From the NCBI GenBank assembly GCA_963638555.1, contig CAVHQU010000001.1, positions 169,309 through 233,308 on the forward strand: 64,000 nucleotides of DNA, in the 5' to 3' direction. The notes under the pieces are model-generated. The model saw only the letters and a list, made by a program, of their open reading frames with translations. It made no database searches and had not been told where the DNA came from. Positions 1 through 64,000 of this stretch are shown here, piece by piece; positions within the stretch are counted from its first letter, which is position 1; each line of letters opens with the position of its first letter. Position numbers and translations under genes: made by a program. The stretch comes from a bacterium. Its GTDB lineage: Bacteria; Bacillota_I; Bacilli_A; RFN20; CAG-826.

Positions 1-57
1 ATCAAAGACGATGCAGAATATGGTGCAGTTGCAAAGCTTACAATCACATTAAACTAA
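1..57 (+). CDS. 3' end of an upstream CDS (partial, function unknown)
   Basis: Frame open from the window edge (..IKDDAEYGAVAKLTITLN*) and ends at TAA 55-57. A hairpin terminator follows. Confidence 0.3.
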   Translation: MKDDAEYGAVAKLTITLN

Positions 58-72
58 TAATTAATGAAAATT

Positions 73-98
73 AGCTCGCTTAATCGCGAGCTTTTTTT
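73..98 (+). terminator. Rho-independent terminator
   Basis: Stem agctcgc/gcgagct with a 6-nt loop, followed by a T-run (ttttttt). Confidence 0.6.
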
Positions 99-256
99 GT
101 TAACGAAAATTAGCGAGCTAATCTCTTCTTTCATCTTTTTTGATCGTTTTTCAATATTTCAATCAAATTTGATAATTCTATACCGGTAAAGTTTTATTTA
201 GTGATAAACTAAACATGTAATCATTCAAAAAGAATGAAATTATAGAGAGGTATATT

Positions 257-1402
257 ATGTCTTACAGATTCATGTTAAACGAAACTTCTTATCATGGACA
301 CGGCGCTATTGAAAACATCGTTCCTGAAGTCCAAGCAAGAGGTTTTAAAAAAGCTTTAGTTTGCTCCGATCCAGATTTAGTAAAATTCGGCGTCACAGCA
401 AAAGTTACAGATTTATTGGATAAGGCCGGCATCGCTTATAAGCTTTATTCAAACATCAAACCAAATCCAACAATTGAGAACGTCACAAGCGGTGTTGCTG
501 CATGCAAAGAAGCTGGCGCAGATTTCATTATTGCTATCGGTGGCGGTTCTTCAATGGATACTTCTAAAGCGATTGGCATCATCATGACAAATCCAGAGTT
601 TGCTGATGTTAGATCATTAGAAGGCGTTGCTCCAACAAAGAAACCATGCTTGCCAATCATTGCGGTCGCAACAACTGCTGGCACAGCTGCTGAAGTCACG
701 ATCAACTACGTTATCACCGATGTTGAAAAGAAGAGAAAATTCGTTTGCGTTGATGCACACGATATGCCTATTGTCGCCATTGTTGATCCAGATATGATGT
801 CCACAATGCCAAAAGGTTTAACGGCCGCAACAGGTATGGATGCTTTAACACATGCTATTGAAGGCTATATCACACGTGGTGCATGGACAATGTCCGATAT
901 GTTCCATCTTAAGGCCATTGAAATCATCGGAAAGTCTCTCCGCAAGGCTGTTATAAATGATCCAGATGGTCGTGAAGGAATGGCTTTAGGGCAATATATT
1001 GCTGGTATGGGTTTCTCCAACGTTGGCTTAGGCATCGACCATGCTATGGCTCATACTCTTTCGGCATATTATGACATCCCACATGGCGTTGCTTGCGCTA
1101 TGCTTCTTCCTATCGCTATGGAATTCAATGCAGACGTAACAGGCGAAAAATATAAAGATATCGCTATTGCATTAGGCGTTAAAGGGGTTGATAATATGAC
1201 TCAAGAAGAATATCGCGCTGCTGCCATTAATGCCGTTAAGCAACTTTCAAGTGATGTTGGCATTCCAACAAAATGTGAAAAGATTCTCGCTAGCGATTTA
1301 GATAGTTTGGCAACCGATGCTCTCCATGACGCTTGTTATCCGGGCAATCCAAAAGAAGCAACACATGATGAAGTCGTTGCTCTCTTCAAAAAATTAATGT
1401 AG
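257..1402 (+). CDS. fucO: Iron-containing alcohol dehydrogenase, lactaldehyde reductase / 1,2-propanediol oxidoreductase-like
   Basis: 381-aa ORF with SD agagagg. Near-colinear with E. coli FucO as I recall it: NPEFADVRSLEG, TTAGTAAEVTINYVITD, DALTHAIEGYITRGAW, GMGFSNVGLG and the GGGS nucleotide motif. Confidence 0.85.
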   Translation: MSYRFMLNETSYHGHGAIENIVPEVQARGFKKALVCSDPDLVKFGVTAKVTDLLDKAGIAYKLYSNIKPNPTIENVTSGVAACKEAGADFIIAIGGGSSMDTSKAIGIIMTNPEFADVRSLEGVAPTKKPCLPIIAVATTAGTAAEVTINYVITDVEKKRKFVCVDAHDMPIVAIVDPDMMSTMPKGLTAATGMDALTHAIEGYITRGAWTMSDMFHLKAIEIIGKSLRKAVINDPDGREGMALGQYIAGMGFSNVGLGIDHAMAHTLSAYYDIPHGVACAMLLPIAMEFNADVTGEKYKDIAIALGVKGVDNMTQEEYRAAAINAVKQLSSDVGIPTKCEKILASDLDSLATDALHDACYPGNPKEATHDEVVALFKKLM

Positions 1403-1488
1403 TCCATGCATAGGTGAGTATTCTCCATTTCACCTATTCATATCATACGTTTCCACCTGTCTCCTTCCTGTTTTTGAGGAAACGTATG

Positions 1489-1524
1489 AAAAAATCCATC
1501 CCTACCTTTCCGGGATGGATTTTT
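1489..1524. terminator. Bidirectional intrinsic terminator between convergent genes
   Basis: 9-bp stem atccatccc/gggatggat flanked by an A-run on one side and a T-run on the other. Confidence 0.6.
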
Positions 1525-1530
1525 AATTAA

Positions 1531-3114
1531 CTACTTCTTCAATTTCTCAAATTTTTCTAAATCAGCTAACTTTAACTGAAAATTTTTAGTTTCTTCTTTT
1601 GAAAGTTTCTTAAGCCTTTCTTTTTGCTTACTAATTTCCAATAAAGATTTCTCCTTTGGATAATTAGGATTATTAAGATTGGCATTGAGAATCTTATCGG
1701 CAATCATCGCATCCTTAAGAAGATTGTTGTCATTCTTCGGCTCGGGCTTCTTTAAAGAGATACCTTTGTCCATTGGTTTAGATTCAGGTTTCTTTCTCTT
1801 GCTTTCGCCAACAACAAGAATAATACCTTCAGGAATGGCAGAAGATGATCCGCCAGAAACAGATCCTTTAACCTTAACAACTTTGATCTTCTTTTTGGAT
1901 AGATCATCGTCTTTTTTAGTTACACGGGTCTCTTTCTTTTGGTTTTGAGGTTGAACTTTCTTCTTTTCAAGAAGTGGTTTATTCTCCATCTTAGGCTGTT
2001 TCGTTTTAGGCTTATCTTCTTTTTTAGCGATTGATACAGTGTATTCCTTATCTTTGTTGAAGACGTATACCTTATCGCCTTTTTTAAAAGTGAAACTATT
2101 GCCTTTAGCACCCAAGACATCAACTGCAGTTAAATCGTCATGCGTTAAGTCTAATTCACCATGAATATCAGCAAAATAGGATACAGATGGGTCTCTGACA
2201 ATCGTGTGATAATTAAGTGCAAGACGTTTTAGAGCCTCGCTAGGAAGTTTCCCTTGTCCGAGTGGAAGATTGTCTTCTTTAACTGGGTTTTCTTTTTTAT
2301 CAGCCTTTTTAGACGCGGATATGAGGCTTTCTTTAGTGTTAATAAGCATCTCTTTGCTGAAATGAAGATTGATATTCTTAGATTGATCCCCTGCTTTTTT
2401 CAATCTAGATAATTGGTCATCAATGTCTCTGAGTTTGAGTTTAAGCTTATAGTTTTGATTGGTTAGGTTCTTGCTTAATTTCTCATCCTCTTGAATTAAT
2501 GTTTTTTGAAGTTTTGTTAATTGGATTGGTTTTTTGTTGTCTTTTTCTTCTTTCTGAAAAGACGAAGCGTCACGTTTCTTGTTGAAAGGTGCTTTAGGTC
2601 CATTTTCCCCTGGATTCTTTTCTAATTCAGAATCTTGATTGATGCGATACACGTTAAGGTATCTCCCCTTTTGTGAATCAAGATTGTTCATCTTCAATAA
2701 ATCTGTCGTTAATGTTTTGTCTTGGGTGATAACTAACAATTTATTGTGAATTCTAAGACCTGACACTCTGGTGTAAATTGCATTGTCTGCAAACGATTCC
2801 CCTAACGTTTTAGTAATTGTTAATGCATGGGTGTGCCATTTATCGTGGCGAATGATTTTTAAGGCTCTTGCGGCAGCGAGTCTAGACGAAGCACGTTCTT
2901 TACTTTTCTCTTTGGCGTGTTTCTTTAACTCATCAAGGCATTCACCAAGAACAATTACTTGCAATTCTTCTCTCCAATATTCTTTTGAGGATACCAATTT
3001 ATCCATGAATAATGGGAAGGTGTCTTCCATCAAGGAACATGTGTCCACGAAGACGTAGTCGTATTCATTTAAGAATTTCGCTAAGCTCGAGGATTCTAAT
3101 TCCTCTTGATACAT
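1531..3114 (-). CDS. Hypothetical protein with N-terminal PIN-like domain and long Lys-rich low-complexity C-terminal region
   Basis: 527-aa ORF with strong SD (aaggagg). The N-terminus (YDYVFVDTCSLME ... VITQDKTLTTDL) resembles PIN/NYN nuclease folds. The rest is K/E-rich with internal repeats (NLTNQNYKLK / NLNNPNYPKEK). Confidence 0.5.
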   Translation of the reverse strand: MYQEELESSSLAKFLNEYDYVFVDTCSLMEDTFPLFMDKLVSSKEYWREELQVIVLGECLDELKKHAKEKSKERASSRLAAARALKIIRHDKWHTHALTITKTLGESFADNAIYTRVSGLRIHNKLLVITQDKTLTTDLLKMNNLDSQKGRYLNVYRINQDSELEKNPGENGPKAPFNKKRDASSFQKEEKDNKKPIQLTKLQKTLIQEDEKLSKNLTNQNYKLKLKLRDIDDQLSRLKKAGDQSKNINLHFSKEMLINTKESLISASKKADKKENPVKEDNLPLGQGKLPSEALKRLALNYHTIVRDPSVSYFADIHGELDLTHDDLTAVDVLGAKGNSFTFKKGDKVYVFNKDKEYTVSIAKKEDKPKTKQPKMENKPLLEKKKVQPQNQKKETRVTKKDDDLSKKKIKVVKVKGSVSGGSSSAIPEGIILVVGESKRKKPESKPMDKGISLKKPEPKNDNNLLKDAMIADKILNANLNNPNYPKEKSLLEISKQKERLKKLSKEETKNFQLKLADLEKFEKLKK

Positions 3115-3281
3115 ATGTAGATATATTTACCTCCTTACAATATGATTGTAACTTAAAAAATGTCAAAAGCCAAAATTATGTTAATTGTCATATGAAAATG
3201 AGCAAGTTTTACAATCAATGTAAGTCCTTAAACGAGAAACAATGCAAGAGAGGTTTTTTTGCTATAAAATAATCCACGTAG

Positions 3282-3893
3282 ATGAAAGACTTATCTAAAA
3301 CCGTATCAAAAAATTTATCATTGCTTAGAAAAGCTAGAGGGTTAACTCAAGGCCAGTTAGCTGAAAAATTTTCATATTCCGATAAATCGATATCAAAATG
3401 GGAGACGGGCGAAGGCCTGCCAGATATCAACATTCTTTCAGAATTAGCATCTTTCTATGGTGTTACGCTTGACTACCTAATTCAAGAGCATTCAGAAGAA
3501 ATGCTTGAACATGATGGGAAAGTCGACCCAAGAGATATTAGGAGAAACAAAATCATTGTTGTTGCCTTGTCCGTAGTCTTTGTTTGGACTATTGCAGCTG
3601 TAATATATTCCGCTTTAAGAATGGCGAAGATTGATACATGGTCCCCATGGTTGATATATATCTGGGCTGTTCCTGCATCGTTTATTGTTACGCTTTACTT
3701 TGGAAAGAAATGGGGGAGGAAAGAACACATCCTCATTGGCTTAATCTGCTTGTATTGGACATTTGCCTTTGCCTTGTATATAGAACTTGGCATGGATATT
3801 ACAATTGGGTGGAATTTATGGTTCATCGGTCTAATACCTATACCAGCAACCGTAGGAACAGTCTTCTTTGCTCTTTCAACATCTAAAGATTAA
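3282..3893 (+). CDS. XRE-family helix-turn-helix regulator with C-terminal multi-TM domain
   Basis: HTH_3 signature LRKARGLTQGQLAEKFSYSDKSISKWETGEGLPDINILSELASFYGVTLDYLI, followed by about 4 hydrophobic helices. Confidence 0.75.
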   Translation: MKDLSKTVSKNLSLLRKARGLTQGQLAEKFSYSDKSISKWETGEGLPDINILSELASFYGVTLDYLIQEHSEEMLEHDGKVDPRDIRRNKIIVVALSVVFVWTIAAVIYSALRMAKIDTWSPWLIYIWAVPASFIVTLYFGKKWGRKEHILIGLICLYWTFAFALYIELGMDITIGWNLWFIGLIPIPATVGTVFFALSTSKD

Positions 3894-3957
3894 TGCGCTA
3901 TCCTTGTATCTAGTGCATTATTTTTCTAAAATATCAAATAGTTTAGAGAGGTTGCTT

Positions 3958-4632
3958 ATGGATTCAATTCGTGTAATAAAGGTAAAACAAAGCGTATTTG
4001 CAAATAATAATGCAAGAGCCGCTGAAGTTAGAAAGAAGCTCAAAGAGAAAAATGTCTATCTTGTTAATTTAATGTCCTCTCCAGGAAGCGGAAAAACCAC
4101 ATTCTTGGTTGCCCTTATTAACAAATTGAAGAATGATCTTAGAATTGGCGTTATGGAAGCAGATATTGATGCTACAGTCGACGCAGAAACGATTTCAAAT
4201 AAGACAGGGGTCAAGTCAATTCAGATCCATACCTCAGGAGAATGTCATCTTGATGCTAAGATGGTCGATGACTCATTAGATGGATTTGGCGTTGATGATT
4301 TAGATTTGGTCTTCCTAGAAAACATTGGAAACCTTGTTTGTCCAGCTGAATTTGATACAGGGGCATCCTCTTCTTTCGAGTTGTTATCAATTCCTGAAGG
4401 CGATGATAAGCCTTTAAAATATCCACTTATGTTTACAGTGGCAAATGTTGTTATCTTTACTAAGATGGACGCAATCTCTGTTTTTGATTTTGATATTCAA
4501 AAAGCCGAAGAACGTATCCTTAAATTGAATCCAAACACTAAGTTCTTCCCCGTTTCTGCCAAAACTGGCCAAGGCATTGATGAATTGGCCGCTTATCTTC
4601 TTAAAGAAGTCAAAACTTATCAGGCAAAATAA
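3958..4632 (+). CDS. hypB: Nickel-insertion GTPase HypB (hydrogenase/urease accessory G3E family)
   Basis: Start moved to ATG 3958 (SD gagagg); the track ORF begins at 3868. P-loop LMSSPGSGKTT and the HypB motif ENIGNLVCPAEFD are present, with TKMD in place of NKxD. Confidence 0.85.
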   Translation: MDSIRVIKVKQSVFANNNARAAEVRKKLKEKNVYLVNLMSSPGSGKTTFLVALINKLKNDLRIGVMEADIDATVDAETISNKTGVKSIQIHTSGECHLDAKMVDDSLDGFGVDDLDLVFLENIGNLVCPAEFDTGASSSFELLSIPEGDDKPLKYPLMFTVANVVIFTKMDAISVFDFDIQKAEERILKLNPNTKFFPVSAKTGQGIDELAAYLLKEVKTYQAK

Positions 4633-4686
4633 CTACACACAAAAACTATATTTTCAATATATCTATGGATACGTTTGGAGGCAAGC

Positions 4687-5448
4687 ATGAACGCAGGTAA
4701 AAAAGCAGTCATATTTGTCGTTTCCTATTTAGGCGTCACAATTGTCGGAGGTCTTGTAATTTTTGGGTTATTCTTTAAGGCAATAGTTAATGATGTTTAC
4801 TCCAATAGATACCAAGAAACTAACTTTTCTCCATATACAAAATGGGTAAATGCTGATTATTCAACGAGAATATACTGCATGAATTGCAAATACGGTGAAT
4901 ATGGCTATACAACAATTAATGGTCAAGAGGAATTTTTTTGCTGGACGACATGTACTGGTTACAACAATACTTGCAAAAACGATAATATGGTCTTTTATTT
5001 CCCTGAACGCGATGAATCCATAAGGATGGTTGAAACGGTAAACGCTTCAAAAAATGATGAACTAACTCTCAAGCCTTATAGAGTCGATACAATAATTTCA
5101 AATAATTGGTCAGAAAAATTTTCTAAAGCAGAGTTTAACAGTGAAGATATCGATATGCGTTATTCTTTTTTGACAAAAATATACAGTCCTGAGTTAGATC
5201 TTAAATTCAAAATAAACTACTCTGAAGAAAAAAATGATGGTGGTTATAAGATGCATGCATATTTCAACAACGAATTGATAGAAGCGGCTTTTACCGACAA
5301 AACTCATATAAAATTGACCATTAACGATTCTATTAGCGAAGGATCATGGTCATTTGCGAAAGAAAACTATTATTTAAAATTTACTAAAGATGAGTTATTT
5401 GGTAAAGAAGGTGAGACGCTCACGTTCAAAACCAAAGTTGAGTATTAA
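4687..5448 (+). CDS. Hypothetical membrane-anchored protein
   Basis: GGAGG lies 6 nt before ATG 4687; the track ORF starts at TTG 4675. One N-terminal TM helix (AVIFVVSYLGVTIVGGLVIFGLFF). I recognise no domain. Confidence 0.55.
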   Translation: MNAGKKAVIFVVSYLGVTIVGGLVIFGLFFKAIVNDVYSNRYQETNFSPYTKWVNADYSTRIYCMNCKYGEYGYTTINGQEEFFCWTTCTGYNNTCKNDNMVFYFPERDESIRMVETVNASKNDELTLKPYRVDTIISNNWSEKFSKAEFNSEDIDMRYSFLTKIYSPELDLKFKINYSEEKNDGGYKMHAYFNNELIEAAFTDKTHIKLTINDSISEGSWSFAKENYYLKFTKDELFGKEGETLTFKTKVEY

Positions 5449-5449
5449 A

Positions 5450-5477
5450 AATGGTTAGCGATTATGCTAACCATTTT
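5450..5477. terminator. Shared intrinsic terminator between convergent genes
   Basis: 10-bp stem aatggttagc/gctaaccatt with a 6-nt loop and T-rich tail. Confidence 0.6.
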
Positions 5478-5481
5478 CCTT

Positions 5482-7599
5482 TTATTTTTCTACGACTATT
5501 TGTCCATCTTTTACGTCAACTGTGAACTTGTTTTTCGTATCAATCTCACCTTTGATGATTGCAGTAGCAAGTACAGTCTCAATTTTGTCTTGGATGAATC
5601 TCTTGATTGGTCTAGCACCGAAATTTGGTGAATAGGATGAATCAAGGACATATTTTCTAAGATTGTCAGTAAATTCGACGGAGTAGAATTGATTTTCAAG
5701 TCTTTCCTTGAGTTCGTTCAACATTTTATCAACGATCTTTAGTTGGACATCCTTATTTAACGGATTGAAATATACTATCTCATCAATACGGTTAAGGAAT
5801 TCAGGCTTAAATGTATGATGGAGCAAATCTTCAACCTTCGAGTTCTCTCCGTTAAGGATATATTCGCTGCCCAAATTGGATGTCATGATAATGATTGTAT
5901 TCTTGAAATCAACTAAGTGGCCTTGAGAATCAGTTAAACGACCATCATCAAGTATTTGCAAGAGAAGATTGAATACTTCAGGGTCAGCTTTTTCAATCTC
6001 ATCAAAGAGAACGATTGAATATGGATTCCTACGCACCTTTTCAGTAAGCTGTCCTCCTTCTTCATAGCCAACATAGCCGGGAGCTGCACCAATTAAACGT
6101 GATACAGAATATTTTTCCATATATTCAGACATATCAATACGGATAATGTTGTTTTCGTTATCGAAAAGGGCTTCCGCCAATGCTTTCGCTACTTCAGTTT
6201 TACCAACACCGGTAGGGCCTAAGAACATGAAGGACCCGATAGGTCTATTAGGATTTTGAATACCAGCTCTTTGACGAAGAATAGCGTTAGATACTAATTG
6301 AATGGCATTGTCTTGTCCAATGACTCTCTTTTGAAGGGTTTCCTTTAAATCAAGGACCTTCTCTTTATCTCCTTTAGAAATTCTTGATACAGGTATGCCT
6401 GTTCTTTTTGCAACAATCTTTGCAATGGATTCAGAATCAACTATTTCATCAACAAGTCTTTCCGTATCGTTGGTAGATTCGGTTATCTCTTTGATGCGTT
6501 TCTCATATTCAGGAATTGTTTGATACTGAAGTTTTGAAGCCTTTTCGAAGTTCCCTTCTTGGAAATAGTTGGCAAGTTCTACTTTTGCTTCTTCTATCTT
6601 GTTTTTAAGATCTTTTGCTTCTTTGATTTGGGCTTTCTCTTTTTGCCATTCAGCAGTTAATTTACTAGATTTATCTTTGTATTCAGAAAGTTCTTTATCA
6701 AGCTCAACTAAACGTTTCTTTGAAGAATCGTCATTTTCTTTCGTAAGCGCTACACGTTCGACCTCTAATGAGCGAATCTTACGGTTTGTTTCATCAAGTT
6801 CAGTTGGCATTGATTCAATTTCAACCTTGATTCCTGCGCACGCTTCATCAATCAAATCGATTGCCTTATCTGGCAAGAAACGATTAGTGATGTATCTATT
6901 AGATAATGTCGCAGCAGAAATGAGTGCATTATCAGTGATTCTAACGCCATGGTACGACTCAAATCTCTCTTTTAAACCACGAAGAATCGTTATTGTGTCT
7001 TCAACTGTTGGCTCTTCGATCATTACAGTTTGGAAACGTCTTTCAAGAGCGCGGTCTTTTTCAATGTATTGTCTATATTCGTTTAATGTTGTCGCACCGA
7101 TGCAGTCTATTTCACCACGAGCAAGCATCGGTTTAAGCATATTTGAAGCATCCATTGCGCCATCTGTTCTGCCTGCGCCAACGATTAAGTGAATCTCATC
7201 AATGAAAAGGACTATCTTGCCATCTGATTGTTTGATTTTATTCAGGACAGCCTTCAAACGCTCCTCAAATTCACCACGATATTTAGCGCCCGCAATAAGA
7301 GCACCCATATCAAGTTCATATATTTCTTTGTCTTTTAATGTAGCAGGGACATCGTTTTTGACGATTCTTTCCGCAAGCCCTTCTACTATTGCTGTTTTGC
7401 CAACGCCTGGTTCGCCAAGCAAGATAACGTTGTTCTTTGTCTTTCTTGCTAATATTTGTATGACCTTGCGAATTTCTTCATCACGGCCAATAACTGGATC
7501 TATTTTCCCGTTTTTTACATCCGCATTAACGTTGCGGCCAAATTTATCAAGGATGTTTTCATCTTGGGAATAGTCTTCCATTCCATTCATTTCATTCAT
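5482..7599 (-). CDS. clpB: ClpB-type AAA+ disaggregase lacking the N-terminal domain
   Basis: Two AAA+ modules ([15 protein letters not shown]; [15 protein letters not shown]) with a coiled-coil middle domain between them. At 705 aa it starts just before NBD1, as in Mollicutes ClpB. SD ggagg. Confidence 0.9.
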
Positions 7600-7659
7600 A
7601 ATTTAAAACCTCCTATTTTCAATTCCTTTAGCAGGAACACCATTATTATACTCATTCTT

Positions 7660-7686
7660 TTAGCACTCGCAAGTCTTGAGTGCTAA
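7660..7686 (-). promoter_or_regulatory. CIRCE operator (HrcA binding site) upstream of clpB
   Basis: Perfect TTAGCACTC-N9-GAGTGCTAA, about 60 nt upstream of the clpB start codon. Confidence 0.85.
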
Positions 7687-7815
7687 TTCTTGCTAAATAA
7701 TATTTCCTATCTTTAGATAGAAATTTGCTGAATAAGTAATTTATTACTTGTTTTTTTCGACATATATCGCTTTAATATTAGCGGACTGTATAGGTTTGAA
7801 AGTCGAATTGTATTT

Positions 7816-8409
7816 ATGGAAAAGAAATTAATTATCGTCAGCGCACCGCCAGCAAGCGGCAAAACATATGTATCAAAGAAATTAGCCGAATCATTGGAAC
7901 ATGTTACATATTTAGATAAAGATAGCTTAGTTCCTCTTAGCAATGTTGCATATAAGATTGCAGGTCTTCCAGTTGAAAGAGAAGGCGAATTCTTTAAAAA
8001 GAACATTCGTGATGTTGAATATGATGTCATCCTAGAGATGGCTTTTACCGCTTTGCATTATGAAGATATCGTTTTAATTAACGCTCCATTCACAAAAGAA
8101 ATACATCACCCAGAGTATATTGAAACATTAAGAAAGAAACTCGCAGAGCAATACAACGCTCACTTAGTCATTGTCTGGGTTGTTTGCGATATTAAAACGG
8201 TTAAAGCAAGAATGATCGCAAGAAACTCGGATAGAGACGTTTTCAAGATTAAGAATTTTGATTCATGGGTTAAGACGCAAGATTTCAACATTCCGACATA
8301 TCTCAAAGTTGAAAATGATCCATATTCATTAGTTATATTTGATAACTCCAATGATGAAGTATTTGCTAAATCGATGAAAGATACTGTTGCATTGCTTGAA
8401 GAGAAATAA
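7816..8409 (+). CDS. P-loop NTPase / kinase-like ATP-binding protein
   Basis: 197 aa with Walker A at the N-terminus (SAPPASGKTYVSKKLA). Size and layout resemble AAA_33/zeta-toxin-like small-molecule kinases. Confidence 0.55.
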   Translation: MEKKLIIVSAPPASGKTYVSKKLAESLEHVTYLDKDSLVPLSNVAYKIAGLPVEREGEFFKKNIRDVEYDVILEMAFTALHYEDIVLINAPFTKEIHHPEYIETLRKKLAEQYNAHLVIVWVVCDIKTVKARMIARNSDRDVFKIKNFDSWVKTQDFNIPTYLKVENDPYSLVIFDNSNDEVFAKSMKDTVALLEEK

Positions 8410-8419
8410 GTTTCCATTG

Positions 8420-8441
8420 GCATCACGTTGTGATGCTTTTT
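8420..8441 (+). terminator. Rho-independent terminator
   Basis: Stem gcatcac/gtgatgc followed by ttttt. Confidence 0.55.
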
Positions 8442-8483
8442 CTTTAATTCATGGGGTGCGTGTGTTAATCTTTGCAAAAAAAT

Positions 8484-8521
8484 AGAAAAATAAAAACTGC
8501 ATTGGTTTAACCACAATGCAG
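8484..8521 (-). terminator. Rho-independent terminator of the glf-glucokinase unit
   Basis: Stem ctgcattg/caatgcag with a 9-nt loop. A T-run follows on the minus strand (tttttatttttc). Confidence 0.6.
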
Positions 8522-8538
8522 CTTTCAACGAATTGAAT

Positions 8539-9489
8539 TTAATCAATAAACAATGCGGCTGCGCCTAAGATACCAGCGTCATTTCCTAAAGTAGAAACGA
8601 ACACTTTAACTGGAGCGGTACATTCAAAGCCGTATTTCTTTTCTTTGAGTTTCTTCTCAATAGCGTTTGTAAGATATTCTCTTTGATTCGAGAGACCACC
8701 GCCTAGAACAATCGCATCAGGTCTAAATATGTTGCAATAATTTAAGCATCCAACTGTTAGATAATCTTCATATTGATCAACTACCTTTAATGCAGTCTTA
8801 TCGCCTTGTTTAGAACATTCGAATGCAGTTTTTCCATCAACCTTTGAAAGATCATACGCGACATAATCCCACATAGCGGAATTCTTGTCATTTTCCATTG
8901 CTTCTTTTGTTTGGCGAATAAGAGCCGTAACTGAGGCGTATGCTTCGAAGCAGCCTTTAAGGCCGCAAGAGCATTGAACTCCATTCATGGCAATTATCAT
9001 ATGGCCCATCTCGCCGCCCTTGCCTTCATTACCCACATAAAGATGGTCATTGAGATAGATTCCTCCACCAACGCCTGTGCCTAATGTCAATAAAACGAGG
9101 TTGTGGTAATTCTTTCCAACGCCAAATTTAGCTTCACCAGCCATAGCAGCATTTGCATCATTGGCAATTCTTGCCTTCATACCTGTCTTCTTTTCAACAA
9201 TATCCACAATCGGAAGATGATGCCAATTAAGGTTTCCTGAGAAATCACAGCATCCCGTATCAGAGTTAATGGATCCTGGCGAGCCAATACCGATTCCAGC
9301 AAAATCAGATTTTTTGAAATCACATTTAAAGATCTGCTCATTGATTAAATCACCTAAACGATTAATAAGTTCTTCTTGTGTTGCACTCTTATCAATTGGG
9401 AAGCCAAAACGATTAAGGATTTCTCCTTTCTCGGAAACGAATCCACCTTTAATGGAAGTTCCACCGATATCAATTCCTACGTATTTCAT
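8539..9489 (-). CDS. glcK: ROK-family glucokinase
   Basis: N-terminal GIDIGGTSIKGG, the ROK Cys motif CSCGLKGCFEAYAS and GHMI. SD aaaggag. Confidence 0.8.
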   Translation of the reverse strand: MKYVGIDIGGTSIKGGFVSEKGEILNRFGFPIDKSATQEELINRLGDLINEQIFKCDFKKSDFAGIGIGSPGSINSDTGCCDFSGNLNWHHLPIVDIVEKKTGMKARIANDANAAMAGEAKFGVGKNYHNLVLLTLGTGVGGGIYLNDHLYVGNEGKGGEMGHMIIAMNGVQCSCGLKGCFEAYASVTALIRQTKEAMENDKNSAMWDYVAYDLSKVDGKTAFECSKQGDKTALKVVDQYEDYLTVGCLNYCNIFRPDAIVLGGGLSNQREYLTNAIEKKLKEKKYGFECTAPVKVFVSTLGNDAGILGAAALFID

Positions 9490-9500
9490 TGTTTTCTCCT

Positions 9501-10610
9501 TTATTTAACTAATTTATCAAACAATTCTTTTGCAGCAATAATCGCATCATCCATATCAAAATAACGATAGAGAGCTAAACGTCCCAAGAAATACACATGT
9601 GGTTCAAGTTTCTTTACTTCATCAAGGTATTTCTTTGCTAAATCATTATTTTTTGCATCATTGACGGTGTAATAAGGAATTTTTCCATCAGAATATGTGT
9701 CTGGGTATTCCTTGTAGATAATTGTTGAATGATGGTTTTCACAATATGGGTCAAAATGCTTATGTTCTGTTATTCTCGTGTATCCAACATCTTTTGAAGT
9801 GTAATTAACAACTGGATTTGATTGATAATCATCAATATTGAGAGTTTCTTCTTCAAAGCGTAATGATCTCCATTCAAGTTTGCCAAAACAGTAGTCAAAA
9901 TAGGAATCTAACTGACCCGTGTATATGATTACTGGTGCAACGGAGGCATATTTTTCTTTTTCTTTGAGGTAATCAACGTTATATATAACATCAATTCCTT
10001 TAGCAAGATTCTTGGCGAATTCAGAGTAACCGCCCTTAGGAAGGCCTTGATAGCAATCATTGAAATAATTGTTGTTATATTCAAATCTTAATGGGAGGCG
10101 TTTGATAATTGATGCAGGGAGATCCTTGCAATCTCTTCCCCATTGTTTCTCAGTGTATTCTTTGATGAGTTTTGTATAAACAGTTCTTCCAACCATGTTT
10201 AAAGCTTGCTCTTCAAGATTCTTTGGCTCTTTGATACCTTCTTTTTCAATCTCTTGAGCAATGATTGCTTTAGCTTCTTCTGGCATATTTACACCCCATA
10301 ATTCATGGAACGTGTTCATATTGAATGGAAGGTGATATCTTTCACCGTGATAGTTTGCAATAGGACAATTCATGAATGGATAAACCTCAGAATGTTCATT
10401 GAAGAAATTCCAAGCAAAGTCATCGGATGTGTGAAAAATATGAGGGCCATATGTGTGTACAATAATTCCATCAATGTTTTCTGTAGCGATGTTTCCACCT
10501 AAATGGTCTCTTTTTTCTAAGATCAAAACTTTTTTGCCAGCATCGGCTAATAGTCTAGCGATGCTTAATCCGGATAAACCGGCCCCAATAATTAGATAAT
10601 CGTAATTCAT
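9501..10610 (-). CDS. glf: UDP-galactopyranose mutase
   Basis: FAD fingerprint YDYLIIGAGLSGLSIARLL and family-typical blocks (GGNI, HIFHT, YTEKQWG, YNNNYFND, RLALYRYFDMD). Confidence 0.85.
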   Translation of the reverse strand: MNYDYLIIGAGLSGLSIARLLADAGKKVLILEKRDHLGGNIATENIDGIIVHTYGPHIFHTSDDFAWNFFNEHSEVYPFMNCPIANYHGERYHLPFNMNTFHELWGVNMPEEAKAIIAQEIEKEGIKEPKNLEEQALNMVGRTVYTKLIKEYTEKQWGRDCKDLPASIIKRLPLRFEYNNNYFNDCYQGLPKGGYSEFAKNLAKGIDVIYNVDYLKEKEKYASVAPVIIYTGQLDSYFDYCFGKLEWRSLRFEEETLNIDDYQSNPVVNYTSKDVGYTRITEHKHFDPYCENHHSTIIYKEYPDTYSDGKIPYYTVNDAKNNDLAKKYLDEVKKLEPHVYFLGRLALYRYFDMDDAIIAAKELFDKLVK

Positions 10611-10616
10611 GAAAAC

Positions 10617-10625
10617 ATTATAACA
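10617..10625 (-). promoter_or_regulatory. Extended -10 element (TGTTATAAT) 6 nt upstream of the glf ATG; leaderless candidate
   Basis: Minus strand reads ctaTGTTATAATgttttcATG, with no SD. Confidence 0.45.
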
Positions 10626-10665
10626 TAGAAAAAGCCATTAAGTTCATTAATGGCTCTTAAGGTAT

Positions 10666-12447
10666 TTATTTAGATTCAACGAAGGCCGCTAATTTAGCAT
10701 TATCATAAAAATTAGCACGTTCATATTCATAGTCTGGGGTGATACCACCATCATTATCAATCATCTTTCCGTCTTTTTCATAATTAAGACGTTCGGTGCC
10801 TGACATTTGAACGATCATTCCATCGGCAGTAACACAATTTCTAACGACACATGAACCTCCGCCAGATTTTTCACCGATAATTTTAGCGGCACCTGTTGTT
10901 TTGCAAATGGTCGGGAAGAGATTGGCGCAAGAAAACGAGTACGATGAAGTCAAAGCGTAGAAATTATACTTGCCAGCAAATGAATCATTATCGTCAAATT
11001 TTCCATCAAGATTCGTATCAACATTATAAGAGAGAGTTGTAGTTGACTTAGTTGTTGGATTATCGAGGTAAATCTTAACATCTTTTGTTAAGAAACCCAT
11101 TGTTTCGATTAAAGCATCGACAGCTCCACCACCATTGAGAGTTACATCGATGACAACGTTCTCAATTTCTGAGTGCTTTTGAATTTGGCTGAAACACGAA
11201 TAGAAGATTGCAAACGTTTCAGTTGAAGTTAGAGAAGATGCGTTTTGTGGAGTGATTTTAGTTCCATTTGTTTCATAGGAATCAAGACGGATAATCGCCG
11301 TCTTATTTTGAATCGAGAAACCAGGAACATTTCCGCCAAAAGCATTTATTCTTAAGGCTCTTAATTCGTTGTATGAATTTGATAGAGTTCTAACACGTTC
11401 ACTACTTTGAACATTTCCTCTAGTAGTGTTATTAACATCCCCATAGAAAGATGAAAAGGTGCCCGTTGAAGTGTGACCATCTCCAAATACCGTAATATAA
11501 AGTTCATTGATTCCAGTCTCATAAGTACGTGTATCACGCGATTTCAAATGATCACGAACTGTTGAGTAATTTGCTTTGAGATATGTATCAAAATCAGAAT
11601 TCTTAAAGTATTTGTCATTAAAACCATAGAAGTTGTTGAAGTTGAAACAAAGGGAATTATAAGCGTATTCTGCCATTGTTGAACTCCTCTTAGAGCCACT
11701 TGAATAAGCGCCACTGTAATAGGCCTTACAGTATGAAGAGGCTACCGATTCGCCTGAAGCTGACTTTTGAGGTTTTGTGAAATACGAAGAAATTGCAGCA
11801 TAGAAATCGGTTCCATTGAAAGCAAATGGTGATGCGACAGATTCAAAAAGAGTGCTCTCAACAACGCTGTAAGGAAGATAAACGTCAGATCCATCAGCGA
11901 TTGTATCTAAATTTGAAGCGGCAAGGTTAAATGTTGTCGAGCCTGGATCGGTGAATTTGTATTTGCTTGTATCTGTCTTAATAAGTGAATTTTCTTTATC
12001 AGCCGTATCAGCTAAGCCATTTATGACAGATGATCCGCTTAAAGCTTGTATAAACTTCTCATAACTATTAAAAGTTATCGTATCTTTTTCGACATTGATG
12101 GCGATCGTGTATGTAAATTCTTTGCTAGGAAGCTCAAAAGTATATACGTTATCATCAAAATCGCTGTAATAAGAATCTGAACCGGTAAGTGCGTTTAAAA
12201 CCTCAGAAAACGAAACATAAGGAATGTCTTCATATGTTCTATATTTAAGTGTTCCTTTCGACTTTGTAACTATATCTGTTTTATCGTCGCTTAGAGTTCC
12301 GCCATATAAGTTTGCTGTTTTGACTTCGCTTAAATCAGCTGCTTTCGGGTCAGTTTTGCCGAATTGGCATGAGGTAAGTATCGATAATGCAGCGCCAGAT
12401 AAAACACAAATACTGACGAATGGTATTAATTGTAATTTCTTTTTCAT
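10666..12447 (-). CDS. Lipoprotein with S41 (C-terminal processing peptidase)-like domain
   Basis: Signal peptide with lipobox (LSILTSC). Contains VVIDVTLNGGGAVDAL and IGEKSGGGSC blocks typical of S41 peptidases. Paralog of 59419-61194. Confidence 0.6.
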   Translation of the reverse strand: MKKKLQLIPFVSICVLSGAALSILTSCQFGKTDPKAADLSEVKTANLYGGTLSDDKTDIVTKSKGTLKYRTYEDIPYVSFSEVLNALTGSDSYYSDFDDNVYTFELPSKEFTYTIAINVEKDTITFNSYEKFIQALSGSSVINGLADTADKENSLIKTDTSKYKFTDPGSTTFNLAASNLDTIADGSDVYLPYSVVESTLFESVASPFAFNGTDFYAAISSYFTKPQKSASGESVASSYCKAYYSGAYSSGSKRSSTMAEYAYNSLCFNFNNFYGFNDKYFKNSDFDTYLKANYSTVRDHLKSRDTRTYETGINELYITVFGDGHTSTGTFSSFYGDVNNTTRGNVQSSERVRTLSNSYNELRALRINAFGGNVPGFSIQNKTAIIRLDSYETNGTKITPQNASSLTSTETFAIFYSCFSQIQKHSEIENVVIDVTLNGGGAVDALIETMGFLTKDVKIYLDNPTTKSTTTLSYNVDTNLDGKFDDNDSFAGKYNFYALTSSYSFSCANLFPTICKTTGAAKIIGEKSGGGSCVVRNCVTADGMIVQMSGTERLNYEKDGKMIDNDGGITPDYEYERANFYDNAKLAAFVESK

Positions 12448-12560
12448 TGTTTTTTCTCCTATTCGTTTATCGAGCGTTATTATAAATGCAAAAAATATTT
12501 AGTCATACCTAAATATTAAATATTTAAAAATATTTTGTTTGCATCAAGCTAATTCGAGAA

Positions 12561-13262
12561 CTAAGCTTCATGTACATTTTCTTTTTTTATCGTTTTATGA
12601 ACGTCTTTTAAGGAAAGAATACAAAAAACAACAGGCACCAACGGTGCAAGATTACTCAAAGTTTCAAGAACCGAAATATAACTTTCAAAAGGCAAATAAT
12701 ATTGAGCAATACCAAATGGAACGCTTAATGTGATGAAACCAATACCAATTAACATCAAGACTTCCCAAATAAGTTTCTCCTTAGGGAAGAAAACGGTTAT
12801 TGCAAATGTCAATATCGATAAAAGAAGGCAGCCAAACTCAATAAAATATAAAATATTGCGAAGAGTAAAGGCTTCATGAAGTTTCTCGGGCAATGCAATT
12901 AACTCGGGCGTTACCATGGCACCAGCAACAACCACCCAAGCAAAAAGATAGAAAGTAGACAATCCTTGTATACCTATCAGTTCTTTTTTCTTGGCAATAT
13001 CAGCTATGCCATCAACAAAGGTAAACAAGATGATGGCAAAGATAAGTTGGATGGCTTCATAAGAGATGGCTTGGTTTAAATCAGTAAGAGCATCACCAGT
13101 GACGCTGCTTTTCTCTATTGTGTATAAGATAATCAAAGTAACGCCAAAAATAATGTGAAATATATCGAAAATAGTGAAGCCAAAGAAATTGTAATTCTTG
13201 AATGGATGTTTTTTCGTATCGTTGTCAGTTTTAGTTTTGAATTGTTCAGGATCTAGTTTCAT
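12561..13262 (-). CDS. Hypothetical integral membrane protein
   Basis: 233-aa ORF with about 6 hydrophobic helices. I recognise no domain. Confidence 0.5.
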   Translation of the reverse strand: MKLDPEQFKTKTDNDTKKHPFKNYNFFGFTIFDIFHIIFGVTLIILYTIEKSSVTGDALTDLNQAISYEAIQLIFAIILFTFVDGIADIAKKKELIGIQGLSTFYLFAWVVVAGAMVTPELIALPEKLHEAFTLRNILYFIEFGCLLLSILTFAITVFFPKEKLIWEVLMLIGIGFITLSVPFGIAQYYLPFESYISVLETLSNLAPLVPVVFCILSLKDVHKTIKKENVHEA

Positions 13263-13283
13263 AGCAATTAAGAATGATAATCC

Positions 13284-14048
13284 TTACTCGGCTTTTTTGG
13301 TAGGAAGAATATACTCATTCAAGTCATTTGCTTGATTCAAATTTCTTGTCGCAAAGTAGAGAGGATAAAAGAAAACTAAGGCGAATATTATCGTCACGAT
13401 TGAGGTGAATAATGCAGCCGGCAATTTGCTAACCGATGCAATGAATGCCGCTTCAAAAGTCGTCCCAAGCATAATAGAGAAAAGTATTCTAAGAAAGAAT
13501 TCGCCAACAACATTGACCAATAAGCCGCAAACAAGGGCAAACAACAAGCATTTAGTTGAAACAGGCATCCAAAATGATGCAATCAAGGCAATAAGCAAAA
13601 TTCCACAAAGAATTGATGAGGCAATGACAGCGGTTAATGAATAGCCAGATCCATTGGTGAGATATCCATAAAGTATCCAGCCAAAAGCAATTAAGCCGAC
13701 CCCTGTAGCGATTCCGAGCATTAACGTGCCATTAATTTTCTTTTTTAAGCAGATTCTAAAAAGCAATCCAACAACAAACCCAAAAAGGAATTTGACGATG
13801 AAACTTCTAAGATATGTATTCCATCCATATCCTAAAGCAATGTCACAAAATCCCATGCCTAAAGAGCCGGCAAGTCCACCAATAAGCGGTCCGCATAAGA
13901 GACCTGCCAATACGCAGAATAAGTTGCCTAAGTGAATTTTGCTTGTTCCTAAGGGAATCGAAATGAAGGTTCCGCCAAAGCATAAAGCGATAAATATTGC
14001 ACAATAAATGATTTTTATTAATAATGATCTTTCTTTGCTCATAATCAT
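13284..14048 (-). CDS. ECF-transporter S-component-like membrane protein
   Basis: Multi-TM. The N-terminal block IPLGTSKIHLGNLFCVLAGLLCGPLIGGLAGSLGMGFCD resembles substrate-capture (S) components. The start could instead be ATG 14042. Confidence 0.45.
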   Translation of the reverse strand: MIMSKERSLLIKIIYCAIFIALCFGGTFISIPLGTSKIHLGNLFCVLAGLLCGPLIGGLAGSLGMGFCDIALGYGWNTYLRSFIVKFLFGFVVGLLFRICLKKKINGTLMLGIATGVGLIAFGWILYGYLTNGSGYSLTAVIASSILCGILLIALIASFWMPVSTKCLLFALVCGLLVNVVGEFFLRILFSIMLGTTFEAAFIASVSKLPAALFTSIVTIIFALVFFYPLYFATRNLNQANDLNEYILPTKKAE

Positions 14049-14053
14049 TCAAG

Positions 14054-14082
14054 ATATTAGATAAGCATAATGATTAAATCAA
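14054..14082 (-). promoter_or_regulatory. Sigma-A-type promoter TTGATT-N17-TAATAT ending 5 nt before the ATG (leaderless candidate)
   Basis: Minus strand reads TTGATTtaatcattatgcttatcTAATATcttgaATG, with no SD. Confidence 0.45.
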
Positions 14083-14188
14083 GTAAATGTTTTGTAATTG
14101 TTCCATTCCATCGACATTTTTATTTTTGCTCACTAGCCAATATTTCAAGAATCATTTATTATGTAAAGGTCAGGTAAAAGAAACGTAA

Positions 14189-15919
14189 ATGTTTAGTAAC
14201 TTAATCCTCGAAAGTTCAGCAAGCAGTTCTCTGTTAGTCCAAATCTTACTAATGATCGGTGGGTTAGGTGCCCTTTTCGTTGGTATGAACATGCTCCAAG
14301 CCGCAACTGAAAAGCTCGCAACTGGAGGTCTTAAAAAATTATTTAAGAAAACCGCCAATTCAAAATTAGCAGGTGTTGGCATTGGCACACTAGCCACCAT
14401 GATTATGCAATCAAGTGGAGCTACGACTATCATGGTAGTTGGCTTTGTTAACGCAGGCGTTATGACTTTGGTTCAGGCTGCTACATATATCATGGGCGCA
14501 AATATTGGCACTACTATAACTGCTCAAATAGTCGCATTAGGCGGTTTATCATCTTCGTCTCTTCCTTTAACGCAAATCATCATTTCTTTAACTCTCGTTG
14601 GCGTCATCATGAGAATGATTTGCCACAAGAGATGGCCGAAGGTTGCCTTCGCTGGAGATATGATAACTGGTCTAGGTCTCATTTTCTTAGGTTTGAATAC
14701 AATGACAACAAATATGAGTGCTCTTCTTACAGACAATGAAGCAATCAAAAACGCACTCACGTCCCTCACCAATCCATTCCTTCTCTTGTTAATCGGTATC
14801 GTTTTAACTGCATTAGCTCAATCGTCTTCTGCTATCACTTCAATCGTTTTAGCTCTTGCAATGGCAGGTGCTGTCGTTGGTGGCAGTGGAAACGGTGTCC
14901 TTTATCTTATCTTAGGTTCCAACATCGGTTCATGTTCTACTGCGCTATTATCAGCAATAGGATCAACAACTAATGGCAAAAGAACTGCAGTCATCCACTT
15001 GTTATTCAACGTCTTTGGCTCCATTATCTTCTTTATTATTCTTATTTGCTGGCCTAACGCAATGGAAAGCACCTTAGCAAAATGGTTCCCTAATTCTCCT
15101 GCGACTCAAATTGCTATGTTCCACACTTTCTTTAATGTTGTTGTAACAATCCTTTTCTTGCCATTTACAAAATTCTTGGCTTTCTTAGCAAGCAAAATTA
15201 TTCCAGAAAAAGGCAAGAATCCAGAAGAAGATCTTCTCGATTCAAGATTCCTCGCTACCCCTGAAGTCGCCTTAACCCAAGCCATTTCTTATTATCACAT
15301 CATGGCTAAACTAGCCTTAGACGACTTAAATATGGCTTTAGATGCGTTTGTGGTAAAAGATGGTAATAAGAAGTCTCAAATTGATGACTTAGAAAACAAA
15401 GTTTTGCGTATGTCAAAAGAGCTTAGCGGATTCATCGTTCAAATATCCGCTAATGGAGTTTCGGAAGAATCTCAAAAGAGAATTTCAAGAATGCAATTAG
15501 ATATTGCCGACATTGTCCGTTTAACCGAGGTTGCAGACAATATAACAGGTTATACAAACCATGAAATTAATGATGAATTAACATTCTCAGCCGTCGTTTT
15601 TGATGATTTGAAAATAATGAAGGCAAAGATTGAAGAGATGTTTGCCAAAGTAGATAAAATCGTCGATAAACCAACATTGAATGATTTGAATATCGCCCGC
15701 AAGATGGAAGATGGGATTGATGATATGCGAACATCAATGGTCAAAGGTCACCTAAAAAGGCTTGAGAGTGGGGAATGTAAGCCTCAAAACTCAAATATAT
15801 TTATCAATTTAGTTGGCAATCTTGAAAGATGCGGGGACCATCTTAACTTTATTGCGGAACGTTCATGTAGTGATCTTCTTCCTAAAGACGAAGAAAACAA
15901 CATTACATTGCACCCTTAA
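14189..15919 (+). CDS. Na+/phosphate cotransporter family protein with C-terminal PhoU-like domain
   Basis: Duplicated Na_Pi_cotrans blocks (GANIGTTITAQ; GSNIGSCSTA) and a helical PhoU-like C-terminus. Confidence 0.8.
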   Translation: MFSNLILESSASSSLLVQILLMIGGLGALFVGMNMLQAATEKLATGGLKKLFKKTANSKLAGVGIGTLATMIMQSSGATTIMVVGFVNAGVMTLVQAATYIMGANIGTTITAQIVALGGLSSSSLPLTQIIISLTLVGVIMRMICHKRWPKVAFAGDMITGLGLIFLGLNTMTTNMSALLTDNEAIKNALTSLTNPFLLLLIGIVLTALAQSSSAITSIVLALAMAGAVVGGSGNGVLYLILGSNIGSCSTALLSAIGSTTNGKRTAVIHLLFNVFGSIIFFIILICWPNAMESTLAKWFPNSPATQIAMFHTFFNVVVTILFLPFTKFLAFLASKIIPEKGKNPEEDLLDSRFLATPEVALTQAISYYHIMAKLALDDLNMALDAFVVKDGNKKSQIDDLENKVLRMSKELSGFIVQISANGVSEESQKRISRMQLDIADIVRLTEVADNITGYTNHEINDELTFSAVVFDDLKIMKAKIEEMFAKVDKIVDKPTLNDLNIARKMEDGIDDMRTSMVKGHLKRLESGECKPQNSNIFINLVGNLERCGDHLNFIAERSCSDLLPKDEENNITLHP

Positions 15920-16419
15920 TCAAAGATGTATTCTTGGCGGTTAGAGTAACCGTCTTTTTTTAATGAAGAATCAAGGAAATTGTATTTCTTTGGCATTAGT
16001 TTTAATAAATGAAGGGACGCGTTCATTTTCTTGATTGTTTCAAGATTGATGCCTTTTCTTTTAGCAATTGAAATAAATTCGTTAGAATCTTCAGATACAA
16101 CTTCTGCAACTGCTTCTATTTGCAAAGAATGAATCGAAGAAAAACCACTGTATGGTTCATATATTGTAGCTGCGACATTCTTATTCTTTTCAAGATATTT
16201 GAATTTAAGCCCACCCTCGGAAAATAGATAGAAACATCCATCATAATAATTATATTCAATTGGAGTACACCTAACTTCTTCTCCATACCCTGTGGCTAAA
16301 GCCATCGTATTGTGATTTAAGATAAAGTCTTCAATCTTCTTAAAGAGTTCTTCTTTTTCGATCTTCTTAGATTGAGCATCTCTCTTGATCCAATATTCAC
16401 TTGCTTCCTTATAATTCAT
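15916..16419 (-). CDS. Pyridoxamine-5'-phosphate-oxidase-like FMN-binding split-barrel protein
   Basis: Start moved to ATG 16419 (MNYKEASEYW; SD agagg); the track ORF begins at 16512. Has the MALATGYGEEVRCTPIEY ... CFYLFSEGG pattern. Its 3' end overlaps the convergent gene by 4 nt. Confidence 0.6.
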   Translation of the reverse strand: MNYKEASEYWIKRDAQSKKIEKEELFKKIEDFILNHNTMALATGYGEEVRCTPIEYNYYDGCFYLFSEGGLKFKYLEKNKNVAATIYEPYSGFSSIHSLQIEAVAEVVSEDSNEFISIAKRKGINLETIKKMNASLHLLKLMPKKYNFLDSSLKKDGYSNRQEYIFD

Positions 16420-16516
16420 ACACGCATTACCTCTTTTTGATATTTTAACACATTTACTTCGTTGAATTAGCAGACCAATCTTACTAAAATTTATTAGTCT
16501 TAAAGGAGACAAGTCT

Positions 16517-17251
16517 ATGATTCTATATTACATTCGTCACGGAGAACCTAATTATGAGTTAGATTGTTTAACTCCATTAGGAGAGAAAGAAGCAATTGCT
16601 TTATCAGAATTATTAAAGAAAAAAGGCGTTGATAAGATATATGCTTCAAGCATGGGAAGGGCACAAGCTACCGCTAAGCCTACAGCCGAAGTATTTAATC
16701 TTCCAATCATTTCTTGTGATTGGGCTAGAGAAGATAAAACCTGGGAAAACTACGCGGCTCCAATAGACAATAAAGGAACCACATGGGTATTCTGGATTCC
16801 TAAATGGGTCGAGGAATTCATGTCAGACGAAAGTATGGAAGCAGGATATGAATTCTATAAGCTTCCTGTATACGATGAAATCAATCTTAGAAAAGGGATT
16901 GAAGCAACAGACAAAGCCGTAGATAAGTTCATGTTAGAACTTGGATATGAACATGATCGCAAGCATAAATGCTACAGAGAAATCAAAAAAGACGAAGACC
17001 ATATAGCGTTATTCGCTCATCATGGATTTGGAATGGCCTTCTTGTCTTCTTTGTTAGATATACCATATTCATATTTATCGTTAAGAATAGACATGGGTCA
17101 TACTAATTTCACGGAAATTGAATTTAAAGCAAATGAAAATGGATTGGTATTTCCAAAAATCCTTCATTTAGCAGATGACGCTCATCTATACAAGGAGGAT
17201 TTAGCATTTAATTCTGAACCAACCGCATTATATATCGAGGAGAAGAAATAA
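16517..17251 (+). CDS. Histidine phosphatase (phosphoglycerate-mutase-like) family protein
   Basis: Catalytic RHG motif near the N-terminus (ILYYIRHGEP) and a later FAHHG. SD aaggag. Confidence 0.75.
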   Translation: MILYYIRHGEPNYELDCLTPLGEKEAIALSELLKKKGVDKIYASSMGRAQATAKPTAEVFNLPIISCDWAREDKTWENYAAPIDNKGTTWVFWIPKWVEEFMSDESMEAGYEFYKLPVYDEINLRKGIEATDKAVDKFMLELGYEHDRKHKCYREIKKDEDHIALFAHHGFGMAFLSSLLDIPYSYLSLRIDMGHTNFTEIEFKANENGLVFPKILHLADDAHLYKEDLAFNSEPTALYIEEKK

Positions 17252-17252
17252 T

Positions 17253-18350
17253 ATGGAAGAAACAATTCAAGAAGAAAAGAAGCCTTCATTTTGGAAGAAC
17301 CTTAAAGAAAAACTGATGACCACCACAAATGGTATGGCCATAGGTCTTTTTGGAACTTTGATTATTGGAACGATACTAGATTTATTTGCTCAAATACCAT
17401 TCCTTTCGTCTTTATCTAGCTGGACAACCGTCATTAAAGGCTTAATGGGTGCCGGCATTGGTTTAGGTGTTGCTCTCTCATTAAAGAAAAGCGGCGTTGT
17501 CGTTGTAGCATCAATGGCGGCTGGCATGATTGGAAACTATGCATTCTCATTTGCAGATGGATCGGTTTCTTCAATCAGTGATCCCCTTTCTTGCTACATC
17601 AGTTCAGTTCTTTGCCTTTTAGCCATTAAATACATCATGAGAAAGAAGACACCTGTCGATATCATTCTTCTCCCTCTTGTTGGATTGGTTTGTTCCTTGC
17701 TCTACTCCTTCTTATTAGCTACTTATGTTCATTACATTACCGTTGGCTTAGGCTGGATCATCGAAAAGACATTTAACGTTGTTCCATTCTTAATGTGCAT
17801 CTTAATCTCCGTTCTTGTTGGTATGGCGCTTACTGCCCCTATATCCTCAGTGGCAATATGTGTTGCAATCAAGATTGGTGGAACTCCTTTAGCTGCTTAC
17901 GCGGCCTTGATTGGTTGTTGCACCCAAATGGTTGGTTTTGCAGTCCATACAGCAAGAGATAACAAATGGGGCTCAGTTATTGCTGTCGGTATTGGAACAT
18001 CAATGCTTCAATTTAAAAACATCGTTAGAAAACCATTGGTTTGGTTACCGACAATCATTGTTTCAGCAATCTTAGGCCCTCTAGCAATGCTTATGCCAAT
18101 TGAAGATGCTGCTTACTATGCTGAAAATGGATTTACTTCATCATTGTCTGTTGCAGGCGGCATGGGAACATCAGGTTTGGTTGGCCCATTAAATGTTCTT
18201 GCAGCTAATAACTACAACTGGGTTCTTATCATCGAAGTAATTTGTTTCTGCATCATCTTGCCAATCATCTTAGTATTCTTAGTTGATTTATTATTCAGAA
18301 AACTAGGTTGGATTCAAAAAGGCGATTTCTCGCTTAATTCGGACTTATAA
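17253..18350 (+). CDS. Polytopic membrane protein, PTS EIIC_2-like putative permease
   Basis: About 10 TM helices, Gly-rich (MGAGIGLGVALS; GGMGTSGLVGP). Resemblance to the stand-alone PTS_EIIC_2 family is from memory only. Confidence 0.4.
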   Translation: MEETIQEEKKPSFWKNLKEKLMTTTNGMAIGLFGTLIIGTILDLFAQIPFLSSLSSWTTVIKGLMGAGIGLGVALSLKKSGVVVVASMAAGMIGNYAFSFADGSVSSISDPLSCYISSVLCLLAIKYIMRKKTPVDIILLPLVGLVCSLLYSFLLATYVHYITVGLGWIIEKTFNVVPFLMCILISVLVGMALTAPISSVAICVAIKIGGTPLAAYAALIGCCTQMVGFAVHTARDNKWGSVIAVGIGTSMLQFKNIVRKPLVWLPTIIVSAILGPLAMLMPIEDAAYYAENGFTSSLSVAGGMGTSGLVGPLNVLAANNYNWVLIIEVICFCIILPIILVFLVDLLFRKLGWIQKGDFSLNSDL

Positions 18351-18354
18351 AACT

Positions 18355-18378
18355 ATCCCTCTTGCATGAGGGATTTTT
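18355..18378 (+). terminator. Rho-independent terminator
   Basis: Stem atccctc/gagggat followed by ttttt. Confidence 0.6.
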
Positions 18379-18456
18379 AATAGCTTCCTTGCCTTTCTTA
18401 ATAACAAAATAAAGGGTGCGTGTAGCGATATTTAAGCAATTCGTTAGCAATGTAAG

Positions 18457-18488
18457 CAAAAGAAAAAGCGTCTCTGTGCTGAGACGCT
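18457..18488 (-). terminator. Rho-independent terminator
   Basis: Stem agcgtctc/gagacgct, with a T-run on the minus strand. Confidence 0.6.
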
Positions 18489-18503
18489 TTAACAAATATT
18501 AGT

Positions 18504-20480
18504 TTATTCGGCTGTTACAACTTGTGAGAATTCCATCGTAGATGAATCGGAATCACATTCGAGAGTTAAGCCAAGTTTGTCTGCCTTTCCATCAACAAGG
18601 AACATGCTAACACGGCCTTCATCCCAGTTTTTCCAAGAAGAGGAAAAATCAGAGAATGAAATCTCATTTTCATCTAATTCCCATTTGAACGTATCCGTAT
18701 ATTCTTTACCAGAATCGGTGATAGTTTGAACTCTTTCACATGTACCATCAGCAGAGAACTTAAGCGTAACGGAATATCCCCAAATACTAGTATGTGTGAA
18801 TGTATGATTCACTAAGAAATTGGTAAAATTGGTTTGTGAATTGATGACATAGAATTTCTTTTCGACTTTTACTGTTGGGTCAGCTGCTGAAGCCAAAGTA
18901 ATTGTTACCAATCCTTGTTTTTTTGTCGTGATTGTTAATTCTCCGCTAGAGGAAACCTCAACTGTAAGTCTATCTTCATTCGATGAAGTCGCAGTTATTG
19001 GTTCGTTGATTGTGCTTGATGGTTCAGTAGCGTAACGCCATGTATATGTTTTTCCAGAAAGTAAACTTGTTGATCTGTTTCCGATATCAGATGTTGAGCT
19101 AAAGGAAATTGAGGCGATTTGCGCTTTAGTAACGGTGACGCCACTAACAGTGATGCTTGTTAAGTAATAAGCGCCTGTCGTTTCTCTCTTGGCGTAATAT
19201 TCATACGTTAAATCAGCCGTACCCGCGCCAACGATTTCGAAATTGCCTTGATCATCAACTTTAATAACATCTTCGTTTGATGACGCTGAAGCGGTTAATT
19301 GAGTATAAACAGTATTAGCTGGTTCATATTTGTTTGCATAGCCGTAAATTGTTGAATATGAGCTTGAAACGGTTAAGTCTTCAACATCATGGACTTTCCA
19401 ATATGAGTCTTTGGCAGTTAATTTAACCGATGAAACATTCGTAAGGAAATAATCATTTGGATTGATAACATCATCACCAAATCCATCGGTCTTTGTTCCG
19501 TAGGTGATTGTGCCAGACTCTTTTAATGAAGAAAAAGCAGTATCCGTTGGATCGTCGTCCATAGAATATGTGACCTTATTTAAACAATCATACGAAATCA
19601 ATCTTGTCTTAGTGGAATTCATCGTATATTCCGCTTTAAGCTGAGTCGTAACAGTTTGACCGCTTTCAGTGTAAGAATATGTAACATCGATATTGTAATA
19701 GATATCGCCATTTTCTAAGGTAACTGGTGTTACTTTAGTCTTTCCTGTCTGAGCAACATACATATTTTCGACGATATTGCTGCCAATAAAGTTATATAAA
19801 TTGCCAGTTAAGTTTGCAGCTGCATTCGCTTGGAAATCAGATGAAAGAATATATTGAGAGGAGGATAATCCTGCAGCAGTTGCTTCTGCATCAGTATCCA
19901 CTATAAATAGTTTTGAAGCAGAATCTTGATATGCTTGTGGATTCTTGCTTGGATTGCTGTAGTCGGTAACTTTAACGAACATCTCAAATTCGTTTGTTTT
20001 AGAAGAGTCAGTTTCATCTTCATAAGCATCAGTTACTTTTGTTGCGACAGTTTTAAAAGTATCGCTTGTCTCTAATTTTCCATCAACAAGACGTTTGTAG
20101 GTTCCTGTTGAGGAAGATGATCCATCTAAGTAGTTTGTGTATACTTGTTCAGTCGTATTAACAATTGATGTGCTGGAATCAACATTCTTATAAGTAACAC
20201 TTGCGGCATTATTTAATTCTTCTTTTTGAAGTTTGGCGATTTCAGCTAAAGCATCTTCAAATGAAATGGAGTTATCATCGATTGAAGACGATGAAGATTC
20301 GCTACTTGATGAAGACTCAGAAGAGATTTCAGATTCACTTGAAGAGGATTTCTCGCTCGTTGAAGAACTCTCACTTGTGCTATTCTCGGAAGAATTTGCA
20401 TCGACGGACGAATTTGCAGTTCCACATCCAGCAAGTAATATTGCTAATGAGAGTACGCCAATTAATTTAGTTTTTTTCAT
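18504..20480 (-). CDS. Large surface lipoprotein with Ser-rich linker
   Basis: MKKTKLIGVLSLAILLAGC lipobox followed by an S/E-rich tract of about 50 aa. The C-terminus is beta-rich and lipocalin-like. Confidence 0.7.
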   Translation of the reverse strand: MKKTKLIGVLSLAILLAGCGTANSSVDANSSENSTSESSSTSEKSSSSESEISSESSSSSESSSSSIDDNSISFEDALAEIAKLQKEELNNAASVTYKNVDSSTSIVNTTEQVYTNYLDGSSSSTGTYKRLVDGKLETSDTFKTVATKVTDAYEDETDSSKTNEFEMFVKVTDYSNPSKNPQAYQDSASKLFIVDTDAEATAAGLSSSQYILSSDFQANAAANLTGNLYNFIGSNIVENMYVAQTGKTKVTPVTLENGDIYYNIDVTYSYTESGQTVTTQLKAEYTMNSTKTRLISYDCLNKVTYSMDDDPTDTAFSSLKESGTITYGTKTDGFGDDVINPNDYFLTNVSSVKLTAKDSYWKVHDVEDLTVSSSYSTIYGYANKYEPANTVYTQLTASASSNEDVIKVDDQGNFEIVGAGTADLTYEYYAKRETTGAYYLTSITVSGVTVTKAQIASISFSSTSDIGNRSTSLLSGKTYTWRYATEPSSTINEPITATSSNEDRLTVEVSSSGELTITTKKQGLVTITLASAADPTVKVEKKFYVINSQTNFTNFLVNHTFTHTSIWGYSVTLKFSADGTCERVQTITDSGKEYTDTFKWELDENEISFSDFSSSWKNWDEGRVSMFLVDGKADKLGLTLECDSDSSTMEFSQVVTAE

Positions 20481-20591
20481 TATGTTATGACCTCCAAAGG
20501 GGTTTCTTAGTGAGACTAAGACTCGTGCATTATATTACAAAAAGAATTAAAGTGTGCTTTTTAATTTCTATATGTATATAATTCTCACGTT

Positions 20592-21419
20592 ATGAAAAAG
20601 AATTTATTGTTATTATTAGCCTCTAGCATGTTGCTTGGAGCGTGCACTGGAAACTCTCAAGAATCATCTTCTCCAAATCAAGCATCTTCATCTTCTGAAG
20701 CTATTTCATCTGAAGAATCATCAAGCGAGGAATCTTCATCTTCTCAAGAACTTCATATTGACACAAGATTAGTTGGTACATGGTACATCAACTCTTCAAC
20801 TACGGGAACGTTGCCAATCAATGGAATATTTACCGTAAACGCTGATGACACGCTTGAAATAGGTGAAAGAACCTTGACACTAAGTGGTCATTACGAAACA
20901 TATGAAGAAACTTATAAATTCGTATATGGATCGATTTCTTTTATCATTTCGTACGATGAAGATCATGATTACGCCGACTATGCATATCAAAACACAAACG
21001 AATCTGATCTTGGCTATGCCGCTAAAACACCAGTTCAATCTTCTAAATATGATTATGAAGGTGACACATTCCCAATGACGCAGTCTAAGGAATACCTAGA
21101 AACATCTTTAGATTTACCAACTTTTACTGCAACATCATATGCAGTGCAACTTTATACATCGCCACTATATGAAGTTAAATGTGCTGATATCGTTTGCTTC
21201 GGCGCAACTTTAGCAACCACTTCAGCTTATTTACAAACTTTATTAGATGATAATTATGAACTCTCTTACAAGAGCGGAACAATTTCAGAGCAAACATTCT
21301 ACACAGGACACGATTCTGCTAAAACATATTCTTTAAGAGTCATATTCTACAAAGGAGATACTGCTGCTGAAAATGAAGCGCATATCTTCTTATATAATTA
21401 CAATGAAAAGATTGCCTAG
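20592..21419 (+). CDS. Lipoprotein with Ser-rich linker
   Basis: MKKNLLLLLASSMLLGAC lipobox followed by a Ser-rich tract. TATAAT lies 9 nt upstream of the ATG and there is no SD. Confidence 0.7.
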   Translation: MKKNLLLLLASSMLLGACTGNSQESSSPNQASSSSEAISSEESSSEESSSSQELHIDTRLVGTWYINSSTTGTLPINGIFTVNADDTLEIGERTLTLSGHYETYEETYKFVYGSISFIISYDEDHDYADYAYQNTNESDLGYAAKTPVQSSKYDYEGDTFPMTQSKEYLETSLDLPTFTATSYAVQLYTSPLYEVKCADIVCFGATLATTSAYLQTLLDDNYELSYKSGTISEQTFYTGHDSAKTYSLRVIFYKGDTAAENEAHIFLYNYNEKIA

Positions 21420-21428
21420 GAGAAGAAC

Positions 21429-22301
21429 ATGAAGAAATACTTATTGCCTTTATTAAGCTCAATCTTATTGCTCGGAGCATGTACAGGAGCAAAAGAAAAT
21501 ACCTCTTCATCAAGTGAAGAGATTTCTTCCGATTCTTCAATTGAATCATCTTCTAGCGAATCAGAACAATACAAAGCATTGAATGCCTTAGCTGATAAAC
21601 TTTTCTCTCTTGAGGGAGAAGTCAAAACAGCCAAGACGATCATGAATAGAGAATTCATCTATCCAGGAACAGGCTCTTTCACAATGAATGTTAAGAATGT
21701 CTATGAAACAACTAGATATACTCATAGCACGTCAGATTATGTTGTAGAAACAAACGGAACGGAAACAATTGAGGGTTCCTCTTCTTCAACATACAAGACT
21801 CAAATATACAACGACACAAAGAAGTTCTATAAAGTAACTGCATACGAAGGCGAAAGCAATACCGTCGAAAGTAATACTTACGATGTTGAAAAAGTCGAAG
21901 CAACATACGATGTTGGCCCTGCTCAAACAGAAATAGCAAATTTCCAAGCCATTCTATTAAATGAGCAATCGTACGCCGAAAAAGGAACCCCTGAGCTCTT
22001 TGAATGGACATTTGATAACATCGAAGGCATCGAAGAGGATGAATTCCTCAAGTATTCTTACACAATCTCCATATATCAAACGCAAGAAGGGAGAAAAACT
22101 CTAACAACTTCTTACAAATACGAAAACACATTCACGATTAAAAATGATTTAATCACGAAACTTGAACAAAAATATGAGATGAATCAATATGTGAGTTCTG
22201 CAACAAACACTTTGAAAGTATCTCTTACAACAGAATACACTCAAGGGCAGTTTGAAGAATTTACAGGTACTCTCTTAAGTAACAAGAAAACATTAAATTA
22301 A
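21429..22301 (+). CDS. Lipoprotein with Ser-rich linker
   Basis: MKKYLLPLLSSILLLGAC lipobox followed by a Ser-rich tract. SD aggagaag. Confidence 0.7.
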   Translation: MKKYLLPLLSSILLLGACTGAKENTSSSSEEISSDSSIESSSSESEQYKALNALADKLFSLEGEVKTAKTIMNREFIYPGTGSFTMNVKNVYETTRYTHSTSDYVVETNGTETIEGSSSSTYKTQIYNDTKKFYKVTAYEGESNTVESNTYDVEKVEATYDVGPAQTEIANFQAILLNEQSYAEKGTPELFEWTFDNIEGIEEDEFLKYSYTISIYQTQEGRKTLTTSYKYENTFTIKNDLITKLEQKYEMNQYVSSATNTLKVSLTTEYTQGQFEEFTGTLLSNKKTLN

Positions 22302-22302
22302 G

Positions 22303-22336
22303 AAAAAGAACGGATGCGTGTGTCCGTTCTTTTTTA
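22303..22336. terminator. Bidirectional terminator between convergent genes
   Basis: aaaaa-gaacgga-(tgcgtgtg)-tccgttc-tttttt. Coordinates +/-1 nt. Confidence 0.6.
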
Positions 22337-23584
22337 TTTTTCAGCATCTGTTCCTGATAAGAAATCAGTTATAGCGTCATCGAAATTGATAACGATATGG
22401 ACAGTTTTTCCATATCTATTATCGATAAATTTAGATAAATCGTTTTTTATTTGTTTTCGTTCCTTCTCATTATCCATCTCATCAGGGAGGATCATGTCAA
22501 AAATAAGATTGACGTTTTTCTCTCCCGAAACAATCCTGAAGTCATGGAAATGTATATCTTTGTTTGTTTTTGAAATGAATTCTTCGACAAGTTTCTTGTA
22601 TTTTTCAGTATCGGGATCATCAATCATTATCGGATCCATATGAACAGTGAGATGGATATGTAGCAATGAATAGGTTTCTTTTTCTAATAAATCGCACAGT
22701 TCATGAGAAATCATAACATCGTTTTTTGCATCTACTTCAACGTGTATGACACCAAAAATAACTTGTCCATAAGTATGAAGCTCCAAATCATGAACGCCTA
22801 AAACACCATTATGTTTCAAAAGGAGATTTACCAAAGACTTGATCAATTCTTCAGACGGCTTTTCTCCAACAAGAGAATTTGCCGCCTCTTTGATGATTCC
22901 TATGCCAGAAACAATAACTAAAACAGCAACGAACAAGGTGAAGAAACAATCAACATCATATTTAGTAAAGTATGAAATAAGAATTCCAATGATTACTAGG
23001 GAAGTAGATATGCAATCATTAAGAGCATCTTTACCTAACGCCTTCAATTGTTGAGAATTAATTCTCTTTCCGTAAGAAAAATATATCGAGGATTGGGTTA
23101 TCTTAACTAAAATAGCTAAAGAAAGTAAGCATAAGGAGACAACATACATCGTATAAGAGAATTCTCTAATTGATGGGGTACCCGTATTAATTATTGATTG
23201 AATAAAGGTTATTAAATCTCTTGCTCCTTGGTATGCCATTACGGCACCTAAGGCGATGATTACACAGCCAATAATCAAAGAAATAATGTATTCGGTTCTT
23301 TGATGGCCATATGGGTGTTCTTTATCGGCAGGCTTAAAGGTCATTTTCACGCCAAATACACTTAAAGCGTTATTCCCAAAATCAGAAAGGTTATTAACGG
23401 AATCAGATATCAATGAGTATAGTCCTAAAATGATACCCATGATAATTTTAGAAATGAAAAGCAAAAAATTAGTTATTAATCCAAAAAAAGATGCGACAAG
23501 CCCGTGCTTCTTTTGAACCACTGGATCTTTAACGTTTTTGTAGTCTTTAACAAATAATTTAAGTAATAGCTTTCCCATACACAT
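22334..23584 (-). CDS. Cation diffusion facilitator (CDF) family metal efflux transporter
   Basis: Six TM helices plus a cytoplasmic C-terminal domain, with CDF-typical blocks (SDSVNNLSDF; HPYGHQRTEY; HLTVHMDP). The track ORF starts at TTG 23599; ATG 23584 or 23578 is more likely. Confidence 0.75.
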   Translation of the reverse strand: MCMGKLLLKLFVKDYKNVKDPVVQKKHGLVASFFGLITNFLLFISKIIMGIILGLYSLISDSVNNLSDFGNNALSVFGVKMTFKPADKEHPYGHQRTEYIISLIIGCVIIALGAVMAYQGARDLITFIQSIINTGTPSIREFSYTMYVVSLCLLSLAILVKITQSSIYFSYGKRINSQQLKALGKDALNDCISTSLVIIGILISYFTKYDVDCFFTLFVAVLVIVSGIGIIKEAANSLVGEKPSEELIKSLVNLLLKHNGVLGVHDLELHTYGQVIFGVIHVEVDAKNDVMISHELCDLLEKETYSLLHIHLTVHMDPIMIDDPDTEKYKKLVEEFISKTNKDIHFHDFRIVSGEKNVNLIFDMILPDEMDNEKERKQIKNDLSKFIDNRYGKTVHIVINFDDAITDFLSGTDAEK

Positions 23585-23686
23585 GGATTGTAAGGCCAAA
23601 TGAAAAGTATGTATAAATTAACTTATAAAAATCTTTCAATTTAACGAAATGATTTTTATTTTTCTTATGTGATATACTAATGCCGT

Positions 23687-24391
23687 ATGATAAATGTCGC
23701 TATCGTTGAAGACAACAAGCAAGATTCCGAAAGGCTCGAATCTTTCCTAGTCAAATATCAGGGAGAAAATAAAGTAGATTTTGATATTAAGAAATTTGAG
23801 GATCCTACCCCTTTCTTAAAAACATATCATTCTGATTATGATTTGATATTTTTTGACATTCAAATGCCTAATATGAATGGCATGGATGCAGCAAAAGAAA
23901 TTCGTAAAATAGATAAGAAAGTTTTAATTGTATTCATCACTTATCTAGGACAATGCGCAATACAAGGCTATCAAGTTGAAGCACTTGATTTCGTCGTTAA
24001 ACCGATTGAATATGATGAATTCAAGTTAAAAATAGAACGTGCCTTATGTAGAATTCATAAAGATGAGAAAAAATTCATAATGATCAAGCAAAGGGCAACT
24101 GAAATTAAAATTCTTCAAGAAGATATCATTTACGTTGAGTCGATGCATCATCGAACCTTCTATCACACGGCAAACGAAATATATAAAGTAACGACCCCGT
24201 TAAGTAAAATAGAAAAGATTTTGGATCAAGACATGTTTGCTAGATGCAACAATTGTTATCTCGTAAATCTAAGATATGTCACTGGCATTATTGATCACGA
24301 TTGTCAATTAGGCGACATCACTTTGCAAATCTCTCAGCCTAGAAAGAAAGAATTTCTATCTAGATTTATAGATTATATGGAGGGCAAATGA
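23687..24391 (+). CDS. LytTR-family response regulator
   Basis: Receiver domain (DLIFFDIQMPNMNGMD) plus a LytTR DNA-binding C-terminus (IIYVES..HRTFYHT; FARCNNCYLVNLRYV). An extended -10 (TGaTATACT) lies 8 nt before the ATG. Confidence 0.85.
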   Translation: MINVAIVEDNKQDSERLESFLVKYQGENKVDFDIKKFEDPTPFLKTYHSDYDLIFFDIQMPNMNGMDAAKEIRKIDKKVLIVFITYLGQCAIQGYQVEALDFVVKPIEYDEFKLKIERALCRIHKDEKKFIMIKQRATEIKILQEDIIYVESMHHRTFYHTANEIYKVTTPLSKIEKILDQDMFARCNNCYLVNLRYVTGIIDHDCQLGDITLQISQPRKKEFLSRFIDYMEGK

Positions 24392-25743
24392 TATCAACTT
24401 GGCTTAGCAATTTTCTAAACAATCTTATTCCAGGTTTATCTACACAATTTGTCATCGTTCTTTCGTATACGATAGAAATGATTGTTGCATGTTTAATATT
24501 TGGAATAAGAATCCCTAGGAGAAAAGGCTTCTTTTGGATTGTGCCTGTCTATATTGTAGGCTGTTTCCTACTAATTTTCCCTGTCTCTATATTGCGTTTA
24601 TATATAAATAATTGGAATAGATTCGGCACAGGCATTTTTCACTCGACTTACGGCTCTTTATTGATTATTGGCTATTTGTTTGCTGCCCATAAAGAAGAAA
24701 CGTATGAAACGATGCTTGATTTCGTTTCCATAGATGCTTCAACAATGTTAATTGGTAAATTCTATTCACTTCTTCTAAATATGGCAGGCAAAGATACAAC
24801 TAAATCGATGTCTTTTTTCCAAGATAGCAATAATCTAAGAGATTGGAGCATATACTGGATTTTGCATATCATTCTATACATACTCTTCGTCTTCCTTTTC
24901 TTCAATCAAAGAAGCCAATCTCTATCACACAAAGCAAAAAGAAACATCCTTGCATTAACTATTGGGTCCGTTCTTTTAATGAATATTGTTTTTTCGATAT
25001 CAAGTCCTTACGAAACGGAATCGATGGCATTAATGATAGTTATCAAACTTTTCACATGCCTTATTTGTTTATTCATTCTTTTCATCCGTGCAGGTTTGCT
25101 TAATCAATCGAAGAAAGAAAACGAAGCGGAACTCATGTATGAACTCTTTACGCAAGAAAAACAGCAATTTGATTCATGCAGAGCCTCAATCGATGTAATC
25201 AATAGAAAAACTCATGATCTTCGTCATCAATTGTCTTCCCTTGAAGGGAAACTCTCACAAGAAGAGATCAAAGAGTTAAAAGACGCAACACGTATATATG
25301 ATTCAACAATTCAAACTGGGAATGATGTTCTTGATGCAATAATATACGAAAAGCAACTACGTTTTGAAAAAGAAAACATCCACTTCACCTGCATGTTAGA
25401 TGGAAAGGCAGTTTCTTTCATTAAGCAAGAACATCTATATTCTTTGATGAATAATCTTTTGGGCAATGCCATCGAAGCAACTTCGAAACTAAAAGAGGGA
25501 AGAATCATCGATTTAACAATTAAAAAGAAAATGGGCTTCATCATCATTGAAGAGTTGAACACATTTGATGGCAAAATCTCTTTTGATGACAAAAACCGCC
25601 CAATTTCAAGCAAAAAAGATGGCCATAATCATGGCTTTGGAACAAAAAACATATCTTACGTAGTTAAGGAATATCATGGCGAAATAAAATATCAAACTCA
25701 AGACAATACATTCCGCGTCTTAATCTATTTTCCAGATAATTAA
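24388..25743 (+). CDS. AgrC/HPK10-like membrane sensor histidine kinase (GHKL ATPase)
   Basis: Overlaps the regulator gene by 4 nt. N-terminal half is multi-TM. H-box KTHDLRHQL; ATPase blocks NLLGNAIEA and GHGFGTKNI. Confidence 0.8.
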   Translation: MISTWLSNFLNNLIPGLSTQFVIVLSYTIEMIVACLIFGIRIPRRKGFFWIVPVYIVGCFLLIFPVSILRLYINNWNRFGTGIFHSTYGSLLIIGYLFAAHKEETYETMLDFVSIDASTMLIGKFYSLLLNMAGKDTTKSMSFFQDSNNLRDWSIYWILHIILYILFVFLFFNQRSQSLSHKAKRNILALTIGSVLLMNIVFSISSPYETESMALMIVIKLFTCLICLFILFIRAGLLNQSKKENEAELMYELFTQEKQQFDSCRASIDVINRKTHDLRHQLSSLEGKLSQEEIKELKDATRIYDSTIQTGNDVLDAIIYEKQLRFEKENIHFTCMLDGKAVSFIKQEHLYSLMNNLLGNAIEATSKLKEGRIIDLTIKKKMGFIIIEELNTFDGKISFDDKNRPISSKKDGHNHGFGTKNISYVVKEYHGEIKYQTQDNTFRVLIYFPDN

Positions 25744-25752
25744 AAATGTTAA

Positions 25753-25783
25753 TTTGGTTCATCTAAATTAGAGTTTGGTTCAT
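25753..25783 (+). promoter_or_regulatory. Direct repeat TTTGGTTCAT-N11-TTTGGTTCAT (21-bp register): candidate LytTR binding site
   Basis: Two perfect 10-mers starting at 25753 and 25774. A TAAAAT -10-like hexamer lies about 8 nt downstream (25792-25797). The site sits between the TCS and the lipoprotein/GH3 operon. Confidence 0.5.
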
Positions 25784-25849
25784 TAGTCTTTTAAAATGTA
25801 AGCGGTTTCTTTAATGTTTCCTCACAATCAAAATTTTGGAGGAAACACA

Positions 25850-27073
25850 ATGAAAAAGATTTTGACAATTAGTCTCCTAGCGACAATGGGCGCTTTGATG
25901 ACACTCACATCCTGTGGCGGAAGCAAGGAAAACACCGATTCATCAGCAAATGGTGCCTCTTCTGAAGAAACCGCTTCTTCTATCCAACCTGTAGTAGAAA
26001 GAAAATTGACTGGTTCATATTTAACTAGCGCTCAACTTTCTTATATGAATATGCGTCCAACATACAACTACTACACCACAAAATTCTCGTTCGAAGGCCT
26101 TGAAACATATTCAGATGGTTCTTACGTCTTCACGTTGGTTTCAATGTGCTATTCAGGTTTAAACTTACCAGAATCAGGTTCTGATGCCAGTGGATCCGAA
26201 AGAGAAAATTTTGTCAAAAAGTTCTATGGAACATATACATCTAAAACAAATGAATTAGATGATAGTATGTTAGACATCACTCTTGATATTCCTACACGTC
26301 TTACTAATGCATATAACTGTCAATATTTTGCTGATACAGCCGCCTGGACAGATGCAATGGCAACAGCCGTTTCAACAGATTCCTATGGTAACGTTTCAGA
26401 AACAAAATACACCGCTGAAACATATTTAGCGTCCCAAGCCTTCAATAAGACGACAGTTTCCGTTACAACATCTACCGCATCATTCGATTATTTCACTTTA
26501 AGAGAAGATGGCGCAGCTGATCCAAAAGTCACCGTCTCAACCGAAACATATGGTCTAACCGGTGCCTATCTTTCCCCATCAAGTTTAGCTTATAGCAATT
26601 TCCGCCCAACATATAACTACTACACCACAAGATTCGCGGAAGAGTACATCGAAACATATTCAGATGGAACATATCGCGCAGATATCATTTCTTCTATGTT
26701 CTCTGGATTAAACTTACCAGAAGAAGGAAATGATGCTAGTGGATCTGATCGTGCGAACTATATTCAAAGCTTCTATGGCAAATACGCATCCAAGACAAAT
26801 GAATTAGATGAAACCATGATTGATTTAACAATCAAATCACCAACGACAGTTAAATTAACATACGATGCTGCCTATTTCATTGATTCTGACAATTGGACAG
26901 ACGCAATGTCTAATGCAACCGCAACAACCGATAGAACAACTGGTGAGAAAACAATCAATTATAAAACTGGGGCAGAATATTTGAATGCAGTCAAATTCGA
27001 TGATCAAGAAATCTCTGTTACCACTTCAACAGCGTCATTTGATTTTATTAAATTAAGCGCTGAACTTAACTAA
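25850..27073 (+). CDS. Lipoprotein containing a tandem duplication of a ~170-aa domain
   Basis: Start moved to ATG 25850 (SD ggagg); the track ORF begins at 25814. Lipobox LMTLTSC. The repeats begin at nt 26006 and 26555 (LTGSYL..RPTYNYYTTKF..YSDGSY..SGLNLPE..DASGS..TNELD / LTGAYL..RPTYNYYTTRF..YSDGTY..). Confidence 0.75.
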   Translation: MKKILTISLLATMGALMTLTSCGGSKENTDSSANGASSEETASSIQPVVERKLTGSYLTSAQLSYMNMRPTYNYYTTKFSFEGLETYSDGSYVFTLVSMCYSGLNLPESGSDASGSERENFVKKFYGTYTSKTNELDDSMLDITLDIPTRLTNAYNCQYFADTAAWTDAMATAVSTDSYGNVSETKYTAETYLASQAFNKTTVSVTTSTASFDYFTLREDGAADPKVTVSTETYGLTGAYLSPSSLAYSNFRPTYNYYTTRFAEEYIETYSDGTYRADIISSMFSGLNLPEEGNDASGSDRANYIQSFYGKYASKTNELDETMIDLTIKSPTTVKLTYDAAYFIDSDNWTDAMSNATATTDRTTGEKTINYKTGAEYLNAVKFDDQEISVTTSTASFDFIKLSAELN

Positions 27074-27090
27074 TTTAAGGGGCACGTGTA

Positions 27091-30012
27091 ATGAAATTCA
27101 GAAAATTTAGAGGAGGTGCGGCAATTGGTGTTTGTGTTCTTTCATTGAGCACATTCGCTTCAATTCTTGCCTTTGAGAACTCTGGGCAAGTCGATATTGC
27201 CTTAGGCATCACAGGTGAGAAAAACACCAAACAAAGTGCATACTCTTCATTAGAAGAAATGCATGTCGCTGAAAAGGCAAATGAAATCCAAACGGAAGAA
27301 GAAGGTTCTGTCCTTTTCTACAATGAAAATAATGCTCTTCCATTATCTAATGCAAAGAAAGTTACTTTACTTGGCAGAACGGCTGCCGACAATATCTTCA
27401 AAGGCGGATCAGGCGGATCAACTACCACAGATGAAACTGCCACTTCCCTTTATGAAGCGTTAACTGCTCAAGGATATTCAATCAACGAAACAGTTTATAA
27501 TGCCTTAAAAGAATCACCAATCAAACGTGCTAGAGGCGATATTGGCGAAGTTCCTGCATCCTTCTACACGGATGATATGAAAAACTCTTTCAAAGAATAC
27601 GGTGATGCGGCCATCATCGTCTTGGGGAGATACTCTGGCGAGCAACAAGACTTGTGCGCTGGAGGTGACTCAGGTCAAGATAATGCGGTTGATGCCAATG
27701 GCGATCCTGTGGATTCTTCAGGTATTCGTATGCTCGCTCTTCATGATGAAGAAAGAGACATGATCAAGATGGCGGTTGAATCAAAAGCATTCTCCAAAGT
27801 CGTTGTCTTGCTTAACACTGTTAACCCAATGGAAATTGGTGAACTCAAAGGATTAGGCGTTGATGCATGTTTATGGGTTGGGATTCCTGGCTATACTGGT
27901 TTTGAAGGGGTTGCAAACATCCTTTCAGGAAAGGCAGATCCTTCAGGTCGTTTAGCTGATACATATGCTACTAACTCCTTAAGTGCGCCTGCAATGAGAA
28001 ACTATGGTTCATTTAACTGGGATAACATCACAGCTTCAGGTCAAAATAAGTACTTGGTTTATGCAGAAGATATTTATATTGGTTATAAATATTACGAAAC
28101 ACGTTACAACGATCAAATATTAGGTATCAACAATGCCACTTCAAGCAAAGGTTGCTATGCTTCCTCTTCTTCTTGGGATTATGCAGCCGAAATGGATTAC
28201 ACATTTGGCTATGGTACATCTTATGCTTCATTCACTCAAAAACTTGATTCATTAAAATGGGACAAGGACGCTCATACTGTCACCGCAAAAGTCACAGTTA
28301 AGAATGAAGGTTCAACTTCTTATACTGGCAAATCTAAGAATACTGTCGAATTATACGCTTCCCTTCCTTATGAAAAAGGCCAAGCGGCTAAATCAGCCAT
28401 TCAATTGATTGGCTATGGCAAAACAAAAGAGTTGGCTAAAGGTGAGGAAGATACAGTCACAATCACTGTTGATGATTATCTATTTGCAACATACGACCAA
28501 AACGCAACAAACGGAGCCGACACAACAAAGAAAGGCTGCTACACATTTGATGCAGGTGAATATTTCTTCGCTATTGGTGCTGATGCTCATGACGCATTAA
28601 ACAATGTTCTAGCTAAAAAAGGCAAAACAGGTCTCTTCGATGCAGATGGTAAATCTGTTTCAGGTGACGTCTCAAAGGTTGCAACTGATACTTTGGCTCA
28701 ATTGGATAACGTTACCCATGCAAAATCTCATGAGAATGAAAATGTTGTTGTTTCCAACCAGTTTGATGATATGGACATCAACTATTTCGAAGATAACGCA
28801 GTCACATATCTAACAAGAGATGATTGGAATACCTATCCAGTTCGTTATACAGGTTTATCTGCGACAGATGATATGAAAACTATCATCGATGGTCATACAT
28901 ATTCAAAACCAGCTGACGCACCAGACATCTCCGAATTCAAATATTCTCAAAAATATGATGAGACCATGATGCTAGCTGAACTCGTCAATGAGCCATATGA
29001 TTCCGATAAATGGGATACGTATATTGATCAATTAACGCCTTCTCAACTTGCCGCAATCACTGGCGAAAAGTTTGGCAACACAGGCTTAACTGACTATGGT
29101 TGCCCAGACAACTCTGCAGCCGATGGCCCAGATGGTATTCAAGCAAACACTGGCTTCTCTCATGTATGCGAAAACCTTGCAGCTTCAACATATAATGATG
29201 AATTATTGAAGAAACGTGGTGAATTCATGGCTGAAGACGGCATGTATTCAGGTCAAAACGGTGTTTATGGATTTGGTGCAAACATGCATAGAACCGTATA
29301 TGCCGGAAGAAACTTTGAATACTATTCCGAAGATATGATTCTTTCTTACCTTGCTGGCGCAGCCCAAACAAAAGCGGCCCAAGATAAAGGATTAACAACA
29401 TACGTTAAGCATTTCTGCGCTAACGACCAAGAAGTTTGGAGAAACGGTTCTTCAACAATCATGCGCGAACAAGCATATCGTCAAGGACCACTCAAAGGTT
29501 TTGAAGGCTCCTTCACCAAAGGAGAATCTCTTGGAACGATGACCTCTAACGCCCGTGTTGGCTTTAGAACAGTTTCTATGGACTATGGCACTATGACAAC
29601 TGTTCTTAGAAACGAATGGGGATTTAAAGGAACGGCCATGACCGACTCCTCTAAAGGTTCAACTCATTATCTCTATACAAAGGAATCAGTTGCAGCTGGT
29701 ATCGATCAATTTAACAACGACGAAACCAGAGGAACAACAGACATGAAAAACTATCTCATCAAGGAAAAAGATGGTTATCTTTGGAAGAGGGCAAGGGAGA
29801 TAGCCCATCACTACTTCTACACAATCTCTAGAAACTTCTGTATGTCTGGTTTATCAAAAGACACAGTTGTCGAATCAAAGACATCTTGGTGGAAAACAGC
29901 ATTAATCGCTTTAATAAGCGTTGAAGCAGTTATCACAGTCGGCTTAGCTGGCACAGCTGCCGTTGGGGGAATCCTCTCCTACAGCAAAAAAAGAAAGGAA
30001 GGTAACGAATAA
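27091..30012 (+). CDS. Glycoside hydrolase family 3 (beta-glucosidase-like), domain-permuted, with N- and C-terminal membrane anchors
   Basis: The GH3 C-terminal-type domain comes first (KVTLLGRTA..; PSGRLADTY). An Fn3-like block follows (FGYGTSYASF). The catalytic barrel blocks come last (KHFCANDQE; GFKGTAMTDS). The protein ends in a TM helix plus KKRKEGNE. Confidence 0.8.
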   Translation: MKFRKFRGGAAIGVCVLSLSTFASILAFENSGQVDIALGITGEKNTKQSAYSSLEEMHVAEKANEIQTEEEGSVLFYNENNALPLSNAKKVTLLGRTAADNIFKGGSGGSTTTDETATSLYEALTAQGYSINETVYNALKESPIKRARGDIGEVPASFYTDDMKNSFKEYGDAAIIVLGRYSGEQQDLCAGGDSGQDNAVDANGDPVDSSGIRMLALHDEERDMIKMAVESKAFSKVVVLLNTVNPMEIGELKGLGVDACLWVGIPGYTGFEGVANILSGKADPSGRLADTYATNSLSAPAMRNYGSFNWDNITASGQNKYLVYAEDIYIGYKYYETRYNDQILGINNATSSKGCYASSSSWDYAAEMDYTFGYGTSYASFTQKLDSLKWDKDAHTVTAKVTVKNEGSTSYTGKSKNTVELYASLPYEKGQAAKSAIQLIGYGKTKELAKGEEDTVTITVDDYLFATYDQNATNGADTTKKGCYTFDAGEYFFAIGADAHDALNNVLAKKGKTGLFDADGKSVSGDVSKVATDTLAQLDNVTHAKSHENENVVVSNQFDDMDINYFEDNAVTYLTRDDWNTYPVRYTGLSATDDMKTIIDGHTYSKPADAPDISEFKYSQKYDETMMLAELVNEPYDSDKWDTYIDQLTPSQLAAITGEKFGNTGLTDYGCPDNSAADGPDGIQANTGFSHVCENLAASTYNDELLKKRGEFMAEDGMYSGQNGVYGFGANMHRTVYAGRNFEYYSEDMILSYLAGAAQTKAAQDKGLTTYVKHFCANDQEVWRNGSSTIMREQAYRQGPLKGFEGSFTKGESLGTMTSNARVGFRTVSMDYGTMTTVLRNEWGFKGTAMTDSSKGSTHYLYTKESVAAGIDQFNNDETRGTTDMKNYLIKEKDGYLWKRAREIAHHYFYTISRNFCMSGLSKDTVVESKTSWWKTALIALISVEAVITVGLAGTAAVGGILSYSKKRKEGNE

Positions 30013-30449
30013 TGAATAACTACATCAAAGGGACCTTGCTTAGAAAAAGAAATATAGGCGAATGGATTACATTAGGCGTCAGCGTCTATATGTTAATCGT
30101 TGCAATCGTTTATCTTATTCTTGATGGCGGAGCAATGAAAATTCCAGATTACTCTAAAACATTAGCGTTCTGGATGTTGATTGCTGGCTCCATACTTGGA
30201 TTATCAACCGCTTTCTATGACGTTCGTTTCCTCAATTCAAGCATTACCCTAGTCTCGTTCGCCTGTTTCTCCGTTGCGGCTGGAAGACAACTCTATCTTG
30301 CCGGTTATCCAATTGCCGATTTAGCTACTGGAGTCAACTGGTTTGGCGGAAGCCTAGGTATTTACCTTGGCATGTTCATCGCGATGATGATTGGCGTTAT
30401 CGTCGAAATATTCGCATTATTCATGAAACAAAGTAAATTTGAAGACTAA
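30012..30449 (+). CDS. Small 4-TM membrane protein co-transcribed with GH3
   Basis: 145-aa ORF whose ATG overlaps the GH3 stop (TAATG). Four hydrophobic helices. Confidence 0.55.
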   Translation: MNNYIKGTLLRKRNIGEWITLGVSVYMLIVAIVYLILDGGAMKIPDYSKTLAFWMLIAGSILGLSTAFYDVRFLNSSITLVSFACFSVAAGRQLYLAGYPIADLATGVNWFGGSLGIYLGMFIAMMIGVIVEIFALFMKQSKFED

Positions 30450-30467
30450 GTAAAGCATTCAACAATA

Positions 30468-30498
30468 AGCATCTAGCCTCTTGGTTAGGTGCTTTTTT
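30468..30498 (+). terminator. Rho-independent terminator
   Basis: 11-bp stem agcatctagcc/ggttaggtgct (two G-U pairs) followed by tttttt. Confidence 0.6.
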
Positions 30499-30552
30499 AT
30501 TTGAATAATTGATACACGCATCCCCTGTTTTTAAAAATAACGTTTCTTTATT

Positions 30553-30580
30553 TTAACAGTCAGTAAATAATGGCTATAAT
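30553..30580 (+). promoter_or_regulatory. Sigma-A-type promoter TTAACA-N16-TATAAT
   Basis: Hexamers at 30553-30558 and 30575-30580, about 48 nt upstream of the aminopeptidase ATG (SD ggagg). Confidence 0.5.
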
Positions 30581-30628
30581 ATTCACATAAATTGGTAATT
30601 TATTATCTAGAAAGATGGAGGAAAACAC

Positions 30629-32404
30629 ATGAACGTCTTCGATAAGAGAGTTGCTCTTCTTCAAGCACACATGAAGAAGGATGGCATTAAAGCATATATT
30701 ATTCCAGCAACAGATCCTCATATGTCTGAGGAATCTCATTCACATTTCACAAGAGAGAGATTCTATTTCTGCTCATTCTTAGGAAATGATGGAACGTTAT
30801 TAGTTACTCAAGATGCTTACTACCTTTACACAGATGGTAGATATTGGGCTCAAGCTGAATGGGAATTAGACGGAAGTGAGTGCAAACTCGTCTATGCTGG
30901 CAGAGCAGGCGTTCCAACTTTAGCCGAATTCGTTAAAGAGAATGATTTATATCCATTAGGCCTAGATTCATCCTTACTTTCTTATGGAGGTTTAAAAGAT
31001 CTTTACAAAGATTCAGAGCATAAGATCAGACAAGTTTCCTATCGCTATATGATTAAAGACTTGCCAGCCTTGCCAAAAGAAAAGATTTGGAAGGTTGATC
31101 AATCTCTTCTCTCCACAACGATGGAAGAAAGAGTTAATGCAGCCATGGATGTCGTTAATAAAGCAGGCGCTAAAGCATTAGTCATCCCAGCCCTTGATGA
31201 TGTTGCCTACATTTTAGGATATCGTGGTAACGATATTCCATGCACGCCCGTCTTCTATTCATATATCTACATCGATGAAACAAGAAAAGTTCACTTATTT
31301 ATCGATAATGAAAAACTTCCTGATGGGGGAATTCCTGAAGTTGAAGTTCATGGCTATGATACGTTCTTTGACTTCCTTAGAGAACATTGTGAAATCAAAA
31401 CATATGTCGATGCACAAAACACAAACGCAAGAATCTGTTCTATTTTGAAGAATAAAGTCTTTGGAAATAACCCTACAATCGCTCAAAAAGCAATCAAAGG
31501 TCCAAAAGAAATTGAAAACACAAAAAAGATTCAAGAAATTGATGGCTTAGCAGTATTGAAGCTCATGAAATATGTTGATGAGAATCTTGGAAAAGAAGAA
31601 CTCACCGAATATGCATGCGCAAAATACATTGACGATGCAAGAAAGAGTGATGATAAATGCTTCGACATTTCCTTTACTACTATTGCCGCTTTAGATGCAA
31701 ATGCAGCCATGATGCATTACCATCCAAGCGAAAACGATTCACCCAAAATCAGTGCTGACAACCAACTTCTTCTTGTTGATTCAGGCGGACAATATTATGG
31801 CGGAACGACTGATACAACAAGAACGTTCATTATCGGTTCCAACGTTTCTGATGAAGTCAAAGTAGACTACACAAAAACACTAAAGTCACAAATCAATTTA
31901 TCTACATGCGTCTTTGAAAAAGGATGCTCAGGTCACGAAATCGATATCATGGCTAGAGAAATCATGTGGAAAGAAGGATTGGATTACAAATGCGGAACAG
32001 GTCACGGTGTTGGCTATATGTCTTGCGTGCATGAAGGTCCAATTGGTTTCAGATATTATCACCGCGAAGGAGTTTACGATGATGCAATTCTTGAACCTGG
32101 ACACATCATTACAATTGAACCTGGTGTCTACAAAGCAAGAAAACATGGCATCCGTTTGGAGAATAATCTTCTTGTTGTTCCTGCATTTGAAACGAATGAT
32201 GGTATCTTCTATAAATTCGAAACAATCACATATGCACCATATGATCCTAGAGGAATCGTTGTCTCAATGTTAACTGATGAAGAACTTGCTTGGGTAAATT
32301 CTTATAATCAAATGGTTTATGAGAAATTATCAGCTCTCATCAAAGATGATTACGATCTCCTTGCATATTTGAAACAAGTAACTTCGCCATTAGTTAGGGC
32401 ATAA
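30629..32404 (+). CDS. Aminopeptidase P family (M24B Xaa-Pro aminopeptidase), long form
   Basis: 591 aa with creatinase/prolidase-type N-domains and an M24 pita-bread C-domain (LLVDSGGQYYGGTTDTTRT; GHGVG; ITIEPGVY). Confidence 0.8.
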   Translation: MNVFDKRVALLQAHMKKDGIKAYIIPATDPHMSEESHSHFTRERFYFCSFLGNDGTLLVTQDAYYLYTDGRYWAQAEWELDGSECKLVYAGRAGVPTLAEFVKENDLYPLGLDSSLLSYGGLKDLYKDSEHKIRQVSYRYMIKDLPALPKEKIWKVDQSLLSTTMEERVNAAMDVVNKAGAKALVIPALDDVAYILGYRGNDIPCTPVFYSYIYIDETRKVHLFIDNEKLPDGGIPEVEVHGYDTFFDFLREHCEIKTYVDAQNTNARICSILKNKVFGNNPTIAQKAIKGPKEIENTKKIQEIDGLAVLKLMKYVDENLGKEELTEYACAKYIDDARKSDDKCFDISFTTIAALDANAAMMHYHPSENDSPKISADNQLLLVDSGGQYYGGTTDTTRTFIIGSNVSDEVKVDYTKTLKSQINLSTCVFEKGCSGHEIDIMAREIMWKEGLDYKCGTGHGVGYMSCVHEGPIGFRYYHREGVYDDAILEPGHIITIEPGVYKARKHGIRLENNLLVVPAFETNDGIFYKFETITYAPYDPRGIVVSMLTDEELAWVNSYNQMVYEKLSALIKDDYDLLAYLKQVTSPLVRA

Positions 32405-32422
32405 TCGATTCAATTCAATATT

Positions 32423-32449
32423 AAGCGTTACATGATGTAACGCTTTTTT
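32423..32449 (+). terminator. Rho-independent terminator
   Basis: Stem aagcgttac/gtaacgctt followed by a T-run. Confidence 0.65.
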
Positions 32450-32470
32450 GTTACGTTTGTTTCATTATAA

Positions 32471-32499
32471 TTGAATTTTAACTAAATTTTACATATACT
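32471..32499 (+). promoter_or_regulatory. Sigma-A-type promoter TTGAAT-N17-TATACT for the A1-B1-A2-B2 cassette
   Basis: -35 at 32471-32476 and -10 at 32494-32499. The predicted start site coincides with ATG 32506. Confidence 0.5.
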
Positions 32500-32518
32500 T
32501 TCGTCATGAGAAAAAAAT

Positions 32519-34108
32519 ATGTGCCAAAAATTATCGCACCTTCTTCTATTTATCTCTACAATCGTCTCCGTTTCTAATTTTGGCGTATCAAGAAGTCAAA
32601 AGTCTACTAACGAAAAAACGTTTTTTTCTAGGAAACTTATTCGTTCAACCAAGAAATCAGAAAAGAATGAGGATTCCTATTTTGATTATAAATTTGATGG
32701 AGCAAACGAATACCGGGAATCTAATGGCGATGAATTTGAAAAAGTTGATTGTATAAACGGCTCAAATTCATCAATAAAAATTCAAAATGAACCGGGCCGA
32801 GAAACTGTATTGAAAGCAGTTACTGAGCCAAATAGTGAAAGCACAAAAACGATTTCATATAACGATATCAAAGAGAATAATGATACTTTTTTAACTGCAA
32901 CCAATATGTATTCAGTTGGTTCATATAAGGACGGAATCACAAAAATGTGGTCTTGGCGTTATGCGACCATAAATCAAAAAACGGAGGGACCGCTTTGGTG
33001 GAAGAAAACATACATTGATAAAGATTTTTATTCGTTCGATGTAGCTTGCAGCGGAACGTTAAATATTTCTTTAACTGAGATTCCATCGAATTGTGACTAT
33101 GACATGCGTTTATATAGATTAGAAGATGAAATAAACGCAAACGCCGCTACATTAAATTTTGATAACTATGAAGGGTGCAGCCGAAATTCAAAAGGCCAGG
33201 ATGAATATATCTCATACTCTGTTGTGCCTGGAACATATTATATTTGTGTTTATTCATATAACGATCAAACTTATGATAATGACAATCCGTATAAAATTAC
33301 GTTTGAAGAAATATCTAATTCCGGAACAAGCGAAACTTCTTACTATATAGATGTCGGGAGAGTTGAAAACGACATAGGAGCTATATGGATAAGTGATTAC
33401 TCTCCTTTCGGTTTATCGCCGATGACTTTAACGGACACCCAAGCAAGGAAAAAATTCACAAACTATGATTGTTACCCATATATACAACATTTAGCGAACA
33501 ATTATGAAGATTGTAGCATCAATTTCGCAGTTCTTTACCTCTGGAATTTGCAAGCGCGTGCTTATATATATGCTTGGGCACAAAACATATTGAACTCATT
33601 ATACAATTACAATAATTGGGCAAATGATTCTGTAAGTTCTTTTGGGGTCCATTTAAACGATGCTTCAATGGCAGTAACAGTTGGTGGGACAATCATAAAC
33701 ACAATAAGCGAAGCCACAATCGCAGAAACTGCAAAAGCCGCTTTAAACTCATTAGGCTTTTTATCCAGTCTCGCTGGATCTGTGATATCTCTAATTTCTT
33801 TTGTGAACTCATTTTCTTTGGAGAATGAGTTTCAAATCAGCAGAAAGAATTTGATTCAATATTTGGTTAATATCAAGGCGGCCTTTGAAATAGGAACCGG
33901 CAGTAACGAAGATCAAACGATAATGCTTAAATTCAGATATCACTTCAGTGAAAAACAATATATTGATTGGTCACCAAGGTACGAATTAGGCGAAGCAAAT
34001 ATGCATAATGAAGATTACGTTTCACTTCAAATTCCAGGTAGTGGGATAAAAGGAACGGCACATGGAATACACTCAACAACCGATTTAGAAAAATATTTAA
34101 GGAGTTAA
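32519..34108 (+). CDS. Secreted protein A1: signal peptide, PPC (pre-peptidase C-terminal)-like domain, novel C-terminal domain with hydrophobic helical hairpin
   Basis: PPC-like pattern NDTFLTAT..DKDFYSFDV..GTLNISL..NCDYDMRLY..PGTYYICVYSY..NPYKITFEE. Hydrophobic stretch at about nt 33660-33810. Homologous to 34605-36176. The true start may be ATG 32506 (see findings). Confidence 0.7.
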   Translation: MCQKLSHLLLFISTIVSVSNFGVSRSQKSTNEKTFFSRKLIRSTKKSEKNEDSYFDYKFDGANEYRESNGDEFEKVDCINGSNSSIKIQNEPGRETVLKAVTEPNSESTKTISYNDIKENNDTFLTATNMYSVGSYKDGITKMWSWRYATINQKTEGPLWWKKTYIDKDFYSFDVACSGTLNISLTEIPSNCDYDMRLYRLEDEINANAATLNFDNYEGCSRNSKGQDEYISYSVVPGTYYICVYSYNDQTYDNDNPYKITFEEISNSGTSETSYYIDVGRVENDIGAIWISDYSPFGLSPMTLTDTQARKKFTNYDCYPYIQHLANNYEDCSINFAVLYLWNLQARAYIYAWAQNILNSLYNYNNWANDSVSSFGVHLNDASMAVTVGGTIINTISEATIAETAKAALNSLGFLSSLAGSVISLISFVNSFSLENEFQISRKNLIQYLVNIKAAFEIGTGSNEDQTIMLKFRYHFSEKQYIDWSPRYELGEANMHNEDYVSLQIPGSGIKGTAHGIHSTTDLEKYLRS

Positions 34109-34110
34109 TC

Positions 34111-34608
34111 ATGATAGAAAAAAATTACATAATCAGCAAATCTCAGCATTTTAAATGGAAATTCAGAAGTGCTTGGCCATTTTATTTAGTGATGGTTTCA
34201 TCCTTTTTGGCAGCATTTTCTTCTTTTGTTGCTATCGGCTGTAAAATCAATTTAAATCAAATGGACAATTCTTATTTCTTTTTATACATAATCTTCTTAG
34301 TTTGTCTTCCTTTAGGACTATTAACGTTACGTTTAATCATTAATTTTTCAAATAAAATTCTTTTCGAAGATGTCAAAGTAGAAATAGACCCATTCACCAA
34401 AACAATAACCGTCACTAGTAAGGATGACAGGGGCAATGTACTAACGACCATAAATAAAATTGCATATAAAAAGGAAAAGAAAAAATATTTCATATTGGGC
34501 AGAGAATGGGGGCGTTTCTTTTACGTCCCGAAAGCCGGAATGAAGAAAGACGACATTAAAACAATCAGAGCAATAAAACCATTGAAAGTTGAGAAATATC
34601 ATCAATGA
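34111..34608 (+). CDS. Small 2-TM protein B1, YcxB-like (candidate immunity/partner protein)
   Basis: SD aaggag, 2 nt after the A1 stop. Two TM helices, then a C-terminal KKYFILGREWGRFFYVPKAGMKKDDIKTIRAIK block (YcxB-like, from memory). Confidence 0.6.
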   Translation: MIEKNYIISKSQHFKWKFRSAWPFYLVMVSSFLAAFSSFVAIGCKINLNQMDNSYFFLYIIFLVCLPLGLLTLRLIINFSNKILFEDVKVEIDPFTKTITVTSKDDRGNVLTTINKIAYKKEKKKYFILGREWGRFFYVPKAGMKKDDIKTIRAIKPLKVEKYHQ

Positions 34609-36176
34609 GAAATCACAAAATCACAAAAAACATATCTTTAGCTTTTTTATTCATTTTATCATCATTGACGCCCTCAGCAAGAAGTCAAAACCTATCATTC
34701 TTTAGTGGGCAAAAAATAAGCAAAAGATTAGAACTCCAAGCATCTAAAAAGGATGATTCAAATTTTGATTATGAATTTGATACTTCTTCCTCTTTCTCAA
34801 ACAATGGGTCCGACGAATTCGAATCTATGGGATTAAACGATGGAAAACGGTCAGGAGAAAAAATAGAAAATAATAACGGGGAAATTTATGTCACAAAAAA
34901 TGAAAACAATGTTACTAAAAGTGATATTTCTACAGCAACTTATAACGATAGCTGCGAAAACAATGACTCTTTTTTAACCGCTTCAAGTGCTTATGCCGTT
35001 GGCACGAACGATGGTGGAATATATAAACATTGGGTTTGGTGCTATGCAACAATTAGTCAAAAAACTGAAGGCATGCTTTGGTGGAAACAGACCTATATAG
35101 ACAAGGATTTCTATTCTTTTGATGTAGTTTCGGTTGGAACTTTAAAGGTTACTTTAAGTGATATTCCTACTAATTGTGATTATGATCTACGTTTATATAA
35201 AATTGAAGACAAATTAGAATGCTCATATGCCAGTTGTAACTTTGATGATCCGATTGCCTCAAGTGCAAATGCATCGAATACGGATGAGAATGTTTCGATT
35301 TCGGTTAAACCTGGAACATATTACGCTTGTGTCTATTCTTACAAAGACCAAACTTTTGATAACAACAACCCATATAAATTGACATTTGAAGAGGATGTAG
35401 ATGACACAAGGTATGGTTCATATTATTCTATAAATAATGGAAGAAATGATGGAGATTTAGGTGCAGTATGGCGCAGCGACTACAAACCGTTAGGAATTAC
35501 TCCAGTAAACATATCAGAAGAAAACGCCCAAGTAGGTCTTGCAAATTCATCCACTTATCCGTACATAAAGCATTTGATTGATAAATATTCTTCTGACGAA
35601 AAAATTACATACGCCATAGTTTATGTATGGGATGTTGAACTAAGAGCGTTGATACGATCTGCATTACAATTGATATTAGAAGAAATCTACGAAAGAGAGG
35701 AAACATATTTCAATGCATTTAATATAAGTTGGAATGCGGCAAATTTATTTATTTCAATAGGCGGCCTTATTGTAAGCACTATATCTTTGGCTAATATAGC
35801 AACATCGGCTTTATTAACTGGTGCAATAACCGCAACTTCACTTTCGATGGGTTTTATTTCAACAATTTTATCATTTGCTATAGGTTATCAATTCCAAATA
35901 GAAAGACAAGAATTGATAAATTATTTAATAAATGCAATAAGCGCCTTTGAAGTTGGAAAAGGAAGCAATAATAAAGAAGTCGTAATGTTAAAGTTCAAAT
36001 ATAGGTTCATTAAAAAAGAACGTTGGTATTTAGATTGGACTCCATCTTATGATGTAGATGGTCAAAATAGATATAACGAAGATCAAATTACTCATCAATT
36101 GAAAGGAAGTCCAATAAACGGAAGGATAATAGGTTTTCAAGACGAACACACTCTATACAACTTATTAGGATTTTAG
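34605..36176 (+). CDS. Secreted protein A2 (paralog of A1)
   Basis: ATGA overlap with B1. Signal peptide MRNHKITKNISLAFLFILSSLTPSA. Same PPC block (TYIDKDFYSFDV, NCDYDLRLY, PGTYYACVYSY, NPYKLTFEE) and same C-terminal architecture (YPYIKHL, MLKFKYRF). Confidence 0.75.
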   Translation: MRNHKITKNISLAFLFILSSLTPSARSQNLSFFSGQKISKRLELQASKKDDSNFDYEFDTSSSFSNNGSDEFESMGLNDGKRSGEKIENNNGEIYVTKNENNVTKSDISTATYNDSCENNDSFLTASSAYAVGTNDGGIYKHWVWCYATISQKTEGMLWWKQTYIDKDFYSFDVVSVGTLKVTLSDIPTNCDYDLRLYKIEDKLECSYASCNFDDPIASSANASNTDENVSISVKPGTYYACVYSYKDQTFDNNNPYKLTFEEDVDDTRYGSYYSINNGRNDGDLGAVWRSDYKPLGITPVNISEENAQVGLANSSTYPYIKHLIDKYSSDEKITYAIVYVWDVELRALIRSALQLILEEIYEREETYFNAFNISWNAANLFISIGGLIVSTISLANIATSALLTGAITATSLSMGFISTILSFAIGYQFQIERQELINYLINAISAFEVGKGSNNKEVVMLKFKYRFIKKERWYLDWTPSYDVDGQNRYNEDQITHQLKGSPINGRIIGFQDEHTLYNLLGF

Positions 36177-36178
36177 CT

Positions 36179-36661
36179 ATGGAAAATTTAGTAATGGTTT
36201 TAAATGTTAGTGGTTTAAGGAAATGGAAATTTCAATCAGGATGGGGCTACCTAATACCAGCAATTATAGTCATCCCATTTTCAATTTTTATTGCCGTTGA
36301 ACTCATTTTAAGCGTAAATGGTAATATCGAAAGACTTCAAACTGCAAACATATATACATATTGGTACTTCATATCATTATTGTTATTACCATCGTCAATA
36401 ATGCCATATAAGCATTACTCCAAGGAAATGTATGGTAAACAGTTAAAATTGAAAGTTTCATTCGACGAAAAAGTTGTAACCGGGACATTCATGGCAAAAA
36501 ATGGAGATACTCGTTCTAACAAAATAGAAATTGAATATGTAAAAGAATATGTCAAATATTTTAAGATTGGAAGAAGTTTCTACAACTTCTATTTCCTTCC
36601 AAAAAGCAAATTATCTAAAGAGCAATTAGAAGCAATTAGAAGCTTAAAAAAGCCTAATTAG
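36179..36661 (+). CDS. Small 2-TM protein B2 (divergent paralog of B1)
   Basis: Starts 2 nt after the A2 stop. RKWKFQSGW and VKYFKIGRSFYNFYFLPKSKLSKEQLEAIRSLK mirror the B1 blocks. Confidence 0.6.
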   Translation: MENLVMVLNVSGLRKWKFQSGWGYLIPAIIVIPFSIFIAVELILSVNGNIERLQTANIYTYWYFISLLLLPSSIMPYKHYSKEMYGKQLKLKVSFDEKVVTGTFMAKNGDTRSNKIEIEYVKEYVKYFKIGRSFYNFYFLPKSKLSKEQLEAIRSLKKPN

Positions 36662-36904
36662 AAATACACGCCTCCGCTATTTTTAAAATCTTTAACAGTT
36701 TTTTCTAATATAAATTCGTTTTCGGTTTGAGTAAGAATTTTGCATTTATTACCATTTCTATACTCACCATCAGAATCGGCTAAATTAAGAGTTTTCATTC
36801 CTTTTAATTCAAGTTCATATGTGTTGACATAACCGCCACTCTCATATTTGCTAGCTCATAAGTTGGTTGTCAATTATTTCATTTGAACCATGATAAACTA
36901 TCAT
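36658..36904 (-). pseudogene. Frameshifted remnant of a small gene (N-terminus MIVYHGSNEIIDN, DUF3990-like from memory)
   Basis: A 17-codon ORF from ATG 36904 ends at TAG. A +1-shifted frame then continues ..SKYESGGYVNTYELELKG..KDFKNSGGVYF* to 36658. Neither piece passes the ORF-track length cutoff. Confidence 0.25.
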
Positions 36905-36956
36905 GATTGTATTTTACTACAATATTTTTTACTTATATTCTTGTATTTGAATACAA

Positions 36957-37712
36957 CTATTTAATGAATGACGAAATCAAGGAAACCACTTCTTTTCTTT
37001 GCTCTGTAACTGTTATTGTTGGAGTTCCGTCACCACTTTGAATGCCATAATCTCCAAAATACGAATGTATTCCGCCTTCAATCGTATGTTCTTCTAATTG
37101 AGGAAGATATTGCTTGTTTGATTCATATTTGCCTTTATTGATAACCTTATCGTTACTTGCCAATAAAGATAATGTTTTTAAGTTACTAGAAGTTAGATCA
37201 ACGGTTGAATATGCAGCCAAAAGAACGACCCCGTTATACTCTTTTGAGTGATTTCCTAGATATGAACACGCCATTGCTCCGCCCAAAGAATGGCCGCCAA
37301 TATACCAATTAGTGACATTCGGCATTAAAGATTGTTTGTTATCTGCACCATTCATATTAAAAACAGCTAAATTGAATGGCATCTTAACCAAGACCGATGA
37401 AATGCCTTGATCAGATAGATCTCTCAATAAGGGGGCATATGCCTTATATTCAACTTTACCGCCTGGATAGAAAATAAATCCGTTTGTGGATTTTCCATCT
37501 TTTGGTTGGAAGGTAACGTAATCGTTTTTATCTTCTACTTTAGATAATGCTGAATCATTCAAATACGTTAACGCATCATTTGTGGCATGCTGATAAATGC
37601 CAACATAAATAAAGAATGCAGCCGCTACCGCTACAAGCACTCCACCAATTGAGGATGAGATAATAATTATTCTTTTAGTTCTTTTTTTCATAACACGAAT
37701 ATTATCGTTCAA
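36957..37712 (-). CDS. Membrane-anchored alpha/beta hydrolase
   Basis: N-terminal TM helix and nucleophile elbow GGHSLGGAMA. Confidence 0.7.
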   Translation of the reverse strand: MNDNIRVMKKRTKRIIIISSSIGGVLVAVAAAFFIYVGIYQHATNDALTYLNDSALSKVEDKNDYVTFQPKDGKSTNGFIFYPGGKVEYKAYAPLLRDLSDQGISSVLVKMPFNLAVFNMNGADNKQSLMPNVTNWYIGGHSLGGAMACSYLGNHSKEYNGVVLLAAYSTVDLTSSNLKTLSLLASNDKVINKGKYESNKQYLPQLEEHTIEGGIHSYFGDYGIQSGDGTPTITVTEQRKEVVSLISSFIK

Positions 37713-37717
37713 TATCC

Positions 37718-38221
37718 TTATTTCTTAAATGATATATTCTCTAATTTAAGAAGCTTTTCTTTTCTATCTATTCCTCCAGCATATCCAACTAAAGAACCAT
37801 CTTTGCCTAAAATCCTGTGGCAAGGAATTATTATGGATATAGGGTTATGTGATATGGCATTGCCAGCAGCTTGGGCAGACATTTTTTCTTTATTTAATTT
37901 ATGCGCTACTTCTTTTGCTATTTCACCATATGTTTTAGCGTGTCCATATGGAATAGTTAGAAGAATATCTAGAACTAGTTTTTGAAAAGGAGAGAACCCG
38001 TATGCTAATTTAGGAGTAAATTTTGGTTCCTCTCCAATAAAATAAATATCAAGCCAACGTTTGGTTTCTAAAATTGTCGTAGTGTCTTTACATTCTGTTT
38101 TATCAGTTAACTTAGATCCAAAATATTTCTGATCATTGAACCACAAGCCAATAAGAAAACCATCCTCTTCAGCAAGAGTCATCTTTCCTAAAGGAGATTC
38201 ATATTCAGAAACGTAAATCAT
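37718..38221 (-). CDS. ogt: Methylated-DNA-protein-cysteine methyltransferase
   Basis: Active-site motif IIIPCHRILG plus the TYGEIA helix-turn-helix block. Confidence 0.85.
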   Translation of the reverse strand: MIYVSEYESPLGKMTLAEEDGFLIGLWFNDQKYFGSKLTDKTECKDTTTILETKRWLDIYFIGEEPKFTPKLAYGFSPFQKLVLDILLTIPYGHAKTYGEIAKEVAHKLNKEKMSAQAAGNAISHNPISIIIPCHRILGKDGSLVGYAGGIDRKEKLLKLENISFKK

Positions 38222-38222
38222 A

Positions 38223-39758
38223 TTATTCTAATTCAATTGTGCTCGGTGGTTTTGATGTGAAATCATAGACAACGCGGTTAACCCCTTTGACTTCATTGAC
38301 AATTCTATTAGAAATATGAGTAATGACCTCAAACGGAATGTTTGCAGGCTTAGCAGTCATGAAATCATCTGTTGTTACTGCGCGTAAAACAATCGCATAG
38401 TCGTATGTTCTACCATCACCCATAACACCAACAGAACGCATATTTGATAATGCGGCAAAATATTGATTTATCTTTTTATCTAGACCAGCATTTTTTATTT
38501 CTTCGCGGAATATCGCATCGGCGTCTTGAACAATTTTGATCTTATCTTGCGTGATATCACCTATGATTCTGATGCCCAATCCAGGTCCTGGGAATGGTTG
38601 ACGATAGACTAATTCGGCTGGTATCCCTAACAATAAACCAAGTTCTCTAACTTCATCTTTAAATAAATCTTTTAAAGGTTCAACGATTCCTTCAAAGCCA
38701 ATGTCTTTTGGAAGGCCACCAACATTGTGGTGAGATTTAATCGTTTGAGATATGCCTAAACCAGATTCAATACGGTCTGGATAAATAGTTCCTTGCGCTA
38801 AATATTCACATGCAGGTATCTTCTCCTTTGTTTCTTTAAAAACATCAATGAAAGATTTACCGATGATTTTTCTCTTTTGCTCAGGATCAGTGACTCCTGC
38901 AAGACGTTCTAAGAATAACTTAGAGACATCGACAGGGATGAAATTGAATGAGAATTTAGATTTATCGGAGAAGAGAGATATAACGGACTTTGCTTCATCT
39001 TTTCTTAATAAGCCATGATCGACGAATACGCATGTAAGTTGATCGCCAATAGCTTTGCCAATTAAAGCAGCAACAACGGATGAGTCAACTCCACCAGAAA
39101 GAGCACAGATGACCTTTTTATCACCAACTTGTTCTTTGATTTCTTTAATTTTGTCATCAATGAATGAAGATGGTTTCCATGTTGGTGAACATCCACAAAT
39201 ATCCCAAACAAAATTTTCTATCATCTTTTGTCCATACTCTGAATGTTCTACTTCAGGGTGGAATTGCGTTGCATAAAGTTTTCTTTCTTCGTTTGCGTAT
39301 ATTGCATTCTTGCAAGCTTTAGAACTTGCCAAGCATCTAAAACCTTCTGGAAGAACTGTAACTTCATCATTATGGGACATGAAAACGTTATTGATTTCAG
39401 GAACGCCTTTCGTCAAAAGAGAGGATGCGTGTACTGATATTTGAATATTTCCATATTCGGTATTACCTCTATTTTCGACTTTTCCGCCTAAGGTATAAGC
39501 CATAAGCTGGCAACCATAGCAAATGCCAAGAATTGGTTTTCCTAAAGAAAAAATCTTCTCATCGATATGAGGAGACTTAGGATCATAAACGGAATTAGGG
39601 CCGCCAGTAAAGATGATGCCCTTAACATCAGGAGATGCTAAAACATCTAATGATGTCGTGAAAGGAAGAACTTCCGAGTAGACGTTGGTTTGTCTGACTC
39701 GGCGGGCAATCAATTGGTTATATTGACCACCGAAATCTAAAACTATTATTTTTTCCAT
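38223..39758 (-). CDS. guaA: GMP synthase (glutamine-hydrolysing)
   Basis: GATase domain (GICYGCQL), ATP-PPase P-loop ([10 protein letters not shown]) and conserved C-terminus (PPSTIELE). Confidence 0.95.
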
Positions 39759-39850
39759 ACGCTCTATTTAACCACTTAAGAAAAAATCAAAGCAACATAA
39801 AAGTGCTTAACAATGTATAAATATTTTTACGCCTCTTCAATCAAATCTCA

Positions 39851-40534
39851 TTAAAAATGAGCAAGCGTTTCTATTAAATCATCTATAACTAAATCAACCT
39901 TTATATTGTCAGTATCAATGCTCTTCTTGTTATAAAAACATGTCTTCATTCCAAAATCTCTTCCGCCAGCCATATCTGAAGTTAAGGAATCACCAATAAT
40001 GCATGTTTCTTCAGGCAATATTTGTTGTTCTTCATTCAATTCTTTAAACGCGCCGGAAAAGAATTCTTTAGATGGTTTGGAATGGCCAAGTTTTTCTGAA
40101 ATGAAGAAATATTTGAAACATTTATCCATATTGGCAATTTTTAAACGATGTAACTGTTGTTCATAAGGGCCATTTGATGCAACACACAAGATATATTTCT
40201 TTGAAAGGTATTCAAGCATCTCATAAGCATGAGGAACCACTATTGCACTTTCAAAAAGATTATCTTTGTAATATCTATCAAATTTAACACTGTCAAACTC
40301 TATGCCTAATTTATCGAAAAATCTTTGAAAACGAACTTTTTGGAGTTCAGGCATGCTAATTTCACCTTTTTCTATTTGTCTCCAAAGTTGATTGTTAACT
40401 TCATGAAAAATATCAAGCATGCTCAAATCAAATTTTCCTAAAGAAAAATCGGAAAAACCTTTTTCAAGAATATATTTTGTATATTCATCAAAATCTAAGA
40501 GAGTGTTATCTACATCAATGAATATCGCTTTCAT
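39851..40534 (-). CDS. HAD-superfamily hydrolase (YjjG-like nucleotidase subfamily)
   Basis: Motif I FIDVDNTLLDF and motif IV GDSLTSDMAGG. TATAAT lies 7 nt upstream of the ATG with no SD. Confidence 0.7.
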   Translation of the reverse strand: MKAIFIDVDNTLLDFDEYTKYILEKGFSDFSLGKFDLSMLDIFHEVNNQLWRQIEKGEISMPELQKVRFQRFFDKLGIEFDSVKFDRYYKDNLFESAIVVPHAYEMLEYLSKKYILCVASNGPYEQQLHRLKIANMDKCFKYFFISEKLGHSKPSKEFFSGAFKELNEEQQILPEETCIIGDSLTSDMAGGRDFGMKTCFYNKKSIDTDNIKVDLVIDDLIETLAHF

Positions 40535-40837
40535 GATTCATATTATATATAAAAAGATTATGAAATGCTCATAACTGTTTCTTTACAAATATTTTTACAT
40601 TTGGAAAAGAAATAAAGGTTCCTTCGATTTAAAGAAAAACAAGTTAACTTTTTTATATTTTTCGCAGTGCAATATCGCATTATAAATAAAATCGATAATT
40701 TGTCACTAACTTTTTTTCAATTTTACTAGTTAATATCTAATGATTTTTATCTGTAAGCGCTTTCAGTAAAATTATGAAAAATAATTATTTAAATTTTCAC
40801 GCACGTGTATAAAATCACGTCATCGAGGTAAAAAACT

Positions 40838-43072
40838 ATGAAAAAATCCAAATTATTAGCAGTCACTCTTCTAGGAGCAGTCTTGGCCTTAGCAGGTTGT
40901 GGCGAAACTCACACTTCTTCATCCGAAGGAGCATCTTCATCCACTGAATCTAGCGTTTCCGGAAGTTCATCATCTTCATCGTCAAGTTCAGAAGTTTCAT
41001 CTTCATCATCCGAAGAAGCATCAAGCAGTTCATCAAGTTCTGATTCAACACCAGCAGGTTTATCAAAGGCTGATGTTTCTGACATCATTGCAAAAGCAAT
41101 CACAGCTCAAGGAACAAAAGTCTGCAGTGGTGTAATGTCGGATGATTATGGTTCAACCACATCATATGAATATGGTACAGATAAGTACGGTAACTTCACA
41201 AAGATTACAAATTCCTATAGCACATACTATTATGGTTATAATGCTGCAGGTGACATCTACGGTCTCCAAGTCTCATCGTATAATGGATCTTTATCAACCC
41301 CATGGAGCGTTGATGCAAAATCAATCTACGGCCCTAGCGCATATTTTTCTTCTGTAAACACTGGTTCATACCTTTATGGTGTTCAAGGCATTCTTGAGCA
41401 TATCTCTGGCGTTATTGAAGCCGATGCCAATGGTGATTTTGAAGTCGATGGCGATAGCACAGCATTCTCATTTAGCGTTGGTGTCGTCGGAACATTATGG
41501 GGCAGCACGGCCTTACATGTATGGTCACTTGATTTCACGATGGAAGATGACATAGTTAGTGTCCTTACAGTCAAATGCACATCATATACAGGTGACAATA
41601 TCGAAGCCGATTATGAAACAAACAAATATTCAGTTGTTGAAGGAGCCGATGCTGAACAAACAACCAGATTTGTATTCGCTCAATCAATTGGCGACAAAAC
41701 TGCAACAAACCCATATGATATCGAAGGTTTATATTTCACTTCCGTCAACTACAAAGATTCCGATGGAAACGATCTTGGCGCAGAATATTCAGTAGGTGCA
41801 TCCAGCAACATTGCCTTTACTGTTGATTCGTATGAACCATCTACAGCAAGCTTTAGCATCGATGGAATCACGTTGACCCACGATAATACCGACAATCCAT
41901 ATGGCATCTCTGGTGGTTACTACAATGGCAAATATACCATCTACGCTTATAACGAAGGCGACTACAACGTTACACTATCAACAGCCCACACTTCTAAGAC
42001 ATTCCTTCTCCACGTCACAAAACCAACAGCAAGCGAAATCAGCTATGTCCAAGGTTATACAAAAGAAGGCGATACATATTCTTATGTCGATGTTAATGAA
42101 GAAGCCAAAGCAACCGTCTATGCTGGACAATCTATCTCTTTAAGCGCAACAATTTCTCCAACAAAAGCTGATCAATCCTACACAGCAGAGATTGTAGGTG
42201 ATAATGCTGATGATGCAACATTGGTTTCCGAAACAATCAAACCAGATACATGGTCTGATGATACAAGTGTTTATACATTCACATCCAACGTCCCAGGCAC
42301 ATACGAAGTTAAGATTACTTCCGCAACAGTTACAACTGTCAGCAAGACAATCACAATCACTGTCGTTGCTGCTCCAGAACTCTCTGGCTTACTTGCAAAG
42401 AGATATACATACACAGTCGCTGAACCTGGCACTGGCGTTAAGATCTACGACGATATCACATTCACCCCAAGTGCATCTGATGCAACAACAGGTACCGTTT
42501 CTATCTACACATATGACTATGAAAATTCAACTGGCTCTACCGTTGAATGCTCCTACACATATGATGCAGTAACAAGATCATTCTCATTAACGAAAGATGG
42601 CGCAGCGTATACGACTGTAAGCTTAGCATTCTCCACATCCTATAACTTAGTAATTACAACTGGAAGCGGTGATGATGCAGTTTCAACAATCGTTAAAGAA
42701 TTCGATGTCGCAACAATCTTAAAGAACACAGCCTGGTATGCTACAGCCAGCAATGATGCAGATGTTTCCTTTAGTTTCATGTACGATGGAACAGTTTCAT
42801 TCGAAACATGCATTTCCGGATATGATGAATGGGGCGATTGGGATTACACGCTTGATGCATATAAATACTATATGGATTACTCCATCAGTGAAACAGATGA
42901 AGGTTATGTTATCGTTCTCAGCCAAGATGACTTAGACGAAATTGCCGAAATGGATTCTGGTTTCGATGGAATCACTAAGATTGTTATGGCAAAGGATTTC
43001 TCCAAACTAAGCGTCACTCTCTCTTATGATGGAACGGCCGAAACTGTAGACTGCTCTTATACCAGAGGTTAA
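40838..43072 (+). CDS. Large surface lipoprotein with Ser-rich linker
   Basis: MKKSKLLAVTLLGAVLALAGC lipobox followed by about 50 aa of poly-Ser/Glu. SD gaggt. Confidence 0.7.
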   Translation: MKKSKLLAVTLLGAVLALAGCGETHTSSSEGASSSTESSVSGSSSSSSSSSEVSSSSSEEASSSSSSSDSTPAGLSKADVSDIIAKAITAQGTKVCSGVMSDDYGSTTSYEYGTDKYGNFTKITNSYSTYYYGYNAAGDIYGLQVSSYNGSLSTPWSVDAKSIYGPSAYFSSVNTGSYLYGVQGILEHISGVIEADANGDFEVDGDSTAFSFSVGVVGTLWGSTALHVWSLDFTMEDDIVSVLTVKCTSYTGDNIEADYETNKYSVVEGADAEQTTRFVFAQSIGDKTATNPYDIEGLYFTSVNYKDSDGNDLGAEYSVGASSNIAFTVDSYEPSTASFSIDGITLTHDNTDNPYGISGGYYNGKYTIYAYNEGDYNVTLSTAHTSKTFLLHVTKPTASEISYVQGYTKEGDTYSYVDVNEEAKATVYAGQSISLSATISPTKADQSYTAEIVGDNADDATLVSETIKPDTWSDDTSVYTFTSNVPGTYEVKITSATVTTVSKTITITVVAAPELSGLLAKRYTYTVAEPGTGVKIYDDITFTPSASDATTGTVSIYTYDYENSTGSTVECSYTYDAVTRSFSLTKDGAAYTTVSLAFSTSYNLVITTGSGDDAVSTIVKEFDVATILKNTAWYATASNDADVSFSFMYDGTVSFETCISGYDEWGDWDYTLDAYKYYMDYSISETDEGYVIVLSQDDLDEIAEMDSGFDGITKIVMAKDFSKLSVTLSYDGTAETVDCSYTRG

Positions 43073-43102
43073 TATATCTCTTCGGAAAGAAGACTATATT
43101 AA

Positions 43103-45709
43103 ATGAAAAAACAAATATTAATTACCAGTGCGGCTATGCTTATGGCATTAGCTGCCACTGGTTGTAACGGAAACAATCAAAGTTCAGAAAGCGACGTTGC
43201 TTCGTCAGATGATTCTACGAGCAGCGTTGCTTCCTCCTCATCCGCTTCACCAATCATCGTTGATGATTTCTCTGAAGCATTAAGCAATACACGTTACTAC
43301 GCAATCACGAGCTCATCCGGCGAGAAAACATATTACACAGAAGTTTTTACTGATAACTTCTACTATAGTGGCACTAGCTCATCCGGATACATGATTCCCG
43401 AAGAAGATAGTGGATACATCCACCCAGTATCGGGCAATTACAGTGATGGCGAAGATGGTTCATATTCTTTAGCAATTAACGTTTATGGGCGTGTAGCTGA
43501 AGCCAAGCAATATTCAGTTATCAGAAGTTCTACATTCTTAGGTTTGGTCAATAATTACGTAAAAACTTTCGAAAAGGTAAGTGATACAAAATTCAAATCT
43601 ACTGATGAAACTCTTATTTCTGAAGTTGCATATTTCTTTGAATCCAAATTGCTTCGCTACGCCAATAACATCGTTTTTGATGTTGATGACTTAGGCAGAA
43701 TTTCTCATCTCTACATTAACGAAGACGATGAATCACTCATGGATTCAGCAATCTCTGAGGTCGAACGTACAGATGTCTACCTATATAACGACTGGGTAAA
43801 GAATGGCTCAATTATTGAAGATCGTATCCAAGACTACAAGAACTTAGATAGCGCTCTTCTTAACCCAAAGTCTCTTTACAATAACCAAATCGTCAAATTC
43901 AACGCAATAGTCACTGGTGTCGATGACAATGGTGATGTCTATGTTGCCCAAACAGATTCAACAGGCGTTAACATTGGCATGCGTATCGAAGGAGTCTCTA
44001 ACAAAAACTTCGAAGTCTATGACAATGTCGTAGTTGAAACCACAATTGCAACAAATAACAATGTTGTTTACGGTACGAATGGTGTTATTACATACGTCTC
44101 TGAAGGCAATTATATTCCTCAATTTTCTGAAGAGGGGATTGTTGATTACTATGGTGGAGGATACTATGCCTACTACTATTTCTCTTCTTCTACATACTAC
44201 GCTGATTCGATCTATACGACATATGCATATGTTGCTACATTGCCAGAATTGGTTTCCGGTAAGGATTTAGTCGTATCACTTGTCTTCCCTAATGTTTACA
44301 GCGCTACCGAGACTTATTATGCAAGTTTTGTCCTTCCTTCATATTTAAACGATGAAACAAGAACATTGGCATATAACACTCTTAAAGCAGCTGGTATCTA
44401 TGGCGAAGATGATGCATATGAATTATGTTTTGACTCAATCATCATGAGAAGAAACGCTTCAGTTAAAGGTTTCTCCCTTCAACTCCTCCCAAGTTCTTTA
44501 ATTTATAAGAAGCTTACGGCCGTTCAAAAGATTGAACAAATATGTGGCTTAGCAAACTTCCCGTTGCCAACAAGCGTCACTCCTTTATCATATAAATTTG
44601 GTAAAGGCACTGACTACAATCTTGAATCACAATATGGAATCACAACCAGCGATAACGTTAACGGTTTGTTCGTTGGCGAAACTGATATTTCAGAAGATGA
44701 CTACAATACATTTATCTCTAGCCTAGAGACAATAGGTGTCACCAAATATGATGAAATAGAGGATACGTATAGCTATCGTCACCTCATTTACACATATAAT
44801 GGCTACATCATTGATACGATGTTTGTTGCAGCCACTTGGATTGGGGCTTCAAACCAATTAAGTATCTGGATTTATAAATCCGATACCGCAAATATAGTTA
44901 GATGCCCAACCGTTCAAGAACGCATAAAGGAAAAAGCCCCATGGTTTGATTCTTCATCTTTCTTGAGATATGCAGATAGCTATGACGCAGATTATCACGT
45001 CTTTGAAATTAGTAATTACGCTAACGTTCAATATGACGAACCACTAATCGCCGTAACATTAGATCTCAACACAAATGTTGGCGAAGATTACAAAAAGACT
45101 CTTGTTCAGACGATGGGTTATAAGCAATACAAAGTTGATGGTAAATCCTATACCTATAAATCAAGAGGACAAGTCCATTACGTCTTTCAAAAAGATGAAG
45201 GCCAATTCGTTGATGTTGCTACATATCCAACAACCGATTATACATACACGGGTCACGCCAAATGGAATTACCGTGTTGAAATACTAATCTATCGTGGAGA
45301 TGCTCCAATCACTGTTCCAACCTATTCTGATTTGACTCCTCTATCAGATTTGTATGCGGCTAAGGATTCTTCTCTTGCATATGCCTCAGCATTACCAAGC
45401 GACGCTAAAGTCGAAGTATGGAAAGATATGTGGGAAGATGATCCATATTATGATCTTCTCAAATATGGCTATTGTCACCGTGATGAAGCGTTCGTATACA
45501 CATCAAATATTGATGAAGCATACGAATCAATCAAGACAGGCTTAGCAAACGCTGGATATAAAGAGTCCGAAACATATGAAGAATATGAAAACTGCACTCT
45601 TTATAGCAGGGTCTTCAAAGGTGAATATTATTACGTATTCGTCATGAAAACCACAAAAGGCTATGTACGCGTCATAAACGACTTAGGCGGCATGGATTTC
45701 TATAGTTAA
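43103..45709 (+). CDS. Large surface lipoprotein
   Basis: MKKQILITSAAMLMALAATGC lipobox followed by a Ser-rich tract. 868 aa, no domain I recognise. Confidence 0.7.
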   Translation: MKKQILITSAAMLMALAATGCNGNNQSSESDVASSDDSTSSVASSSSASPIIVDDFSEALSNTRYYAITSSSGEKTYYTEVFTDNFYYSGTSSSGYMIPEEDSGYIHPVSGNYSDGEDGSYSLAINVYGRVAEAKQYSVIRSSTFLGLVNNYVKTFEKVSDTKFKSTDETLISEVAYFFESKLLRYANNIVFDVDDLGRISHLYINEDDESLMDSAISEVERTDVYLYNDWVKNGSIIEDRIQDYKNLDSALLNPKSLYNNQIVKFNAIVTGVDDNGDVYVAQTDSTGVNIGMRIEGVSNKNFEVYDNVVVETTIATNNNVVYGTNGVITYVSEGNYIPQFSEEGIVDYYGGGYYAYYYFSSSTYYADSIYTTYAYVATLPELVSGKDLVVSLVFPNVYSATETYYASFVLPSYLNDETRTLAYNTLKAAGIYGEDDAYELCFDSIIMRRNASVKGFSLQLLPSSLIYKKLTAVQKIEQICGLANFPLPTSVTPLSYKFGKGTDYNLESQYGITTSDNVNGLFVGETDISEDDYNTFISSLETIGVTKYDEIEDTYSYRHLIYTYNGYIIDTMFVAATWIGASNQLSIWIYKSDTANIVRCPTVQERIKEKAPWFDSSSFLRYADSYDADYHVFEISNYANVQYDEPLIAVTLDLNTNVGEDYKKTLVQTMGYKQYKVDGKSYTYKSRGQVHYVFQKDEGQFVDVATYPTTDYTYTGHAKWNYRVEILIYRGDAPITVPTYSDLTPLSDLYAAKDSSLAYASALPSDAKVEVWKDMWEDDPYYDLLKYGYCHRDEAFVYTSNIDEAYESIKTGLANAGYKESETYEEYENCTLYSRVFKGEYYYVFVMKTTKGYVRVINDLGGMDFYS

Positions 45710-45715
45710 TAATTC

Positions 45716-45741
45716 CCGATCTCTCAAGAGATCGGTTTTTT
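45716..45741 (+). terminator. Rho-independent terminator
   Basis: Stem ccgatctc/gagatcgg followed by tttttt. Confidence 0.65.
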
Positions 45742-45849
45742 CTATTTGATGGTATTTAGTCAAAAATGTACTTAAATTTTATTTAAAGGAAATAATTGAC
45801 TTAAGGATTATGCTCAAATAGAATTAAGCGTGTTTGGAGGGGAACGATT

Positions 45850-45966
45850 ATGAATATATTAGCCGGATTATCAATAATGGCTACTTGCATCACTTTTAAT
45901 GCATTCAAAATTGGCGAATCTACAATAGAAAATCCATTAGGAACACTACTGGGAGTAAAGCAATGA
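45850..45966 (+). CDS. 38-aa hydrophobic small ORF (possibly the decayed N-terminus of a membrane protein)
   Basis: Strong SD (ggagg) 9 nt upstream. MNILAGLSIMATCITFNAF... A second short hydrophobic ORF follows in another frame. Confidence 0.25.
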   Translation: MNILAGLSIMATCITFNAFKIGESTIENPLGTLLGVKQ

Positions 45967-46080
45967 TGTTGGCATCTACGTTATCGATGGTCAGTATTGC
46001 ACTAATAGTTGGAGTTTGATACCAAATGAATAAAAATATGTTTTTCCCTGTCCTCCGCCTTACTTTTTTCGTGTAGTAAG

Positions 46081-46734
46081 GTGGATTTGGATAATTATCA
46101 CTCAGACACACTAATCAATATTTTCAAAACACAAAAATCTTGGTCTAATCAAAATAGTTTTCGTTACAAAGAGAAAGATGGTTTTATTTGCTCTGCATTT
46201 TTTTCTATCTACGACAATTGCATCTATGGCCTATTTGGTGGCACATATTGCAAATACGATTTTGAAGAAGAAATCGCAACTTTTATAGAAGATAACGCCA
46301 AAAGAAACGTAGTTTATCCTAAAATCTCAAACATTGATGAATTTTTTTCAACAATATGTGATGAATATAGCTATGAAAAAATCATTTCAGCAAATGACTT
46401 ATTGCCAGGCGTTGAGGATATTTTGCTAACTTGCGACAGCTGGCAATTAATCCTTGATTCAGAATCTCCACGAATCGTCAAAATCTTTTCATTTGAATCG
46501 TTTCTAAAAAGCGAAAAAATAATTTCAGCAATTAAGACCGTTTATAAAACAGAAGAATCCTTTAACGCATGGTTAGAGTCAAGTAAATATACATTTGATG
46601 ATGAAGAAATAGCAGTTGGTATTAGTTTAAATAAAGAAAGAGATCAAATCATTCCTCAAATCAATGTGGGGTCTTTAAGCACTTCATTTGAAAGATATGG
46701 AGATTTTAGTAGTTACCCTAACTATTTTAACTGA
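46081..46734 (+). CDS. Hypothetical protein, non-ATG start, no internal Met
   Basis: 217-codon open frame starting at GTG/TTG with no ATG codon anywhere. A 16-codon ATG ORF ends just upstream, so this is possibly the 3' part of a disrupted gene. Confidence 0.4.
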   Translation: MDLDNYHSDTLINIFKTQKSWSNQNSFRYKEKDGFICSAFFSIYDNCIYGLFGGTYCKYDFEEEIATFIEDNAKRNVVYPKISNIDEFFSTICDEYSYEKIISANDLLPGVEDILLTCDSWQLILDSESPRIVKIFSFESFLKSEKIISAIKTVYKTEESFNAWLESSKYTFDDEEIAVGISLNKERDQIIPQINVGSLSTSFERYGDFSSYPNYFN

Positions 46735-46807
46735 ATAACAAATTTCTCTTATTACATCGTTTATAAATATCCATTTTTGCAAGCTTAATAAAATCTTCAT
46801 CATTTAA

Positions 46808-46843
46808 ATCAAAAATGTGAGATAGTTTTCTTCTATCTCACAT
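46808..46843 (-). terminator. Rho-independent terminator of the small minus-strand unit
   Basis: 11-bp stem atgtgagatag/ctatctcacat with a 7-nt loop and ttttt on the minus strand. Confidence 0.6.
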
Positions 46844-46918
46844 GCTTATGGTTTGAATCTATGTAAACTATATATTCTTATTACTATATTGGCATTACCT
46901 TATCTTACCTCCTAGTAA

Positions 46919-47089
46919 CTAATCTCTCTGAAGATCCCATAAATCTTCGAATGAGTCTTTCGTTCCCATCATTGTATTTAAATTTTCGATTAATAAGTCG
47001 GTTGATGGTAACTCAACTTCTAACCCAGTTCTACTATTTTGAATTTCTATCATATATTATCTTTTAAGAATTCCCTTCCTTAGTTTCAT
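46919..47089 (-). pseudogene. 56-codon small gene interrupted by an in-frame TAA (10-aa + 44-aa pieces)
   Basis: Strong SD aaaggagg 8 nt before ATG 47089. Reads MKLRKGILKR-TAA-Y-MIEIQNSRTGLEVELPSTDLLIENLNTMMGTKDSFEDLWDLQRD*, both pieces in the same frame. Confidence 0.4.
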
Positions 47090-47152
47090 AAGAGCTACCT
47101 CCTTTAATTCAAGAGTAACATTTTCTTTGTTTTTGTTTCTCTTGATGGCAAC

Positions 47153-47181
47153 ATTATGACCTATTATGTAATGATTGTCAA
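47153..47181 (-). promoter_or_regulatory. Consensus-like promoter TTGACA-N17-CATAAT
   Basis: Minus strand reads TTGACAatcattacataataggtCATAAT, about 60 nt upstream of ATG 47089. Confidence 0.55.
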
Positions 47182-47313
47182 TACCTAAAGTAACATTTTT
47201 TTATTTTCGTAACTTTATTATATACTGTATAGAAAAATCTAGTATGTAATTGCCCTTTTGATAAAGGAGCGTATTCTAACAGTAGAAACGAAACAGCATA
47301 GAGAGGAACAACT

Positions 47314-47844
47314 ATGGGCTTTAAAACAGGCGGTGGCAATCATTTACAAGCATACGACATAAAAACCGGTCAATATACCGACGAGGAATTACATGAAATG
47401 AAGAAAAAGGATATGGAGAATCTAGTCTTTGTGCAATATATTTGGTTATGACATTTCAAAATATCCGTTCCATTATCCAAAAATGAAAATACATGATAGA
47501 GATTATTGTCAAACATTCATAGAATATTTCCGAAAACAGATAACTTCATTTCATATTGATAATCGTAAGATGCTATATCTCCTTACCTGGCACGAAAAGG
47601 ACGATAAAAGCAAATACCTTGAGAAAATAGGTTATTCAAAAGAAAGGCCTGATGAATTAAGTAAAGATTAAAATTTGCATTCAAAAGAGAAAGATTAATA
47701 TTTTCTAGATTGGACGAATATGGTTTGAATTGCGTCGAAGAAATCGAACTCAAAGGGCATAAAGTAAAAACATATTGGCAAATTAATTTAGATGATTCTT
47801 CAGCCAAATTTGTTACATTAATACCAGGAGGGTTAAAGAAATGA
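47314..47844 (+). pseudogene. Disrupted gene with DUF6883-like C-terminal region (three frame segments)
   Basis: Segment 1 (47314-47451) reads MGFKTGGGNHLQAYD... Segment 2 (47429-47671) reads ..LTWHEKDDKSKYLEKIGYSKERPDELSKD*. Segment 3 runs to 47844 (..LDEYGLNCVEEIELKGHKVKTYWQINLDDSSAKFVTLIPGG..). The final TGA overlaps the next ATG. Confidence 0.5.
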
Positions 47845-48050
47845 ACGTTAAAATTGGCGATTGCATAAAGACATTAGTAGATAAAACAACTTACATGGAA
47901 GATAGCGATTATTTTATCGTTAAAAAAGGAAGTGAAGGACTTGTATGCGAAGTCTACAACGATGGCGGAGTACTTGTCGAAATCGAAGAAAACGACGAAC
48001 ATCCGTTTGCATTAGTTTCTTACAGAGCAGATGAGTATGAAAAATCTTGA
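47841..48050 (+). CDS. DUF4926-like small protein
   Basis: 69 aa: KIGDCIKTLVD...VKKGSEGLVCEVYNDGGVLVEIEE...ALVSYRADEY. This fits the pattern of that family as I recall it. Confidence 0.55.
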   Translation: MNVKIGDCIKTLVDKTTYMEDSDYFIVKKGSEGLVCEVYNDGGVLVEIEENDEHPFALVSYRADEYEKS

Positions 48051-48061
48051 AAGCCTTTATT

Positions 48062-48294
48062 ATGTATAAAGTTAAGACTTCCATTAAAATTGGTTATCGC
48101 ATAAAACATTAGTAGATAAAACCACATATTGGGGAGATAGTGGCAATTTTCTATTGCCAAAAGGCAGTGAAGGCCTCGTATGTGAAGTTTATGATGAAAC
48201 GATTCTTGTGGAATTCGCAGAAACAAGTGAACGTTCATTCGCTTTACAAGACTATAAAATCGGCGAATACGAAATAATAAGTAAGGACGATTGA
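48062..48294 (+). pseudogene. Second DUF4926-like copy inactivated by a 1-nt deletion
   Basis: Copy 1 reads attggcgattgcataaagacattagtagat. Copy 2 reads attggttatcgcataaaacattagtagat, which is one base shorter and gives TAG TAG in frame. Downstream the shifted frame reads LVDKTTYWGDSGNFLLPKGSEGLVCEVYDETILVEFAE... Confidence 0.55.
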
Positions 48295-48302
48295 GAATTC
48301 AA

Positions 48303-49112
48303 TTATTTCTCAATAACCATAACATTTACTCTGCCTGTTGCAACAGTGCGCGCATCTAAGGCGATAATCTTGTTTTTATCGTCTTTGAATATAGGATTTG
48401 TTTTAGCAACTTCTTCGTTAAAAGAGTCTGGAGCGAGATATCGATAGAATGCTGAAGAATGCCAATGGCCAACAACTAAAGTTTTGCCTTTAGCCTCTTC
48501 GGGATTGAAATATCCTTCTAAATACATAATATATGGGCAACCCCATGCTGCGTTTTCCCAAATCTTTTCATCAGTTTGGTTTCTCCAATTTGGATCGTAT
48601 TTAAAACCAAAAAACGTACATTGCGTATCAAGTCTATCCATATTCTTTAAAGGAATAAATGAGTGAACAAAAATAAGGTTATCTAATTCAAAATAGTTAA
48701 CCCATTCATCAGAAAACATCCAATCAACTATTTCTTTGATTATTCTTGCGTGCAAGTGATTAGAAAGAAAAGATGGTCCACATTCCTCCGGATCCAACTT
48801 ATAATTGCCTGCTTCGAGAAATTGAAAAAATGTTTTGCTAGTCCCATTGGTGTTATCCCATATATCAGGATATTTTTTATGCGATAATTCTCTAAATAGA
48901 TATTCATGATTTCCTCTAATTAGAATTCTTCTATCTCTAGGCAAAGTTTTAATCCATTTATAGAGCTTCACCGCTTCATTGCCTCTATCAAAAAGATCAC
49001 CGCAAATAATAATTTTATGTTCTGGATTTTCTCTATCAAATCCAGCTTCTGATAAAGCCTTCATATATATTGAGAAGAATCCATGAATATCACTGGAAAC
49101 GAAGTATTTCAT
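48303..49112 (-). CDS. Metallophosphoesterase (lambda-phosphatase/PrpA-like Ser/Thr phosphatase fold)
   Basis: Motifs SDIHG, GDLFDRGNE and RGNHE. SD aagggg. Confidence 0.75.
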   Translation of the reverse strand: MKYFVSSDIHGFFSIYMKALSEAGFDRENPEHKIIICGDLFDRGNEAVKLYKWIKTLPRDRRILIRGNHEYLFRELSHKKYPDIWDNTNGTSKTFFQFLEAGNYKLDPEECGPSFLSNHLHARIIKEIVDWMFSDEWVNYFELDNLIFVHSFIPLKNMDRLDTQCTFFGFKYDPNWRNQTDEKIWENAAWGCPYIMYLEGYFNPEEAKGKTLVVGHWHSSAFYRYLAPDSFNEEVAKTNPIFKDDKNKIIALDARTVATGRVNVMVIEK

Positions 49113-49139
49113 ATATACGTACCCCTTGTTTTTATATTT

Positions 49140-50282
49140 TTATAAGTTGTTAAAAAGTCTTTCAAAAAGTTCTTTCCAAGAATTTTCAATGTTTTTTTCT
49201 TGGTATTTTTCTGCAAATTCATATGTGCTTCGTTTAAGGGATTGAAGCTTGTCTTTGTCTTTTAAGAGTTCAATTATCTTATTAGCAAAAGCATCTGGAT
49301 CATTTGAATCAATAACATAACCGTTAATATCATTTTTTATTACGGAACTCGTTGGGTCGCCCATCTCTTTCCAAATAGTTGGAACTGAGAGAGTATTGGC
49401 CTCAATAACAGTTAAAGGGAAACCTTCAAATTTAGATGTAATTAAATAAAGATCGCTTTCTAGATAATGAGGTTCTAATTGAGATATGCCTGATATCAAA
49501 TGAACGTTTTTTAGATTATTTTCTTTGATATAGTTTTCCATTTTTGGCTTCATGCTGCCATTACCATATATGTTAAAAACATACTTGAAACCTTTTTCAT
49601 CTAGAGATTTAGCCACCTTTAGTAACATCATCGGATCTTTTTGATCTTCGAACCTGCAAGCGCTCATGATGGTGTTGCTATGATATTCAAAATTCTCTTT
49701 TCTTTTAAATCTTGATGGATTGTAGATTACTGAACTAGGAAGTTTGTTATCTTTATCGATTGCTTTTCTGGTCGCATCAGTAAGAAAAATGTAATAAGAA
49801 GGTTTCTTCGATAAGCATCTGAATATTTTTGAAACAAACGATTTATATAATTTTGAGTTGAAATGAAAATGCTGAACAATAAATCTGTTTTTTGGTGCAA
49901 ACAAAAGAAGCTCTTGGCTAGCAAAAACGAAAATATCATCTTTGCTTGACATCTTTTCTAGCTTTTTTCTCCATTTGAATCTTCCAAACGTATATTCATG
50001 AAGACACGTAAATAGAAGTTTTAAGGCTTTAAGATAATGATGGTCATTCCATTTCTTGCCAAAATTAGAATCCAATTGAGATATTTCATCTTTAAAAGAA
50101 ATATCTTCCAAAACGATGTTCTTGGGAAGATCGTATTTTATTTTTTCTCTATCTATTTTAGAAAACGGAATGAGGTGAATCTCATAATCATTCTCTAACA
50201 TCCTAATAATTTGGAGGGTAACCATTTCGGTTCCTCCAATATTATTAAGTTGTTGAATGCACCAATAGATTTTTTTCTTCAT
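49140..50282 (-). CDS. Glycosyltransferase, GT-B fold (GT4-like)
   Basis: 380 aa with a C-terminal EGFPLTVIEA block typical of GT4. TATAAT lies 6 nt upstream of the ATG with no SD. Confidence 0.7.
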   Translation of the reverse strand: MKKKIYWCIQQLNNIGGTEMVTLQIIRMLENDYEIHLIPFSKIDREKIKYDLPKNIVLEDISFKDEISQLDSNFGKKWNDHHYLKALKLLFTCLHEYTFGRFKWRKKLEKMSSKDDIFVFASQELLLFAPKNRFIVQHFHFNSKLYKSFVSKIFRCLSKKPSYYIFLTDATRKAIDKDNKLPSSVIYNPSRFKRKENFEYHSNTIMSACRFEDQKDPMMLLKVAKSLDEKGFKYVFNIYGNGSMKPKMENYIKENNLKNVHLISGISQLEPHYLESDLYLITSKFEGFPLTVIEANTLSVPTIWKEMGDPTSSVIKNDINGYVIDSNDPDAFANKIIELLKDKDKLQSLKRSTYEFAEKYQEKNIENSWKELFERLFNNL

Positions 50283-50323
50283 GAAGATATTATACTAAAT
50301 ATTCTCAGTCTTTACCCTTAAAT

Positions 50324-51601
50324 CTACACACGCACCCCTTCTTTTTGATATTTATCCTTAATTTTTATAATTTGAGAACGCGCAAGAATTTCTTTCTTAG
50401 CAAGCTCATGAGCGAGTTCATCTAAGAATGGGCGATTATCAATTAACATTTGTTTTGTTTTAGCATAGAAAACGTTCATCTCATGTGCAATGAGGTTGTT
50501 TTGCTTAGTCTTCAAATCTTCCGAAGCCGTCCTACCATCACAAATCATTGCATCAAATCCGTAAGCGCCAAGCGTTGGATATCTATGGAGAATTCTATAA
50601 GCTCTATCAACGTCGCTTTCGACACCCATATCTTCTTCGCCATAAACGATTTCAGTCGCAGCCTTGCCAGCTAATAAAGCCATAACTCTGTTATCCATAT
50701 TAGATTTATATGCCCAATAATCGTCCGGATTGCTCAAAGAAGTGAAACCAGCATTATCGCTATAATGGTTCTTAATAGTAAGAAGATTAACGCATCCAGG
50801 ATTGAGAATTTCAGCAATAACAGCATGCCCCGCTTCGTGATAAGCCGTTCTTAAGGCGACTTCTGGTGAATATCCACTTTCGCCTTCTGGAGCGCGGTAA
50901 ATGATTCTCATACATGCGTTAATGATATCCTCTTCTTCAATCGCTTTTTTATTGTTATACCCAGCATACAGTCCAGCAAGATTAATTACACTTTCAAGTT
51001 CAGCGCATGAATGACCGCTTAATAATCTAGCAATGTCCTCTGGGTTAATTCCTTCAACGTGGACCTTATTCGATAAATAATACTTAACGATTCCCGTTGC
51101 TTCATCAGTTCTAGGGGCATCAACTTTTATGACAGTATCAAACCTTCCAGCACGGATTAGAGAATCAGGAAGAGATTCCAGTGAATTTGTTGTAGCAAGA
51201 ACAAACACGCCTTTGTTTTTTACTTCATCAATGCAAGATTGAACAGTAATGTATTCCTCTGCGTTGCGGTGAAAATCATCTTCATTGGCGAACTTATCCA
51301 TATCATCCAAGAAGACAATAGATGGAGCATTCTCTAAAGCCAAATTGAATGCATTTCTAATTTGATTAACAAACTCTCCATCAGATTTATCTTTTCTACA
51401 CGTATATGCCTTTAACCCAGATTCTTCAATAAAGCAATTTGCCATGAGAGTTTTGCCAAGTCCTGGTTCACCATCTAATAACAATCCTTGTGAAAGGGTT
51501 ATTCCTAATTCTTCGTATTTCTTTCTGTTCTTAATTGAATCGCAAAGCCTTGCTAATTCTTTTTTGATTGATGAATAGCCAATAATTTTTTCAAAGCCCA
51601 T
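50324..51601 (-). CDS. Soluble FtsH-like protein: AAA+ ATPase fused to M41 zinc-peptidase domain, no TM segments
   Basis: Walker A GEPGLGKT, Walker B VFLDDMD, second region of homology TNSLESLPDSLIRAGRFD and zinc motif HEAGHAV. Only 425 aa and starts directly at the AAA module. Confidence 0.75.
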   Translation of the reverse strand: MGFEKIIGYSSIKKELARLCDSIKNRKKYEELGITLSQGLLLDGEPGLGKTLMANCFIEESGLKAYTCRKDKSDGEFVNQIRNAFNLALENAPSIVFLDDMDKFANEDDFHRNAEEYITVQSCIDEVKNKGVFVLATTNSLESLPDSLIRAGRFDTVIKVDAPRTDEATGIVKYYLSNKVHVEGINPEDIARLLSGHSCAELESVINLAGLYAGYNNKKAIEEEDIINACMRIIYRAPEGESGYSPEVALRTAYHEAGHAVIAEILNPGCVNLLTIKNHYSDNAGFTSLSNPDDYWAYKSNMDNRVMALLAGKAATEIVYGEEDMGVESDVDRAYRILHRYPTLGAYGFDAMICDGRTASEDLKTKQNNLIAHEMNVFYAKTKQMLIDNRPFLDELAHELAKKEILARSQIIKIKDKYQKEGVRV

Positions 51602-52093
51602 AATATTGTTCCTTTCTTAATTATCAATGTAGACGCATGAATAAAGTCGTTGCTGAAAATTAGGTTTTATAACCTTTATTGCTGTTATCTTTATCAGTAA
51701 GTGTATTTTCTGAATTTTGAGGTTGTTAACTTTAGCCTACTCAATAGTGTTATCAAGCATTCGCCTTAACAATAACTTCATACCCCCTCTTCAATAACAT
51801 TAAAGTGAAATGTTTGGTAATACTAAAAAATAATCAACAAATACTATTATCAAGTAAACTACATTTAGTCGATTAACCCGCTGTAGTGTGTAGTATTGGG
51901 TTTTGATCGATGTGGCTATAAGTATAGTTGTAGGTTAATATTTTGTCAATCTATGAACGTGATTAAAATAATATAATAAATTTATTTATTATATTTTTTT
52001 AAATGTTTTCATTATAACGACCGTTTAGCGCATAAAGAAAGGTGAGCAAATTTTCTTCGTCTCTTATATGTCTTTTTTTAATTTATTGCAGGA

Positions 52094-53389
52094 TTAATTT
52101 TTCAAACAACTGATAGGAACAACACAAACCCCATCTTCTCTTCTATAGCATGAACCATGACTCGTTAAAACCATTTTAAATTTTGGCGCCTCATGATTGC
52201 TAGCTACAACCCTTTTCTCAAATAATTTTAAAGAATTAGCTCCTTTTTCTATATTATCGGGGTCTGCCAATTTAATTTCTATTGCACCATATTTGCCATT
52301 TGGCAATTCAACAATGGCGTCTACTTCTTGCCCACTGCTGTCTCTATAGTGTTTAATCGTTGCATCTATAGACTCGGAATATACAGATAAATCTCTGATT
52401 GCAAAATCTTCGAAGAATAAGCCAAATGAATTTAAGTCATTCAGTAGATCGCTTGGATTTATCCCTAAACAAGCAGCCGCAATAGACGTATCAATGAAAT
52501 GATGAGTTGGAGCGTTTCTAACGGAAACAGAGCTTCTCAGATTAAGATTCCAGGCAGGCATATCATAGACAATAAACAAATCCTTCAAAACTTTAACATA
52601 AGTGTCAAACGTATCTTCATCTAGTTTTGATCTATTCCCAGATTCAATAATATCAGATATCATTTTCGTCTTTTTGGCTTGTGTAGATATATTTCTTGCA
52701 TATGATTTTAAAATTAAAGTCAACAGATCAATATTTTTACCTTTTAAAAATAGCGAAAAATCATCATTCTCATCTTCAATCGTGAATAAACCTTTATAAT
52801 AGTTTTTAGTGATACGTATCGCTTGTTCCGGATTGCTAACCTTGCTGGCCAAAGGCCATCCTCCCCTGCAAATTAGATTTGCAATATCGCTCAACGAAAT
52901 AGAATTGTCATAGTCAAATAAATTTTTAAATTCATAATCGTTCTCTTCAAAAAGAGACCTCAAAGAAACAATTCCAAGTGATTCTCCAGACTCATATAAA
53001 GTAAAAGGCTTGAGCGTCATTGAAACTATTCTTCCAGCGCCAGAATGTTGTATTTGTTGTGCACCGACTGGAGTTGTACTTCCAGTGATTATGTATTTTC
53101 CGAAAACATAATCATGGTCCAAATCGCTTTTTATGTAATTCCATATGTCAGGAACTTTTTGCCATTCATCAATCAAATGCGGATACTCGCCAACCAGTGC
53201 GCATCTTGGGTCAGCTTTCGCTAATCCAATGGCATTGGCCGTCTTCAATTCGGTAATCGATTTAGCGTATTGGGTACACATTGTTGATTTTCCGCAAAAT
53301 TTTGGCCCTGTCACCAAAACACAGCCCATTGAACTCAAATTTAATTTCAACGCATCTTCTGCAAGTCTTTTTATATATCTATCTGCCAT
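52094..53389 (-). CDS. AAA_14/DUF4143-type ATPase (COG1373-like)
   Basis: P-loop VTGPKFCGKST near the N-terminus. 431-aa architecture typical of DUF4143 ATP-binding proteins (from memory). SD gaggtg; TATAAT at 53409-53414 on the minus strand. Confidence 0.65.
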   Translation of the reverse strand: MADRYIKRLAEDALKLNLSSMGCVLVTGPKFCGKSTMCTQYAKSITELKTANAIGLAKADPRCALVGEYPHLIDEWQKVPDIWNYIKSDLDHDYVFGKYIITGSTTPVGAQQIQHSGAGRIVSMTLKPFTLYESGESLGIVSLRSLFEENDYEFKNLFDYDNSISLSDIANLICRGGWPLASKVSNPEQAIRITKNYYKGLFTIEDENDDFSLFLKGKNIDLLTLILKSYARNISTQAKKTKMISDIIESGNRSKLDEDTFDTYVKVLKDLFIVYDMPAWNLNLRSSVSVRNAPTHHFIDTSIAAACLGINPSDLLNDLNSFGLFFEDFAIRDLSVYSESIDATIKHYRDSSGQEVDAIVELPNGKYGAIEIKLADPDNIEKGANSLKLFEKRVVASNHEAPKFKMVLTSHGSCYRREDGVCVVPISCLKN

Positions 53390-53440
53390 ATAAGCACCTC
53401 ACATAAAAATTATATTCCTATCTCACTGATAAACAATATT

Positions 53441-53509
53441 ATTTTCGGTGTTTTGAAACTTTTATTTTCGGTGTTTTGAAACTTTTATTTTCGGTGTTTT
53501 GAAACTTTT
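53441..53509. repeat. Three perfect head-to-tail copies of a 23-bp unit ATTTTCGGTGTTTTGAAACTTTT
   Basis: Copies at 53441-53463, 53464-53486 and 53487-53509. Each holds a small palindrome GTTT-TG-AAAC. The array abuts the -35 region of the DUF4143 ATPase promoter. Confidence 0.9.
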
Positions 53510-53515
53510 AAATCA

Positions 53516-53547
53516 TTAAAAAAGAAAAAAGCTCGTTGACCGAGCTT
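53516..53547 (-). terminator. Rho-independent terminator of the 59.2-53.5 kb operon
   Basis: Stem aagctcg/cgagctt with a 5-nt loop. On the minus strand ttttttctttttt follows it. Confidence 0.7.
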
Positions 53548-53548
53548 A

Positions 53549-54250
53549 TCATTTCTTGAAATCTTCGTTTACTTTTTTCTCTACTTCATTGCAAATAACT
53601 TGTAATGAGCAGGAATGGCAATCCATTTTTACCTTATTCATCAAATGATCTAACGCTTTAGTAATGTTTTCACATTTCGTTACAATTGCGCTTAGCTCAT
53701 CGTATTTGTATTCATCAAAAGTAACAAAGATTGTCTTAACATTTTTAACAAAAGGGAGTTCTTTGTATTTGGAAATGAAATAATTTCCAAGCTTAGAAAA
53801 ATCTAAATGATCTTTTTTTAAAGAATTTTTAGAAACCAGAAGGCTTTCTTTTTTATTGAAAGCGGATTCTCTAACCATAACACCATCATAAGCAAAATGA
53901 TATTTCACATAGTCAAACTTACGAATGCTGTTATAAAGGACGTTTCCAGAGCCCATAAGGTCGTTATTAACGCTTGCAACGGTAATCCTCGCATAATTCC
54001 CATCGCCGTTAATTGAATTCAAATCTTGACCTATTAGAAGAATCTCATCATCGAATTCAGAATCAGTTAATAAATCGAGAACAACCCCTTTAAATTGGCT
54101 TGCACCTAATTCAAAGGCTTTTTCATTGCTGAAAATTAGTTGATTGTTATTCTCAATAAATGTTTGATTTTGATTGAGAGTTAGTCTTTTTGCTTCGTAT
54201 TTATTGTTGATTTCATTAACGTCATTAACTAAATCATCAAAAATAAACAT
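53549..54250 (-). CDS. Acetyl-CoA-synthase (CdhC/AcsB) middle-domain-like protein ending in a Cys cluster
   Basis: 233 aa. Colinear by eye with the central part of Moorella AcsB as I recall it: AFEL; D.EILLIGQDL vs DGKIEVIGPDI; LLVSKNS vs LRVSKDA; VKTIFVTFDE vs VQVTIFTDE. It ends in CHSCSLQVIC, where ACS has C-x2-C-x8-C. Confidence 0.55.
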   Translation of the reverse strand: MFIFDDLVNDVNEINNKYEAKRLTLNQNQTFIENNNQLIFSNEKAFELGASQFKGVVLDLLTDSEFDDEILLIGQDLNSINGDGNYARITVASVNNDLMGSGNVLYNSIRKFDYVKYHFAYDGVMVRESAFNKKESLLVSKNSLKKDHLDFSKLGNYFISKYKELPFVKNVKTIFVTFDEYKYDELSAIVTKCENITKALDHLMNKVKMDCHSCSLQVICNEVEKKVNEDFKK

Positions 54251-54252
54251 AA

Positions 54253-54471
54253 CTAGATTTTACGGTTTCTTTTCTTCTTGTCGTAGATCTTTGTTAAAAG
54301 AGGCTCCAAAGAAGAAGTTAATTTCATATCTAAGTTGAAGAAATAGATAATGAACAATAAGCCAAAGAGAGCAATGAATGCGCCAATGACCGTGCAAAGG
54401 ATGCTAATCCACAAAGCCCAGTTCAGATATGGGAAAAGTGTCCAGCTTAAGACAATTAAAGCGGTACCCAT
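54253..54471 (-). CDS. 72-aa two-TM peptide
   Basis: Two hydrophobic helices and a basic tail (KKKRNRKI). Gaps of 2 nt to both neighbouring genes. Confidence 0.5.
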   Translation of the reverse strand: MGTALIVLSWTLFPYLNWALWISILCTVIGAFIALFGLLFIIYFFNLDMKLTSSLEPLLTKIYDKKKRNRKI

Positions 54472-54473
54472 AT

Positions 54474-55280
54474 TTATCTTCCTCCTGCTAAGCCTTTTTG
54501 ACGGGCATATTCAGCAGCACCTAAAGCGCCCATTAATTGAGGATCGATAGGGAGGTTGACAACCTTTAAGTGTAAAACCTTTTCAATCGCGTCTTTTAAG
54601 CCATCGTTTTTAGCACAGCCACCAGTTAAGGTAATGTTATCAACTGCTCCAGCTTTCTTTGCCATGACGAAGCATCTTTTTGCAACTGAGAATTCAATGC
54701 CTGCAGCAATTTCGTCCATTGGTTTTCCTTCACCAACTAATGAGATAACTTCGGATTCAGCAAAAACCGTGCATTGAGCAGTGATAGGAATAATATTCTT
54801 TGCTTTCAAAGAAAGTTTTGAGAAAGTGTCTAAATCCATCTCGAAGGCTCTAGACATCGCTTCAAAGAATCTTCCTGTGCCAGCAGCGCATTTATCATTC
54901 ATAGCGAAATTAAGGACTGTTCCATCCGTATCAACGGCAATGCCTTTAACGTCTTGCCCACCAATATCAATAATTGCTTTGACGTTTGGATCAGTAACGT
55001 GGACACCCATCGCGTGGCAGGAAATCTCAGAAATATTTTCATCCGCAAAAGGAACTTTGTTTCTGCCATATCCTGTGCCAACCAAGTAAGATAAGTCTTT
55101 AGGGGAATTTAATCCTTCGACTTGAACAATTGCTTGATCTAAAGCATCTTGAGCGCTTAAAACGGAATTAATTCTGCTTCTTAAGGTAACATTTGCTACC
55201 ATCTTACCAGTTTCGTCGACAATAACGCATTTTGTATAGGTACTGCCGGAATCACAACCACCAAAATATTTCATATTCAT
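54474..55280 (-). CDS. ATP-dependent activase of 2-hydroxyacyl-CoA dehydratase / benzoyl-CoA reductase type (BcrAD_BadFG, HgdC-like)
   Basis: GGCDSGSTYTKCVI, DIGGQD, DKCAAGTGRFFE and QCTVFAESEVISL, including the cluster-bridging Cys. Confidence 0.85.
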   Translation of the reverse strand: MNMKYFGGCDSGSTYTKCVIVDETGKMVANVTLRSRINSVLSAQDALDQAIVQVEGLNSPKDLSYLVGTGYGRNKVPFADENISEISCHAMGVHVTDPNVKAIIDIGGQDVKGIAVDTDGTVLNFAMNDKCAAGTGRFFEAMSRAFEMDLDTFSKLSLKAKNIIPITAQCTVFAESEVISLVGEGKPMDEIAAGIEFSVAKRCFVMAKKAGAVDNITLTGGCAKNDGLKDAIEKVLHLKVVNLPIDPQLMGALGAAEYARQKGLAGGR

Positions 55281-55288
55281 TTATCTCC

Positions 55289-56836
55289 TTACCATGATTT
55301 TGCATCATCAATAACTTCTAAGCTTGGATCAACAGGTTCTTCTCTCATGACAGAGCGCATATATCTGTTAACTTGATCCCTAACGCCTTGTTTAGAAATG
55401 ACACGTGGGTCCATTAAATCGTGATCGACCCAAACGAGTTTGATACCATGTTCTCTAGCACGTTGTTCAAACATACCATGCATGCCATCGAGAGCTTTAC
55501 AAGAAATGTGTTCCCACAGAATAACCATATCGGCCTTGTAGTAATCGCAGAACTTCCAAAGATCATCAAGTAAGACTTCATAGCCACCATGGGTTCTGTT
55601 TCTCATAATCATCTCTTCATAAAGTTTAGCGATATCGTATATTGCTTGTTCAGGATCATCTTCTGAAATCTCGTCAAAGTAGCAGAGAGAAAGCATATCG
55701 ACTAATGGAACGATTCCCCAGCAGTTTTGAAGCCATGGGAGGAAGTCCGTATAGAATTGAGATTGAACGCCCCAGATGATTGCTCTATGACGCATCTCTT
55801 TGCAAACCATTGCTTTTCTCTTATAAGCTTTTTCAGCAAGCTTTGTAATCTTTCTATCAGCCTTAACGAAGTCATCGGAGCGACCGGCAACAGCCATGTA
55901 TGTTGTTTCAGAATATAAAGCTAAGTTAGCACCAAAGACTTGTGGGTAATCCGTTCTAGACATTTCCATCCAGGATTTACGAAGCCTTGTTTCTTCGTTG
56001 AAGCGTTTAGCACATTTGAAATAGTTATCCCAATTCCATTTTTCACCAGTTTTTTCTTCAATGAATTTGATAGCGTTTCTGATTTCTTGTGCAGCATATT
56101 CTTGAACGCCTTCTTCAGTATGTCTAAGAGGTGCAGCAATTTGGAAAGTAGGAACACCAAATTCTTCATATTTTTTACCCATGATGCCATTTCCCATCAA
56201 AGATCCATCACATGTTGTGTTACATTGAACGGCGCATGCGCCATAAATTGGCATATCTTCGTCAACTGCGCAGCCAGCTTCAGCGGCAGGCATTGGGCAA
56301 ACGTCGCCAGGAATACCCATTTCCTGAAGAACATCAAGATAGTGAGTGACAGCCATTGGATTTAATAAGACAGAGACATATACGGCTGCAGTTTCCCAAC
56401 TAACAGCATATAAGTTAGGGAAACCACACATGACGTGGAACATTTCGTTTTCATCAAGAACAACGCATTTCTTAGAGAATTTTTCATTATTTCCACATCT
56501 TTTATCTGCTTTGAATACTCTCGTTAAAAGTTGAGCAATATCTAGAGCAACCAAATCATATTCAGTATGAGCGATTCTAAGTGCTTCCTTTCTCAAACCC
56601 GTCGTATGTTTATCAATCATCATCGGGACAGCTAGATAGTTAAGCATCCATCTGTATCTAAAGAAACCTTTTAAATTATTTGGCTTAACGATGAATTTAG
56701 CCAACATCCACATGATTTTAAGCCAGCATCTGAAGTCATAGAAAGTGTCTACGAAGCCTCTCCACTCTCTTCTCTTTCTGACTTTTTTTCCGTTATAAAG
56801 CTTTCCTAAGGCTTCGGAACCTACTTTTGCTCCCAT
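55289..56836 (-). CDS. 2-hydroxyacyl-CoA dehydratase family (HGD-D) large subunit with N-terminal extension
   Basis: 515 aa with a Cys-rich segment (CPMPAAEAGCAVDEDMPIYGACAVQCNTTCDGS). Its start shares TAATG with the preceding subunit's stop. Confidence 0.75.
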   Translation of the reverse strand: MGAKVGSEALGKLYNGKKVRKRREWRGFVDTFYDFRCWLKIMWMLAKFIVKPNNLKGFFRYRWMLNYLAVPMMIDKHTTGLRKEALRIAHTEYDLVALDIAQLLTRVFKADKRCGNNEKFSKKCVVLDENEMFHVMCGFPNLYAVSWETAAVYVSVLLNPMAVTHYLDVLQEMGIPGDVCPMPAAEAGCAVDEDMPIYGACAVQCNTTCDGSLMGNGIMGKKYEEFGVPTFQIAAPLRHTEEGVQEYAAQEIRNAIKFIEEKTGEKWNWDNYFKCAKRFNEETRLRKSWMEMSRTDYPQVFGANLALYSETTYMAVAGRSDDFVKADRKITKLAEKAYKRKAMVCKEMRHRAIIWGVQSQFYTDFLPWLQNCWGIVPLVDMLSLCYFDEISEDDPEQAIYDIAKLYEEMIMRNRTHGGYEVLLDDLWKFCDYYKADMVILWEHISCKALDGMHGMFEQRAREHGIKLVWVDHDLMDPRVISKQGVRDQVNRYMRSVMREEPVDPSLEVIDDAKSW

Positions 56837-58026
56837 TATTTTTTGCCTCCTTGAATCTTCTTAATCTCAATGCTTTCAACGAAAGCTTGAACTCTGGTTC
56901 TAATTTGTCCAGATGAACCAACAGCATATGGTCTATCAATAGAGAGAACAGGGTAGTTGTAATCGTCTCTAAGCATATGGGTGCCAGTCATTCTTTCGTA
57001 TGCCCATGGGTCACAGAATTTCATTTGCTCATAAATAATTCCATCGGCATGGTAATCTTTAGCAATTTGATTAACATATTCTTTTCTTTGTCTGAATTTT
57101 GGAAGATTCATATGGCGTGGGCACATGCATGAATGCATGTATTGGGCACATATTTGGGTTAGTACATCTTCATTGTCGTTAAGGATGATTTCTTGTCTTC
57201 CTGGAAGAGAACCGAAACAATATCTGTCAGCAACAACAAGGGCGCCAGATTCTTCAATGAGTTTAATCATATCGACATCATCAACTTCTGATCCGACGAC
57301 AGCAACCTTTGCACGGTATTTCTTTTTTGCATCTGGAACGCGTGTTTTTACTTCTTCAAGAGTCTCCTCAAGTTTATCGATTAATAAGTAATGAGGGCAG
57401 ACGTATGTGCACATGGTGATGATATGGAACTCATATCCAGTGATACGTGGGTTCTCTTCTTTTCTAAATTCACCTAGTTCGGTTATGATGCGGCAAATCT
57501 TGTTATGCTCCTTAACTGCTTCTCTTAAAGCATCATCAGAAACGTCTATTCCAAAATGTTCATGCAAAGAGTTTAAAATCTTCTTGCGGCATTCAGAAAC
57601 GTATAAGTTCAAGCCGTTATCATCGTCCTTCATAGGAACTTCTAGATATTCGTAGAAGAAATTATCTGCTGGCATTGTTTTGAGTAATTCCATGTTTTCA
57701 ACACAGCGATTGATCATTGAACAGCCATCAGGCGTAAAAAGGCAATCAAGATATTGATATCCGCCTTCGATAGCTCTTTCTAATAACGCTCTCGTATATT
57801 CACATAAAAAGGAGGTCATATAGTATGTCCCCATCTCAAGAGAGCCGGTACGTGGAGCTCTTAAACGTGAGGAGAAGCATCCTTTGAGGTTAAGAAGAAC
57901 TTCAGGAATTTGCGAGCATGTCGTGCCAAGGCACTTAAGCCCTTCTTCTTTTGCTTGTCTTACTAGATCATTATTCGCGTTATCTAGTAATTGCTCGAAA
58001 TAATACAAATGTTTTAAATCTTTCAT
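56836..58026 (-). CDS. 2-hydroxyacyl-CoA dehydratase family (HGD-D) subunit
   Basis: 396 aa. Family-typical Cys positions (CLGTTCSQIPE; DGCSMINRC; MKFCDPWAYE). Confidence 0.75.
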   Translation of the reverse strand: MKDLKHLYYFEQLLDNANNDLVRQAKEEGLKCLGTTCSQIPEVLLNLKGCFSSRLRAPRTGSLEMGTYYMTSFLCEYTRALLERAIEGGYQYLDCLFTPDGCSMINRCVENMELLKTMPADNFFYEYLEVPMKDDDNGLNLYVSECRKKILNSLHEHFGIDVSDDALREAVKEHNKICRIITELGEFRKEENPRITGYEFHIITMCTYVCPHYLLIDKLEETLEEVKTRVPDAKKKYRAKVAVVGSEVDDVDMIKLIEESGALVVADRYCFGSLPGRQEIILNDNEDVLTQICAQYMHSCMCPRHMNLPKFRQRKEYVNQIAKDYHADGIIYEQMKFCDPWAYERMTGTHMLRDDYNYPVLSIDRPYAVGSSGQIRTRVQAFVESIEIKKIQGGKK

Positions 58027-58036
58027 TTTGACCTCC

Positions 58037-58804
58037 TTATAATATTCCTAATTTTTCTAATGCAATTTTTGTGTTCTTAACGATATTTGAATCTTCGTTA
58101 AGAGAGAATACTGAATTGCCCTCAACATCCGAGAGCATCATTTCTTTGTCATCTGGAATTACGCTCAATAAGTTTAACGATTCGAGATTAAGTTTATTGA
58201 TATCTACTGTTTCGCTAACACGATTAAGAATCAATCCATCAGTTTCGTACATGACTAATTCTTTAGCAACCTTCTTTATCGTTTTTGTTACTTCAATGCC
58301 TTTCTTAGACGCATCGGAAACAAGAACTAGATGGGTGACCTTCTCCATTACTCTGCGATTAACTTGCTCAATACCCGCTTCACCATCAATAACCACATAA
58401 TCAAAATTATTGGCAAGAAGGCTTATTACTTCTTTGAGATAAGCGTTAACCTTGCAATAACATCCACTCGCTTCAGGACGACCTATAGCGAGGAAGGAGA
58501 TATTGTCTATTTCAACTAAAGCATCAAAGATTTGGTATTTTGCTTCGGAGAGAATTTCCAGAGCTGCTTTTGAGTCTCCATTCTCCGCATGTTCAATGAA
58601 TAACTTTCTTATATCATCTACCGTTGAAGATGAATTAACGCCTAACGCTGTCGCTAATCCAATGGCAGGATCAGCATCAATGGCTAAAATTTTCTTATCT
58701 GGATATTTTTCATGGAGCAATCTAACAGACAAGGCAGAAATTGAAGTCTTACCGACTCCACCTTTTCCACAAAAGGCTAATATAACTGGCTTACTCATAA
58801 TCAT
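58037..58804 (-). CDS. CooC/AcsF-like MinD-superfamily nickel-insertion ATPase
   Basis: Deviant Walker A CGKGGVGKTS, AIDADP and the Cys-x-Cys motif (SGCYCKVN) characteristic of CooC. The start could instead be ATG 58798. Confidence 0.7.
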   Translation of the reverse strand: MIMSKPVILAFCGKGGVGKTSISALSVRLLHEKYPDKKILAIDADPAIGLATALGVNSSSTVDDIRKLFIEHAENGDSKAALEILSEAKYQIFDALVEIDNISFLAIGRPEASGCYCKVNAYLKEVISLLANNFDYVVIDGEAGIEQVNRRVMEKVTHLVLVSDASKKGIEVTKTIKKVAKELVMYETDGLILNRVSETVDINKLNLESLNLLSVIPDDKEMMLSDVEGNSVFSLNEDSNIVKNTKIALEKLGIL

Positions 58805-58995
58805 TTCTCATCTACATGGACAATAACGTATCCATCCACGAGGTTAGCTTTGGAGAGAATACCTTTTATTTCCACCTTTCTTTCCATCAAATCGGTGAAG
58901 ATTAATGAGTTTTGCTTCATTTCAATACTCATAACATTCTTCATCAAGATGTTTTTATCATCTATTTTGTCTTTATAAATCGTTGATAAACACAT
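58801..58995 (-). CDS. CooT-family small nickel-binding protein
   Basis: 64 aa starting Met-Cys (MCLSTIY...). Beta-rich, with the size and pattern of CooT. Its stop overlaps the CooC-like start (ATGA). Confidence 0.6.
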   Translation of the reverse strand: MCLSTIYKDKIDDKNILMKNVMSIEMKQNSLIFTDLMERKVEIKGILSKANLVDGYVIVHVDEK

Positions 58996-59005
58996 ATATG
59001 GTTCC

Positions 59006-59212
59006 TTATTTCTTTAATTCTTTCAAAGCCAATGAAAGAGATTTGTTGCCTTCCTCGAAAGAATTAATCGCATCTTCAACTTCTGCGTAAGCATCAGAAT
59101 TAACATCTTTTAAAGAATTGGCCAAATCTTGCAATTCTTCATTGTGATGTTCATTATGATTAATCATGTAATTAATGAGAGCAATGAGTTCTTCTTTATT
59201 GTTCGTTTCCAT
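59006..59212 (-). CDS. His-rich helical small protein (putative metal-binding)
   Basis: 68 aa: LINYMINHNEHHNEELQDLANSL...AINSFEEGNKSL. Resembles small metal-associated helical proteins of Firmicutes (from memory). Confidence 0.45.
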   Translation of the reverse strand: METNNKEELIALINYMINHNEHHNEELQDLANSLKDVNSDAYAEVEDAINSFEEGNKSLSLALKELKK

Positions 59213-59418
59213 AAAAATGACTCCAGGAATATATCATTATCATTTTATCGATAACTTTTTATCGAAATATACTTTATCACTTTCTGCCTTGCTTTATCAA
59301 GAAAATATCGAACTTTTTTGCGAAATTAGTACAGTTTAAAATGTTTGTTATTGCTAACCTTTTAAAAGGGGTAACCAGATCGCTAATAAATAAGTAAAAT
59401 ACTCAGGAGGTTTATTTT

Positions 59419-61194
59419 ATGAAAAAATGTTTAGGAATATTATTGTCAGGATTGTTTGTCCTTGGAGCGGTTTCTTGTTCAAATGAAACATCATCAAGCA
59501 GTCTTTCAAGTGAAGAATTGAGTCAAAAGAGCGTGAGCGTGTATCTAAATTCGCTTGATAAAACAGCTTCTGTAAATCTTCATTTCTATGATAAGGATGA
59601 ACAAATTCCATATATTGAGATGGATGATGCATTCAGGATCCGTAAAGCGTTATTTGATTCAGGAACAACTTATGAAACGCCAAATAAATCAACATACGAA
59701 ATAGCTAGAGACGGATCTCAATATACCGTCACGATTAACAAACGTGGAACGGCTACATTCGATATTGAAAATCAAACTCTAACAATTCCAAACTTGGGTT
59801 TAGTCCAAGCGTACTCATATAACGACACTCCATATGATATTTTATGCATGGATTCATCCTCTTCTTCGATTCATTATGTAACTCATCAGAAAAATGGCGA
59901 CAGTCTTAGAGCCTATGCATATATGGGCAATGAAATGGTTATTTCCCTTAAAGAATACAGCATACCTGTATATGAAAAAGATAATAAAGCGTATATTCCA
60001 TTAGATCTCTTCAACAACTTCTTTTTAAGCTATACGTATAACAATTTCGTCTATAACGGAGATGCTATATTTACATTCACCGGTCTTGATAATCCATCTG
60101 AAGAATATTTAAATAATTTCTATTTTTGTTCAAATGCTAAAAAGAAAAGAAGCAAAGAATTAGCTGAGTTCTCATACAATTCATTAATGCTCAACCTTAA
60201 TTACCAATACGGACTAAAAGAAAGACATTCATTTGGCGATTTTAGAAAAGAATTTAAAGATTTAGGATTAGAGGATTCTTTAAAATCCACAGACGAAAAA
60301 GAATACATGTCTGGCATATTTAAGTTTATTTACAACGCATTTGGCGATGGCCATTGTTCATTTCAAAGAAGAAGTCCATACTCTACAGCAAACATTTACG
60401 ATGAAGTAAGAGCATCAGCTAAGTCTTACGTCAATATTGGTTATGTTGAATTGATAAAATCATTAACTGAAAATGGAACATTCCGTTCTTCTGCCGCTGA
60501 AACAAATCCAGATTATGGAAAATGCTATTACGAAGACGGAGATACAGCCTATGTTAGATTTGATAAATTTTCTATGTTAAGCGAAATTCCAGATTATTAT
60601 CAAAACGCACCGACAGGTGATGAAACAGATCTATTTGGTGTAATTATATATGCAAATAAAAAGATTAAAGAAAACTCTGCAATTAAAAATGTTGTAGTTG
60701 ATATGGCCACAAACAGAGGTGGAGAAGAACCTTCATTAATATTTGCTCTCGGATGGTTATTAGGCAATGATGCAAGAGTTTCTCTTAAAAATCCTGTTAC
60801 TAACTGCGCATCAACCATTTATTACAATGCTGATGTAAATCTTGACGGGAAATATGATGTCACGAACGATACTCTTGAAGGATATAACAAATTCATTCTT
60901 ACATCTCATTCATCCTTCTCCTGTGGTAACGCATTCCCTTGTTTTGCAAAAGCTAGTGAAAAAGTAAAAATCATTGGTCAAACATCTGGCGGAGGAGCGT
61001 GTCAAGTTTTCCCTCTTGTGACAACGGATGGCACAGTAATCAATATTTCAGGCGGTGGAGTCCTATGTACAGAAAAGAACTCTCATTACGAGGACATTGA
61101 TGATGGCGCCACACCTGACTTCACTATAACCGAAACAGCGAACATATTTGATCGCGCATACACAACAAAGGTCGTTCATTCATTAGTTCTTTAA
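59419..61194 (+). CDS. Lipoprotein with S41 peptidase-like domain (paralog of 10666-12447)
   Basis: Lipobox LGAVSC. Contains FGDGHCS, VVVDMATNRGGEEPSL and IGQTSGGGACQ. SD caggagg. Confidence 0.6.
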   Translation: MKKCLGILLSGLFVLGAVSCSNETSSSSLSSEELSQKSVSVYLNSLDKTASVNLHFYDKDEQIPYIEMDDAFRIRKALFDSGTTYETPNKSTYEIARDGSQYTVTINKRGTATFDIENQTLTIPNLGLVQAYSYNDTPYDILCMDSSSSSIHYVTHQKNGDSLRAYAYMGNEMVISLKEYSIPVYEKDNKAYIPLDLFNNFFLSYTYNNFVYNGDAIFTFTGLDNPSEEYLNNFYFCSNAKKKRSKELAEFSYNSLMLNLNYQYGLKERHSFGDFRKEFKDLGLEDSLKSTDEKEYMSGIFKFIYNAFGDGHCSFQRRSPYSTANIYDEVRASAKSYVNIGYVELIKSLTENGTFRSSAAETNPDYGKCYYEDGDTAYVRFDKFSMLSEIPDYYQNAPTGDETDLFGVIIYANKKIKENSAIKNVVVDMATNRGGEEPSLIFALGWLLGNDARVSLKNPVTNCASTIYYNADVNLDGKYDVTNDTLEGYNKFILTSHSSFSCGNAFPCFAKASEKVKIIGQTSGGGACQVFPLVTTDGTVINISGGGVLCTEKNSHYEDIDDGATPDFTITETANIFDRAYTTKVVHSLVL

Positions 61195-61198
61195 AATA

Positions 61199-61228
61199 AA
61201 AGGTTCCCAGCACTTACCGGGAACCTTT
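61199..61228. terminator. Bidirectional terminator between convergent genes
   Basis: 10-bp stem aaaggttccc/gggaaccttt with a 10-nt loop, flanked by A/T runs. Confidence 0.65.
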
Positions 61229-61246
61229 TTGATAAGGAAATCGAGT

Positions 61247-61735
61247 TTATTCGAGGAGTCCTTTAATTGTTGTGCCTTTATAGGCAAATGTATACGAAGT
61301 TGAACTTGAAAAATCAACTGTGAATGCGACTAAAACATTTGGATGAGTTATAACTGTCGCATTTTCATCTATTGCATCAATTGTTGTTGTATCTGATCTC
61401 TTAGTTATATAAACCTTTTTGCCTTCAGTTCCAGCAGTGAATTGCCATCCATCAACAATTCCGTACGATGATGTTGTTTTGCCATCAATGGTAACCGTGA
61501 AATCATCTTTAGAAACTGTAACAGCTTTGCCAGTTCTATTTGCGACGCTAAATGTAGTTACGTAAATTGGTGTACTATCAGTTTCGCTAGCATTCATTTT
61601 TTGACAAAATTCACTAGATGTTGAATCGCTCTTTGAGAAAACTATATTTCCTGAATTTCCACCCATGCCATTACAGGAGGCTAACATTATCGGTAATCCA
61701 AGTAATCCGATCATCATTTTGATTGTTTTTTTCAT
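61247..61735 (-). CDS. Small lipoprotein
   Basis: MKKTIKMMIGLLGLPIMLASC lipobox. 162 aa, beta-rich. Confidence 0.65.
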   Translation of the reverse strand: MKKTIKMMIGLLGLPIMLASCNGMGGNSGNIVFSKSDSTSSEFCQKMNASETDSTPIYVTTFSVANRTGKAVTVSKDDFTVTIDGKTTSSYGIVDGWQFTAGTEGKKVYITKRSDTTTIDAIDENATVITHPNVLVAFTVDFSSSTSYTFAYKGTTIKGLLE

Positions 61736-61962
61736 AATTCTTTTTCCTTATCTGAGAAGGTCTTTCCTTCTCGCATGGTTACATTATACACTATTCTGTA
61801 TCTTTGACAATAATTTTATGTAACATTTTATATTTTTTGTTATTTTTTTCTATAAATTAATTAACAAATGCATATAGAAACAAGGAATAATGTAAGAAAT
61901 AATTGCCTTCGTTTATAAAATAAACATTGAAAGTTTTTTAAATTTACGCATTATATCTAGGT

Positions 61963-63330
61963 ATGAAAAAATCTAATCTTATTTTATTAACATTACTTAG
62001 CACCACATTATTCTCATGCGGAGGAAACGATTCGTTAGATTCCACTGAATCCTCGTCAGCACAAGATGAAATCGTTGATGTTCTTCCTGATGGATATACA
62101 AATTCCGTCAAGGATTATTTGAAGGCATTAAAGAGCATCCACAACTACACAATCTCTGAAACGGTTTCTTCCACTGCAGCTACGTATGAAAACTATATTG
62201 TCGCCAAATATGATACAAAATCCTACTACTATGATTTCGGTTCAAATTCCTATGGATATATTCAATCCGACGATGGCGTGTATGCAGTTAACATCAAAAA
62301 TGACTCTTTAATTGGCGGAGAAATTTATCATGATGATGAAGGGAACGCTTATAAAGATTTATGGGGTCATGATTTCTTCAAAAGCTTTGCTTCATTAGAT
62401 GAGGAACAATTAGAAACAATTCCCGATGGAACAGTTGACGTATCTCTCAAAGGAAAGAAAAACAAACTAGCAATTCTTTCTATATTAGGGCTTGATTCGT
62501 CTTATTATGCAGGCATCGCATCAATGAAAGCGTCAATAAGTTCCAGCAACGCTTTAGGAATTAGCATCGAGATTGAAGATTCATCTGGTGCCACAATCAC
62601 AGTCGATTCAGTCGTATATGCTTTATTAACCACCAAAAACACGGAAATAGATGAATTCCTTGCCAATGGTGGAACATATTACGTTATCGACTCAGATTTC
62701 GCAAAAGCAAGAACTCTTATGAAGGGTAATAACTATACGCATAACTATTACTACAATAAGAAAATCGTTGGTGTTGAATATTTCAACGAGAACTACTACT
62801 TCGTCAACTGGGATTCATCCTATGTTGCTGAAACAGGCCAAATATTAGTTAATCAAGGCCTTATTGGCATCGATCATAAAAAAGATAGCAATGGCAATGC
62901 CTTAAATGGCGCATATCTTGTCACATTGAATAATGGTCAATTTAGCATAAGCCTCTCTTTCTATTACAATGAAGATCCAAACATTCCTACCGTATATCAT
63001 TACCCATCACTTATGTATATGTGGGACAATCCTGAATTCTTTGAAATGGATGAAACCCCATCAGATTTAGACGCATACTTCACAACCGATGACACCATCA
63101 TGATGAATAACTTCATTGAAAACTTCTCAATGTCTAGTCAAGTTGCTGACGTTAATGTCAGATCTCTCTCCATTGGTTGGAAAGATATTGAAGATGATTC
63201 AAACACCTCAAGAATTGTTCGTTTCTGCCTCTCGACAAGTGGAGGAGACGTCACTTATGATTTCTGCAATTTTGGAACGACAAATATCCCTGCATTCGAT
63301 TCGTTCTTAGCAGGTTTATCAGACCAATAA
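61963..63330 (+). CDS. Lipoprotein
   Basis: MKKSNLILLTLLSTTLFSC lipobox followed by a short Ser-rich linker. 455 aa. Confidence 0.65.
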   Translation: MKKSNLILLTLLSTTLFSCGGNDSLDSTESSSAQDEIVDVLPDGYTNSVKDYLKALKSIHNYTISETVSSTAATYENYIVAKYDTKSYYYDFGSNSYGYIQSDDGVYAVNIKNDSLIGGEIYHDDEGNAYKDLWGHDFFKSFASLDEEQLETIPDGTVDVSLKGKKNKLAILSILGLDSSYYAGIASMKASISSSNALGISIEIEDSSGATITVDSVVYALLTTKNTEIDEFLANGGTYYVIDSDFAKARTLMKGNNYTHNYYYNKKIVGVEYFNENYYFVNWDSSYVAETGQILVNQGLIGIDHKKDSNGNALNGAYLVTLNNGQFSISLSFYYNEDPNIPTVYHYPSLMYMWDNPEFFEMDETPSDLDAYFTTDDTIMMNNFIENFSMSSQVADVNVRSLSIGWKDIEDDSNTSRIVRFCLSTSGGDVTYDFCNFGTTNIPAFDSFLAGLSDQ

Positions 63331-63351
63331 AAACATTCAAAAATCATCGAA

Positions 63352-63379
63352 AGAGCGTACACGCATACGCTCTTTTTTA
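63352..63379 (+). terminator. Rho-independent terminator
   Basis: Stem agagcgta/tacgctct with loop cacgca, followed by tttttt. Confidence 0.65.
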
Positions 63380-63389
63380 TTTTTCAAAC

Positions 63390-63415
63390 AAAAAAGGCTA
63401 GGAATAAACCTAGCC
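63390..63415 (-). terminator. Rho-independent terminator
   Basis: Stem ggctagg/cctagcc, with a T-run on the minus strand. Confidence 0.6.
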
Positions 63416-63435
63416 AATTTTAGATCGATTAATGA

Positions 63436-64000
63436 TTAAGCATCGAGAGTGAACCATTCGTATTCAACGACATCATCCTCTTCTTCAGGATAGCCAATTA
63501 AATAGTTGGTATCAGTTGTATCTTGTCCACTCCATGTTGTTTCGCAAGCATAGAGACCAAGCAAACCATAATCTTCTAATGTTGAACCACCAATTTCAAA
63601 GCTTGTTAATGAATCACTTGTTGAAGAGCCATTGCCCGCATCAGCAAGTTTGAAGACCATTGAACCGCTATCGCCAATGCCATAGTAATAATAGAAATTG
63701 TATGTTGTGGTTCCAGTTAAGGTTAATGAGCCTTTCTTATACATGGTTCCGCCAATTTCTTTGCCATCATCAGCAGTGAATTTCATTGTTGCAGCAACGA
63801 ATGAACCTTCCATATAACGTGGGTCGGAGCTATTAACTTCTTCAGAGTAGTCATGAGCAGTCCATGTTGTGCCTTCAATCGAAGATGGGAGCAAGGATTG
63901 AGTTCCCGCCTTGACGGTAAGCTTAATCTCGCTAGAAACGCTGCTATCACGGCTATCTGTAACAGTTATTGTTTCAGTTAAGTTAGTATCTGTTGTAAGG
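63436..64000 (-). CDS. 3' part of a surface protein gene (partial, continues beyond the window)
   Basis: The frame stays open upstream of the track's TTG 63894 to the window edge (..LTTDTNLTETITVTDSRDSS..). The C-terminal beta-rich module resembles the tails of the other lipoproteins. Confidence 0.55.
   Translation of the reverse strand, partial: LTTDTNLTETITVTDSRDSSVSSEIKLTVKAGTQSLLPSSIEGTTWTAHDYSEEVNSSDPRYMEGSFVAATMKFTADDGKEIGGTMYKKGSLTLTGTTTYNFYYYYGIGDSGSMVFKLADAGNGSSTSDSLTSFEIGGSTLEDYGLLGLYACETTWSGQDTTDTNYLIGYPEEEDDVVEYEWFTLDA

Follow-up and report, generated by a model that had tools for sequence, protein, structure and literature searches.

A predicted LytTR-type operator between a two-component system and a lipoprotein/GH3 glycosidase operon of uncultured gut and rumen Firmicutes

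The combination of a LytTR-type response regulator (RR) and an AgrC-like histidine kinase (HK) is best known as a peptide quorum-sensing switch, which governs virulence, competence or bacteriocins. In operators of the Agr/Com/Pln type, two direct repeats of about 9–10 bp are separated by a spacer of 12–13 bp and lie just upstream of the −35 element (PMC5600425). More generally, LytTR sites are built from repeats of 9–11 nt with spacers of 11–13 nt; the layout is constant, and there is no common consensus (PMC4847170). Nor do LytTR regulators have a universal half-site consensus (PMC4847170, PMC6193735). In the YpdB site, the 10-mer GGCATTTCAT occurs as a direct repeat (PMC4847170). With respect to the promoter, LytTR sites are found 4–11 bp upstream of the −35 element (PMC6193735).

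LytTR regulators have also been noticed in the vicinity of glycosidase genes. In Butyrivibrio proteoclasticus B316 (PUL7, 21 and 33; Kelly et al. 2010), they adjoin genes for secreted GH3 enzymes that carry a C-terminal transmembrane (TM) helix (PMC2914790). The association between LytTR regulators and GH3 enzymes is already known from this one genome paper, and the type of site described below is itself textbook material. A literature search for an operator, a regulon or an experiment on systems in which a LytTR regulator stands beside a secreted GH3 enzyme found none.

This analysis concerns a two-component system (TCS) with a LytTR regulator, and the operon that follows it, within a 64-kb stretch of bacterial DNA, the whole of which is referred to as the window. 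The operon encodes a lipoprotein, a GH3 glycosidase and a small membrane protein. As the original prediction had it, TCS and operon are separated by a gap of 106 nt, between the HK stop codon (25743) and the start codon of the lipoprotein gene (ATG, 25850). The candidate site in this gap has the canonical layout of a LytTR operator, and the module to which it is predicted to belong is uncharacterised but widespread in uncultured gut and rumen Firmicutes. The features discussed below are collected in Table 1.

Table 1. Features of the window, and further repeat pairs in homologous loci (L numbers); positions refer to the respective stretch of DNA.
Feature	Locus	Position	Strand	Details
Response regulator, 234 aa, receiver and LytTR domains	Window	23687–24391	+	Pfam Response_reg E 8.7e-17, LytTR E 7.5e-15
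Sensor histidine kinase, HATPase_c_5 (GHKL), AgrC-like class	Window	24388–25743	+	Pfam HATPase_c_5 E 5.9e-22
DR1, distal direct repeat, predicted LytTR half-site	Window	25753–25762	+	TTTGGTTCAT; TTTGGTCCAT in L001 and L006
DR2, proximal direct repeat, predicted LytTR half-site	Window	25774–25783	+	TTTGGTTCAT; TTTGGTTCAT in L001, TTTAGTCCAT in L006, degenerate in L003
Predicted −35, TTTAAA	Window	25790–25795	+	6 nt past DR2; TTTCCT in L001, TTTATA in L006
cre box ATGTAAGCGGTTTCT, predicted CcpA operator	Window	25796–25810	+	Perfect match to WTGNAANCGNWNNCW; fills the −35/−10 spacer
Predicted −10, TAATGT	Window	25812–25817	+	28 nt past DR2; spacer of 16 from −35; predicted start at about 25824±3
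Hairpin, TGTTTCCTC (25815–25823) with GAGGAAACA (25839–25847)	Window	25815–25847	+	ΔG −15.9 kcal/mol, z −3.05
Lipoprotein, 407 aa, first operon gene	Window	25850–27073	+	Lipobox LTSC at Cys22; two tandem copies of a β-rich domain
GH3 glycosidase, 973 aa	Window	27091–30012	+	Domain order reversed: GH3_C, Fn3-like, GH3_N
Polytopic membrane protein, 145 aa, without family assignment	Window	30012–30449	+	Start overlaps GH3 stop
Repeat pair, identical copies	L026	7539		TTGAAA-17-TATACT; before a new gene cluster
Repeat pair	L024	12004 (12004–16051)		TTGAAA-16-TATAAT; then genes for a 471-aa protein and a GH78 α-L-rhamnosidase
Repeat pair	L019	5288 (5288–7867)		Before a GH78 rhamnosidase gene
Repeat pairs	L031	950 and 7641		Before a paralogous anchored GH3 gene and before another lipoprotein gene
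Repeat pair	L022 and L024		Other strand	Before the divergent regulator gene

The two-component system and its companion operon

Domain searches and translation confirmed the gene identities that had been proposed from the DNA, namely a LytTR regulator, a kinase, a lipoprotein with a duplicated domain, a GH3 enzyme and a small membrane protein. The regulator bears weak likeness to the NCBIfam models LytR, BtsR and AgrA, all under the cut-off (for BtsR, 57 vs 246 bits). Its phospho-acceptor is presumed to be Asp57 in FFDIQMP, on the basis of the position of this residue in the receiver motif. The start of the kinase gene overlaps the RR stop codon. The kinase has a polytopic N-terminal membrane domain with at least five hydrophobic segments in residues 17–241, together with an H-box (HDLRHQL) and an N-box (NNLLGNAIEA), and HATPase_c_5 is its only Pfam match. 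The regulator gene ends 1.4 kb upstream of the repeats, in the same locus. The upstream neighbour of the TCS is a gene for a CDF transporter, and its downstream neighbour is the lipoprotein/GH3 operon. No terminator-like structure was found between the HK stop codon and the lipoprotein start in the window, so that read-through from the TCS promoter could add to expression of the operon.

The Pfam search with the lipoprotein gave no match, and no family was assigned to it. The GH3 enzyme has an N-terminal signal or anchor and a C-terminal TM helix at about residues 934–964. A sugar transporter is absent from the conserved gene module.

The lipoprotein family is small: its 77 clusters derive without exception from uncultured members of the Bacilli or Clostridia in gut, rumen and digester samples, and a tblastn search with the lipoprotein against a plasmid collection gave no match. 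Homologous loci were gathered by exact protein look-up (11) and by scanning genomes with an alignment of the lipoproteins (30), yielding 32 non-redundant loci; linkage was scored within 8 kb of fetched sequence, with the five proteins of the window locus as tblastn queries. The GH3 gene directly follows the lipoprotein gene in 31 of the 32 loci, the exception being a truncated contig. A LytTR RR together with a HATPase_c_5 HK lies within 8 kb of the lipoprotein–GH3 pair in 30 of 32, in metagenome-assembled genomes of both Bacilli and Clostridia, and the linked regulators are 36–83% identical to that of the window. The TCS can be upstream and divergent (17 loci), upstream and co-directional (7 loci, including the window clade) or downstream and convergent (6 loci), and the outer flanking genes are unrelated between loci. 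TCS and operon thus stay together through extensive rearrangement, a sign that they form a functional unit. The GH3 enzyme has a conserved partner in the 145-aa membrane protein, which gave tblastn matches in L001–L018 and is represented in the Clostridia-type locus L024 by a homologous 147-aa open reading frame (E 1e-10).

A different gene arrangement within the TCS is seen in L008, L009 and L015 (3761–5822), where the two TCS genes are encoded on opposite strands and the kinase gene extends about 70 nt into the 3′ end of the regulator gene.

The direct repeat and its 21-bp register

The two copies of TTTGGTTCAT, DR1 and DR2, begin exactly where they had been predicted, at 25753 and 25774, with an 11-nt spacer (ctaaattagag) between them; they are the sole exact copies of this sequence in the 64-kb window. 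They are identical in 10 of 10 positions, and their register is 21 bp from start to start. If the repeats are counted as 9-mers, the spacer becomes 12 nt. On extending upstream, the likeness between the two copies reaches 19 nt (AAATGTTAATTTGGTTCAT and AAATTAGAGTTTGGTTCAT, 79%). Both components of the LytTR operator layout, two direct repeats of 9–11 nt and a spacer of 11–13 nt, are present. The half-site TTGGTTCAT fits the motif [TA][AC][CA]GTTN[AG][TG] (PMC5600425) at 7 of 9 positions, including the GTTNRK core (GTTCAT), with deviations at positions 2–3; half-sites of other clades, such as TTGCGCGGT, stray further from this motif.

A pattern search for the pair, allowing up to three mismatches, returned a single match in the window, compared with 0.04 expected per window from dinucleotide-preserving shuffles; for the exact pair, the chance expectation is far below 0.04. 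Even at up to five mismatches, no second repeat pair was found in the 64-kb window, including the region near 23600–23686, upstream of the TCS.

The register was examined in the homologous loci by recording the best 10-nt direct repeat at periods of 12 to 30 within 140 nt of DNA, from −170 to −30 of each lipoprotein start. At period 21, a repeat with at least 8 of 10 matching positions precedes the lipoprotein gene in 22 of 32 loci; all other periods from 12 to 30 give 0–6 loci. With ties split, period 21 also comes out best in 15.2 of 32 loci, and its mean best score is 7.91, compared with 5.88±0.17 in shuffles, none of which (0 of 200) gets there. The repeat sequence itself varies by lineage, while the layout stays constant. 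The window clade has TTTGGTYCAT; L007 and L014 have TTTGCGTCGC and TTTGCGCCGT; repeats of the GTTGCGCGGT type are found in L022, L023 (where there are three copies), L024, L026 and L039; and those of L019, L020 and L031 are of the ACAATTTTTGC type. A clear 21-bp repeat is missing in 10 of 32 loci. Among the exceptions to the register, the L008 group (L008, L009 and L015) has only a repeat of 15-bp period upstream of the lipoprotein gene (ACATTTTTTG and ACCGTTTTTG), and DR2 is degenerate in L003, whose lipoprotein is 63% identical to that of the window.

Within the close clade, the entire intergenic region is 78% identical, and the block with the cre box and the −10 element is at least as well conserved as the repeats. 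At this level of identity, the footprint has low resolution and cannot single out the repeats; the argument therefore rests on the distant lineages. Conservation of the repeat and conservation of the RR both track phylogeny, which means that these two lines of evidence are not fully independent.

Each locus was also scanned with the half-sites of its own lineage. The additional pairs that emerged (Table 1) show a similar promoter geometry downstream. The genes preceded by such pairs in L024, L019, L031 and L026 also include one for an uncharacterised 400-aa protein. Judging from the genes that follow the pairs, the regulon in relatives seems to consist of extracellular glycosidases, and the pair before the regulator gene in L022 and L024 suggests autoregulation.

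A scan of metagenome contigs for the pattern TTTGGTYCAT-N11-TTTRGTYCAT returned at least 120 stretches; among those listed, there was no homologue of the five genes and no window-like locus. From their contig names, most of the listed stretches look environmental, and tandem arrays are found among them several times. In L080, L084 and L091, which by name are apparently environmental contigs, the pattern recurs every 42 bp in tandem arrays that are unrelated to the window locus.

Promoter, cre box and leader RNA

In nearly all lineages, DR2 is followed after 5–6 nt by a −35 element and, after a further 16–18 nt, by a −10 element, which amounts to 27–30 nt between DR2 and the −10. The hexamers are strong in the Clostridia loci L024 (TTGAAA-17-TATAAT), L022 (TTGAAG-17-TATAAT) and L026 (TTGAAA-18-TATAAT), and weak in the window clade (TTTAAA-16-TAATGT). 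In the four close loci, T1, A2 and T6 of the −10 box are kept without exception; the box reads TAATGT in the window, L006 and L003, and TAACGT in L001. The position of DR2 relative to the predicted −35 is fixed, as is typical of an activator.

The original prediction had named a different −10 candidate, TAAAAT. This hexamer is indeed located where it had been placed, at 25792–25797, 8 nt past DR2, but as a −10 it is probably wrong: it overlaps the predicted −35 and sits where the −35 lies in other lineages. A −10 only 8 nt past DR2 would be ill-fitting for activation, and CCTGGT replaces TAAAAT in the 82%-identical L001, in which the operon is intact. From these comparisons, TAATGT is probably the −10 element.

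The cre box in the −35/−10 spacer matches the CcpA consensus as used in PMC8359418 and PMC9598941. This consensus has 4 matches in the window, compared with 1.49 expected. Of the 32 homologous upstream regions, 15 contain a cre-like box with no more than one mismatch (1.7±1.2 in shuffles, maximum 6), and 4 contain a perfect one (0.1 expected). What the box covers depends on the clade: in the window clade it is the −35/−10 spacer, and in L007, L014 and L018 the −10 and the start region. Either position would be expected to repress. The box suggests a further level of control, catabolite repression on top of activation, which had been absent from the original prediction; the operon is probably under dual control, by specific activation through the TCS and general catabolite repression. 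In L003 (5905–5965), two cre-like boxes were seen, ATGTAAGCCTTTTCA, over the DR2 position, and ATGTAAGGGCTTTCT.

The leader of the lipoprotein gene can form a stable hairpin that buries its Shine–Dalgarno sequence (SD; GGAGGA, 25838–25843); L001, L006 and L003 retain the anti-SD arm, TGTTTCCTC. If the transcription start is near 25824, only transcripts that read through from the TCS would carry the 5′ arm of the hairpin, and the hairpin could thus block their translation. An Rfam search of 25650–25950 returned only a noise match (E 0.77), and no known riboswitch or leader.

The same region contains a 12-nt perfect inverted repeat, one arm of which lies in the cre region (25800–25811, AAGCGGTTTCTT) and the other in about codons 39–42 of the lipoprotein gene (25965–25976, AAGAAACCGCTT). 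The minimum free energy fold of 25790–25990 uses this pairing (z −3.5). In L006, the arms read CCCTTTCTTT and AAAGAAAGGG (at +81), a difference that resembles compensatory change; the pairing is absent in L001 and L003.

Proposed regulation and comparison with known systems

The repeats are likely to be an operator through which the LytTR regulator activates the weak promoter of the operon, with an override by CcpA at the cre box. This agrees with the original prediction of a LytTR-type site that links the TCS to the operon, a reading that draws support from the linkage (30 of 32 loci), the register (22 of 32), the geometry and the extra pairs in relatives. In the proposed mechanism, a signal would activate the kinase, which would phosphorylate the regulator at the presumed Asp57. 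Two regulator molecules could then bind DR1 and DR2 on the same face of the helix and recruit RNA polymerase to the weak promoter, TTTAAA/TAATGT. Transcription from a start near 25824 would provide the surface lipoprotein, the membrane-anchored extracellular GH3 enzyme and the small membrane protein. When a preferred sugar is available, CcpA bound at the cre box would shut the promoter. From the sequence, we infer binding by this particular regulator, activation as the sign of its effect, the position of the transcription start and the involvement of CcpA.

The same regulator might instead act as a repressor or anti-activator, with TAAAAT as the real −10; DR2 would then lie inside the core promoter, and its occupation would block the polymerase. 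TAAAAT is closer to the −10 consensus than TAATGT, L006 has TATAAT at the same position, and in L007, L014, L016 and L010 a −10-like hexamer runs directly into a cre-like box, just as TAAAAT does in the window. Repression in this manner is nevertheless unlikely. The CCTGGT of L001 lacks the essential A2, about 15 other lineages have DR2-to-−10 distances of 27–30 nt, which in the window lead to TAATGT, and a third repeat 21 bp before DR1, with which the usual spacing would be regained, is absent from the window. Moreover, published LytTR repeat pairs are situated upstream of the −35 (PMC5600425, PMC6193735). It is quite improbable that read-through from the TCS accounts for most of the operon's expression, under CcpA control at the cre box, the repeats being minor or vestigial in this lineage, since the repeat architecture is kept in loci with a downstream or divergent TCS, where read-through is impossible. 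The missing terminator-like structure would suit such a scheme, as would the cre/−10 block being the best-conserved intergenic part in the close clade, and the decay of DR2 in L003 is of a piece with it; set against this, the window has two perfect repeats and L001 and L006 have near-perfect ones, and the stable hairpin that buries the ribosome-binding site (RBS) would, if anything, hinder translation of read-through transcripts.

Direct repeats are also used by other families, including regulators of the OmpR/PhoB type, and in this AT-rich region one-mismatch copies of the 10-mer are common (22 in the window, compared with 11.9 expected). The repeats might on these grounds be the target of some other, unlinked regulator, or a chance or neutral duplication without function. 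Both are very improbable indeed, given that the register is specific to 21 bp, with no enrichment at multiples resembling 10–11 or at other periods from 12 to 30, that a LytTR RR stands beside the lipoprotein–GH3 pair in 30 of 32 loci, and that the exact pair is expected by chance far less often than 0.04 times per window.

If the repeats are the activating operator of the LytTR regulator, as preferred here, the predicted operator, promoter and cre box together provide a concrete wiring diagram for a carbohydrate-response circuit. Hardware and an operator layout familiar from peptide quorum sensing would here be coupled to glycosidases that act outside the cell (GH3 and, in relatives, GH78), and the lineage-specific half-sites offer a natural series for the study of how LytTR domains shift their DNA specificity. 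A more speculative and rather doubtful extension is that the system is a non-peptide branch of the AgrC/AgrA type that senses a glycoside, a glycan or a cleavage product, with the lipoprotein and/or the small membrane protein as co-sensors and a feed-forward connection to the GH3 enzyme. If this were true, the tandem β-barrel lipoprotein and/or the small protein would serve a kinase with next to no extracellular domain, and the feed-forward loop would involve the anchored GH3 enzyme and, in relatives, GH78 rhamnosidases. It would also constitute a widespread, undescribed system of glycosidase control in gut and rumen Firmicutes, and RNA structures masking the RBS would shield it from TCS read-through.

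Among the known systems, AgrC/AgrA (S. aureus P2/P3), ComD/ComE and PlnB/PlnC-D share with the window the combination of a polytopic HATPase_c_5 kinase and a LytTR regulator. The GTTNRK half-site core is also common to both, with a spacer of 11–12 bp in the window. The targets differ, being bacteriocin, competence and virulence genes in the Agr/Com/Pln systems and a glycosidase operon here, and the conserved partners here are the lipoprotein, the GH3 enzyme and the small membrane protein. Among the called genes and Pfam families of the fetched loci, a list that leaves small open reading frames aside, there is no pheromone precursor and no AgrB- or ComAB-type gene. Autoinduction of Agr/Com/Pln systems proceeds through a repeat pair upstream of the TCS; such a pair is lacking in the window and present in L022 and L024. 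The cassette of the window thus lacks two hallmarks of a peptide quorum-sensing unit: pheromone and export genes among its conserved neighbours, and the autoregulatory site.

The LytTR Regulatory Systems HdrRM and BrsRM have repeats that are 11–13 bp apart and 4–11 bp upstream of the −35 (PMC6193735), as is predicted here. Their regulators have no receiver domain, are held by a membrane inhibitor protein and are autoregulatory (PMC6193735), whereas the regulator of the window has a receiver and is paired with a kinase. In YpdA/YpdB–yhjX of E. coli, the repeat layout is the same as in the window, and a 3′ TTCAT is common to both. As is predicted for the window system, YpdA/YpdB and BtsS/BtsR–btsT of E. 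coli employ a LytTR regulator for a small, nutrient-related regulon; YpdA and BtsS are kinases of the LytS type (PMC4847170) and the targets are transporters, in contrast to the HATPase_c_5 kinase and extracellular enzymes found here. The GH3 enzyme of the window shares its C-terminal TM helix with the GH3 enzymes of B. proteoclasticus B316; the B316 report is a remark at the level of annotation, without operator, promoter or regulon (PMC2914790). Finally, the predicted catabolite control follows a familiar pattern, CcpA–cre repression of glycoside-utilisation operons in Firmicutes, with a perfect cre box inside the promoter of the window and an enrichment of such boxes in homologous promoters.

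What the first reader, a model, noticed from the sequence alone, without database searches (positions are those of the whole stretch)
32471..36661. Tandemly duplicated two-gene cassette: secreted PPC-domain protein with hydrophobic-hairpin C-domain plus small 2-TM YcxB-like protein
Seen in sequence: four tightly coupled genes in the order A1-B1-A2-B2 (junctions +2 nt, ATGA overlap, +2 nt). They lie between a terminator at 32423-32449 and the end of B2. A1 (529 aa) and A2 (523 aa) are homologous along their full length. Shared blocks include ENND(T/S)FLTA, YATI(N/S)QKTEG, TYIDKDFYSFDV, NCDYD(M/L)RLY, PGTYY.CVYSY, NPYK(I/L)TFEE, YPYI(Q/K)HL and MLKF(R/K)Y. Their N-terminal ~100 aa are divergent. 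Each A protein has a signal peptide, a PPC-type beta-sandwich and a ~260-aa C-terminal domain I do not recognise. That domain contains a ~45-aa uncharged hydrophobic segment long enough for a helical hairpin (about nt 33660-33810 and 35740-35890). B1 and B2 (165 and 160 aa) are much more diverged. They keep two TM helices and a C-terminal (K/V)KYF.(L/I)GR....F(Y/F).PK....(D/E)....IR block. Inference: fast-diverging duplication, a secreted large protein with a buried hydrophobic hairpin and a cognate small membrane protein together resemble pore-forming bacteriocin/immunity pairs (colicin-like logic). A surface adhesin with a membrane partner is an alternative. I recognise no catalytic domain.
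Basis: partly seen in the sequence, partly recalled or inferred. Interest (0 to 1): 0.8.

Follow-up and report, generated by a model that had tools for sequence, protein, structure and literature searches.

The report
Co-varying secreted protein and membrane partner
Uncultured gut Bacilli carry a duplicated, previously undescribed gene pair, an exported protein of unknown fold and a small membrane protein, whose hydrophobic parts vary together between strains; this suggests a new toxin–immunity or self-recognition system.

Summary
The four genes exist as described: A1 32519-34108, B1 34111-34608, A2 34605-36176, B2 36179-36661, with junctions of +2 nt, an ATGA overlap and +2 nt. A1/A2 are 42% identical (E 6e-141) and B1/B2 28% (E 5e-19).

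Each A has an N-terminal hydrophobic leader, a PPC/collagen-binding-like β-sandwich and a ~265-aa C-terminal domain. That domain has no Pfam, PDB or viral-structure match. It carries a 63-71-aa, G/A/S/T-rich, marginally hydrophobic insert. Each B is a two-TM protein with a predicted cytoplasmic C-terminal domain. Its YcxB hits are sub-threshold.

The family is rare: 34 clusters among 5.8 billion proteins, all from uncultured gut Bacilli assemblies. A is almost always followed by a small two-TM gene, as are five of six longer distant relatives.

Between near-identical loci (~97% nt), identity collapses in only two blocks: A's hydrophobic insert and B's TM hairpin. These two blocks co-vary (ρ 0.84 in close pairs). 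Synonymous divergence is also high there, so they are mosaics of old alleles.

Best reading (~0.45): a membrane-inserting secreted toxin with a cognate intramembrane immunity protein. Rivals are an Ids-like identity pair or an anchored surface complex. No colicin- or Bcl-2-like fold was found.

The parts
32423..32455 (+). Intrinsic terminator of the upstream aminopeptidase gene; it sets the 5' boundary of the operon.
   Evidence: 10-bp stem with a 3-nt loop followed by a T run; sequence read.
32471..32499 (+). Promoter-like site (TTGAAT, 17 nt, TATACT) 20 nt upstream of A1.
   Evidence: Consensus scan, 9 of 12 matches. Weak evidence: the region holds fewer such sites than its shuffles.
32519..34108 (+). 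A1, 529 aa: N-terminal hydrophobic leader, variable linker, PPC β-sandwich, and a new C-terminal α/β domain.
   Evidence: ORF. 42% identical to A2. AlphaFold model with pLDDT 78 and pTM 0.79.
32873..33304 (+). A1 PPC / collagen-binding-like β-sandwich (aa ~119-262, starting at the ENNDTF motif).
33305..34105 (+). A1 C-terminal domain (aa 263-529), an uncharacterised family and fold.
33614..33826 (+). A1 hypervariable, marginally hydrophobic insert (aa 366-436; 45% G/A/S/T).
   Evidence: Least conserved region of the family at 24% mean identity. It is the block that collapses between near-identical alleles. Modelled as 3 β-strands, a helix and a low-confidence loop at 411-424.
34111..34608 (+). 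B1, 165 aa: basic N-tail, two TM helices, and an ~85-aa basic C-terminal domain predicted to be cytoplasmic.
   Evidence: ORF. AGGAG ribosome-binding site. TM segments and charge distribution.
34177..34350 (+). B1 TM hairpin (aa ~23-80), equivalent to the hypervariable block of the B family.
   Evidence: Hydropathy. Co-variation with the A insert.
34605..36176 (+). A2, 523 aa, paralogue of A1. It is the closer window counterpart of the single A gene in the partly syntenic loci L030/L031.
   Evidence: ORF with ATGA overlap onto B1. PF04151 at aa 166-245. GMP synthase gene downstream, as in L030.
35697..35885 (+). A2 hypervariable hydrophobic insert (aa ~365-427), lying within a 66-aa uncharged run (367-432).
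   Evidence: Only 27% identical to the A1 insert.
36179..36661 (+). B2, 160 aa, paralogue of B1 (28% identity).
   Evidence: ORF. BLASTP E 5e-19. TAGGA ribosome-binding site.
36236..36406 (+). B2 TM hairpin region (aa ~20-76); the second helix is weakly hydrophobic.

Best explanation
The locus holds two diverged copies of a two-gene module.

A is exported by the Sec pathway (inferred from its leader). It carries a PPC/collagen-binding-like β-sandwich, probably for binding a surface ligand. It also carries a ~265-aa α/β domain of new fold, which holds a 63-71-aa insert that is rich in small residues and marginally hydrophobic.

B is translationally coupled to A. It is a two-TM protein with both ends predicted to face the cytoplasm, so only its TM hairpin and a short loop can meet an exported protein.

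It is shown that A's insert and B's hairpin are the two hypervariable parts and that they vary together. From this I infer that they contact each other inside the membrane.

Most likely mechanism (inferred): A is a secreted antibacterial toxin whose insert unfolds from the domain and enters the cytoplasmic membrane of related cells, forming a pore or depolarising it. The cognate B in the producer binds that segment in the membrane and blocks it. Allele diversity would be kept by frequency-dependent selection and recombination. The tandem A1B1-A2B2 arrangement would give one cell two specificities.
For: ARCHITECTURE AND COUPLING.

CONSERVED ADJACENCY.
- 19 of 21 genome loci have a two-TM gene within -4 to +16 nt. 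A B-like ORF is also found in L013.
- Further loci with the same arrangement: L024/25, L030-35, and L040, L041, L043-L046, L048 and L049.
- Long-form relatives L026, L028, L029, L036-38 and L039 also have one.

CO-VARIATION.
- L030 and L031 are 97% identical in nucleotide sequence. Identity drops to 65% (minimum 30%) in the A insert and to 56% in the 5' part of B. The 220 nt between the blocks are 94% identical, and the 3' part of B is 97%.
- L032/L033 show the same pattern.
- In 20 close pairs, Spearman correlation of A insert with B hairpin is 0.84. For A insert with the B C-terminal domain it is 0.13.
- Synonymous divergence is 1.8-2.2 in the blocks against 0.06-0.19 around them, which indicates imported old alleles.

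OTHER FEATURES.
- B topology follows the positive-inside rule.
- The most hydrophobic part of the insert (aa 411-424) is the only low-confidence stretch of the domain.
- Several loci per genome, A-B-B' variants, decayed copies and copy-number differences at a partly syntenic site fit an accessory competition locus.
- Immunity proteins for antibacterial pore-formers normally sit in the cytoplasmic membrane and are specific (PMC9558359).
Against: - No sequence or fold similarity to any toxin.
- AlphaFold packs residues 372-410 of the insert into the domain as β-strands and a helix with pLDDT 83-93. A hairpin is therefore not shown.
- dN/dS in the variable blocks is 0.2-0.4, below 1. Relaxed constraint on lipid-facing residues combined with recombination could explain part of the pattern.
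- In L032/L033 the synonymous divergence spans the whole 3' part of the locus, which is consistent with one recombination tract.
- Neighbouring genes are housekeeping. No regulator, exporter or lysis gene is present.
- No solitary 'orphan' B genes were seen, although the survey was small.
- A ~55-kDa protein would have to cross the target's cell wall.
- Pairs in the correlation are not phylogenetically independent.
Confidence: 0.45

Rival explanations
1. A non-lethal, allele-restricted recognition pair that works like Proteus IdsD/IdsE. Exported A meets B in the membrane of a neighbour or of the same cell. Matching hydrophobic variable regions signal 'self', which changes behaviour or adhesion rather than killing.
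For: The anatomy is the same as described for Ids. There is a large exported protein with a variable region over predicted membrane segments. Next to it is a gene for a two-TM protein with a β-rich C-terminal domain. In Ids, the variable regions determine allele-restricted binding (PMC4471559). Co-varying blocks and old alleles are seen here.
Against: No homology to Ids was tested or found. Ids depends on a type VI secretion system in a Gram-negative host, and no secretion apparatus is present here. Nothing in the data separates lethal from non-lethal outcomes.
Confidence: 0.2
2. A surface complex of the producer. A is held on the cell by its hydrophobic insert, which sits beside B's TM hairpin, and it uses the PPC domain to bind a host or dietary polymer. 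B would be an anchor or assembly partner. Variation would reflect weak constraint on membrane-embedded residues, compensatory change and recombination.
For: - The PPC domain resembles collagenase collagen-binding domains.
- Long-form relatives add more PPC-like and Big_2 domains, as adhesins do.
- The best 19-mer of the A insert is borderline for membrane integration: median +0.7 kcal/mol on a rough scale recalled from memory.
- dN/dS is below 1.
- The genomic neighbourhood is housekeeping.
Against: - The second hydrophobic stretch of the A insert is too polar for a stable hairpin anchor in most members: median +3.5.
- Weak constraint alone does not explain the raised synonymous divergence.
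- It also does not explain two separate blocks embedded in 94-100% identical DNA.
- A structural anchor gives no reason for many old alleles at one partly syntenic site, or for divergent tandem pairs.
Confidence: 0.2
3. A is a secreted enzyme with a new catalytic domain, and B is a functionally unrelated small membrane protein that happens to be co-transcribed.
For: PPC domains usually accompany secreted hydrolases (Pfam description).
Against: - The invariant residues of the C-terminal domain are mostly aromatic, Gly, Pro or hydrophobic.
- No conserved His or Cys, or other triad-like set, is present.
- A-B adjacency and block co-variation argue against an unrelated B.
Confidence: 0.05

Closest known systems
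Pore-forming colicins (A, E1, Ia, K, 5, 10) and their inner-membrane immunity proteins
   Same: A modular exported protein with a binding module and a membrane-inserting hydrophobic element. The adjacent gene encodes a small polytopic membrane protein. Specificity is expected to lie in membrane-embedded segments (review PMC9558359; details of colicin specificity mapping are from my own knowledge).
   Different: - The leader is Sec-type rather than lysis-dependent release.
- The host is Gram-positive-type, with no Tol/Ton translocation domain.
- The partner has two TM helices and a cytoplasmic domain, not three or four TM helices.
Proteus mirabilis IdsD/IdsE self-identity pair
   Same: An exported large protein and an adjacently encoded two-TM protein with a β-rich C-terminal domain. 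In both proteins the variable regions overlap predicted membrane segments and determine allele-restricted binding (PMC4471559).
   Different: Ids export depends on a type VI secretion system in a Gram-negative bacterium, and its outcome is non-lethal. Homology was not tested here. The variable blocks here are longer (63-71 aa in A and ~75 aa in B).
T7SS membrane-depolarising toxins with membrane immunity proteins (S. aureus TspA/TsaI)
   Same: A polymorphic, membrane-active antibacterial toxin of Bacillota, neutralised by a membrane immunity protein encoded next to it (PMC9558359).
   Different: TspA is an LXG-type T7SS substrate with a colicin-Ia-like fold and arrays of immunity genes. A has an N-terminal leader, a PPC domain and a new fold, and no T7SS genes lie nearby.
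YcxB-like family (PF14317)
   Same: A small protein with a basic N-tail, two TM helices and a short β-rich C-terminal domain ending in a hydrophobic-x-(I/V)PK-like motif. Weak hits fall at the right place in B1 and B2. The description of typical YcxB-family architecture is from my own knowledge.
   Different: Scores are below Pfam's cut-off: 14.8 and 13.5 bits against 23.3. Only 2 of 21 family members give any hit. None of the database homologues carries a precomputed Pfam domain.

Membership tests
PPC / pre-peptidase C-terminal domain (PF04151), collagen-binding-domain fold | Profile match above Pfam's gathering score | tested here: met
   A1 44.3 bits and A2 31.8 bits against a cut-off of 25.9.
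PPC / pre-peptidase C-terminal domain (PF04151), collagen-binding-domain fold | β-sandwich fold superposable on solved PPC / collagen-binding domains | tested here: met
   [not shown]
YcxB-like protein (PF14317) | Profile match at or above the gathering score (23.3 bits) | tested here: not met
   B1 14.8 bits (E 0.025) and B2 13.5 bits (E 0.062). Only 2 of 21 B-family members give any hit.
YcxB-like protein (PF14317) | PH-like fold of the soluble part | not tested
Colicin-type pore-forming domain | Sequence match to the colicin pore-forming family, or a ten-helix bundle with a central hydrophobic helical hairpin | tested here: not met
   [not shown]
Toxin-immunity pair (bacteriocin-like) | Tight, conserved linkage of the large exported gene and the small membrane gene | tested here: met
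Toxin-immunity pair (bacteriocin-like) | Matched allelic diversity in the two partners | tested here: met
   Two hypervariable blocks lie in otherwise ~97% identical loci. Correlation is 0.84 in close pairs.
Toxin-immunity pair (bacteriocin-like) | Toxicity of A and specific protection by the cognate B | not testable with these tools
   Needs expression and membrane-potential assays.
Ids-like self-recognition pair | Variable regions over membrane segments in both partners | tested here: met
   compared with PMC4471559.
Ids-like self-recognition pair | Homology to IdsD/IdsE and T6SS-dependent export | not tested
No secretion-system genes were seen next to any locus.
Anti-phage defence systems / phage proteins | Match to PADLOC or PHROGs models, or presence on phage or plasmid records | tested here: not met
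   No hits.

The most novel reading that the evidence does not exclude
A-B may be the founding example of a Sec-dependent antagonism or identity system in gut Bacilli. In it, an exported protein of new fold would carry a swappable hydrophobic 'code' segment that is read inside the membrane by the TM hairpin of a small partner. Many old alleles would be kept in the population by frequency-dependent selection.
Probability: 0.4. Interest if true: 0.8.

Novelty: new variant of a known kind. Interest (0 to 1): 0.66.

Why it matters
The host lineages are uncultured, genome-reduced gut Bacilli, and nothing is known about how their strains compete or recognise each other. If A/B is a toxin-immunity or identity pair, it adds a new protein fold to the membrane-active effectors. 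It also gives a natural set of matched intramembrane recognition pairs for studying how TM-TM specificity is encoded. Finally, it provides a strain-level marker locus for these organisms in metagenomes. The co-varying blocks make the idea directly testable by swapping segments.

Tried and rejected
SEARCHES THAT FOUND NOTHING.
- PDB sequence searches with A1, with the C-terminal-domain profile and with the B profile gave noise only.
- NCBIfam, PHROGs and PADLOC gave nothing.
- Plasmid and phage tblastn and a viral-contig scan gave nothing. A mobile-element or phage origin is therefore not supported.
- Rfam and tRNA scans of the window were empty.
- A literature search for YcxB found nothing functional.

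WEAK LEADS REJECTED.
- A DUF4231 (SLATT-type two-TM) hit over the A1 insert has E 0.06, occurs in one member only, and was rejected as compositional.
- Profile-profile comparison of short-form and long-form B proteins gave probability 1.7%. The long-form partners share the architecture but are not shown to be homologous.
- A B-profile database search found only 11 close relatives and no link to a named family.

IDEAS CONSIDERED AND DROPPED.
- Positive selection acting in place is not supported, because dN/dS is below 1 and dS is also raised. The blocks are better read as a mosaic of old alleles.
- A diversity-generating retroelement was considered and dropped. I saw no reverse-transcriptase gene among the genes listed for these loci, and there are two separate, fully diverged blocks.
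- Excision of the insert as a small hydrophobic bacteriocin was considered and dropped. The insert is part of a confidently folded domain, and I saw no processing genes among the neighbours.
- The 46-aa ORF downstream of B2 is unrelated to the 46-aa gene next to A in L024.


Full report
OBSERVATION

The four ORFs are present on the + strand:
- A1: 32519-34108, 529 aa
- B1: 34111-34608, 165 aa
- A2: 34605-36176, 523 aa
- B2: 36179-36661, 160 aa

The junctions are +2 nt, an ATGA overlap and +2 nt. AGGAG lies 7 nt before the B1 start codon, and TAGGA precedes B2. The operon follows an intrinsic terminator at 32423-32445 plus a T run, and a promoter-like site at 32471-32499.

A1 and A2 are 42% identical over their full length (E 6e-141). 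B1 and B2 are 28% identical (E 5e-19). All quoted sequence blocks are in those alignments.

Three minor corrections apply. The uncharged stretch is 66 aa in A2 but only 28 aa in A1. B2's second TM helix is weak. The signal peptides are inferred by inspection only.

WHAT THE PROTEINS ARE

Invariant residues in the domain are mainly aromatic, Gly, Pro and hydrophobic, so no catalytic set is evident.

In the middle of the domain sits a 63-71-aa insert (A1 aa 366-436; A2 aa ~365-427). It is 36-52% Gly/Ala/Ser/Thr across the family, with few charges. AlphaFold draws residues 372-397 as three β-strands and 398-410 as a helix. The most hydrophobic stretch (411-424) is left at low confidence. A helical hairpin is therefore not shown.

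On a rough hydrophobicity scale recalled from memory, the best 19-mer of the insert is borderline for membrane integration (median +0.7 kcal/mol). The second-best is not (+3.5). B's helices score -0.6 and +0.9.

B has a basic N-tail, two TM helices joined by a 6-31-aa loop, and a basic C-terminal domain of ~76-90 aa. By the positive-inside rule, both ends are cytoplasmic. The YcxB hits are sub-threshold, and only 2 of 21 family members give one.

DISTRIBUTION AND CONTEXT

The A family is very small: 34 clusters at 90% identity among 5.8 billion proteins, all ~500-535 aa when complete. The genome hits are metagenome-assembled genomes of uncultured gut Bacilli. Their labels include Bacillales bacterium UBA4682, Candidatus Enterosoma and uncultured Mollicutes; a few bins carry other, probably unreliable, labels. 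Several genomes hold two or three loci.

A full profile search with the C-terminal domain finds 107 representative proteins among 1.84 billion. The distant ones are 600-900 aa. The full-length long-form sequences I read (P0059, P0063) begin with a leader, and six of the ten scanned have a PPC domain before this domain (six of ten scanned matched PF04151 at E ≤ 0.001). They add further PPC-like repeats or a Big_2 domain.

A is followed within -4 to +16 nt by a small two-TM gene in 19 of 21 genome loci, and a B-like ORF is also detected in L013. The same holds in further metagenome loci.

Seven loci have the order A-B-B'. Two sets of loci are decayed: L008 and L043 have a truncated A and B, and L020 has a split A.

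Five of six long-form relatives examined also have a 138-171-aa two-TM gene downstream. These are not detectably homologous to the short-form B family (hhalign probability 1.7%).

Neighbouring genes are housekeeping and differ between lineages. No secretion, regulation, lysis or mobility genes recur. There are no relatives on plasmids, phages or viral contigs.

The tandem A-B-A-B arrangement recurs in another metagenome, next to the same GMP synthase, methyltransferase and α/β-hydrolase genes (L034/L035). Loci L030/L031, which share only the GMP synthase neighbour, carry a single pair. Copy number therefore varies.

THE KEY RESULT

In close relatives, one region of A departs from the rest. Identity percentages by region:

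| Pair | N-terminal | PPC | First half of C-domain | Insert | Second half of C-domain |
|---|---|---|---|---|---|
| P0005/P0006 | 99 | 94 | 94 | 53 | 92 |
| P0008/P0013 | 96 | 99 | 84 | 39 | 82 |
| P0032/P0034 | 100 | 97 | 91 | 49 | 83 |

At the DNA level, loci L030 and L031 compare as follows:

| Region (L030 coordinates) | Nucleotide identity |
|---|---|
| First 1010 nt of A | 97.3% |
| A insert block (nt 4011-4340) | 65% (30-nt windows fall to 30%) |
| 220 nt between the two blocks | 94% (100% over part) |
| Block covering the end of A and B aa 1-77 (N-tail and both TM helices) | 56% |
| 3' part of B | 97% |

L032/L033 show the same two protein-level blocks.

Across 20 locus pairs whose A backbone is at least 75% identical:
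- A insert versus B hairpin: Spearman ρ 0.84
- A insert versus B C-terminal domain: ρ 0.13
- A backbone versus B C-terminal domain: ρ 0.69

The pairs are not independent, so these are descriptive figures and not tests. In A-B-B' loci, the hairpins of both B and B' follow the insert.

Synonymous divergence is also high in the blocks. In L030/L031, dS is 2.2 and 1.8 there, against 0.06-0.19 around them. dN/dS is 0.2-0.4, which is higher than in the flanks but below 1. The blocks are therefore old alleles placed into a recent common background by recombination. They are not sites of recent positive selection.

The L033 allele of both blocks resembles the L001-L005 type more than its near-identical partner L032 does. 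This fits allele sharing across lineages.

HOW IT MOST LIKELY WORKS

B exposes only its hairpin and a short loop to the outside. The hairpin is exactly what co-varies with A's hydrophobic insert. The simplest inference is a direct, allele-specific contact between the two inside the membrane.

I rank three readings.

(1) Toxin and immunity protein, probability 0.45. A is a secreted, membrane-inserting antibacterial toxin, and B is its membrane immunity protein. This has the logic of pore-forming colicins and of T7SS or T6SS membrane toxins, whose immunity proteins sit in the cytoplasmic membrane and are specific (PMC9558359). It explains the old, matched alleles, the divergent tandem pairs, the extra B' genes, the multiple loci per genome and the decayed copies.

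(2) Identity pair, probability 0.2. This would be a non-lethal pair like Proteus IdsD/IdsE. There, variable regions over membrane segments of an exported protein and a two-TM neighbour set allele-restricted binding (PMC4471559).

(3) Surface complex of the producer, probability 0.2. A would be held by its insert beside B, with the PPC domain binding a polymer. Part of the variation could then be weak constraint plus compensation. However, the raised dS and the two separate blocks in L030/L031 fit this poorly.

A secreted enzyme with an unrelated neighbour is unlikely (0.05).

Shown: gene structure, homology, the PPC domain, conserved adjacency, block co-variation and the absence of known relatives. 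Inferred: export, membrane insertion, toxicity and protection.

COMPARISON AND NOVELTY

The system works most like a colicin-type pore-former with its immunity protein, or like IdsD/IdsE, but it is a member of neither. The colicin fold and family tests were run and failed. Ids homology was not tested. B fails Pfam's YcxB threshold. Only the PPC assignment is a true membership.

I rate the finding a new variant of a known kind. The principle is familiar: an exported effector with a cognate membrane partner and matched polymorphism. The protein families are new, the effector domain appears to have a new fold, export is by Sec, and the host group is unstudied.

Interest is moderately high. The co-varying blocks give a concrete swap experiment, and nothing is known about antagonism or recognition in these uncultured gut Bacilli. 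Background on their cell envelopes is in PMC10868615.

Noticed in passing
L010, L011, L012, L016-L019 (e.g. L016:7550-8056 and 8053-8529): In one clade, A is followed by two paralogous small two-TM genes (A-B-B') that overlap by 1-4 nt. The TM regions of both B and B' are more variable than their C-terminal domains, and both track the A insert.
   Followed up: partly
L008:6019-7623, L043:2024-3497, L020:5953-7508: Decayed copies of the module. In L008 and L043, A is truncated to ~366-393 aa and B is split or shortened to 91 aa. In L020, A is split into two overlapping ORFs while B stays intact.
   Followed up: no
window 36658-36798 (-): A 46-aa convergent ORF overlaps the B2 stop codon by 4 nt. 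It has no Pfam hit and is not similar to the 46-aa gene next to A in L024. No terminator was detected between B2 and the convergent α/β-hydrolase gene.
   Followed up: partly
window 27091-30449 (+): A 973-aa glycoside hydrolase family 3 protein has its domains in permuted order (GH3 C-domain, Fn3-like, GH3 N-domain) and a C-terminal TM segment. Its stop codon overlaps the start of a 145-aa hydrophobic, probably multi-TM, protein with no Pfam match.
   Followed up: partly
window 43103-45709 (+): An 868-aa protein with a lipoprotein-type leader (…LAATGC) and no Pfam match.
   Followed up: no
L027:4148-5110: One long-form relative (P0077, 903 aa, with a Big_2 domain) is followed by a 320-aa lipoprotein instead of a two-TM gene. 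This is the one exception among six long-form loci examined.
   Followed up: no
L036:9472-13908: About 700 nt downstream of the long-form A-B pair lies a 1478-aa protein with several N-terminal hydrophobic segments and no Pfam hit.
   Followed up: no
window 46735-48302: A stretch of ~1.5 kb holds only short ORFs (80 aa or less) and has low G+C (~31%). It contains no tRNA or Rfam match.
   Followed up: partly

Follow-up and report, generated by a model that had tools for sequence, protein, structure and literature searches.

Background

Surface genes that are phase-variable or hypermutable are well known from cultured pathogens but have hardly been documented in uncultured gut Bacilli with reduced genomes (RF39 / 'Ca. 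Enterosoma'-like). The pilC and opa genes of Neisseria carry their repeats inside the signal-peptide coding region. Leaderless mRNAs, which have the AUG at the 5' terminus and are initiated by 70S ribosomes, are common in Actinobacteria, Deinococcus and some Mollicutes. The closest described systems are found in Listeria monocytogenes and Mycoplasma hominis. The 5' poly(A) tract of inlA in L. monocytogenes is in frame with seven A's, and six A's lead to an 8-aa truncation (Orsi, Bowen & Wiedmann 2010, PMC2831843). The slippage rates given for the inlA A6/A7 tract are 5.5e-7 and 3.9e-8 per cell (PMC2831843). For the adhesin gene vaa of M. hominis, the summary in PMC524362 of the work of Zhang & Wise 1997 gives eight A's as on and seven or nine A's as off, with switching at 1e-3 to 1e-4.

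The locus described here lies in a 64,000-nucleotide stretch of DNA, which is referred to as the window. It holds an accessory cassette of four genes, A1-B1-A2-B2, from an uncultured member of the gut Bacilli; the products are secreted PPC-domain proteins and their small membrane partners. The A1 and B1 genes each have a tract of A6 or A7 close to the start codon, a well-known kind of slippage polymorphism that is found here in an uncultured gut bacterium.

Results

The four genes of the cassette are all on the forward strand. A1 (32519-34108) is an open reading frame of 529 amino acids when read from an internal ATG and encodes a secreted protein. B1 (34111-34608) encodes a membrane protein of 165 amino acids, has a strong SD (AAGGAG) and is intact in the window. 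A2 (34605-36176) is a paralogue of A1 with 523 amino acids, starting MRNHKITKN..., and its ATG overlaps the stop codon of B1 (ATGA). The last gene, B2 (36179-36661), is a B1 paralogue of 160 amino acids. Upstream of the cassette is an M24 aminopeptidase gene (30629-32404) with an intrinsic terminator hairpin (32423-32445, forward strand) consisting of a stem of 10 bp and a downstream T run. The hairpin is the left edge of a variable island: homology to a related species (L031) ends at about 32449 and resumes at about 36857-36938. Contigs of the M24 relatives (L030 and L031) belong to other species with 83-88% DNA identity and lack the cassette; they inform on the borders of the island but not on the tract, and related species have other genes at this site.

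A1 has a significant match to the PPC profile (PF04151) and a beta-sandwich fold resembling collagen-binding domains. In an AlphaFold model of the A protein (pLDDT 75) and two fold searches, this PPC / collagen-binding-like module is the only recognisable part of A. The C-terminal half of A1 had no match among solved structures, and searches with A of PDB sequences and of NCBIfam gave no hits. A toxin/immunity reading of the A and B proteins was considered and found to be without support.

A promoter-like sequence, TTGAAT-N17-TATACT, is predicted on the forward strand at 32471-32499 (TTGAAT 32471-32476, TATACT 32494-32499). Six nucleotides (ttcgtc) separate it from an ATG at 32506-32508, exactly to the base as the first-pass annotation described it. 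This ATG opens a dead-end frame of 23 codons on the forward strand (32506-32577, MRKKYVPKIIAPSSIYLYNRLRF) that ends with TAA at 32575-32577. G32510 is followed by an A7 homopolymer (32511-32517, forward strand), by T32518 and by the ATG at 32519-32521, and the seven A's put ATG 32506 out of the A1 frame. The A1 frame has a TGA at 32507-32509 and neither ATG, GTG nor TTG upstream of 32519, leaving ATG 32519 as the sole start that retains the signal peptide. The length of the short frame, the frameshifting effect of the tract and the single usable start of A1 had all been claimed earlier and follow directly from the sequence. Deletion of one A from the tract gives MRKNMCQKLSHLLLF... in the A1 frame, which matches the real sequence of a second genome.

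With 9 of 12 positions matched, the promoter is by itself not above chance (25 such sites in the region against 40 expected in shuffles), and it is the position relative to the ATG that is informative. There are two other -10 candidates, a perfect TATAAT at 32466-32471 and TAAATT at 32483-32488, either of which would give a leadered transcript. Other forms of control were considered for the region and rejected. For an invertible promoter, the inverted repeats in the region were all short and imperfect, as is typical of AT-rich DNA, and the sole Rfam hit for a riboswitch or small RNA in the intergenic region had an E value of 0.47 and 21.7 bits compared with a gathering score of 49 bits. RNA structure masking the start was rejected with a z-score of 0.28.

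Most genes in the window have SD duplex energies of -6 to -13 kcal/mol. The energy is +3.7 kcal/mol at ATG 32506, which has no SD, and -2.7 kcal/mol at ATG 32519, where the background has a median of -1.4 and a 25th percentile of -3.0. The earlier statement that ATG 32519 has no SD is thus nearly true, since the energy is at background level, but a weak SD-like match (GAGA/AGAAA) is present 7-8 nt upstream.

Of all ATGs in the window, 3.2% have a -10-like box that ends 5-9 nt 5' of them. TATAAT-like boxes at this distance precede 8 of the 19 gene starts that lack an SD and 0 of the 27 that have a strong one, an enrichment that is significant both between the two groups (Fisher 3e-4) and against all ATGs (binomial 6e-8). 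SD-less genes with TATAAT or TATACT 6-9 nt before the ATG start at 10610(-), 20592(+), 23687(+), 40534(-) and 50282(-), and the TATAAT is perfect at 10610, 20592, 40534 and 50282. ATG 32506, with a -10 box 5-9 nt upstream, no SD and an architecture that recurs at other genes in the window, fits this leaderless-type class, and ATG 32519 does not. The leaderless start that was first proposed for ATG 32506 is supported by this independent class of genes, and transcription would then begin at that codon. Leaderless genes are a minority class here, most genes having strong SDs, and for annotation it is worth noting that a minority of genes in the lineage look leaderless.

A1 of this kind is carried by only two genomes, the one in the window and a sister genome (GCA_963592895.1, locus L002) that was reached via members of the protein cluster. 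The two are 99.0% identical over 11.6 kb. The alignment contains 111 substitutions but only two indels, one in each of the start-proximal A7 tracts of the adjacent genes A1 and B1 and both within 12 nt of the start codon. At the A1 tract the sister genome has A6, and the equivalent of ATG 32506 is in frame and reads MRKNMCQKL.... Comparison of orthologous loci had been proposed as a check on an in-frame A6 version parallel to A2, and the sister genome provides this allele. With six A's in frame in the sister genome, A7/A6 is a real polymorphism of the slippage type and a probable on/off site.

The second A7 tract (34118-34124, forward strand) is located 7 nt after the ATG of B1, in codons 3-5. 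It is A6 in GCA_963592895.1, where B1 reaches a stop after six codons and is broken, so the A1 and B1 tracts would be in opposite on/off states in the two genomes. The orthologues L027 and L028 share the N-terminus of B1 (MIE..YIIS..QHFKWKF). Both loci have a tract in the 5' coding region that sets the frame and that varies in length between close genomes while the flanks are conserved. Two JGI metagenome scans using variable-gap patterns across the A1 and B1 tracts gave no match and therefore no further alleles, and exact matching of the A1 and M24 protein sequences found nothing either.

Homopolymers of four, five, six and seven nucleotides occur 705, 267, 107 and 28 times in the window, and there are no 8-mers where about 8-10 are expected from the decay of these counts. 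Seven of the 28 seven-mers within the 64 kb lie within 12 nt of a start. Because A7 just after a start codon is common in the window, the A1 tract could be a by-product of Lys codons and not an evolved switch.

A scan of genome contigs found 24 A-family loci with 30-45% identity, and the species of the window was not among them. The N-termini of the family have the form M[KR][KRN].., often encoded as A6 or A7, and Met1 of both the paralogue A2 and the orthologue L027 aligns with ATG 32506. The orthologues L027 and L028 lack the A tract. In another species, a homologue with 42% identity (P0006 cluster) has A7 in seven contigs (ATGAAAAATAAAAAAATA) and A6, which is a frameshift, in two samples. 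This homologue has only two indels in 4 kb, both at its 5' end. Its A6 allele is identical in two independent samples that were assembled separately and is accompanied by a second, linked indel.

Discussion

The reading preferred here, to which we give roughly an even chance, is that a frameshift by replication slippage uncouples A1 from a leaderless start and leaves A1 off or strongly reduced, in the manner of inlA and vaa. The ancestral start of A1 would be ATG 32506 on a leaderless mRNA with its 5' end set on that ATG by the promoter, so that this codon would fix the reading frame. Codons 3-4 of the signal peptide, its Lys-rich n-region, would be the A6/A7 tract, and since A6/A7 is the longest homopolymer class that the genome tolerates it would also be the most slippage-prone. 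On the +1 slippage allele (A7), ribosomes on the 5'-terminal AUG would make a dead-end peptide of 23 codons, the frame of which overlaps and would occlude ATG 32519. For the A7 allele, weak initiation at an internal site, 13 nt from the 5' end, would then be the sole source of A1. The loss of A1 expression is inferred from the leaderless architecture and from the lack of an SD above background level at 32519, and the transcription start is a prediction as well. The short form MCQKLSHLLLF... from ATG 32519 keeps a plausible, usable signal peptide, and 'off' may therefore mean 'strongly reduced'. The A6 allele would restore MRKNMCQKL..., and the A7/A6 tract of B1 would behave alike, with the opposite state in the two genomes. 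Taken together, the tracts may be hypermutable on/off sites comparable to those of inlA and vaa and, in principle, reversible, the reversibility and the rate of switching being part of the model. A7 is short for classical phase variation.

A more far-reaching version, which we regard as unlikely, is that the cassette is a combinatorial contingency system. Two independent poly-A switches, one in a leaderless secreted PPC protein and one in its membrane partner, would change state reversibly and at high frequency in RF39-like gut Bacilli, and the design would recur across the family. The high frequency could be due to poor handling of slippage by a reduced genome. If this is true, a population would be divided into subpopulations that differ in their surface or secreted repertoires, and the pattern would also take in the G5 tracts that follow the SD-linked ATG in Ca. 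Enterosoma and UBA4682.

It is also possible, with a probability well below even, that the alleles represent a slow and effectively one-way strain polymorphism, where a dispensable cassette is in early decay and there is no adaptive switching. Indels would then hit the most mutable sites and persist because selection on A1 and B1 is weak or negative. The absence of the cassette from related species, with other genes at the site, is consistent with this, and A-family genes are in fragments in another species (P0021 cluster, members of 76-393 amino acids on long contigs). A third species has a T5-to-T4 frameshift at about codon 26, which needs no long tract and fits recurrent gene loss as well as switching. 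The pN/pS of A1 is 0.71 compared with 0.03-0.13 in the flanking genes, which fits the slippage reading too, and the sister allele carries W161R at a family-invariant Trp, a site kept in the window A1 together with all other family-invariant residues. Given W161R and the broken B1 in the sister, it is not obvious that the A6 genome represents the 'working' state. In the P0006 cluster, the A6 allele is shared by two samples together with a linked indel and has thus been inherited and not newly arisen, and inlA-type A6/A7 rates are only 1e-7 to 1e-8. Decay explains less well that the sole indels in 11.6 kb are both at most 12 nt from the start codons of adjacent genes, that the same tract position recurs in another species, and that A1 and B1 are otherwise intact full-length open reading frames.

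The indel might instead be nearly neutral, although this is improbable. A1 would normally be translated from ATG 32519 in both alleles on a transcript starting upstream, for example from the perfect TATAAT at 32466-32471, and ATG 32506 would open a short upstream open reading frame (A7) or an optional extension of four residues (A6). MCQK followed by LSHLLLFISTIVSV is a workable signal peptide, and the invariant residues are kept in the window A1. However, the TATAAT has no -35 box, and the SD-like match GAGA/AGAAA before 32519 is at background level with -2.7 kcal/mol where genes here use -6 to -13. Members of the family and the paralogue A2 begin with M[KR][KRN], and TATACT with 6 nt to the ATG matches the leaderless class of the window. 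ATG 32519 was the gene caller's start in both genomes, also where ATG 32506 is in frame, but the caller skipped an in-frame upstream ATG in L027 as well. Its choice of start carries no weight for this reason and was discarded as evidence. The same behaviour has a practical consequence: because the upstream, in-frame, promoter-adjacent ATG was skipped in L002 and L027, frameshift alleles like that of A1 are hidden.

That one of the assemblies has a wrong homopolymer length, with no biological difference, is very unlikely, and of the three alternatives in the first-pass annotation an assembly error is now the least likely. Both differences are single bases in 7-mers, the class in which errors of sequencing and polishing are likeliest, but they are the only two indels in 11.6 kb and two other 7-mers and all of the about 20 six-mers are identical in the two genomes. 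The A7 of B1 is found again in an independent Logan assembly (SRR13434627), and the analogous A6 allele in the other species is identical in two separately assembled samples. An error at both tracts would still leave one gene disrupted, in that A7/A7 breaks the start of A1 and A6/A6 breaks B1.

Programmed recoding, where transcriptional or +1 ribosomal slippage on the A run gives full-length MRK(K)NMCQ... at a set ratio, is extremely improbable: both RNA polymerase and ribosomes are known to slip on A runs and the needed shift is +1 within an A AAA AAA U context, but the out-of-frame arrangement is not conserved (the sister is in frame, L027 and L028 have no tract), the classic -1 slip on A_AAA_AAA leads to the wrong frame, the fold of 32506-32600 contains no stimulatory structure (z-score 0.28), there is no Rfam match, and efficient transcriptional slippage usually needs at least nine A's.

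The two A6/A7 tracts constitute a concrete marker, open to inspection at read level, that could show whether a secreted binding protein and its membrane partner vary between strains or within hosts.

The start of A1 resembles leaderless mRNAs in that the -10 box ends 6-9 nt before the ATG, the SD is missing and several genes in the window are built in this way; the differences are that the class is predicted here from sequence and that most genes of the organism have strong SDs. As in Neisseria pilC and opa, the repeat is in signal-peptide codons and a change of frame acts before any mature protein. The Neisseria repeats differ in being G tracts or CTCTT pentamers, in a much higher repeat number and in belonging to Gram-negative pathogens with well-measured rates. 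The vaa gene likewise encodes a surface protein and has a poly-A tract at the 5' end of its coding region, with on/off control by frameshift, and M. hominis is a low-GC, host-associated relative of Bacilli with a reduced genome. For vaa, switching was shown in clonal populations at high frequency, whereas the variation shown for A1 is between genomes. The vaa tract is one base longer, and vaa is not known to be leaderless.

Compared with inlA, the phase of the A1 tract is reversed, with six A's in frame and seven out. The A1 start appears leaderless, which would allow no alternative loading of ribosomes, yet a shortened signal peptide could be rescued through the internal ATG that lies 13 nt downstream. 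The adjacent partner gene B1 has a varying tract as well, and the slippage rate has been measured for inlA, whereas the A1 alleles are known from genome sequences. In other respects the two are alike: both are genes for secreted or surface proteins in Bacillota with A6/A7 within the opening codons, the 5' ends of genes are enriched in poly-A tracts of up to 7 nt, and in both a natural indel of a single A between strains inactivates the gene, which for A1 would follow from the loss of its promoter-adjacent start.

The A1 start and its six-A allele

A promoter-like TTGAAT (32471-76) and, after a 17-nt spacer, TATACT (32494-99) lie on the + strand 6 nt before ATG 32506, which opens a frame of 23 codons that stops at TAA 32575-77. 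An A7 tract follows at 32511-32517 (+), and the 529-aa A1 ORF (32519-34108, +), the first gene of the A1-B1-A2-B2 cassette, is in the +1 frame relative to ATG 32506. ATG 32519 is the sole possible A1 start in this allele because TGA 32507-09 closes the A1 frame upstream. The terminator hairpin of the upstream M24 aminopeptidase gene (32423-45) therefore confines the A1 promoter to about 60 nt between hairpin and ATG. The first-pass annotation, which described the A7 tract as putting ATG 32506 out of frame with A1, was exact in its coordinates and reading frames, and the six-A allele that it predicted exists.

An exact look-up of the A1 protein returned no indexed entry; its 90% cluster contains a second protein, from the sister genome GCA_963592895.1 (contig CAVAYT010000020.1). 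This contig aligns to window 24518-36161 with 99.03% identity, 111 substitutions and two indels only. At 32511-17 it has A6, and ATG 32506 reads MRKNMCQKLSH... directly into A1. The second indel, A7 to A6 at 34118-24, lies seven nt past the ATG of B1. The intact form of B1 is the A7 form of the window, with an N-terminus (MIEKNYIISKSQHFKWKF) kept in orthologues of two sister species, while the A6 form in GCA_963592895.1 stops after six codons and leaves a remnant of 138 aa. The independent Logan assembly SRR13434627, covering 34003-37845, also has A7 in B1. Four 7-nt homopolymers occur in the aligned region; two of them, at 29986 and 32621, lie inside a coding sequence or at its end and are unchanged, as are all 6-mers. 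The two strains are thus in reciprocal states: in the window the A1 start is uncoupled and B1 intact, in the sister genome the A1 start is in frame and B1 broken.

A1 is fast-evolving between the two strains, with 11 nonsynonymous and 4 synonymous differences (32519-34108 against 8001-9590 of the sister locus) and a pN/pS of 0.71 compared with 0.03-0.13 for the flanking genes (Fisher 1.7e-4). Several of the A1 changes are derived in the sister genome, among them W161R, which replaces a Trp that is invariant in the family.

Proteins of the A family usually open with M[KR][KRN].. and continue into a hydrophobic core, the opening often being encoded by an ATGAAAAAAA-type A6/A7 after a strong Shine-Dalgarno site (SD). 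The A6 frame of A1 does parallel A2, as had been proposed, since A2 starts with ATGAGAAAT... (MRNHKITKN), a family-type N-terminus. In the orthologue of a sister species (L027) an in-frame ATG aligns with 32506. From family, paralogue and orthologue together, ATG 32506 in the A6 frame is the ancestral A1 start and A7 the derived or switched state. Gene callers chose an internal ATG in the A6 genome and in L027 alike; their choice of start is unreliable here and shows nothing more.

A probable leaderless start

The TTGAAT/TATACT promoter match (9/12) is not above chance given the AT-rich DNA. Most genes in the window have strong SD duplex energies (-6 to -13 kcal/mol), ATG 32506 has no SD (+3.7 kcal/mol) and ATG 32519 no more than a background signal (-2.7). 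For ORFs of 140 aa or longer, the first-ATG starts were divided into SD-less (n=19) and SD-strong (n=27) sets and scored for a TATAAT-like hexamer with at least 5/6 matches ending 5-9 nt upstream of the ATG. Such a box was found at 8/19 SD-less starts, compared with 0/27 SD-strong starts and 3.2% of all ATGs (Fisher 3e-4; binomial 6e-8), and four of the eight are perfect TATAAT, at 10610(-), 20592(+), 40534(-) and 50282(-). These four and 23687(+) represent a minority gene class in which the SD is missing and a TATAAT or TATACT box stops 6-9 nt short of the ATG. Genes of this kind are likely to give leaderless mRNAs in a genome otherwise using strong SDs. The test is independent of the A1 finding because A1 entered it at 32519 and scored no match. 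ATG 32506 (TATACT, gap 6) matches the class, which supports, short of proof, the leaderless start proposed for it; TATAAT 32466-71 and TAAATT 32483-88 are other -10 candidates that may serve A1.

The cassette and its homopolymers

Among the loci found, the A family is confined to uncultured gut Bacilli (labelled Bacilli, Mollicutes, Ca. Enterosoma and UBA Bacillales). In related species (83-88% DNA identity) the cassette is absent, and the M24 and abhydrolase genes are separated instead by a 297-aa gene plus a DUF3990 gene on the opposite strand (L030 8843-10100; L031 8904-10431). Homology to these species ends at about 32449 and returns at about 36857-36938, which makes the four genes A1-B1-A2-B2, promoter included, an accessory island (about 32450-36860). 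In the sister-species locus L028 a homologous A-B-A-B cassette lies beyond the guaA block. Two pairs of 15-nt imperfect inverted repeats (87-93% complementary) join the A1 start and promoter region to the far island end (32506-32520/36922-36936) and to the B2 start (32481-32495/36178-36192); they are probably chance matches of AT-rich DNA.

The window (1-64000) contains 705 A/T runs of 4 nt, 267 of 5, 107 of 6, 28 of 7 and none of 8 or more, where roughly 8-10 8-mers are expected, and no G/C runs of at least 6 nt. The 7-nt ceiling is common to most related loci and suggests strong selection in the clade against longer slippage-prone tracts. Four other genes, with MKK-type N-termini, have an A7 tract (read as T7 on the + strand) 3-6 nt from the ATG, at 20471-20477, 37682-37688, 50270-50276 and 61726-61732. 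These tracts are possible controls for read-level slippage; L001 and L031 preserve the one at 37682, and in L030 it is interrupted. A predicted lipoprotein of 744 aa (40838-43072) is serine-rich and of low complexity over a long N-terminal stretch (SSSSSSSSSEVSSSSSEEASSSSSSS), which is highly indel-variable compared with L031.

Proposed mechanism and alternatives

Replication slippage would turn A6 into A7, in the longest homopolymer class that the genome tolerates. On a leaderless mRNA the 5'-terminal AUG would set the reading frame, so that the A7 allele would lead ribosomes into a 23-codon dead end overlapping ATG 32519. Synthesis of A1 would then rest on ribosomes that initiate weakly at an internal site, 13 nt from the 5' end. 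B1 has an AAGGAG SD of its own, and both it and the downstream genes would still be translatable. The sequence steps are seen directly in the two alleles; we infer the consequences for expression and the switching rate.

A 42%-identical homologue in another species (44-member cluster) begins ATG AAA AAT AAAAAAA TA, with A7 in seven contigs and, in two samples, A6 with a frameshift after codon 5. Between the A6- and A7-bearing genomes there are 5 substitutions and 2 indels over 4 kb. Each indel falls in the 5' region of this gene: one is the A7-to-A6 change, the other the loss, linked to it, of a single nucleotide from the 5' UTR (L032 1854 and 1892 compared with L039). The A6 allele is inherited because the two A6 contigs are identical. 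In the A gene of a third species a T5-to-T4 change shifts the frame near codon 26 (L042 about 2499 compared with L017), and in the P0021 cluster, from another species, the gene lies on long contigs in many fragments of 68-393 aa. UBA4682 and Ca. Enterosoma sp. (L003 and L004, each about 2940-2990) have a strong SD (AAAGGAGG) and after it ATGGGGGAA, with a G5 tract, rare in such AT-rich genomes, behind an SD-linked ATG; in neither genome does this ATG share the frame of the A-family ORF. G6 would repair the frame in UBA4682 and G4 in Enterosoma, and the tract may be another start-proximal switch or belong to an upstream ORF. Early frameshifts are therefore common in the A family, and contingency behaviour and recurrent gene loss fit them equally well.

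Slow, one-way decay of a dispensable cassette is possible, if rather unlikely. That the indel is neutral and A1 truly starts at 32519 on a leadered transcript appears improbable. Assembly error is very improbable, since the 11.6 kb contain two indels only, independent data gave the tract states again, and one gene would be broken in either "corrected" state. Recoding is scarcely credible: the out-of-frame arrangement is not conserved, a -1 slip lands in the wrong frame, and RNA folding of the start region and an Rfam search gave no stimulatory structure.

Comparison with known systems

Slippage at the A1 start would have its closest parallels in two known poly-A tracts. The A7/A6 tract of Listeria monocytogenes inlA exists as natural alleles with slippage rates of 5.5e-7 and 3.9e-8, and genes show an enrichment of poly-A tracts, up to 7 nt long, at their 5' ends (PMC2831843). 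Mycoplasma hominis vaa is on with 8 A's and off with 7 or 9, at 1e-3 to 1e-4 (PMC524362). The A1 locus shares with these systems the defining anatomy and the variation of the tract between strains. Its modest twists are the coupling to a probably leaderless start and the pairing of tracts in neighbouring partner genes; the A1 locus is a further case of an already known type of poly-A frameshift.

Follow-up and report, generated by a model that had tools for sequence, protein, structure and literature searches.

An operon that joins a benzoyl-CoA reductase-like enzyme to an acetyl-CoA synthase-derived protein and nickel chaperone-like genes, and that may encode an undescribed kind of nickel enzyme

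Why should nickel chaperone-like genes share an operon with an HGD-D-family enzyme pair, its activase and a small relative of acetyl-CoA synthase (ACS)? The locus that raises this question lies in a 64,000-nucleotide stretch of bacterial DNA, here called the window. All eight minus-strand open reading frames, running from 59212 to 53549, were found at the coordinates given in the original prediction, and the junctions are as it described them. The CooT and CooC genes overlap by 4 nt (ATGA, 58801–58804), and those for the 396- and 515-residue subunits by 1 nt (TAATG, 56836); the remaining gaps are 10, 10, 8, 2 and 2 nt. The terminator expected after the last gene is also present, as a terminator-like hairpin that begins 2 nt past the stop codon. 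Ahead of the first gene there are two promoter-like sites, TTGATA-18-TAAAGT with a TG extension (59300–59271) and TCGATA-18-GATAAT (59265–59236). The palindrome TCGATAA-AAAG-TTATCGA (59248–59265) is a candidate operator, and variants of it occupy the equivalent place in 11 of 43 related loci. These sites are consistent with a promoter and an operator, but are not proof of them. The eight genes form a genuine operon (Table 1). The core gene order is kept in 51 of 56 complete loci (species-level genome loci with sufficient upstream sequence), and the arrangement is therefore not due to chance. We found no description of the operon or its enzyme in the published literature.

Table 1. Coordinates of the operon genes, their flanking signals and the distant hypB gene.
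Feature	Position	Strand	Basis
H, 68-aa helical protein, DUF8180 type	59006–59212	minus	homology to a PF26551-annotated relative
T, CooT-family nickel chaperone, 64 aa, Met-Cys start	58801–58995	minus	Pfam PF10133
C, CooC/AcsF-type MinD-family ATPase, 255 aa	58037–58804	minus	GKGGVGKT, C115-Y-C117, CooC1 match
A, 396-aa HGD-D subunit, BzdN type	56836–58026	minus	Pfam HGD-D, 294 bits; BzdN match
B, 515-aa HGD-D subunit, catalytic type (BzdO/HadB/MbdO-like)	55289–56836	minus	Pfam HGD-D, 134 bits; fold
R, HgdC-type ATP-dependent activase ("archerase"), 268 aa	54474–55280	minus	TIGR00241, BcrAD_BadFG
m, 72-aa membrane peptide	54253–54471	minus	conserved motif YFFNLDMK...YDK(K/R)KR
X, 233-aa ACS-derived protein, C-terminal D-C211-x2-C214-x5-C220	53549–54250	minus	ACS profile and fold
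Intrinsic-terminator-like hairpin, operon end	53529–53547	minus	7-bp stem (four G-C), 5-nt loop, then TTTTTCTTTTT
Promoter-like sites and candidate operator	59236–59300	minus	motif matches, palindrome
HypB nickel GTPase	3958–4632	plus	TIGR00073 equivalog, 234 bits (cut-off 121); about 49 kb from the operon

The family calls originally made by eye for the operon products all hold in profile and structure searches. By family profile, the best PDB match of A is BzdN (8s02_B; E = 2.8e-27). Residues C37, C75, C102, C270, C302 and C338 of A align with Cys36, Cys73, Cys100, Cys263, Cys293 and Cys327 of BzdN, whose [8Fe-9S] ligands are listed in PMC11971306. All six of these double-cubane ligands are invariant (64 of 64 relatives), and A is predicted from the alignment to carry an [8Fe-9S] double-cubane cluster. 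The AF2 model of B (pLDDT 84, pTM 0.87) is closest in fold to MbdO, HadB alpha and BzdO (E = 5e-13 to 2e-11). Two of its cysteines, C180 and C209, align with two cysteines of the double-cubane protein DCCP, and C446 aligns with the Cys of the S-C-K/R motif of MbdO and HadB; a three-Cys [4Fe-4S] site at these residues is probable. C180, C209, C372 and C446 are conserved in 66 of 66 sequences, C201 in 65 and C205 in 60. The equivalents of C270 and C302 of A have apparently been lost in B, which also has a conserved N-terminal extension of about 110 residues. Across hosts B is 65–97% identical, with one outlier at 40% (L055). An HGD-D-family pair had been proposed and is indeed present; it looks more like BzdN/BzdO, an [8Fe-9S] subunit with a catalytic subunit, than like a dehydratase. 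The HgdC-type activase R scores 216 bits against TIGR00241 (cut-off 125) and 192 bits against Pfam BcrAD_BadFG. Its C131 and C170 are invariant (73 of 73), and it is 80–97% identical across all loci. Peptide m, 55–72 residues long among the loci, sits between R and X in 51 of the 56 complete loci and has no family in Pfam or NCBIfam/TIGR profile searches.

Both chaperone-like assignments, C and T, match their families and retain the ligand cysteines. The closest solved relative of C is CooC1 of C. hydrogenoformans (3kje; E = 5e-15, 58.7 bits), which is 24 bits ahead of the next, ArsA (34.5 bits). The GCYC of C falls on the QCYC of CooC1, i.e. on its Cys-x-Cys, and C115 and C117 are invariant (68 of 68). 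T scores 54 bits against PF10133 (cut-off 27) and covers 59 of the 60 profile positions. Its Cys2, the residue through which characterised CooT binds nickel (PMC6006190), is invariant in 44 of 44 relatives. The 68-residue protein H had been called His-rich and helical. It is helical, but the window copy has only three histidines (H19, H22 and H23), so that "His-rich" is better kept for those relatives that carry N-terminal His-rich tails. The HxxxH pair H19 and H23 is conserved in 43 of 43 relatives. H has no match in the local Pfam copy. It is 48% identical (E = 3e-17) to a protein annotated as PF26551 (DUF8180) at the equivalent operon position in a cultured Lachnospiraceae genome, and 36% identical to the DUF8180 protein of L003. 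H may help to bind or store nickel, as a functional counterpart of CooJ.

The most unusual product is X. Its family profile finds ACS chains in the PDB at E = 1.6e-10, and the top 21 PDB fold matches of its AF2 model (pLDDT 87.5) are all ACS. Pfam CdhC is matched by 17 of 28 family members, but not by the window protein alone; the ACS-middle-domain-like call thus stands on the family profile and the fold. The alignment of X to M. thermophila CdhC stops at C214 (profile position 217), which is paired with CdhC residue 192. This residue corresponds to M. thermoacetica Cys509, which bridges nickel in ACS. The CxxC of X may occupy the positions of Cys506 and Cys509 of the ACS A-cluster. This placement rests on the end of one HMM alignment, with the numbering checked for Cys509 only, and the C-terminal fragment of X searched alone gave no ACS match. 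In an alignment of 43 sequences, with identities as low as about 20%, the only invariant residues are C211, C214, C220, G123, R127 and E135; H202 is invariant among close relatives only. The Cys tail lies in a low-confidence region of the model, and X ends 13 residues beyond the third Cys, without the Cys-Gly-Cys that binds both nickel ions of ACS. In nature, X also occurs fused to a 2x[4Fe-4S] ferredoxin domain. We rule out that X is itself an acetyl-CoA synthase: at only 233 residues, it lacks the N-terminal CODH-binding domain, the fourth cubane Cys and the Cys-Gly-Cys. We propose, in the absence of metal data, that X is a Ni/Fe-S-binding subunit. AcsF, a CooC-type ATPase, is credited with inserting nickel into the ACS A-cluster where PMC10134865 cites Gregg et al. 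2016. By analogy with AcsF and ACS, the most likely acceptor of the inferred nickel is X and not the HGD-D subunits; the nickel-linked reading of the original prediction is supported with its acceptor shifted.

X is encoded in at least 197 species genomes of gut and rumen bacteria. When the co-occurrence of the chaperone-like gene with the HGD-D pair was tested in relatives, C-A-B-R-m was found directly upstream of X in the 51 full-core loci, whose hosts are both Bacilli-like and Clostridia and whose flanks are unrelated. H-T is additionally present in 32 of the 51. CooT and DUF8180 are missing from about 37% of complete loci, and CooC is the sole chaperone-like gene (no CooT, DUF8180 or HypA) in 11 of 56. 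L093, with an X only about 22% identical to that of the window, has X, the CooC-like ATPase, the HGD-D pair and the activase in a different order, and L094 (about 20%) has the core order of the window. In L093 and L095 the gene for the CooC-like ATPase immediately follows that for X, and H and T come after X in L090 and L091. The window had been described as free of cooS, full-length acsB and hydrogenase genes, and no CODH, ACS, hydrogenase or other known nickel enzyme was found among its large ORFs. No ACS-like ORF above 300 aa occurs in the window or within 10 kb in loci L001–L086. CODH, ACS, hydrogenase and nickel-transporter families are absent from the 25 commonest families of 145 neighbouring ORFs, and no corrinoid protein or methyltransferase was found near the operon. 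The operon is a self-contained module.

The orphan hypB of the window encodes a true HypB, as proposed, but its suggested role in maturation of the operon product is weakly supported. The protein shares 56% identity with HypB of L005, whose gene is the first of a hypB-IsrA-like-hypA-C-A-B-R-m-X operon. IsrA-like, HypA, HypB, TetR and DUF5692 genes adjoin the core in some relatives (L001, L005, L051, L068, L078 and others). Of the 19 complete loci without H-T, 8 have genes for an IsrA-like reductase and HypA immediately adjoining the core; HypB also adjoins it in L005, L051 and L078, and DUF5692 in L005 and L078. HypA and HypB of these type II loci are always neighbours of the IsrA-like gene and may act on its product. 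PMC10134865 proposes that IsrA homologues, which are associated with HypA and HypB, are nickel enzymes. It is possible that the window HypB is an accessory factor of the operon; in the relatives just named, HypB stands next to an IsrA-like reductase and HypA and may serve these instead.

With modest confidence, we favour the view that the operon encodes a BCR-like reductase driven by ATP, in which an ACS-derived Ni-Fe-S subunit has a CooC/AcsF-type ATPase of its own for maturation; the nickel, the substrate and the contacts between subunits are all inferred. The product would be a multi-subunit, low-potential redox enzyme of the benzoyl-CoA reductase/2-hydroxyacyl-CoA dehydratase/double-cubane-protein superfamily, which would have gained the ACS-derived subunit along with the nickel-insertion machinery of that subunit. 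R, as a homodimer with a bridging [4Fe-4S] cluster, would accept an electron from ferredoxin or flavodoxin and inject it by ATP hydrolysis into the double cubane of A, for storage and relay. From there, electrons would pass to the three-Cys [4Fe-4S] site of B, to the metal centre of X, or to both. X retains the ACS middle domain and the first A-cluster cysteines, among them the Cys that links the cubane with the proximal nickel in ACS. It may hold a nickel-linked [4Fe-4S] cluster, to which a partner subunit might contribute the missing ligands. Nickel would be loaded by C, assisted in the window version by CooT and the DUF8180 His protein, and m may anchor the complex at the membrane. As for the substrate, a hard-to-reduce small or hydrophobic unsaturated molecule is only a guess, based on the membrane peptide and on the IsrA-like alkene reductases that are occasionally linked to the operon. 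The genes present, their family and fold assignments, the conserved ligand residues and the synteny are observed; the protein that holds the nickel and the path of the electrons are inferred, like the nickel itself.

Three other readings have to be weighed. A/B/R could be an ordinary double-cubane/BCR-type reductase without nickel, where C, T, H and X handle Fe-S clusters or Zn, Fe or Co, or where X, with a [4Fe-4S] cluster on three Cys, simply transfers electrons or has a structural role. We think this unlikely, although it is the strongest of the three. Every characterised member of the HGD-D superfamily (HAD, BCR and DCCP) has been described as an Fe-S enzyme, some MinD-family ATPases are Fe-S carriers, and crystals of CooC1 have also shown Zn at its CxC (PMC6006190). 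The missing Cys-Gly-Cys of X and the 11 loci with CooC alone count against nickel, as does the lack of metal data, and the ferredoxin fusion suggests plain electron transfer. However, the CxC ATPase is clearly closest to CooC1, and PMC10134865 and PMC6006190 describe CooC/AcsF solely as nickel-insertion factors. CooT, with its invariant Cys2, is known only as a nickel-binding protein and is accompanied by His-tailed DUF8180 proteins, and X derives specifically from a nickel enzyme whose nickel-bridging Cys position it retains. Moreover, the [8Fe-9S] enzyme BzdNO has been produced in E. coli (PMC11971306), so the dedicated maturases of the operon need another explanation. It is very unlikely that the neighbourhood is accidental, with the CooC/CooT-like genes serving a canonical CODH/ACS elsewhere and the HGD-D operon unrelated. 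Many gut Lachnospirales do carry CODH somewhere in the genome (198 of 379 genomes), and a second client of the chaperones is not excluded, since whole genomes were not scanned. Against an accident stand the operon-type junctions, with the 4-nt CooT/CooC overlap and the 10-nt gap to A, the order shared among distant hosts, the survival of the association through gene reordering in the deeply divergent L093, and the absence of acsB-like ORFs within 10 kb in L001–L086.

The remaining possibility, to which we give little credence, is that A/B/R builds or reductively activates an X-borne nickel centre for a separate enzyme, for example the IsrA-like oxidoreductases. RACo, which acts on a corrinoid protein, and the nitrogenase-like CfbCD of F430 synthesis are analogies. 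The contiguity of the core with IsrA-like and HypA genes in the loci without H-T fits this, as does the proposed nickel dependence of IsrA homologues with HypA/HypB (PMC10134865); a small X with a low-confidence Cys tail is what would be expected of a carrier or docking element. Yet 43 of the 51 full-core loci, the window included, have no IsrA-like gene within 10 kb, and HGD-D and activase genes are not listed at 20% co-occurrence or above around 988 IsrA homologues (Kronen et al. 2023, PMC10134865). The fold that B shares with substrate-binding catalytic subunits and its high identity between hosts suggest a defined catalytic job.

Several known systems resemble the operon in part. Class I benzoyl-CoA reductases of the BzdNO/MbdON type with their ATP-dependent module (PDB 8s02, 9g87 and 9gai) are likewise heterodimers of two HGD-D paralogues with a BcrAD_BadFG-type partner, where the smaller subunit has the six [8Fe-9S] cysteines and the larger has the substrate-binding-subunit fold and a three-Cys cluster site. 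The operon differs in having only one activase gene, as dehydratases and DCCP-R do (L092 and L093 have two), and in the N-terminal extension of B with its extra invariant Cys and His. B has no His at +3 from C209 in place of BzdO His131, and no alignment was obtained for Glu65 or Trp46. Scores against the BzdN, BcrC and similar NCBIfam models are far below the cut-offs (92 versus 454 bits). The operon also adds CooC, CooT, DUF8180, the membrane peptide and the ACS-derived protein, and neither the BzdNO paper (PMC11971306) nor the DCCP review mentions CooC or nickel. DCCP/DCCP-R of C. hydrogenoformans (PDB 6eno and 7yyl) is a member of the same superfamily, and both A and B score highest with the NCBIfam model "double_cubane". 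DCCP also has the six ligand cysteines found in A, an ATP-dependent activase and an unknown physiological substrate. However, it is a homodimer with a double cubane in each subunit, whereas only A retains the six ligands here, and the scores of A and B, 143 and 41 bits, fall short of the cut-off of 350.

In comparison with ACS (AcsB/CdhC) and AcsF, X has the middle-domain fold and profile, with its CxxC placed on the first two A-cluster cysteines, and a CooC-family ATPase is encoded alongside. Unlike ACS, X has almost no C-terminal A-cluster domain in addition to the missing parts named above, and neither CODH nor a corrinoid protein or methyltransferase was found near its gene. The CooC-CooT-CooJ set of Rhodospirillum rubrum-type CODH operons similarly consists of a CxC ATPase, a CooT with Cys2 and a small helical His-bearing protein. 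Here, cooS is absent from the operon, the window and the sampled flanks, the His protein is of the DUF8180 type (no comparison with CooJ was made), and over a third of complete loci do without CooT and DUF8180. The isrA-hypA-hypB operon of Acetobacterium wieringae, a putative isoprene reductase operon (PMC10134865), differs in that neither an IsrA-like nor a HypA gene is present in the window, which has only a distant HypB; an HGD-D/activase partner is not mentioned in that paper, where the word "dehydratase" does not occur. Both operons combine an Fe-S redox enzyme with nickel chaperones where no classical nickel enzyme is evident.

All eight minus-strand open reading frames of the original prediction were found, each at exactly the coordinates claimed for it (see the table). 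Two gene pairs overlap, T/C by 4 nt (ATGA) and A/B by 1 nt (TAATG); elsewhere in the operon the genes are 10, 10, 8, 2, and 2 nt apart. The terminator predicted after the operon is matched by a terminator-like hairpin (53547-53529) followed by TTTTTCTTTTT, directly past the last stop codon. A gap of 206 nt, which contains promoter-like hexamers, separates the operon from the divergent gene upstream. A perfect palindrome lies here, just downstream of a TG-extended promoter-like site (59300-59271), and 11 of 43 related loci have variants of it, T(C/T)GATAA-N4-TTATC(A/G)A, at the corresponding upstream position. We regard the palindrome as a candidate operator, the regulator of which is unidentified. 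An Rfam scan gave no match in 53300-59500, hence no riboswitch in the operon leader.

Genes of the operon in order of transcription, and the palindrome upstream of it (window coordinates)
Feature	Position	Strand	Length or sequence
H (DUF8180-type His protein)	59006-59212	minus	68 aa
T (CooT)	58801-58995	minus	64 aa
C (CooC/AcsF-type ATPase, by similarity)	58037-58804	minus	255 aa
A (HGD-D subunit)	56836-58026	minus	396 aa
B (HGD-D subunit)	55289-56836	minus	515 aa
R (HgdC-type activase)	54474-55280	minus	268 aa
m (membrane peptide)	54253-54471	minus	72 aa
X (ACS-derived protein)	53549-54250	minus	233 aa
Candidate operator	59248-59265	minus	perfect palindrome TCGATAA-AAAG-TTATCGA

Between the operon terminator and the next minus-strand gene, which encodes an AAA_14/DUF4143 ATPase (52094-53389), a 23-bp unit is repeated perfectly in tandem, 3.1 times in all (53439-53510; TTATTTTCGGTGTTTTGAAACTT, plus strand). 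These repeats may be the regulatory region of the ATPase gene. On the other side, the gene divergent from the operon (59419-61194) encodes an S41-peptidase-domain protein with a lipoprotein-type signal at its start and is followed by further lipoprotein-like ORFs (61247-61735 and 61963-63330). A second S41-peptidase-domain protein is encoded at 10666-12447, the two being 591-593 aa long. The S41-peptidase and lipoprotein-like ORFs fit a wall-less or reduced-genome, Bacilli-like host. A tandem duplication is also present in the window (32519-36661): two genes for PPC-domain proteins, 529 and 523 aa long, each have an ORF of about 160 aa behind them (34111-34608 and 36179-36661).

The last gene product, X, gave nothing significant by itself in Pfam, NCBIfam, or single-sequence PDB searches, and it took family profiles and a structure model to reveal its link to acetyl-CoA synthase (ACS). 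Pfam CdhC (PF03598) is matched weakly by 17 of 28 X-family members (1e-8 at best). The X-family profile retrieves ACS chains from the PDB at E 5e-4 and a broader profile does so at E 1.6e-10; the matches always cover the ACS middle domain only (M. thermoacetica residues ~331-480). In a fold search with the AlphaFold2 model of X (pLDDT 87.5), the first 21 PDB matches are all ACS/CdhC (E 1.8e-7 to 1.5e-3, probability 1.00), and the one after them is at E 0.1. The weak CdhC matches, the family profile, and the fold together show that the reading of X as ACS-middle-domain-like was right.

In an alignment of 43 X sequences, extending to ~20% identity, only G123, R127, E135, C211, C214, and C220 are invariant, the three cysteines forming a Cx2Cx5C motif. 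H202 is kept among closer relatives only. The HMM alignment pairs positions 43-217 of the X profile with residues 20-192 of M. thermophila CdhC, and profile position 217 is C214. The two alignments imply an offset of ~317, through which CdhC residue 192 would correspond to M. thermoacetica Cys509, the cysteine that links the [4Fe-4S] cubane with the proximal nickel (PMC10299331). This is an inference, since the C-terminal fragment of X alone has no ACS match: a profile of the last 84-100 residues retrieved only designed coiled coils from the PDB. The Cys506/Cys509 correspondence consequently rests on the end point of the full-length X profile alignment to CdhC. The set of A-cluster ligands is incomplete in X, with no fourth cubane cysteine and no Cys-Gly-Cys before the protein ends at residue 233. 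X is ACS-derived and is not an ACS; it looks like the ACS middle domain with the first cysteines of the A-cluster motif. Only the cysteine tail of X is modelled poorly (pLDDT 50-60), which is compatible with a metal site or an interface to which a partner contributes the rest. A natural fusion was also observed, in which an X-family protein carries a C-terminal 2x[4Fe-4S] ferredoxin domain (L095:235-1161); a CooC-like ATPase gene lies directly downstream of it (1181-1978).

T had been assigned to CooT from its pattern, and it matches Pfam PF10133 at 54 bits (cut-off 27), with residues 1-59 aligned to positions 1-59 of the 60 in the model. The length of 64 aa compares with an expected size of ~7 kDa for CooT. 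The protein begins Met-Cys. Cys2, which in CooT is implicated in nickel binding (PMC6006190), is kept in 44 of 44 operon relatives. No Ni-CODH partner for T was seen among the large ORFs of the window, the annotated loci, or the top families of 145 flanking ORFs, a search that does not extend to whole genomes. CooT without CODH is also found in the literature (26 of 111 CooT-containing proteomes).

The CooC/AcsF pattern noted in C likewise held, with the GKGGVGKTS motif (residues 13-21), a deviant Walker A of the MinD type, aligned to the P-loop of CooC1. C is a MinD-type ATPase, and its best solved relative is CooC1 (3kje; E 5e-15, 58.7 bits), compared with 34.5 bits for ArsA, the next best ATPase in the PDB, and 30.9 bits for MinD. 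CooC1 is a nickel-insertion ATPase with a metal site formed by the strictly conserved Cys112-x-Cys114. C115-Y-C117 of C, within GCYC, is aligned to the C-Y-C of CooC1 and is invariant in 68 of 68 sequences. No dedicated CooC model was matched in NCBIfam, and the Pfam matches are to general families only. We assign C to the CooC/AcsF type by similarity, without a phylogeny against AcsF or CooC2/3; ATP-dependent binding and delivery of nickel by C are inferred. H, the His protein, is 48% identical (E 3e-17, BLASTP) to a protein annotated as DUF8180 that takes the same place in the operon of a cultured Lachnospiraceae genome. Two of its histidines, H19 and H23, are invariant; a His-rich tail is found at the N terminus of several relatives. 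Neither H nor nine relatives gave a Pfam match to DUF8180 (the local Pfam copy may lack PF26551), and the assignment rests on BLASTP to proteins with precomputed annotation.

The distant hypB (3958-4632) encodes a genuine HypB (TIGR00073, 234 bits against an equivalog cut-off of 121), 56% identical to the HypB heading an extended operon in a related locus (L005). It lies between the gene of an XRE-type HTH regulator (3282-3893) and an ORF of 257 aa without a family match (4675-5448). The window yielded no hypA, hypCDEF, or hydrogenase genes.

The prediction of two HGD-D subunits and an HgdC-type activase is borne out by matches to Pfam HGD-D (PF06050) in A (294 bits) and B (134 bits) and to TIGR00241 in R (216 bits against a cut-off of 125; PF01869, 192 bits). 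A aligns best with BzdN. Its C37, C75, C102, C270, C302, and C338 fall on BzdN Cys36, Cys73, Cys100, Cys263, Cys293, and Cys327, the cysteines that together ligate the [8Fe-9S] double cubane there (PMC11971306), and all six are invariant in 64 of 64 relatives. A is far below the equivalog cut-offs of the double_cubane (NF040772, 143 bits against 350), BzdN (TIGR03190, 92 against 454), BcrC (TIGR02263, 89 against 421), and HadC (NF052456, 86 against 700) models. B likewise falls far short of the cut-offs of the named subfamilies, HadB among them, scoring 41 bits against 350 for double_cubane and 22 bits against a cut-off of 750. Judged by these sequence scores, the pair belongs to the HGD-D superfamily and stands outside every characterized, named subfamily.

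The AlphaFold2 model of B (pLDDT 84, pTM 0.87) is closest in fold to the substrate-binding subunits MbdO, HadB, and BzdO (E 5e-13 to 2e-11, TM ~0.6-0.78). C180 and C209 are at ligand positions of the double-cubane cluster protein and C446 is on the S-C-K/R cysteine of MbdO and HadB; all three are invariant in 66 of 66 sequences. Their equivalence to BzdO Cys95, Cys128, and Cys380 is inferred from family correspondence, without direct alignment. The BzdO alignment, in which the catalytic residues Glu65, His131, and Trp46 were sought, reached residues 224-293 of B only. The position +3 after C209 is not His (C-D-G-S). B seems to lack equivalents of C270 and C302 of A, according to a low-probability alignment. 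It has a strongly conserved N-terminal extension of ~110 aa, and C201, C205, C372, and H350 are also invariant and unexplained. A nickel site made of these four residues is unsupported: C372 and H350 are at the N-terminal ends of beta-strands, away from the cluster-binding places, and C201 and C205 share one strand. This placement is from profile alignment to A and predicted secondary structure, with no distances measured. An exact-sequence look-up of the 515-aa B of the window found no record.

In the activase, C131 and C170 are invariant in 73 of 73 sequences, and we take them to be the cluster-bridging ligands equivalent to HgdC Cys127 and Cys166. The membrane peptide m has the conserved motif YFFNLDMK...YDK(K/R)KR. 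The layout of the A/B/R core is that of class I benzoyl-CoA reductase (BCR), in which an activase is joined by an electron-storing [8Fe-9S] subunit and by a catalytic subunit whose [4Fe-4S] cluster has three Cys ligands.

Synteny was assessed by ORF calling and jackhmmer with the operon proteins, and the 56 loci with enough upstream sequence were counted. C-A-B-R-m is directly upstream of X in 51 of the 56. A window-like H-T is present in 32 of these 51 core loci and absent from 19. The core stands alone in 11 of the 19, and in the other eight an IsrA-like oxidoreductase and HypA adjoin it, together with HypB in three and DUF5692 in two. The IsrA-like family is already known to travel with HypA/HypB (PMC10134865), and where both were detected HypA adjoins the IsrA-like gene; replacement of CooT by HypA was thus downgraded as independent evidence for nickel. 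The window itself has no IsrA-like gene (Fer4_20/Pyr_redox_2, ~940 aa) with adjacent HypA. A jackhmmer 'ISR' match at 9501-10610 is UDP-galactopyranose mutase.

Reduced loci without the HGD-D pair have the order H-T-C-R-X (L003, L004, L040) or H-T-C-X (L043, L048, L056). Either the pair is elsewhere in these genomes, or X and the chaperones work without it. More divergent arrangements include C-A-B-R-m-X (L094, X ~20% identical), R-R-X (L092), R-44 aa-X-DUF8180-CooT (L090 and L091), and R-R-X-CooC-like-441 aa-HGD-D-80 aa-HGD-D (L093, X ~22% identical). The ferredoxin fusion of L095, with its CooC-like gene, is also among them. X and C are the elements beyond the BCR-like core, and in the deeply divergent loci sampled, too, they are found together. 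On the metagenome contig of L093 (7434-16121), there are two activase genes, as for BcrA/D; the HGD-D proteins are 382 and 476 aa long and are followed by a GMC oxidoreductase, the 441-aa protein has no Pfam family, and TetR regulators and a MeaB/CobW-like GTPase are nearby.

Conservation of A, B, and R is unusually high: the median identity to the window is 79% for A, 79% for B, and 89% for R, against 45% for X. A, B, and R are 65-97% identical between distant Firmicute hosts, and the G+C content is ~0.39 across their genes (54000-58000) versus 0.33-0.34 in the flanks. Identity and G+C content suggest that the module is under strong constraint, has spread horizontally, or both. The flanks are variable: among 145 neighbouring ORFs only TetR, IsrA-like reductases, AAA_14 ATPases (6 of the 145), GDSL lipases, and rubrerythrin recur, and CODH, ACS, hydrogenase, and nickel transporters are absent from the top 25 families. 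No ACS-like ORF longer than 300 aa was found in the window or in L001-L086. The other large ORFs of the window include no known nickel enzyme.

In a library of 1.84 billion proteins, X forms 613 clusters at 50% identity, and among the 150 listed nearly all are stand-alone proteins of ~230-250 aa; B forms 1514 clusters at 90% identity. A scan with one genome per species found relatives of X in at least 197 genomes, from which 80 loci were fetched. The carriers are gut and rumen Firmicutes. The closest to the window are Bacilli-like MAGs, and others are Lachnospiraceae (including Butyrivibrio fibrisolvens 16/4, Pseudobutyrivibrio, and Roseburia), Acutalibacteraceae, Ruminococcaceae, and 'Fimenecus'. 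Cultured carriers include B. fibrisolvens 16/4 (FP929036, locus L084) and the Lachnospiraceae isolates GCA_000702145.1 and GCA_900109005.1. Many of the records for L008-L035 are 'cleanbin' MAGs bearing the names of species of unrelated phyla (for example Bacteroides uniformis, Alistipes communis, Parasutterella, and Faecalibacterium). Their X is 59-74% identical to that of the low-GC, Bacilli-like window and their A/B 85-92% where aligned; the species labels of several MAG records look unreliable.

By analogy with the known systems, R would spend ATP to drive a low-potential electron into the double cubane of A and onward to B. C would serve X as AcsF serves ACS, inserting nickel beside a [4Fe-4S] cluster. 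As C is of the CooC/AcsF type and X is an ACS derivative with the nickel-bridging Cys position, the simplest reading is that C inserts nickel in X; CooT and the DUF8180 protein would be optional helpers. We lean slightly towards this overall picture of a BCR-like, ATP-driven enzyme with an ACS-derived X matured by C, in which nickel is inferred. Nickel involvement as such we consider fairly probable. The substrate may be hydrophobic or small and unsaturated, a guess that comes from the facultative linkage to IsrA-like alkene reductases, DUF5692 membrane proteins, and the membrane peptide. IsrA-like proteins are a putative isoprene reductase family (PMC10134865).

An enzyme with only Fe-S clusters, where C, T, H, and X would deal with electrons or with metals other than nickel, is rather unlikely, even though X is without Cys-Gly-Cys, the X-ferredoxin fusion exists, and the precedent in the superfamily is Fe-S only. 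CooC, CooT, and ACS share a nickel-specific pedigree. In addition, BzdNO with its double cubane was made in E. coli (PMC11971306), so that the dedicated maturases would be left unexplained. Most loci have no IsrA-like neighbour, and B has a catalytic-subunit fold and extreme conservation; both points argue against a machine that matures or reductively activates some other nickel enzyme, for example the IsrA-like proteins, and we consider this distinctly improbable. CODH is frequent in gut Lachnospirales according to the literature, and without whole-genome data a second client is not excluded. An accidental adjacency, with the chaperones serving a distant CODH/ACS, is nevertheless contradicted by the synteny and deserves hardly any credence.

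If an ATP-driven enzyme with a nickel-bearing X is the correct reading, it could be an unrecognized class of nickel enzyme, widespread in gut and rumen Firmicutes. X would hold an A-cluster-like Ni-[4Fe-4S] center loaded by C (with CooT and DUF8180), the BCR-like [8Fe-9S] pump would set a very low potential, and the enzyme would catalyze a reaction for which no gene has yet been identified, either a reduction or one at a C-C or C-X bond. This fuller proposal remains tentative, and we hold it at less than even likelihood. In full-text searches of related topics (nickel chaperones, dehydratase, double-cubane, isoprene reductase, DUF8180), no description of a CooC/CooT-HGD-D-activase-CdhC-like cluster was found. 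The component families are all known; their combination is undescribed in the literature searched.

Confirmation of nickel would establish a new class of nickel enzyme; to our knowledge, few such classes are known and each is mechanistically important. It would also give the ACS fold a use outside the Wood-Ljungdahl pathway and provide a physiological context for double-cubane enzymes, the natural substrates of which are, as far as we know, mostly unidentified. The system would account for 'orphan' nickel chaperones (CooC, CooT, HypB) where no classical nickel enzyme is nearby. With X in at least 197 species, including cultured Butyrivibrio and other Lachnospiraceae, the system is abundant and may be a significant, still unassigned activity of the gut and rumen microbiome. 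The operon joins two well-studied systems of anaerobic metallobiochemistry, the ATP-driven 'archerase'/double-cubane electron pump of BCR and the A-cluster scaffold of ACS with its CooC/AcsF-type maturase.
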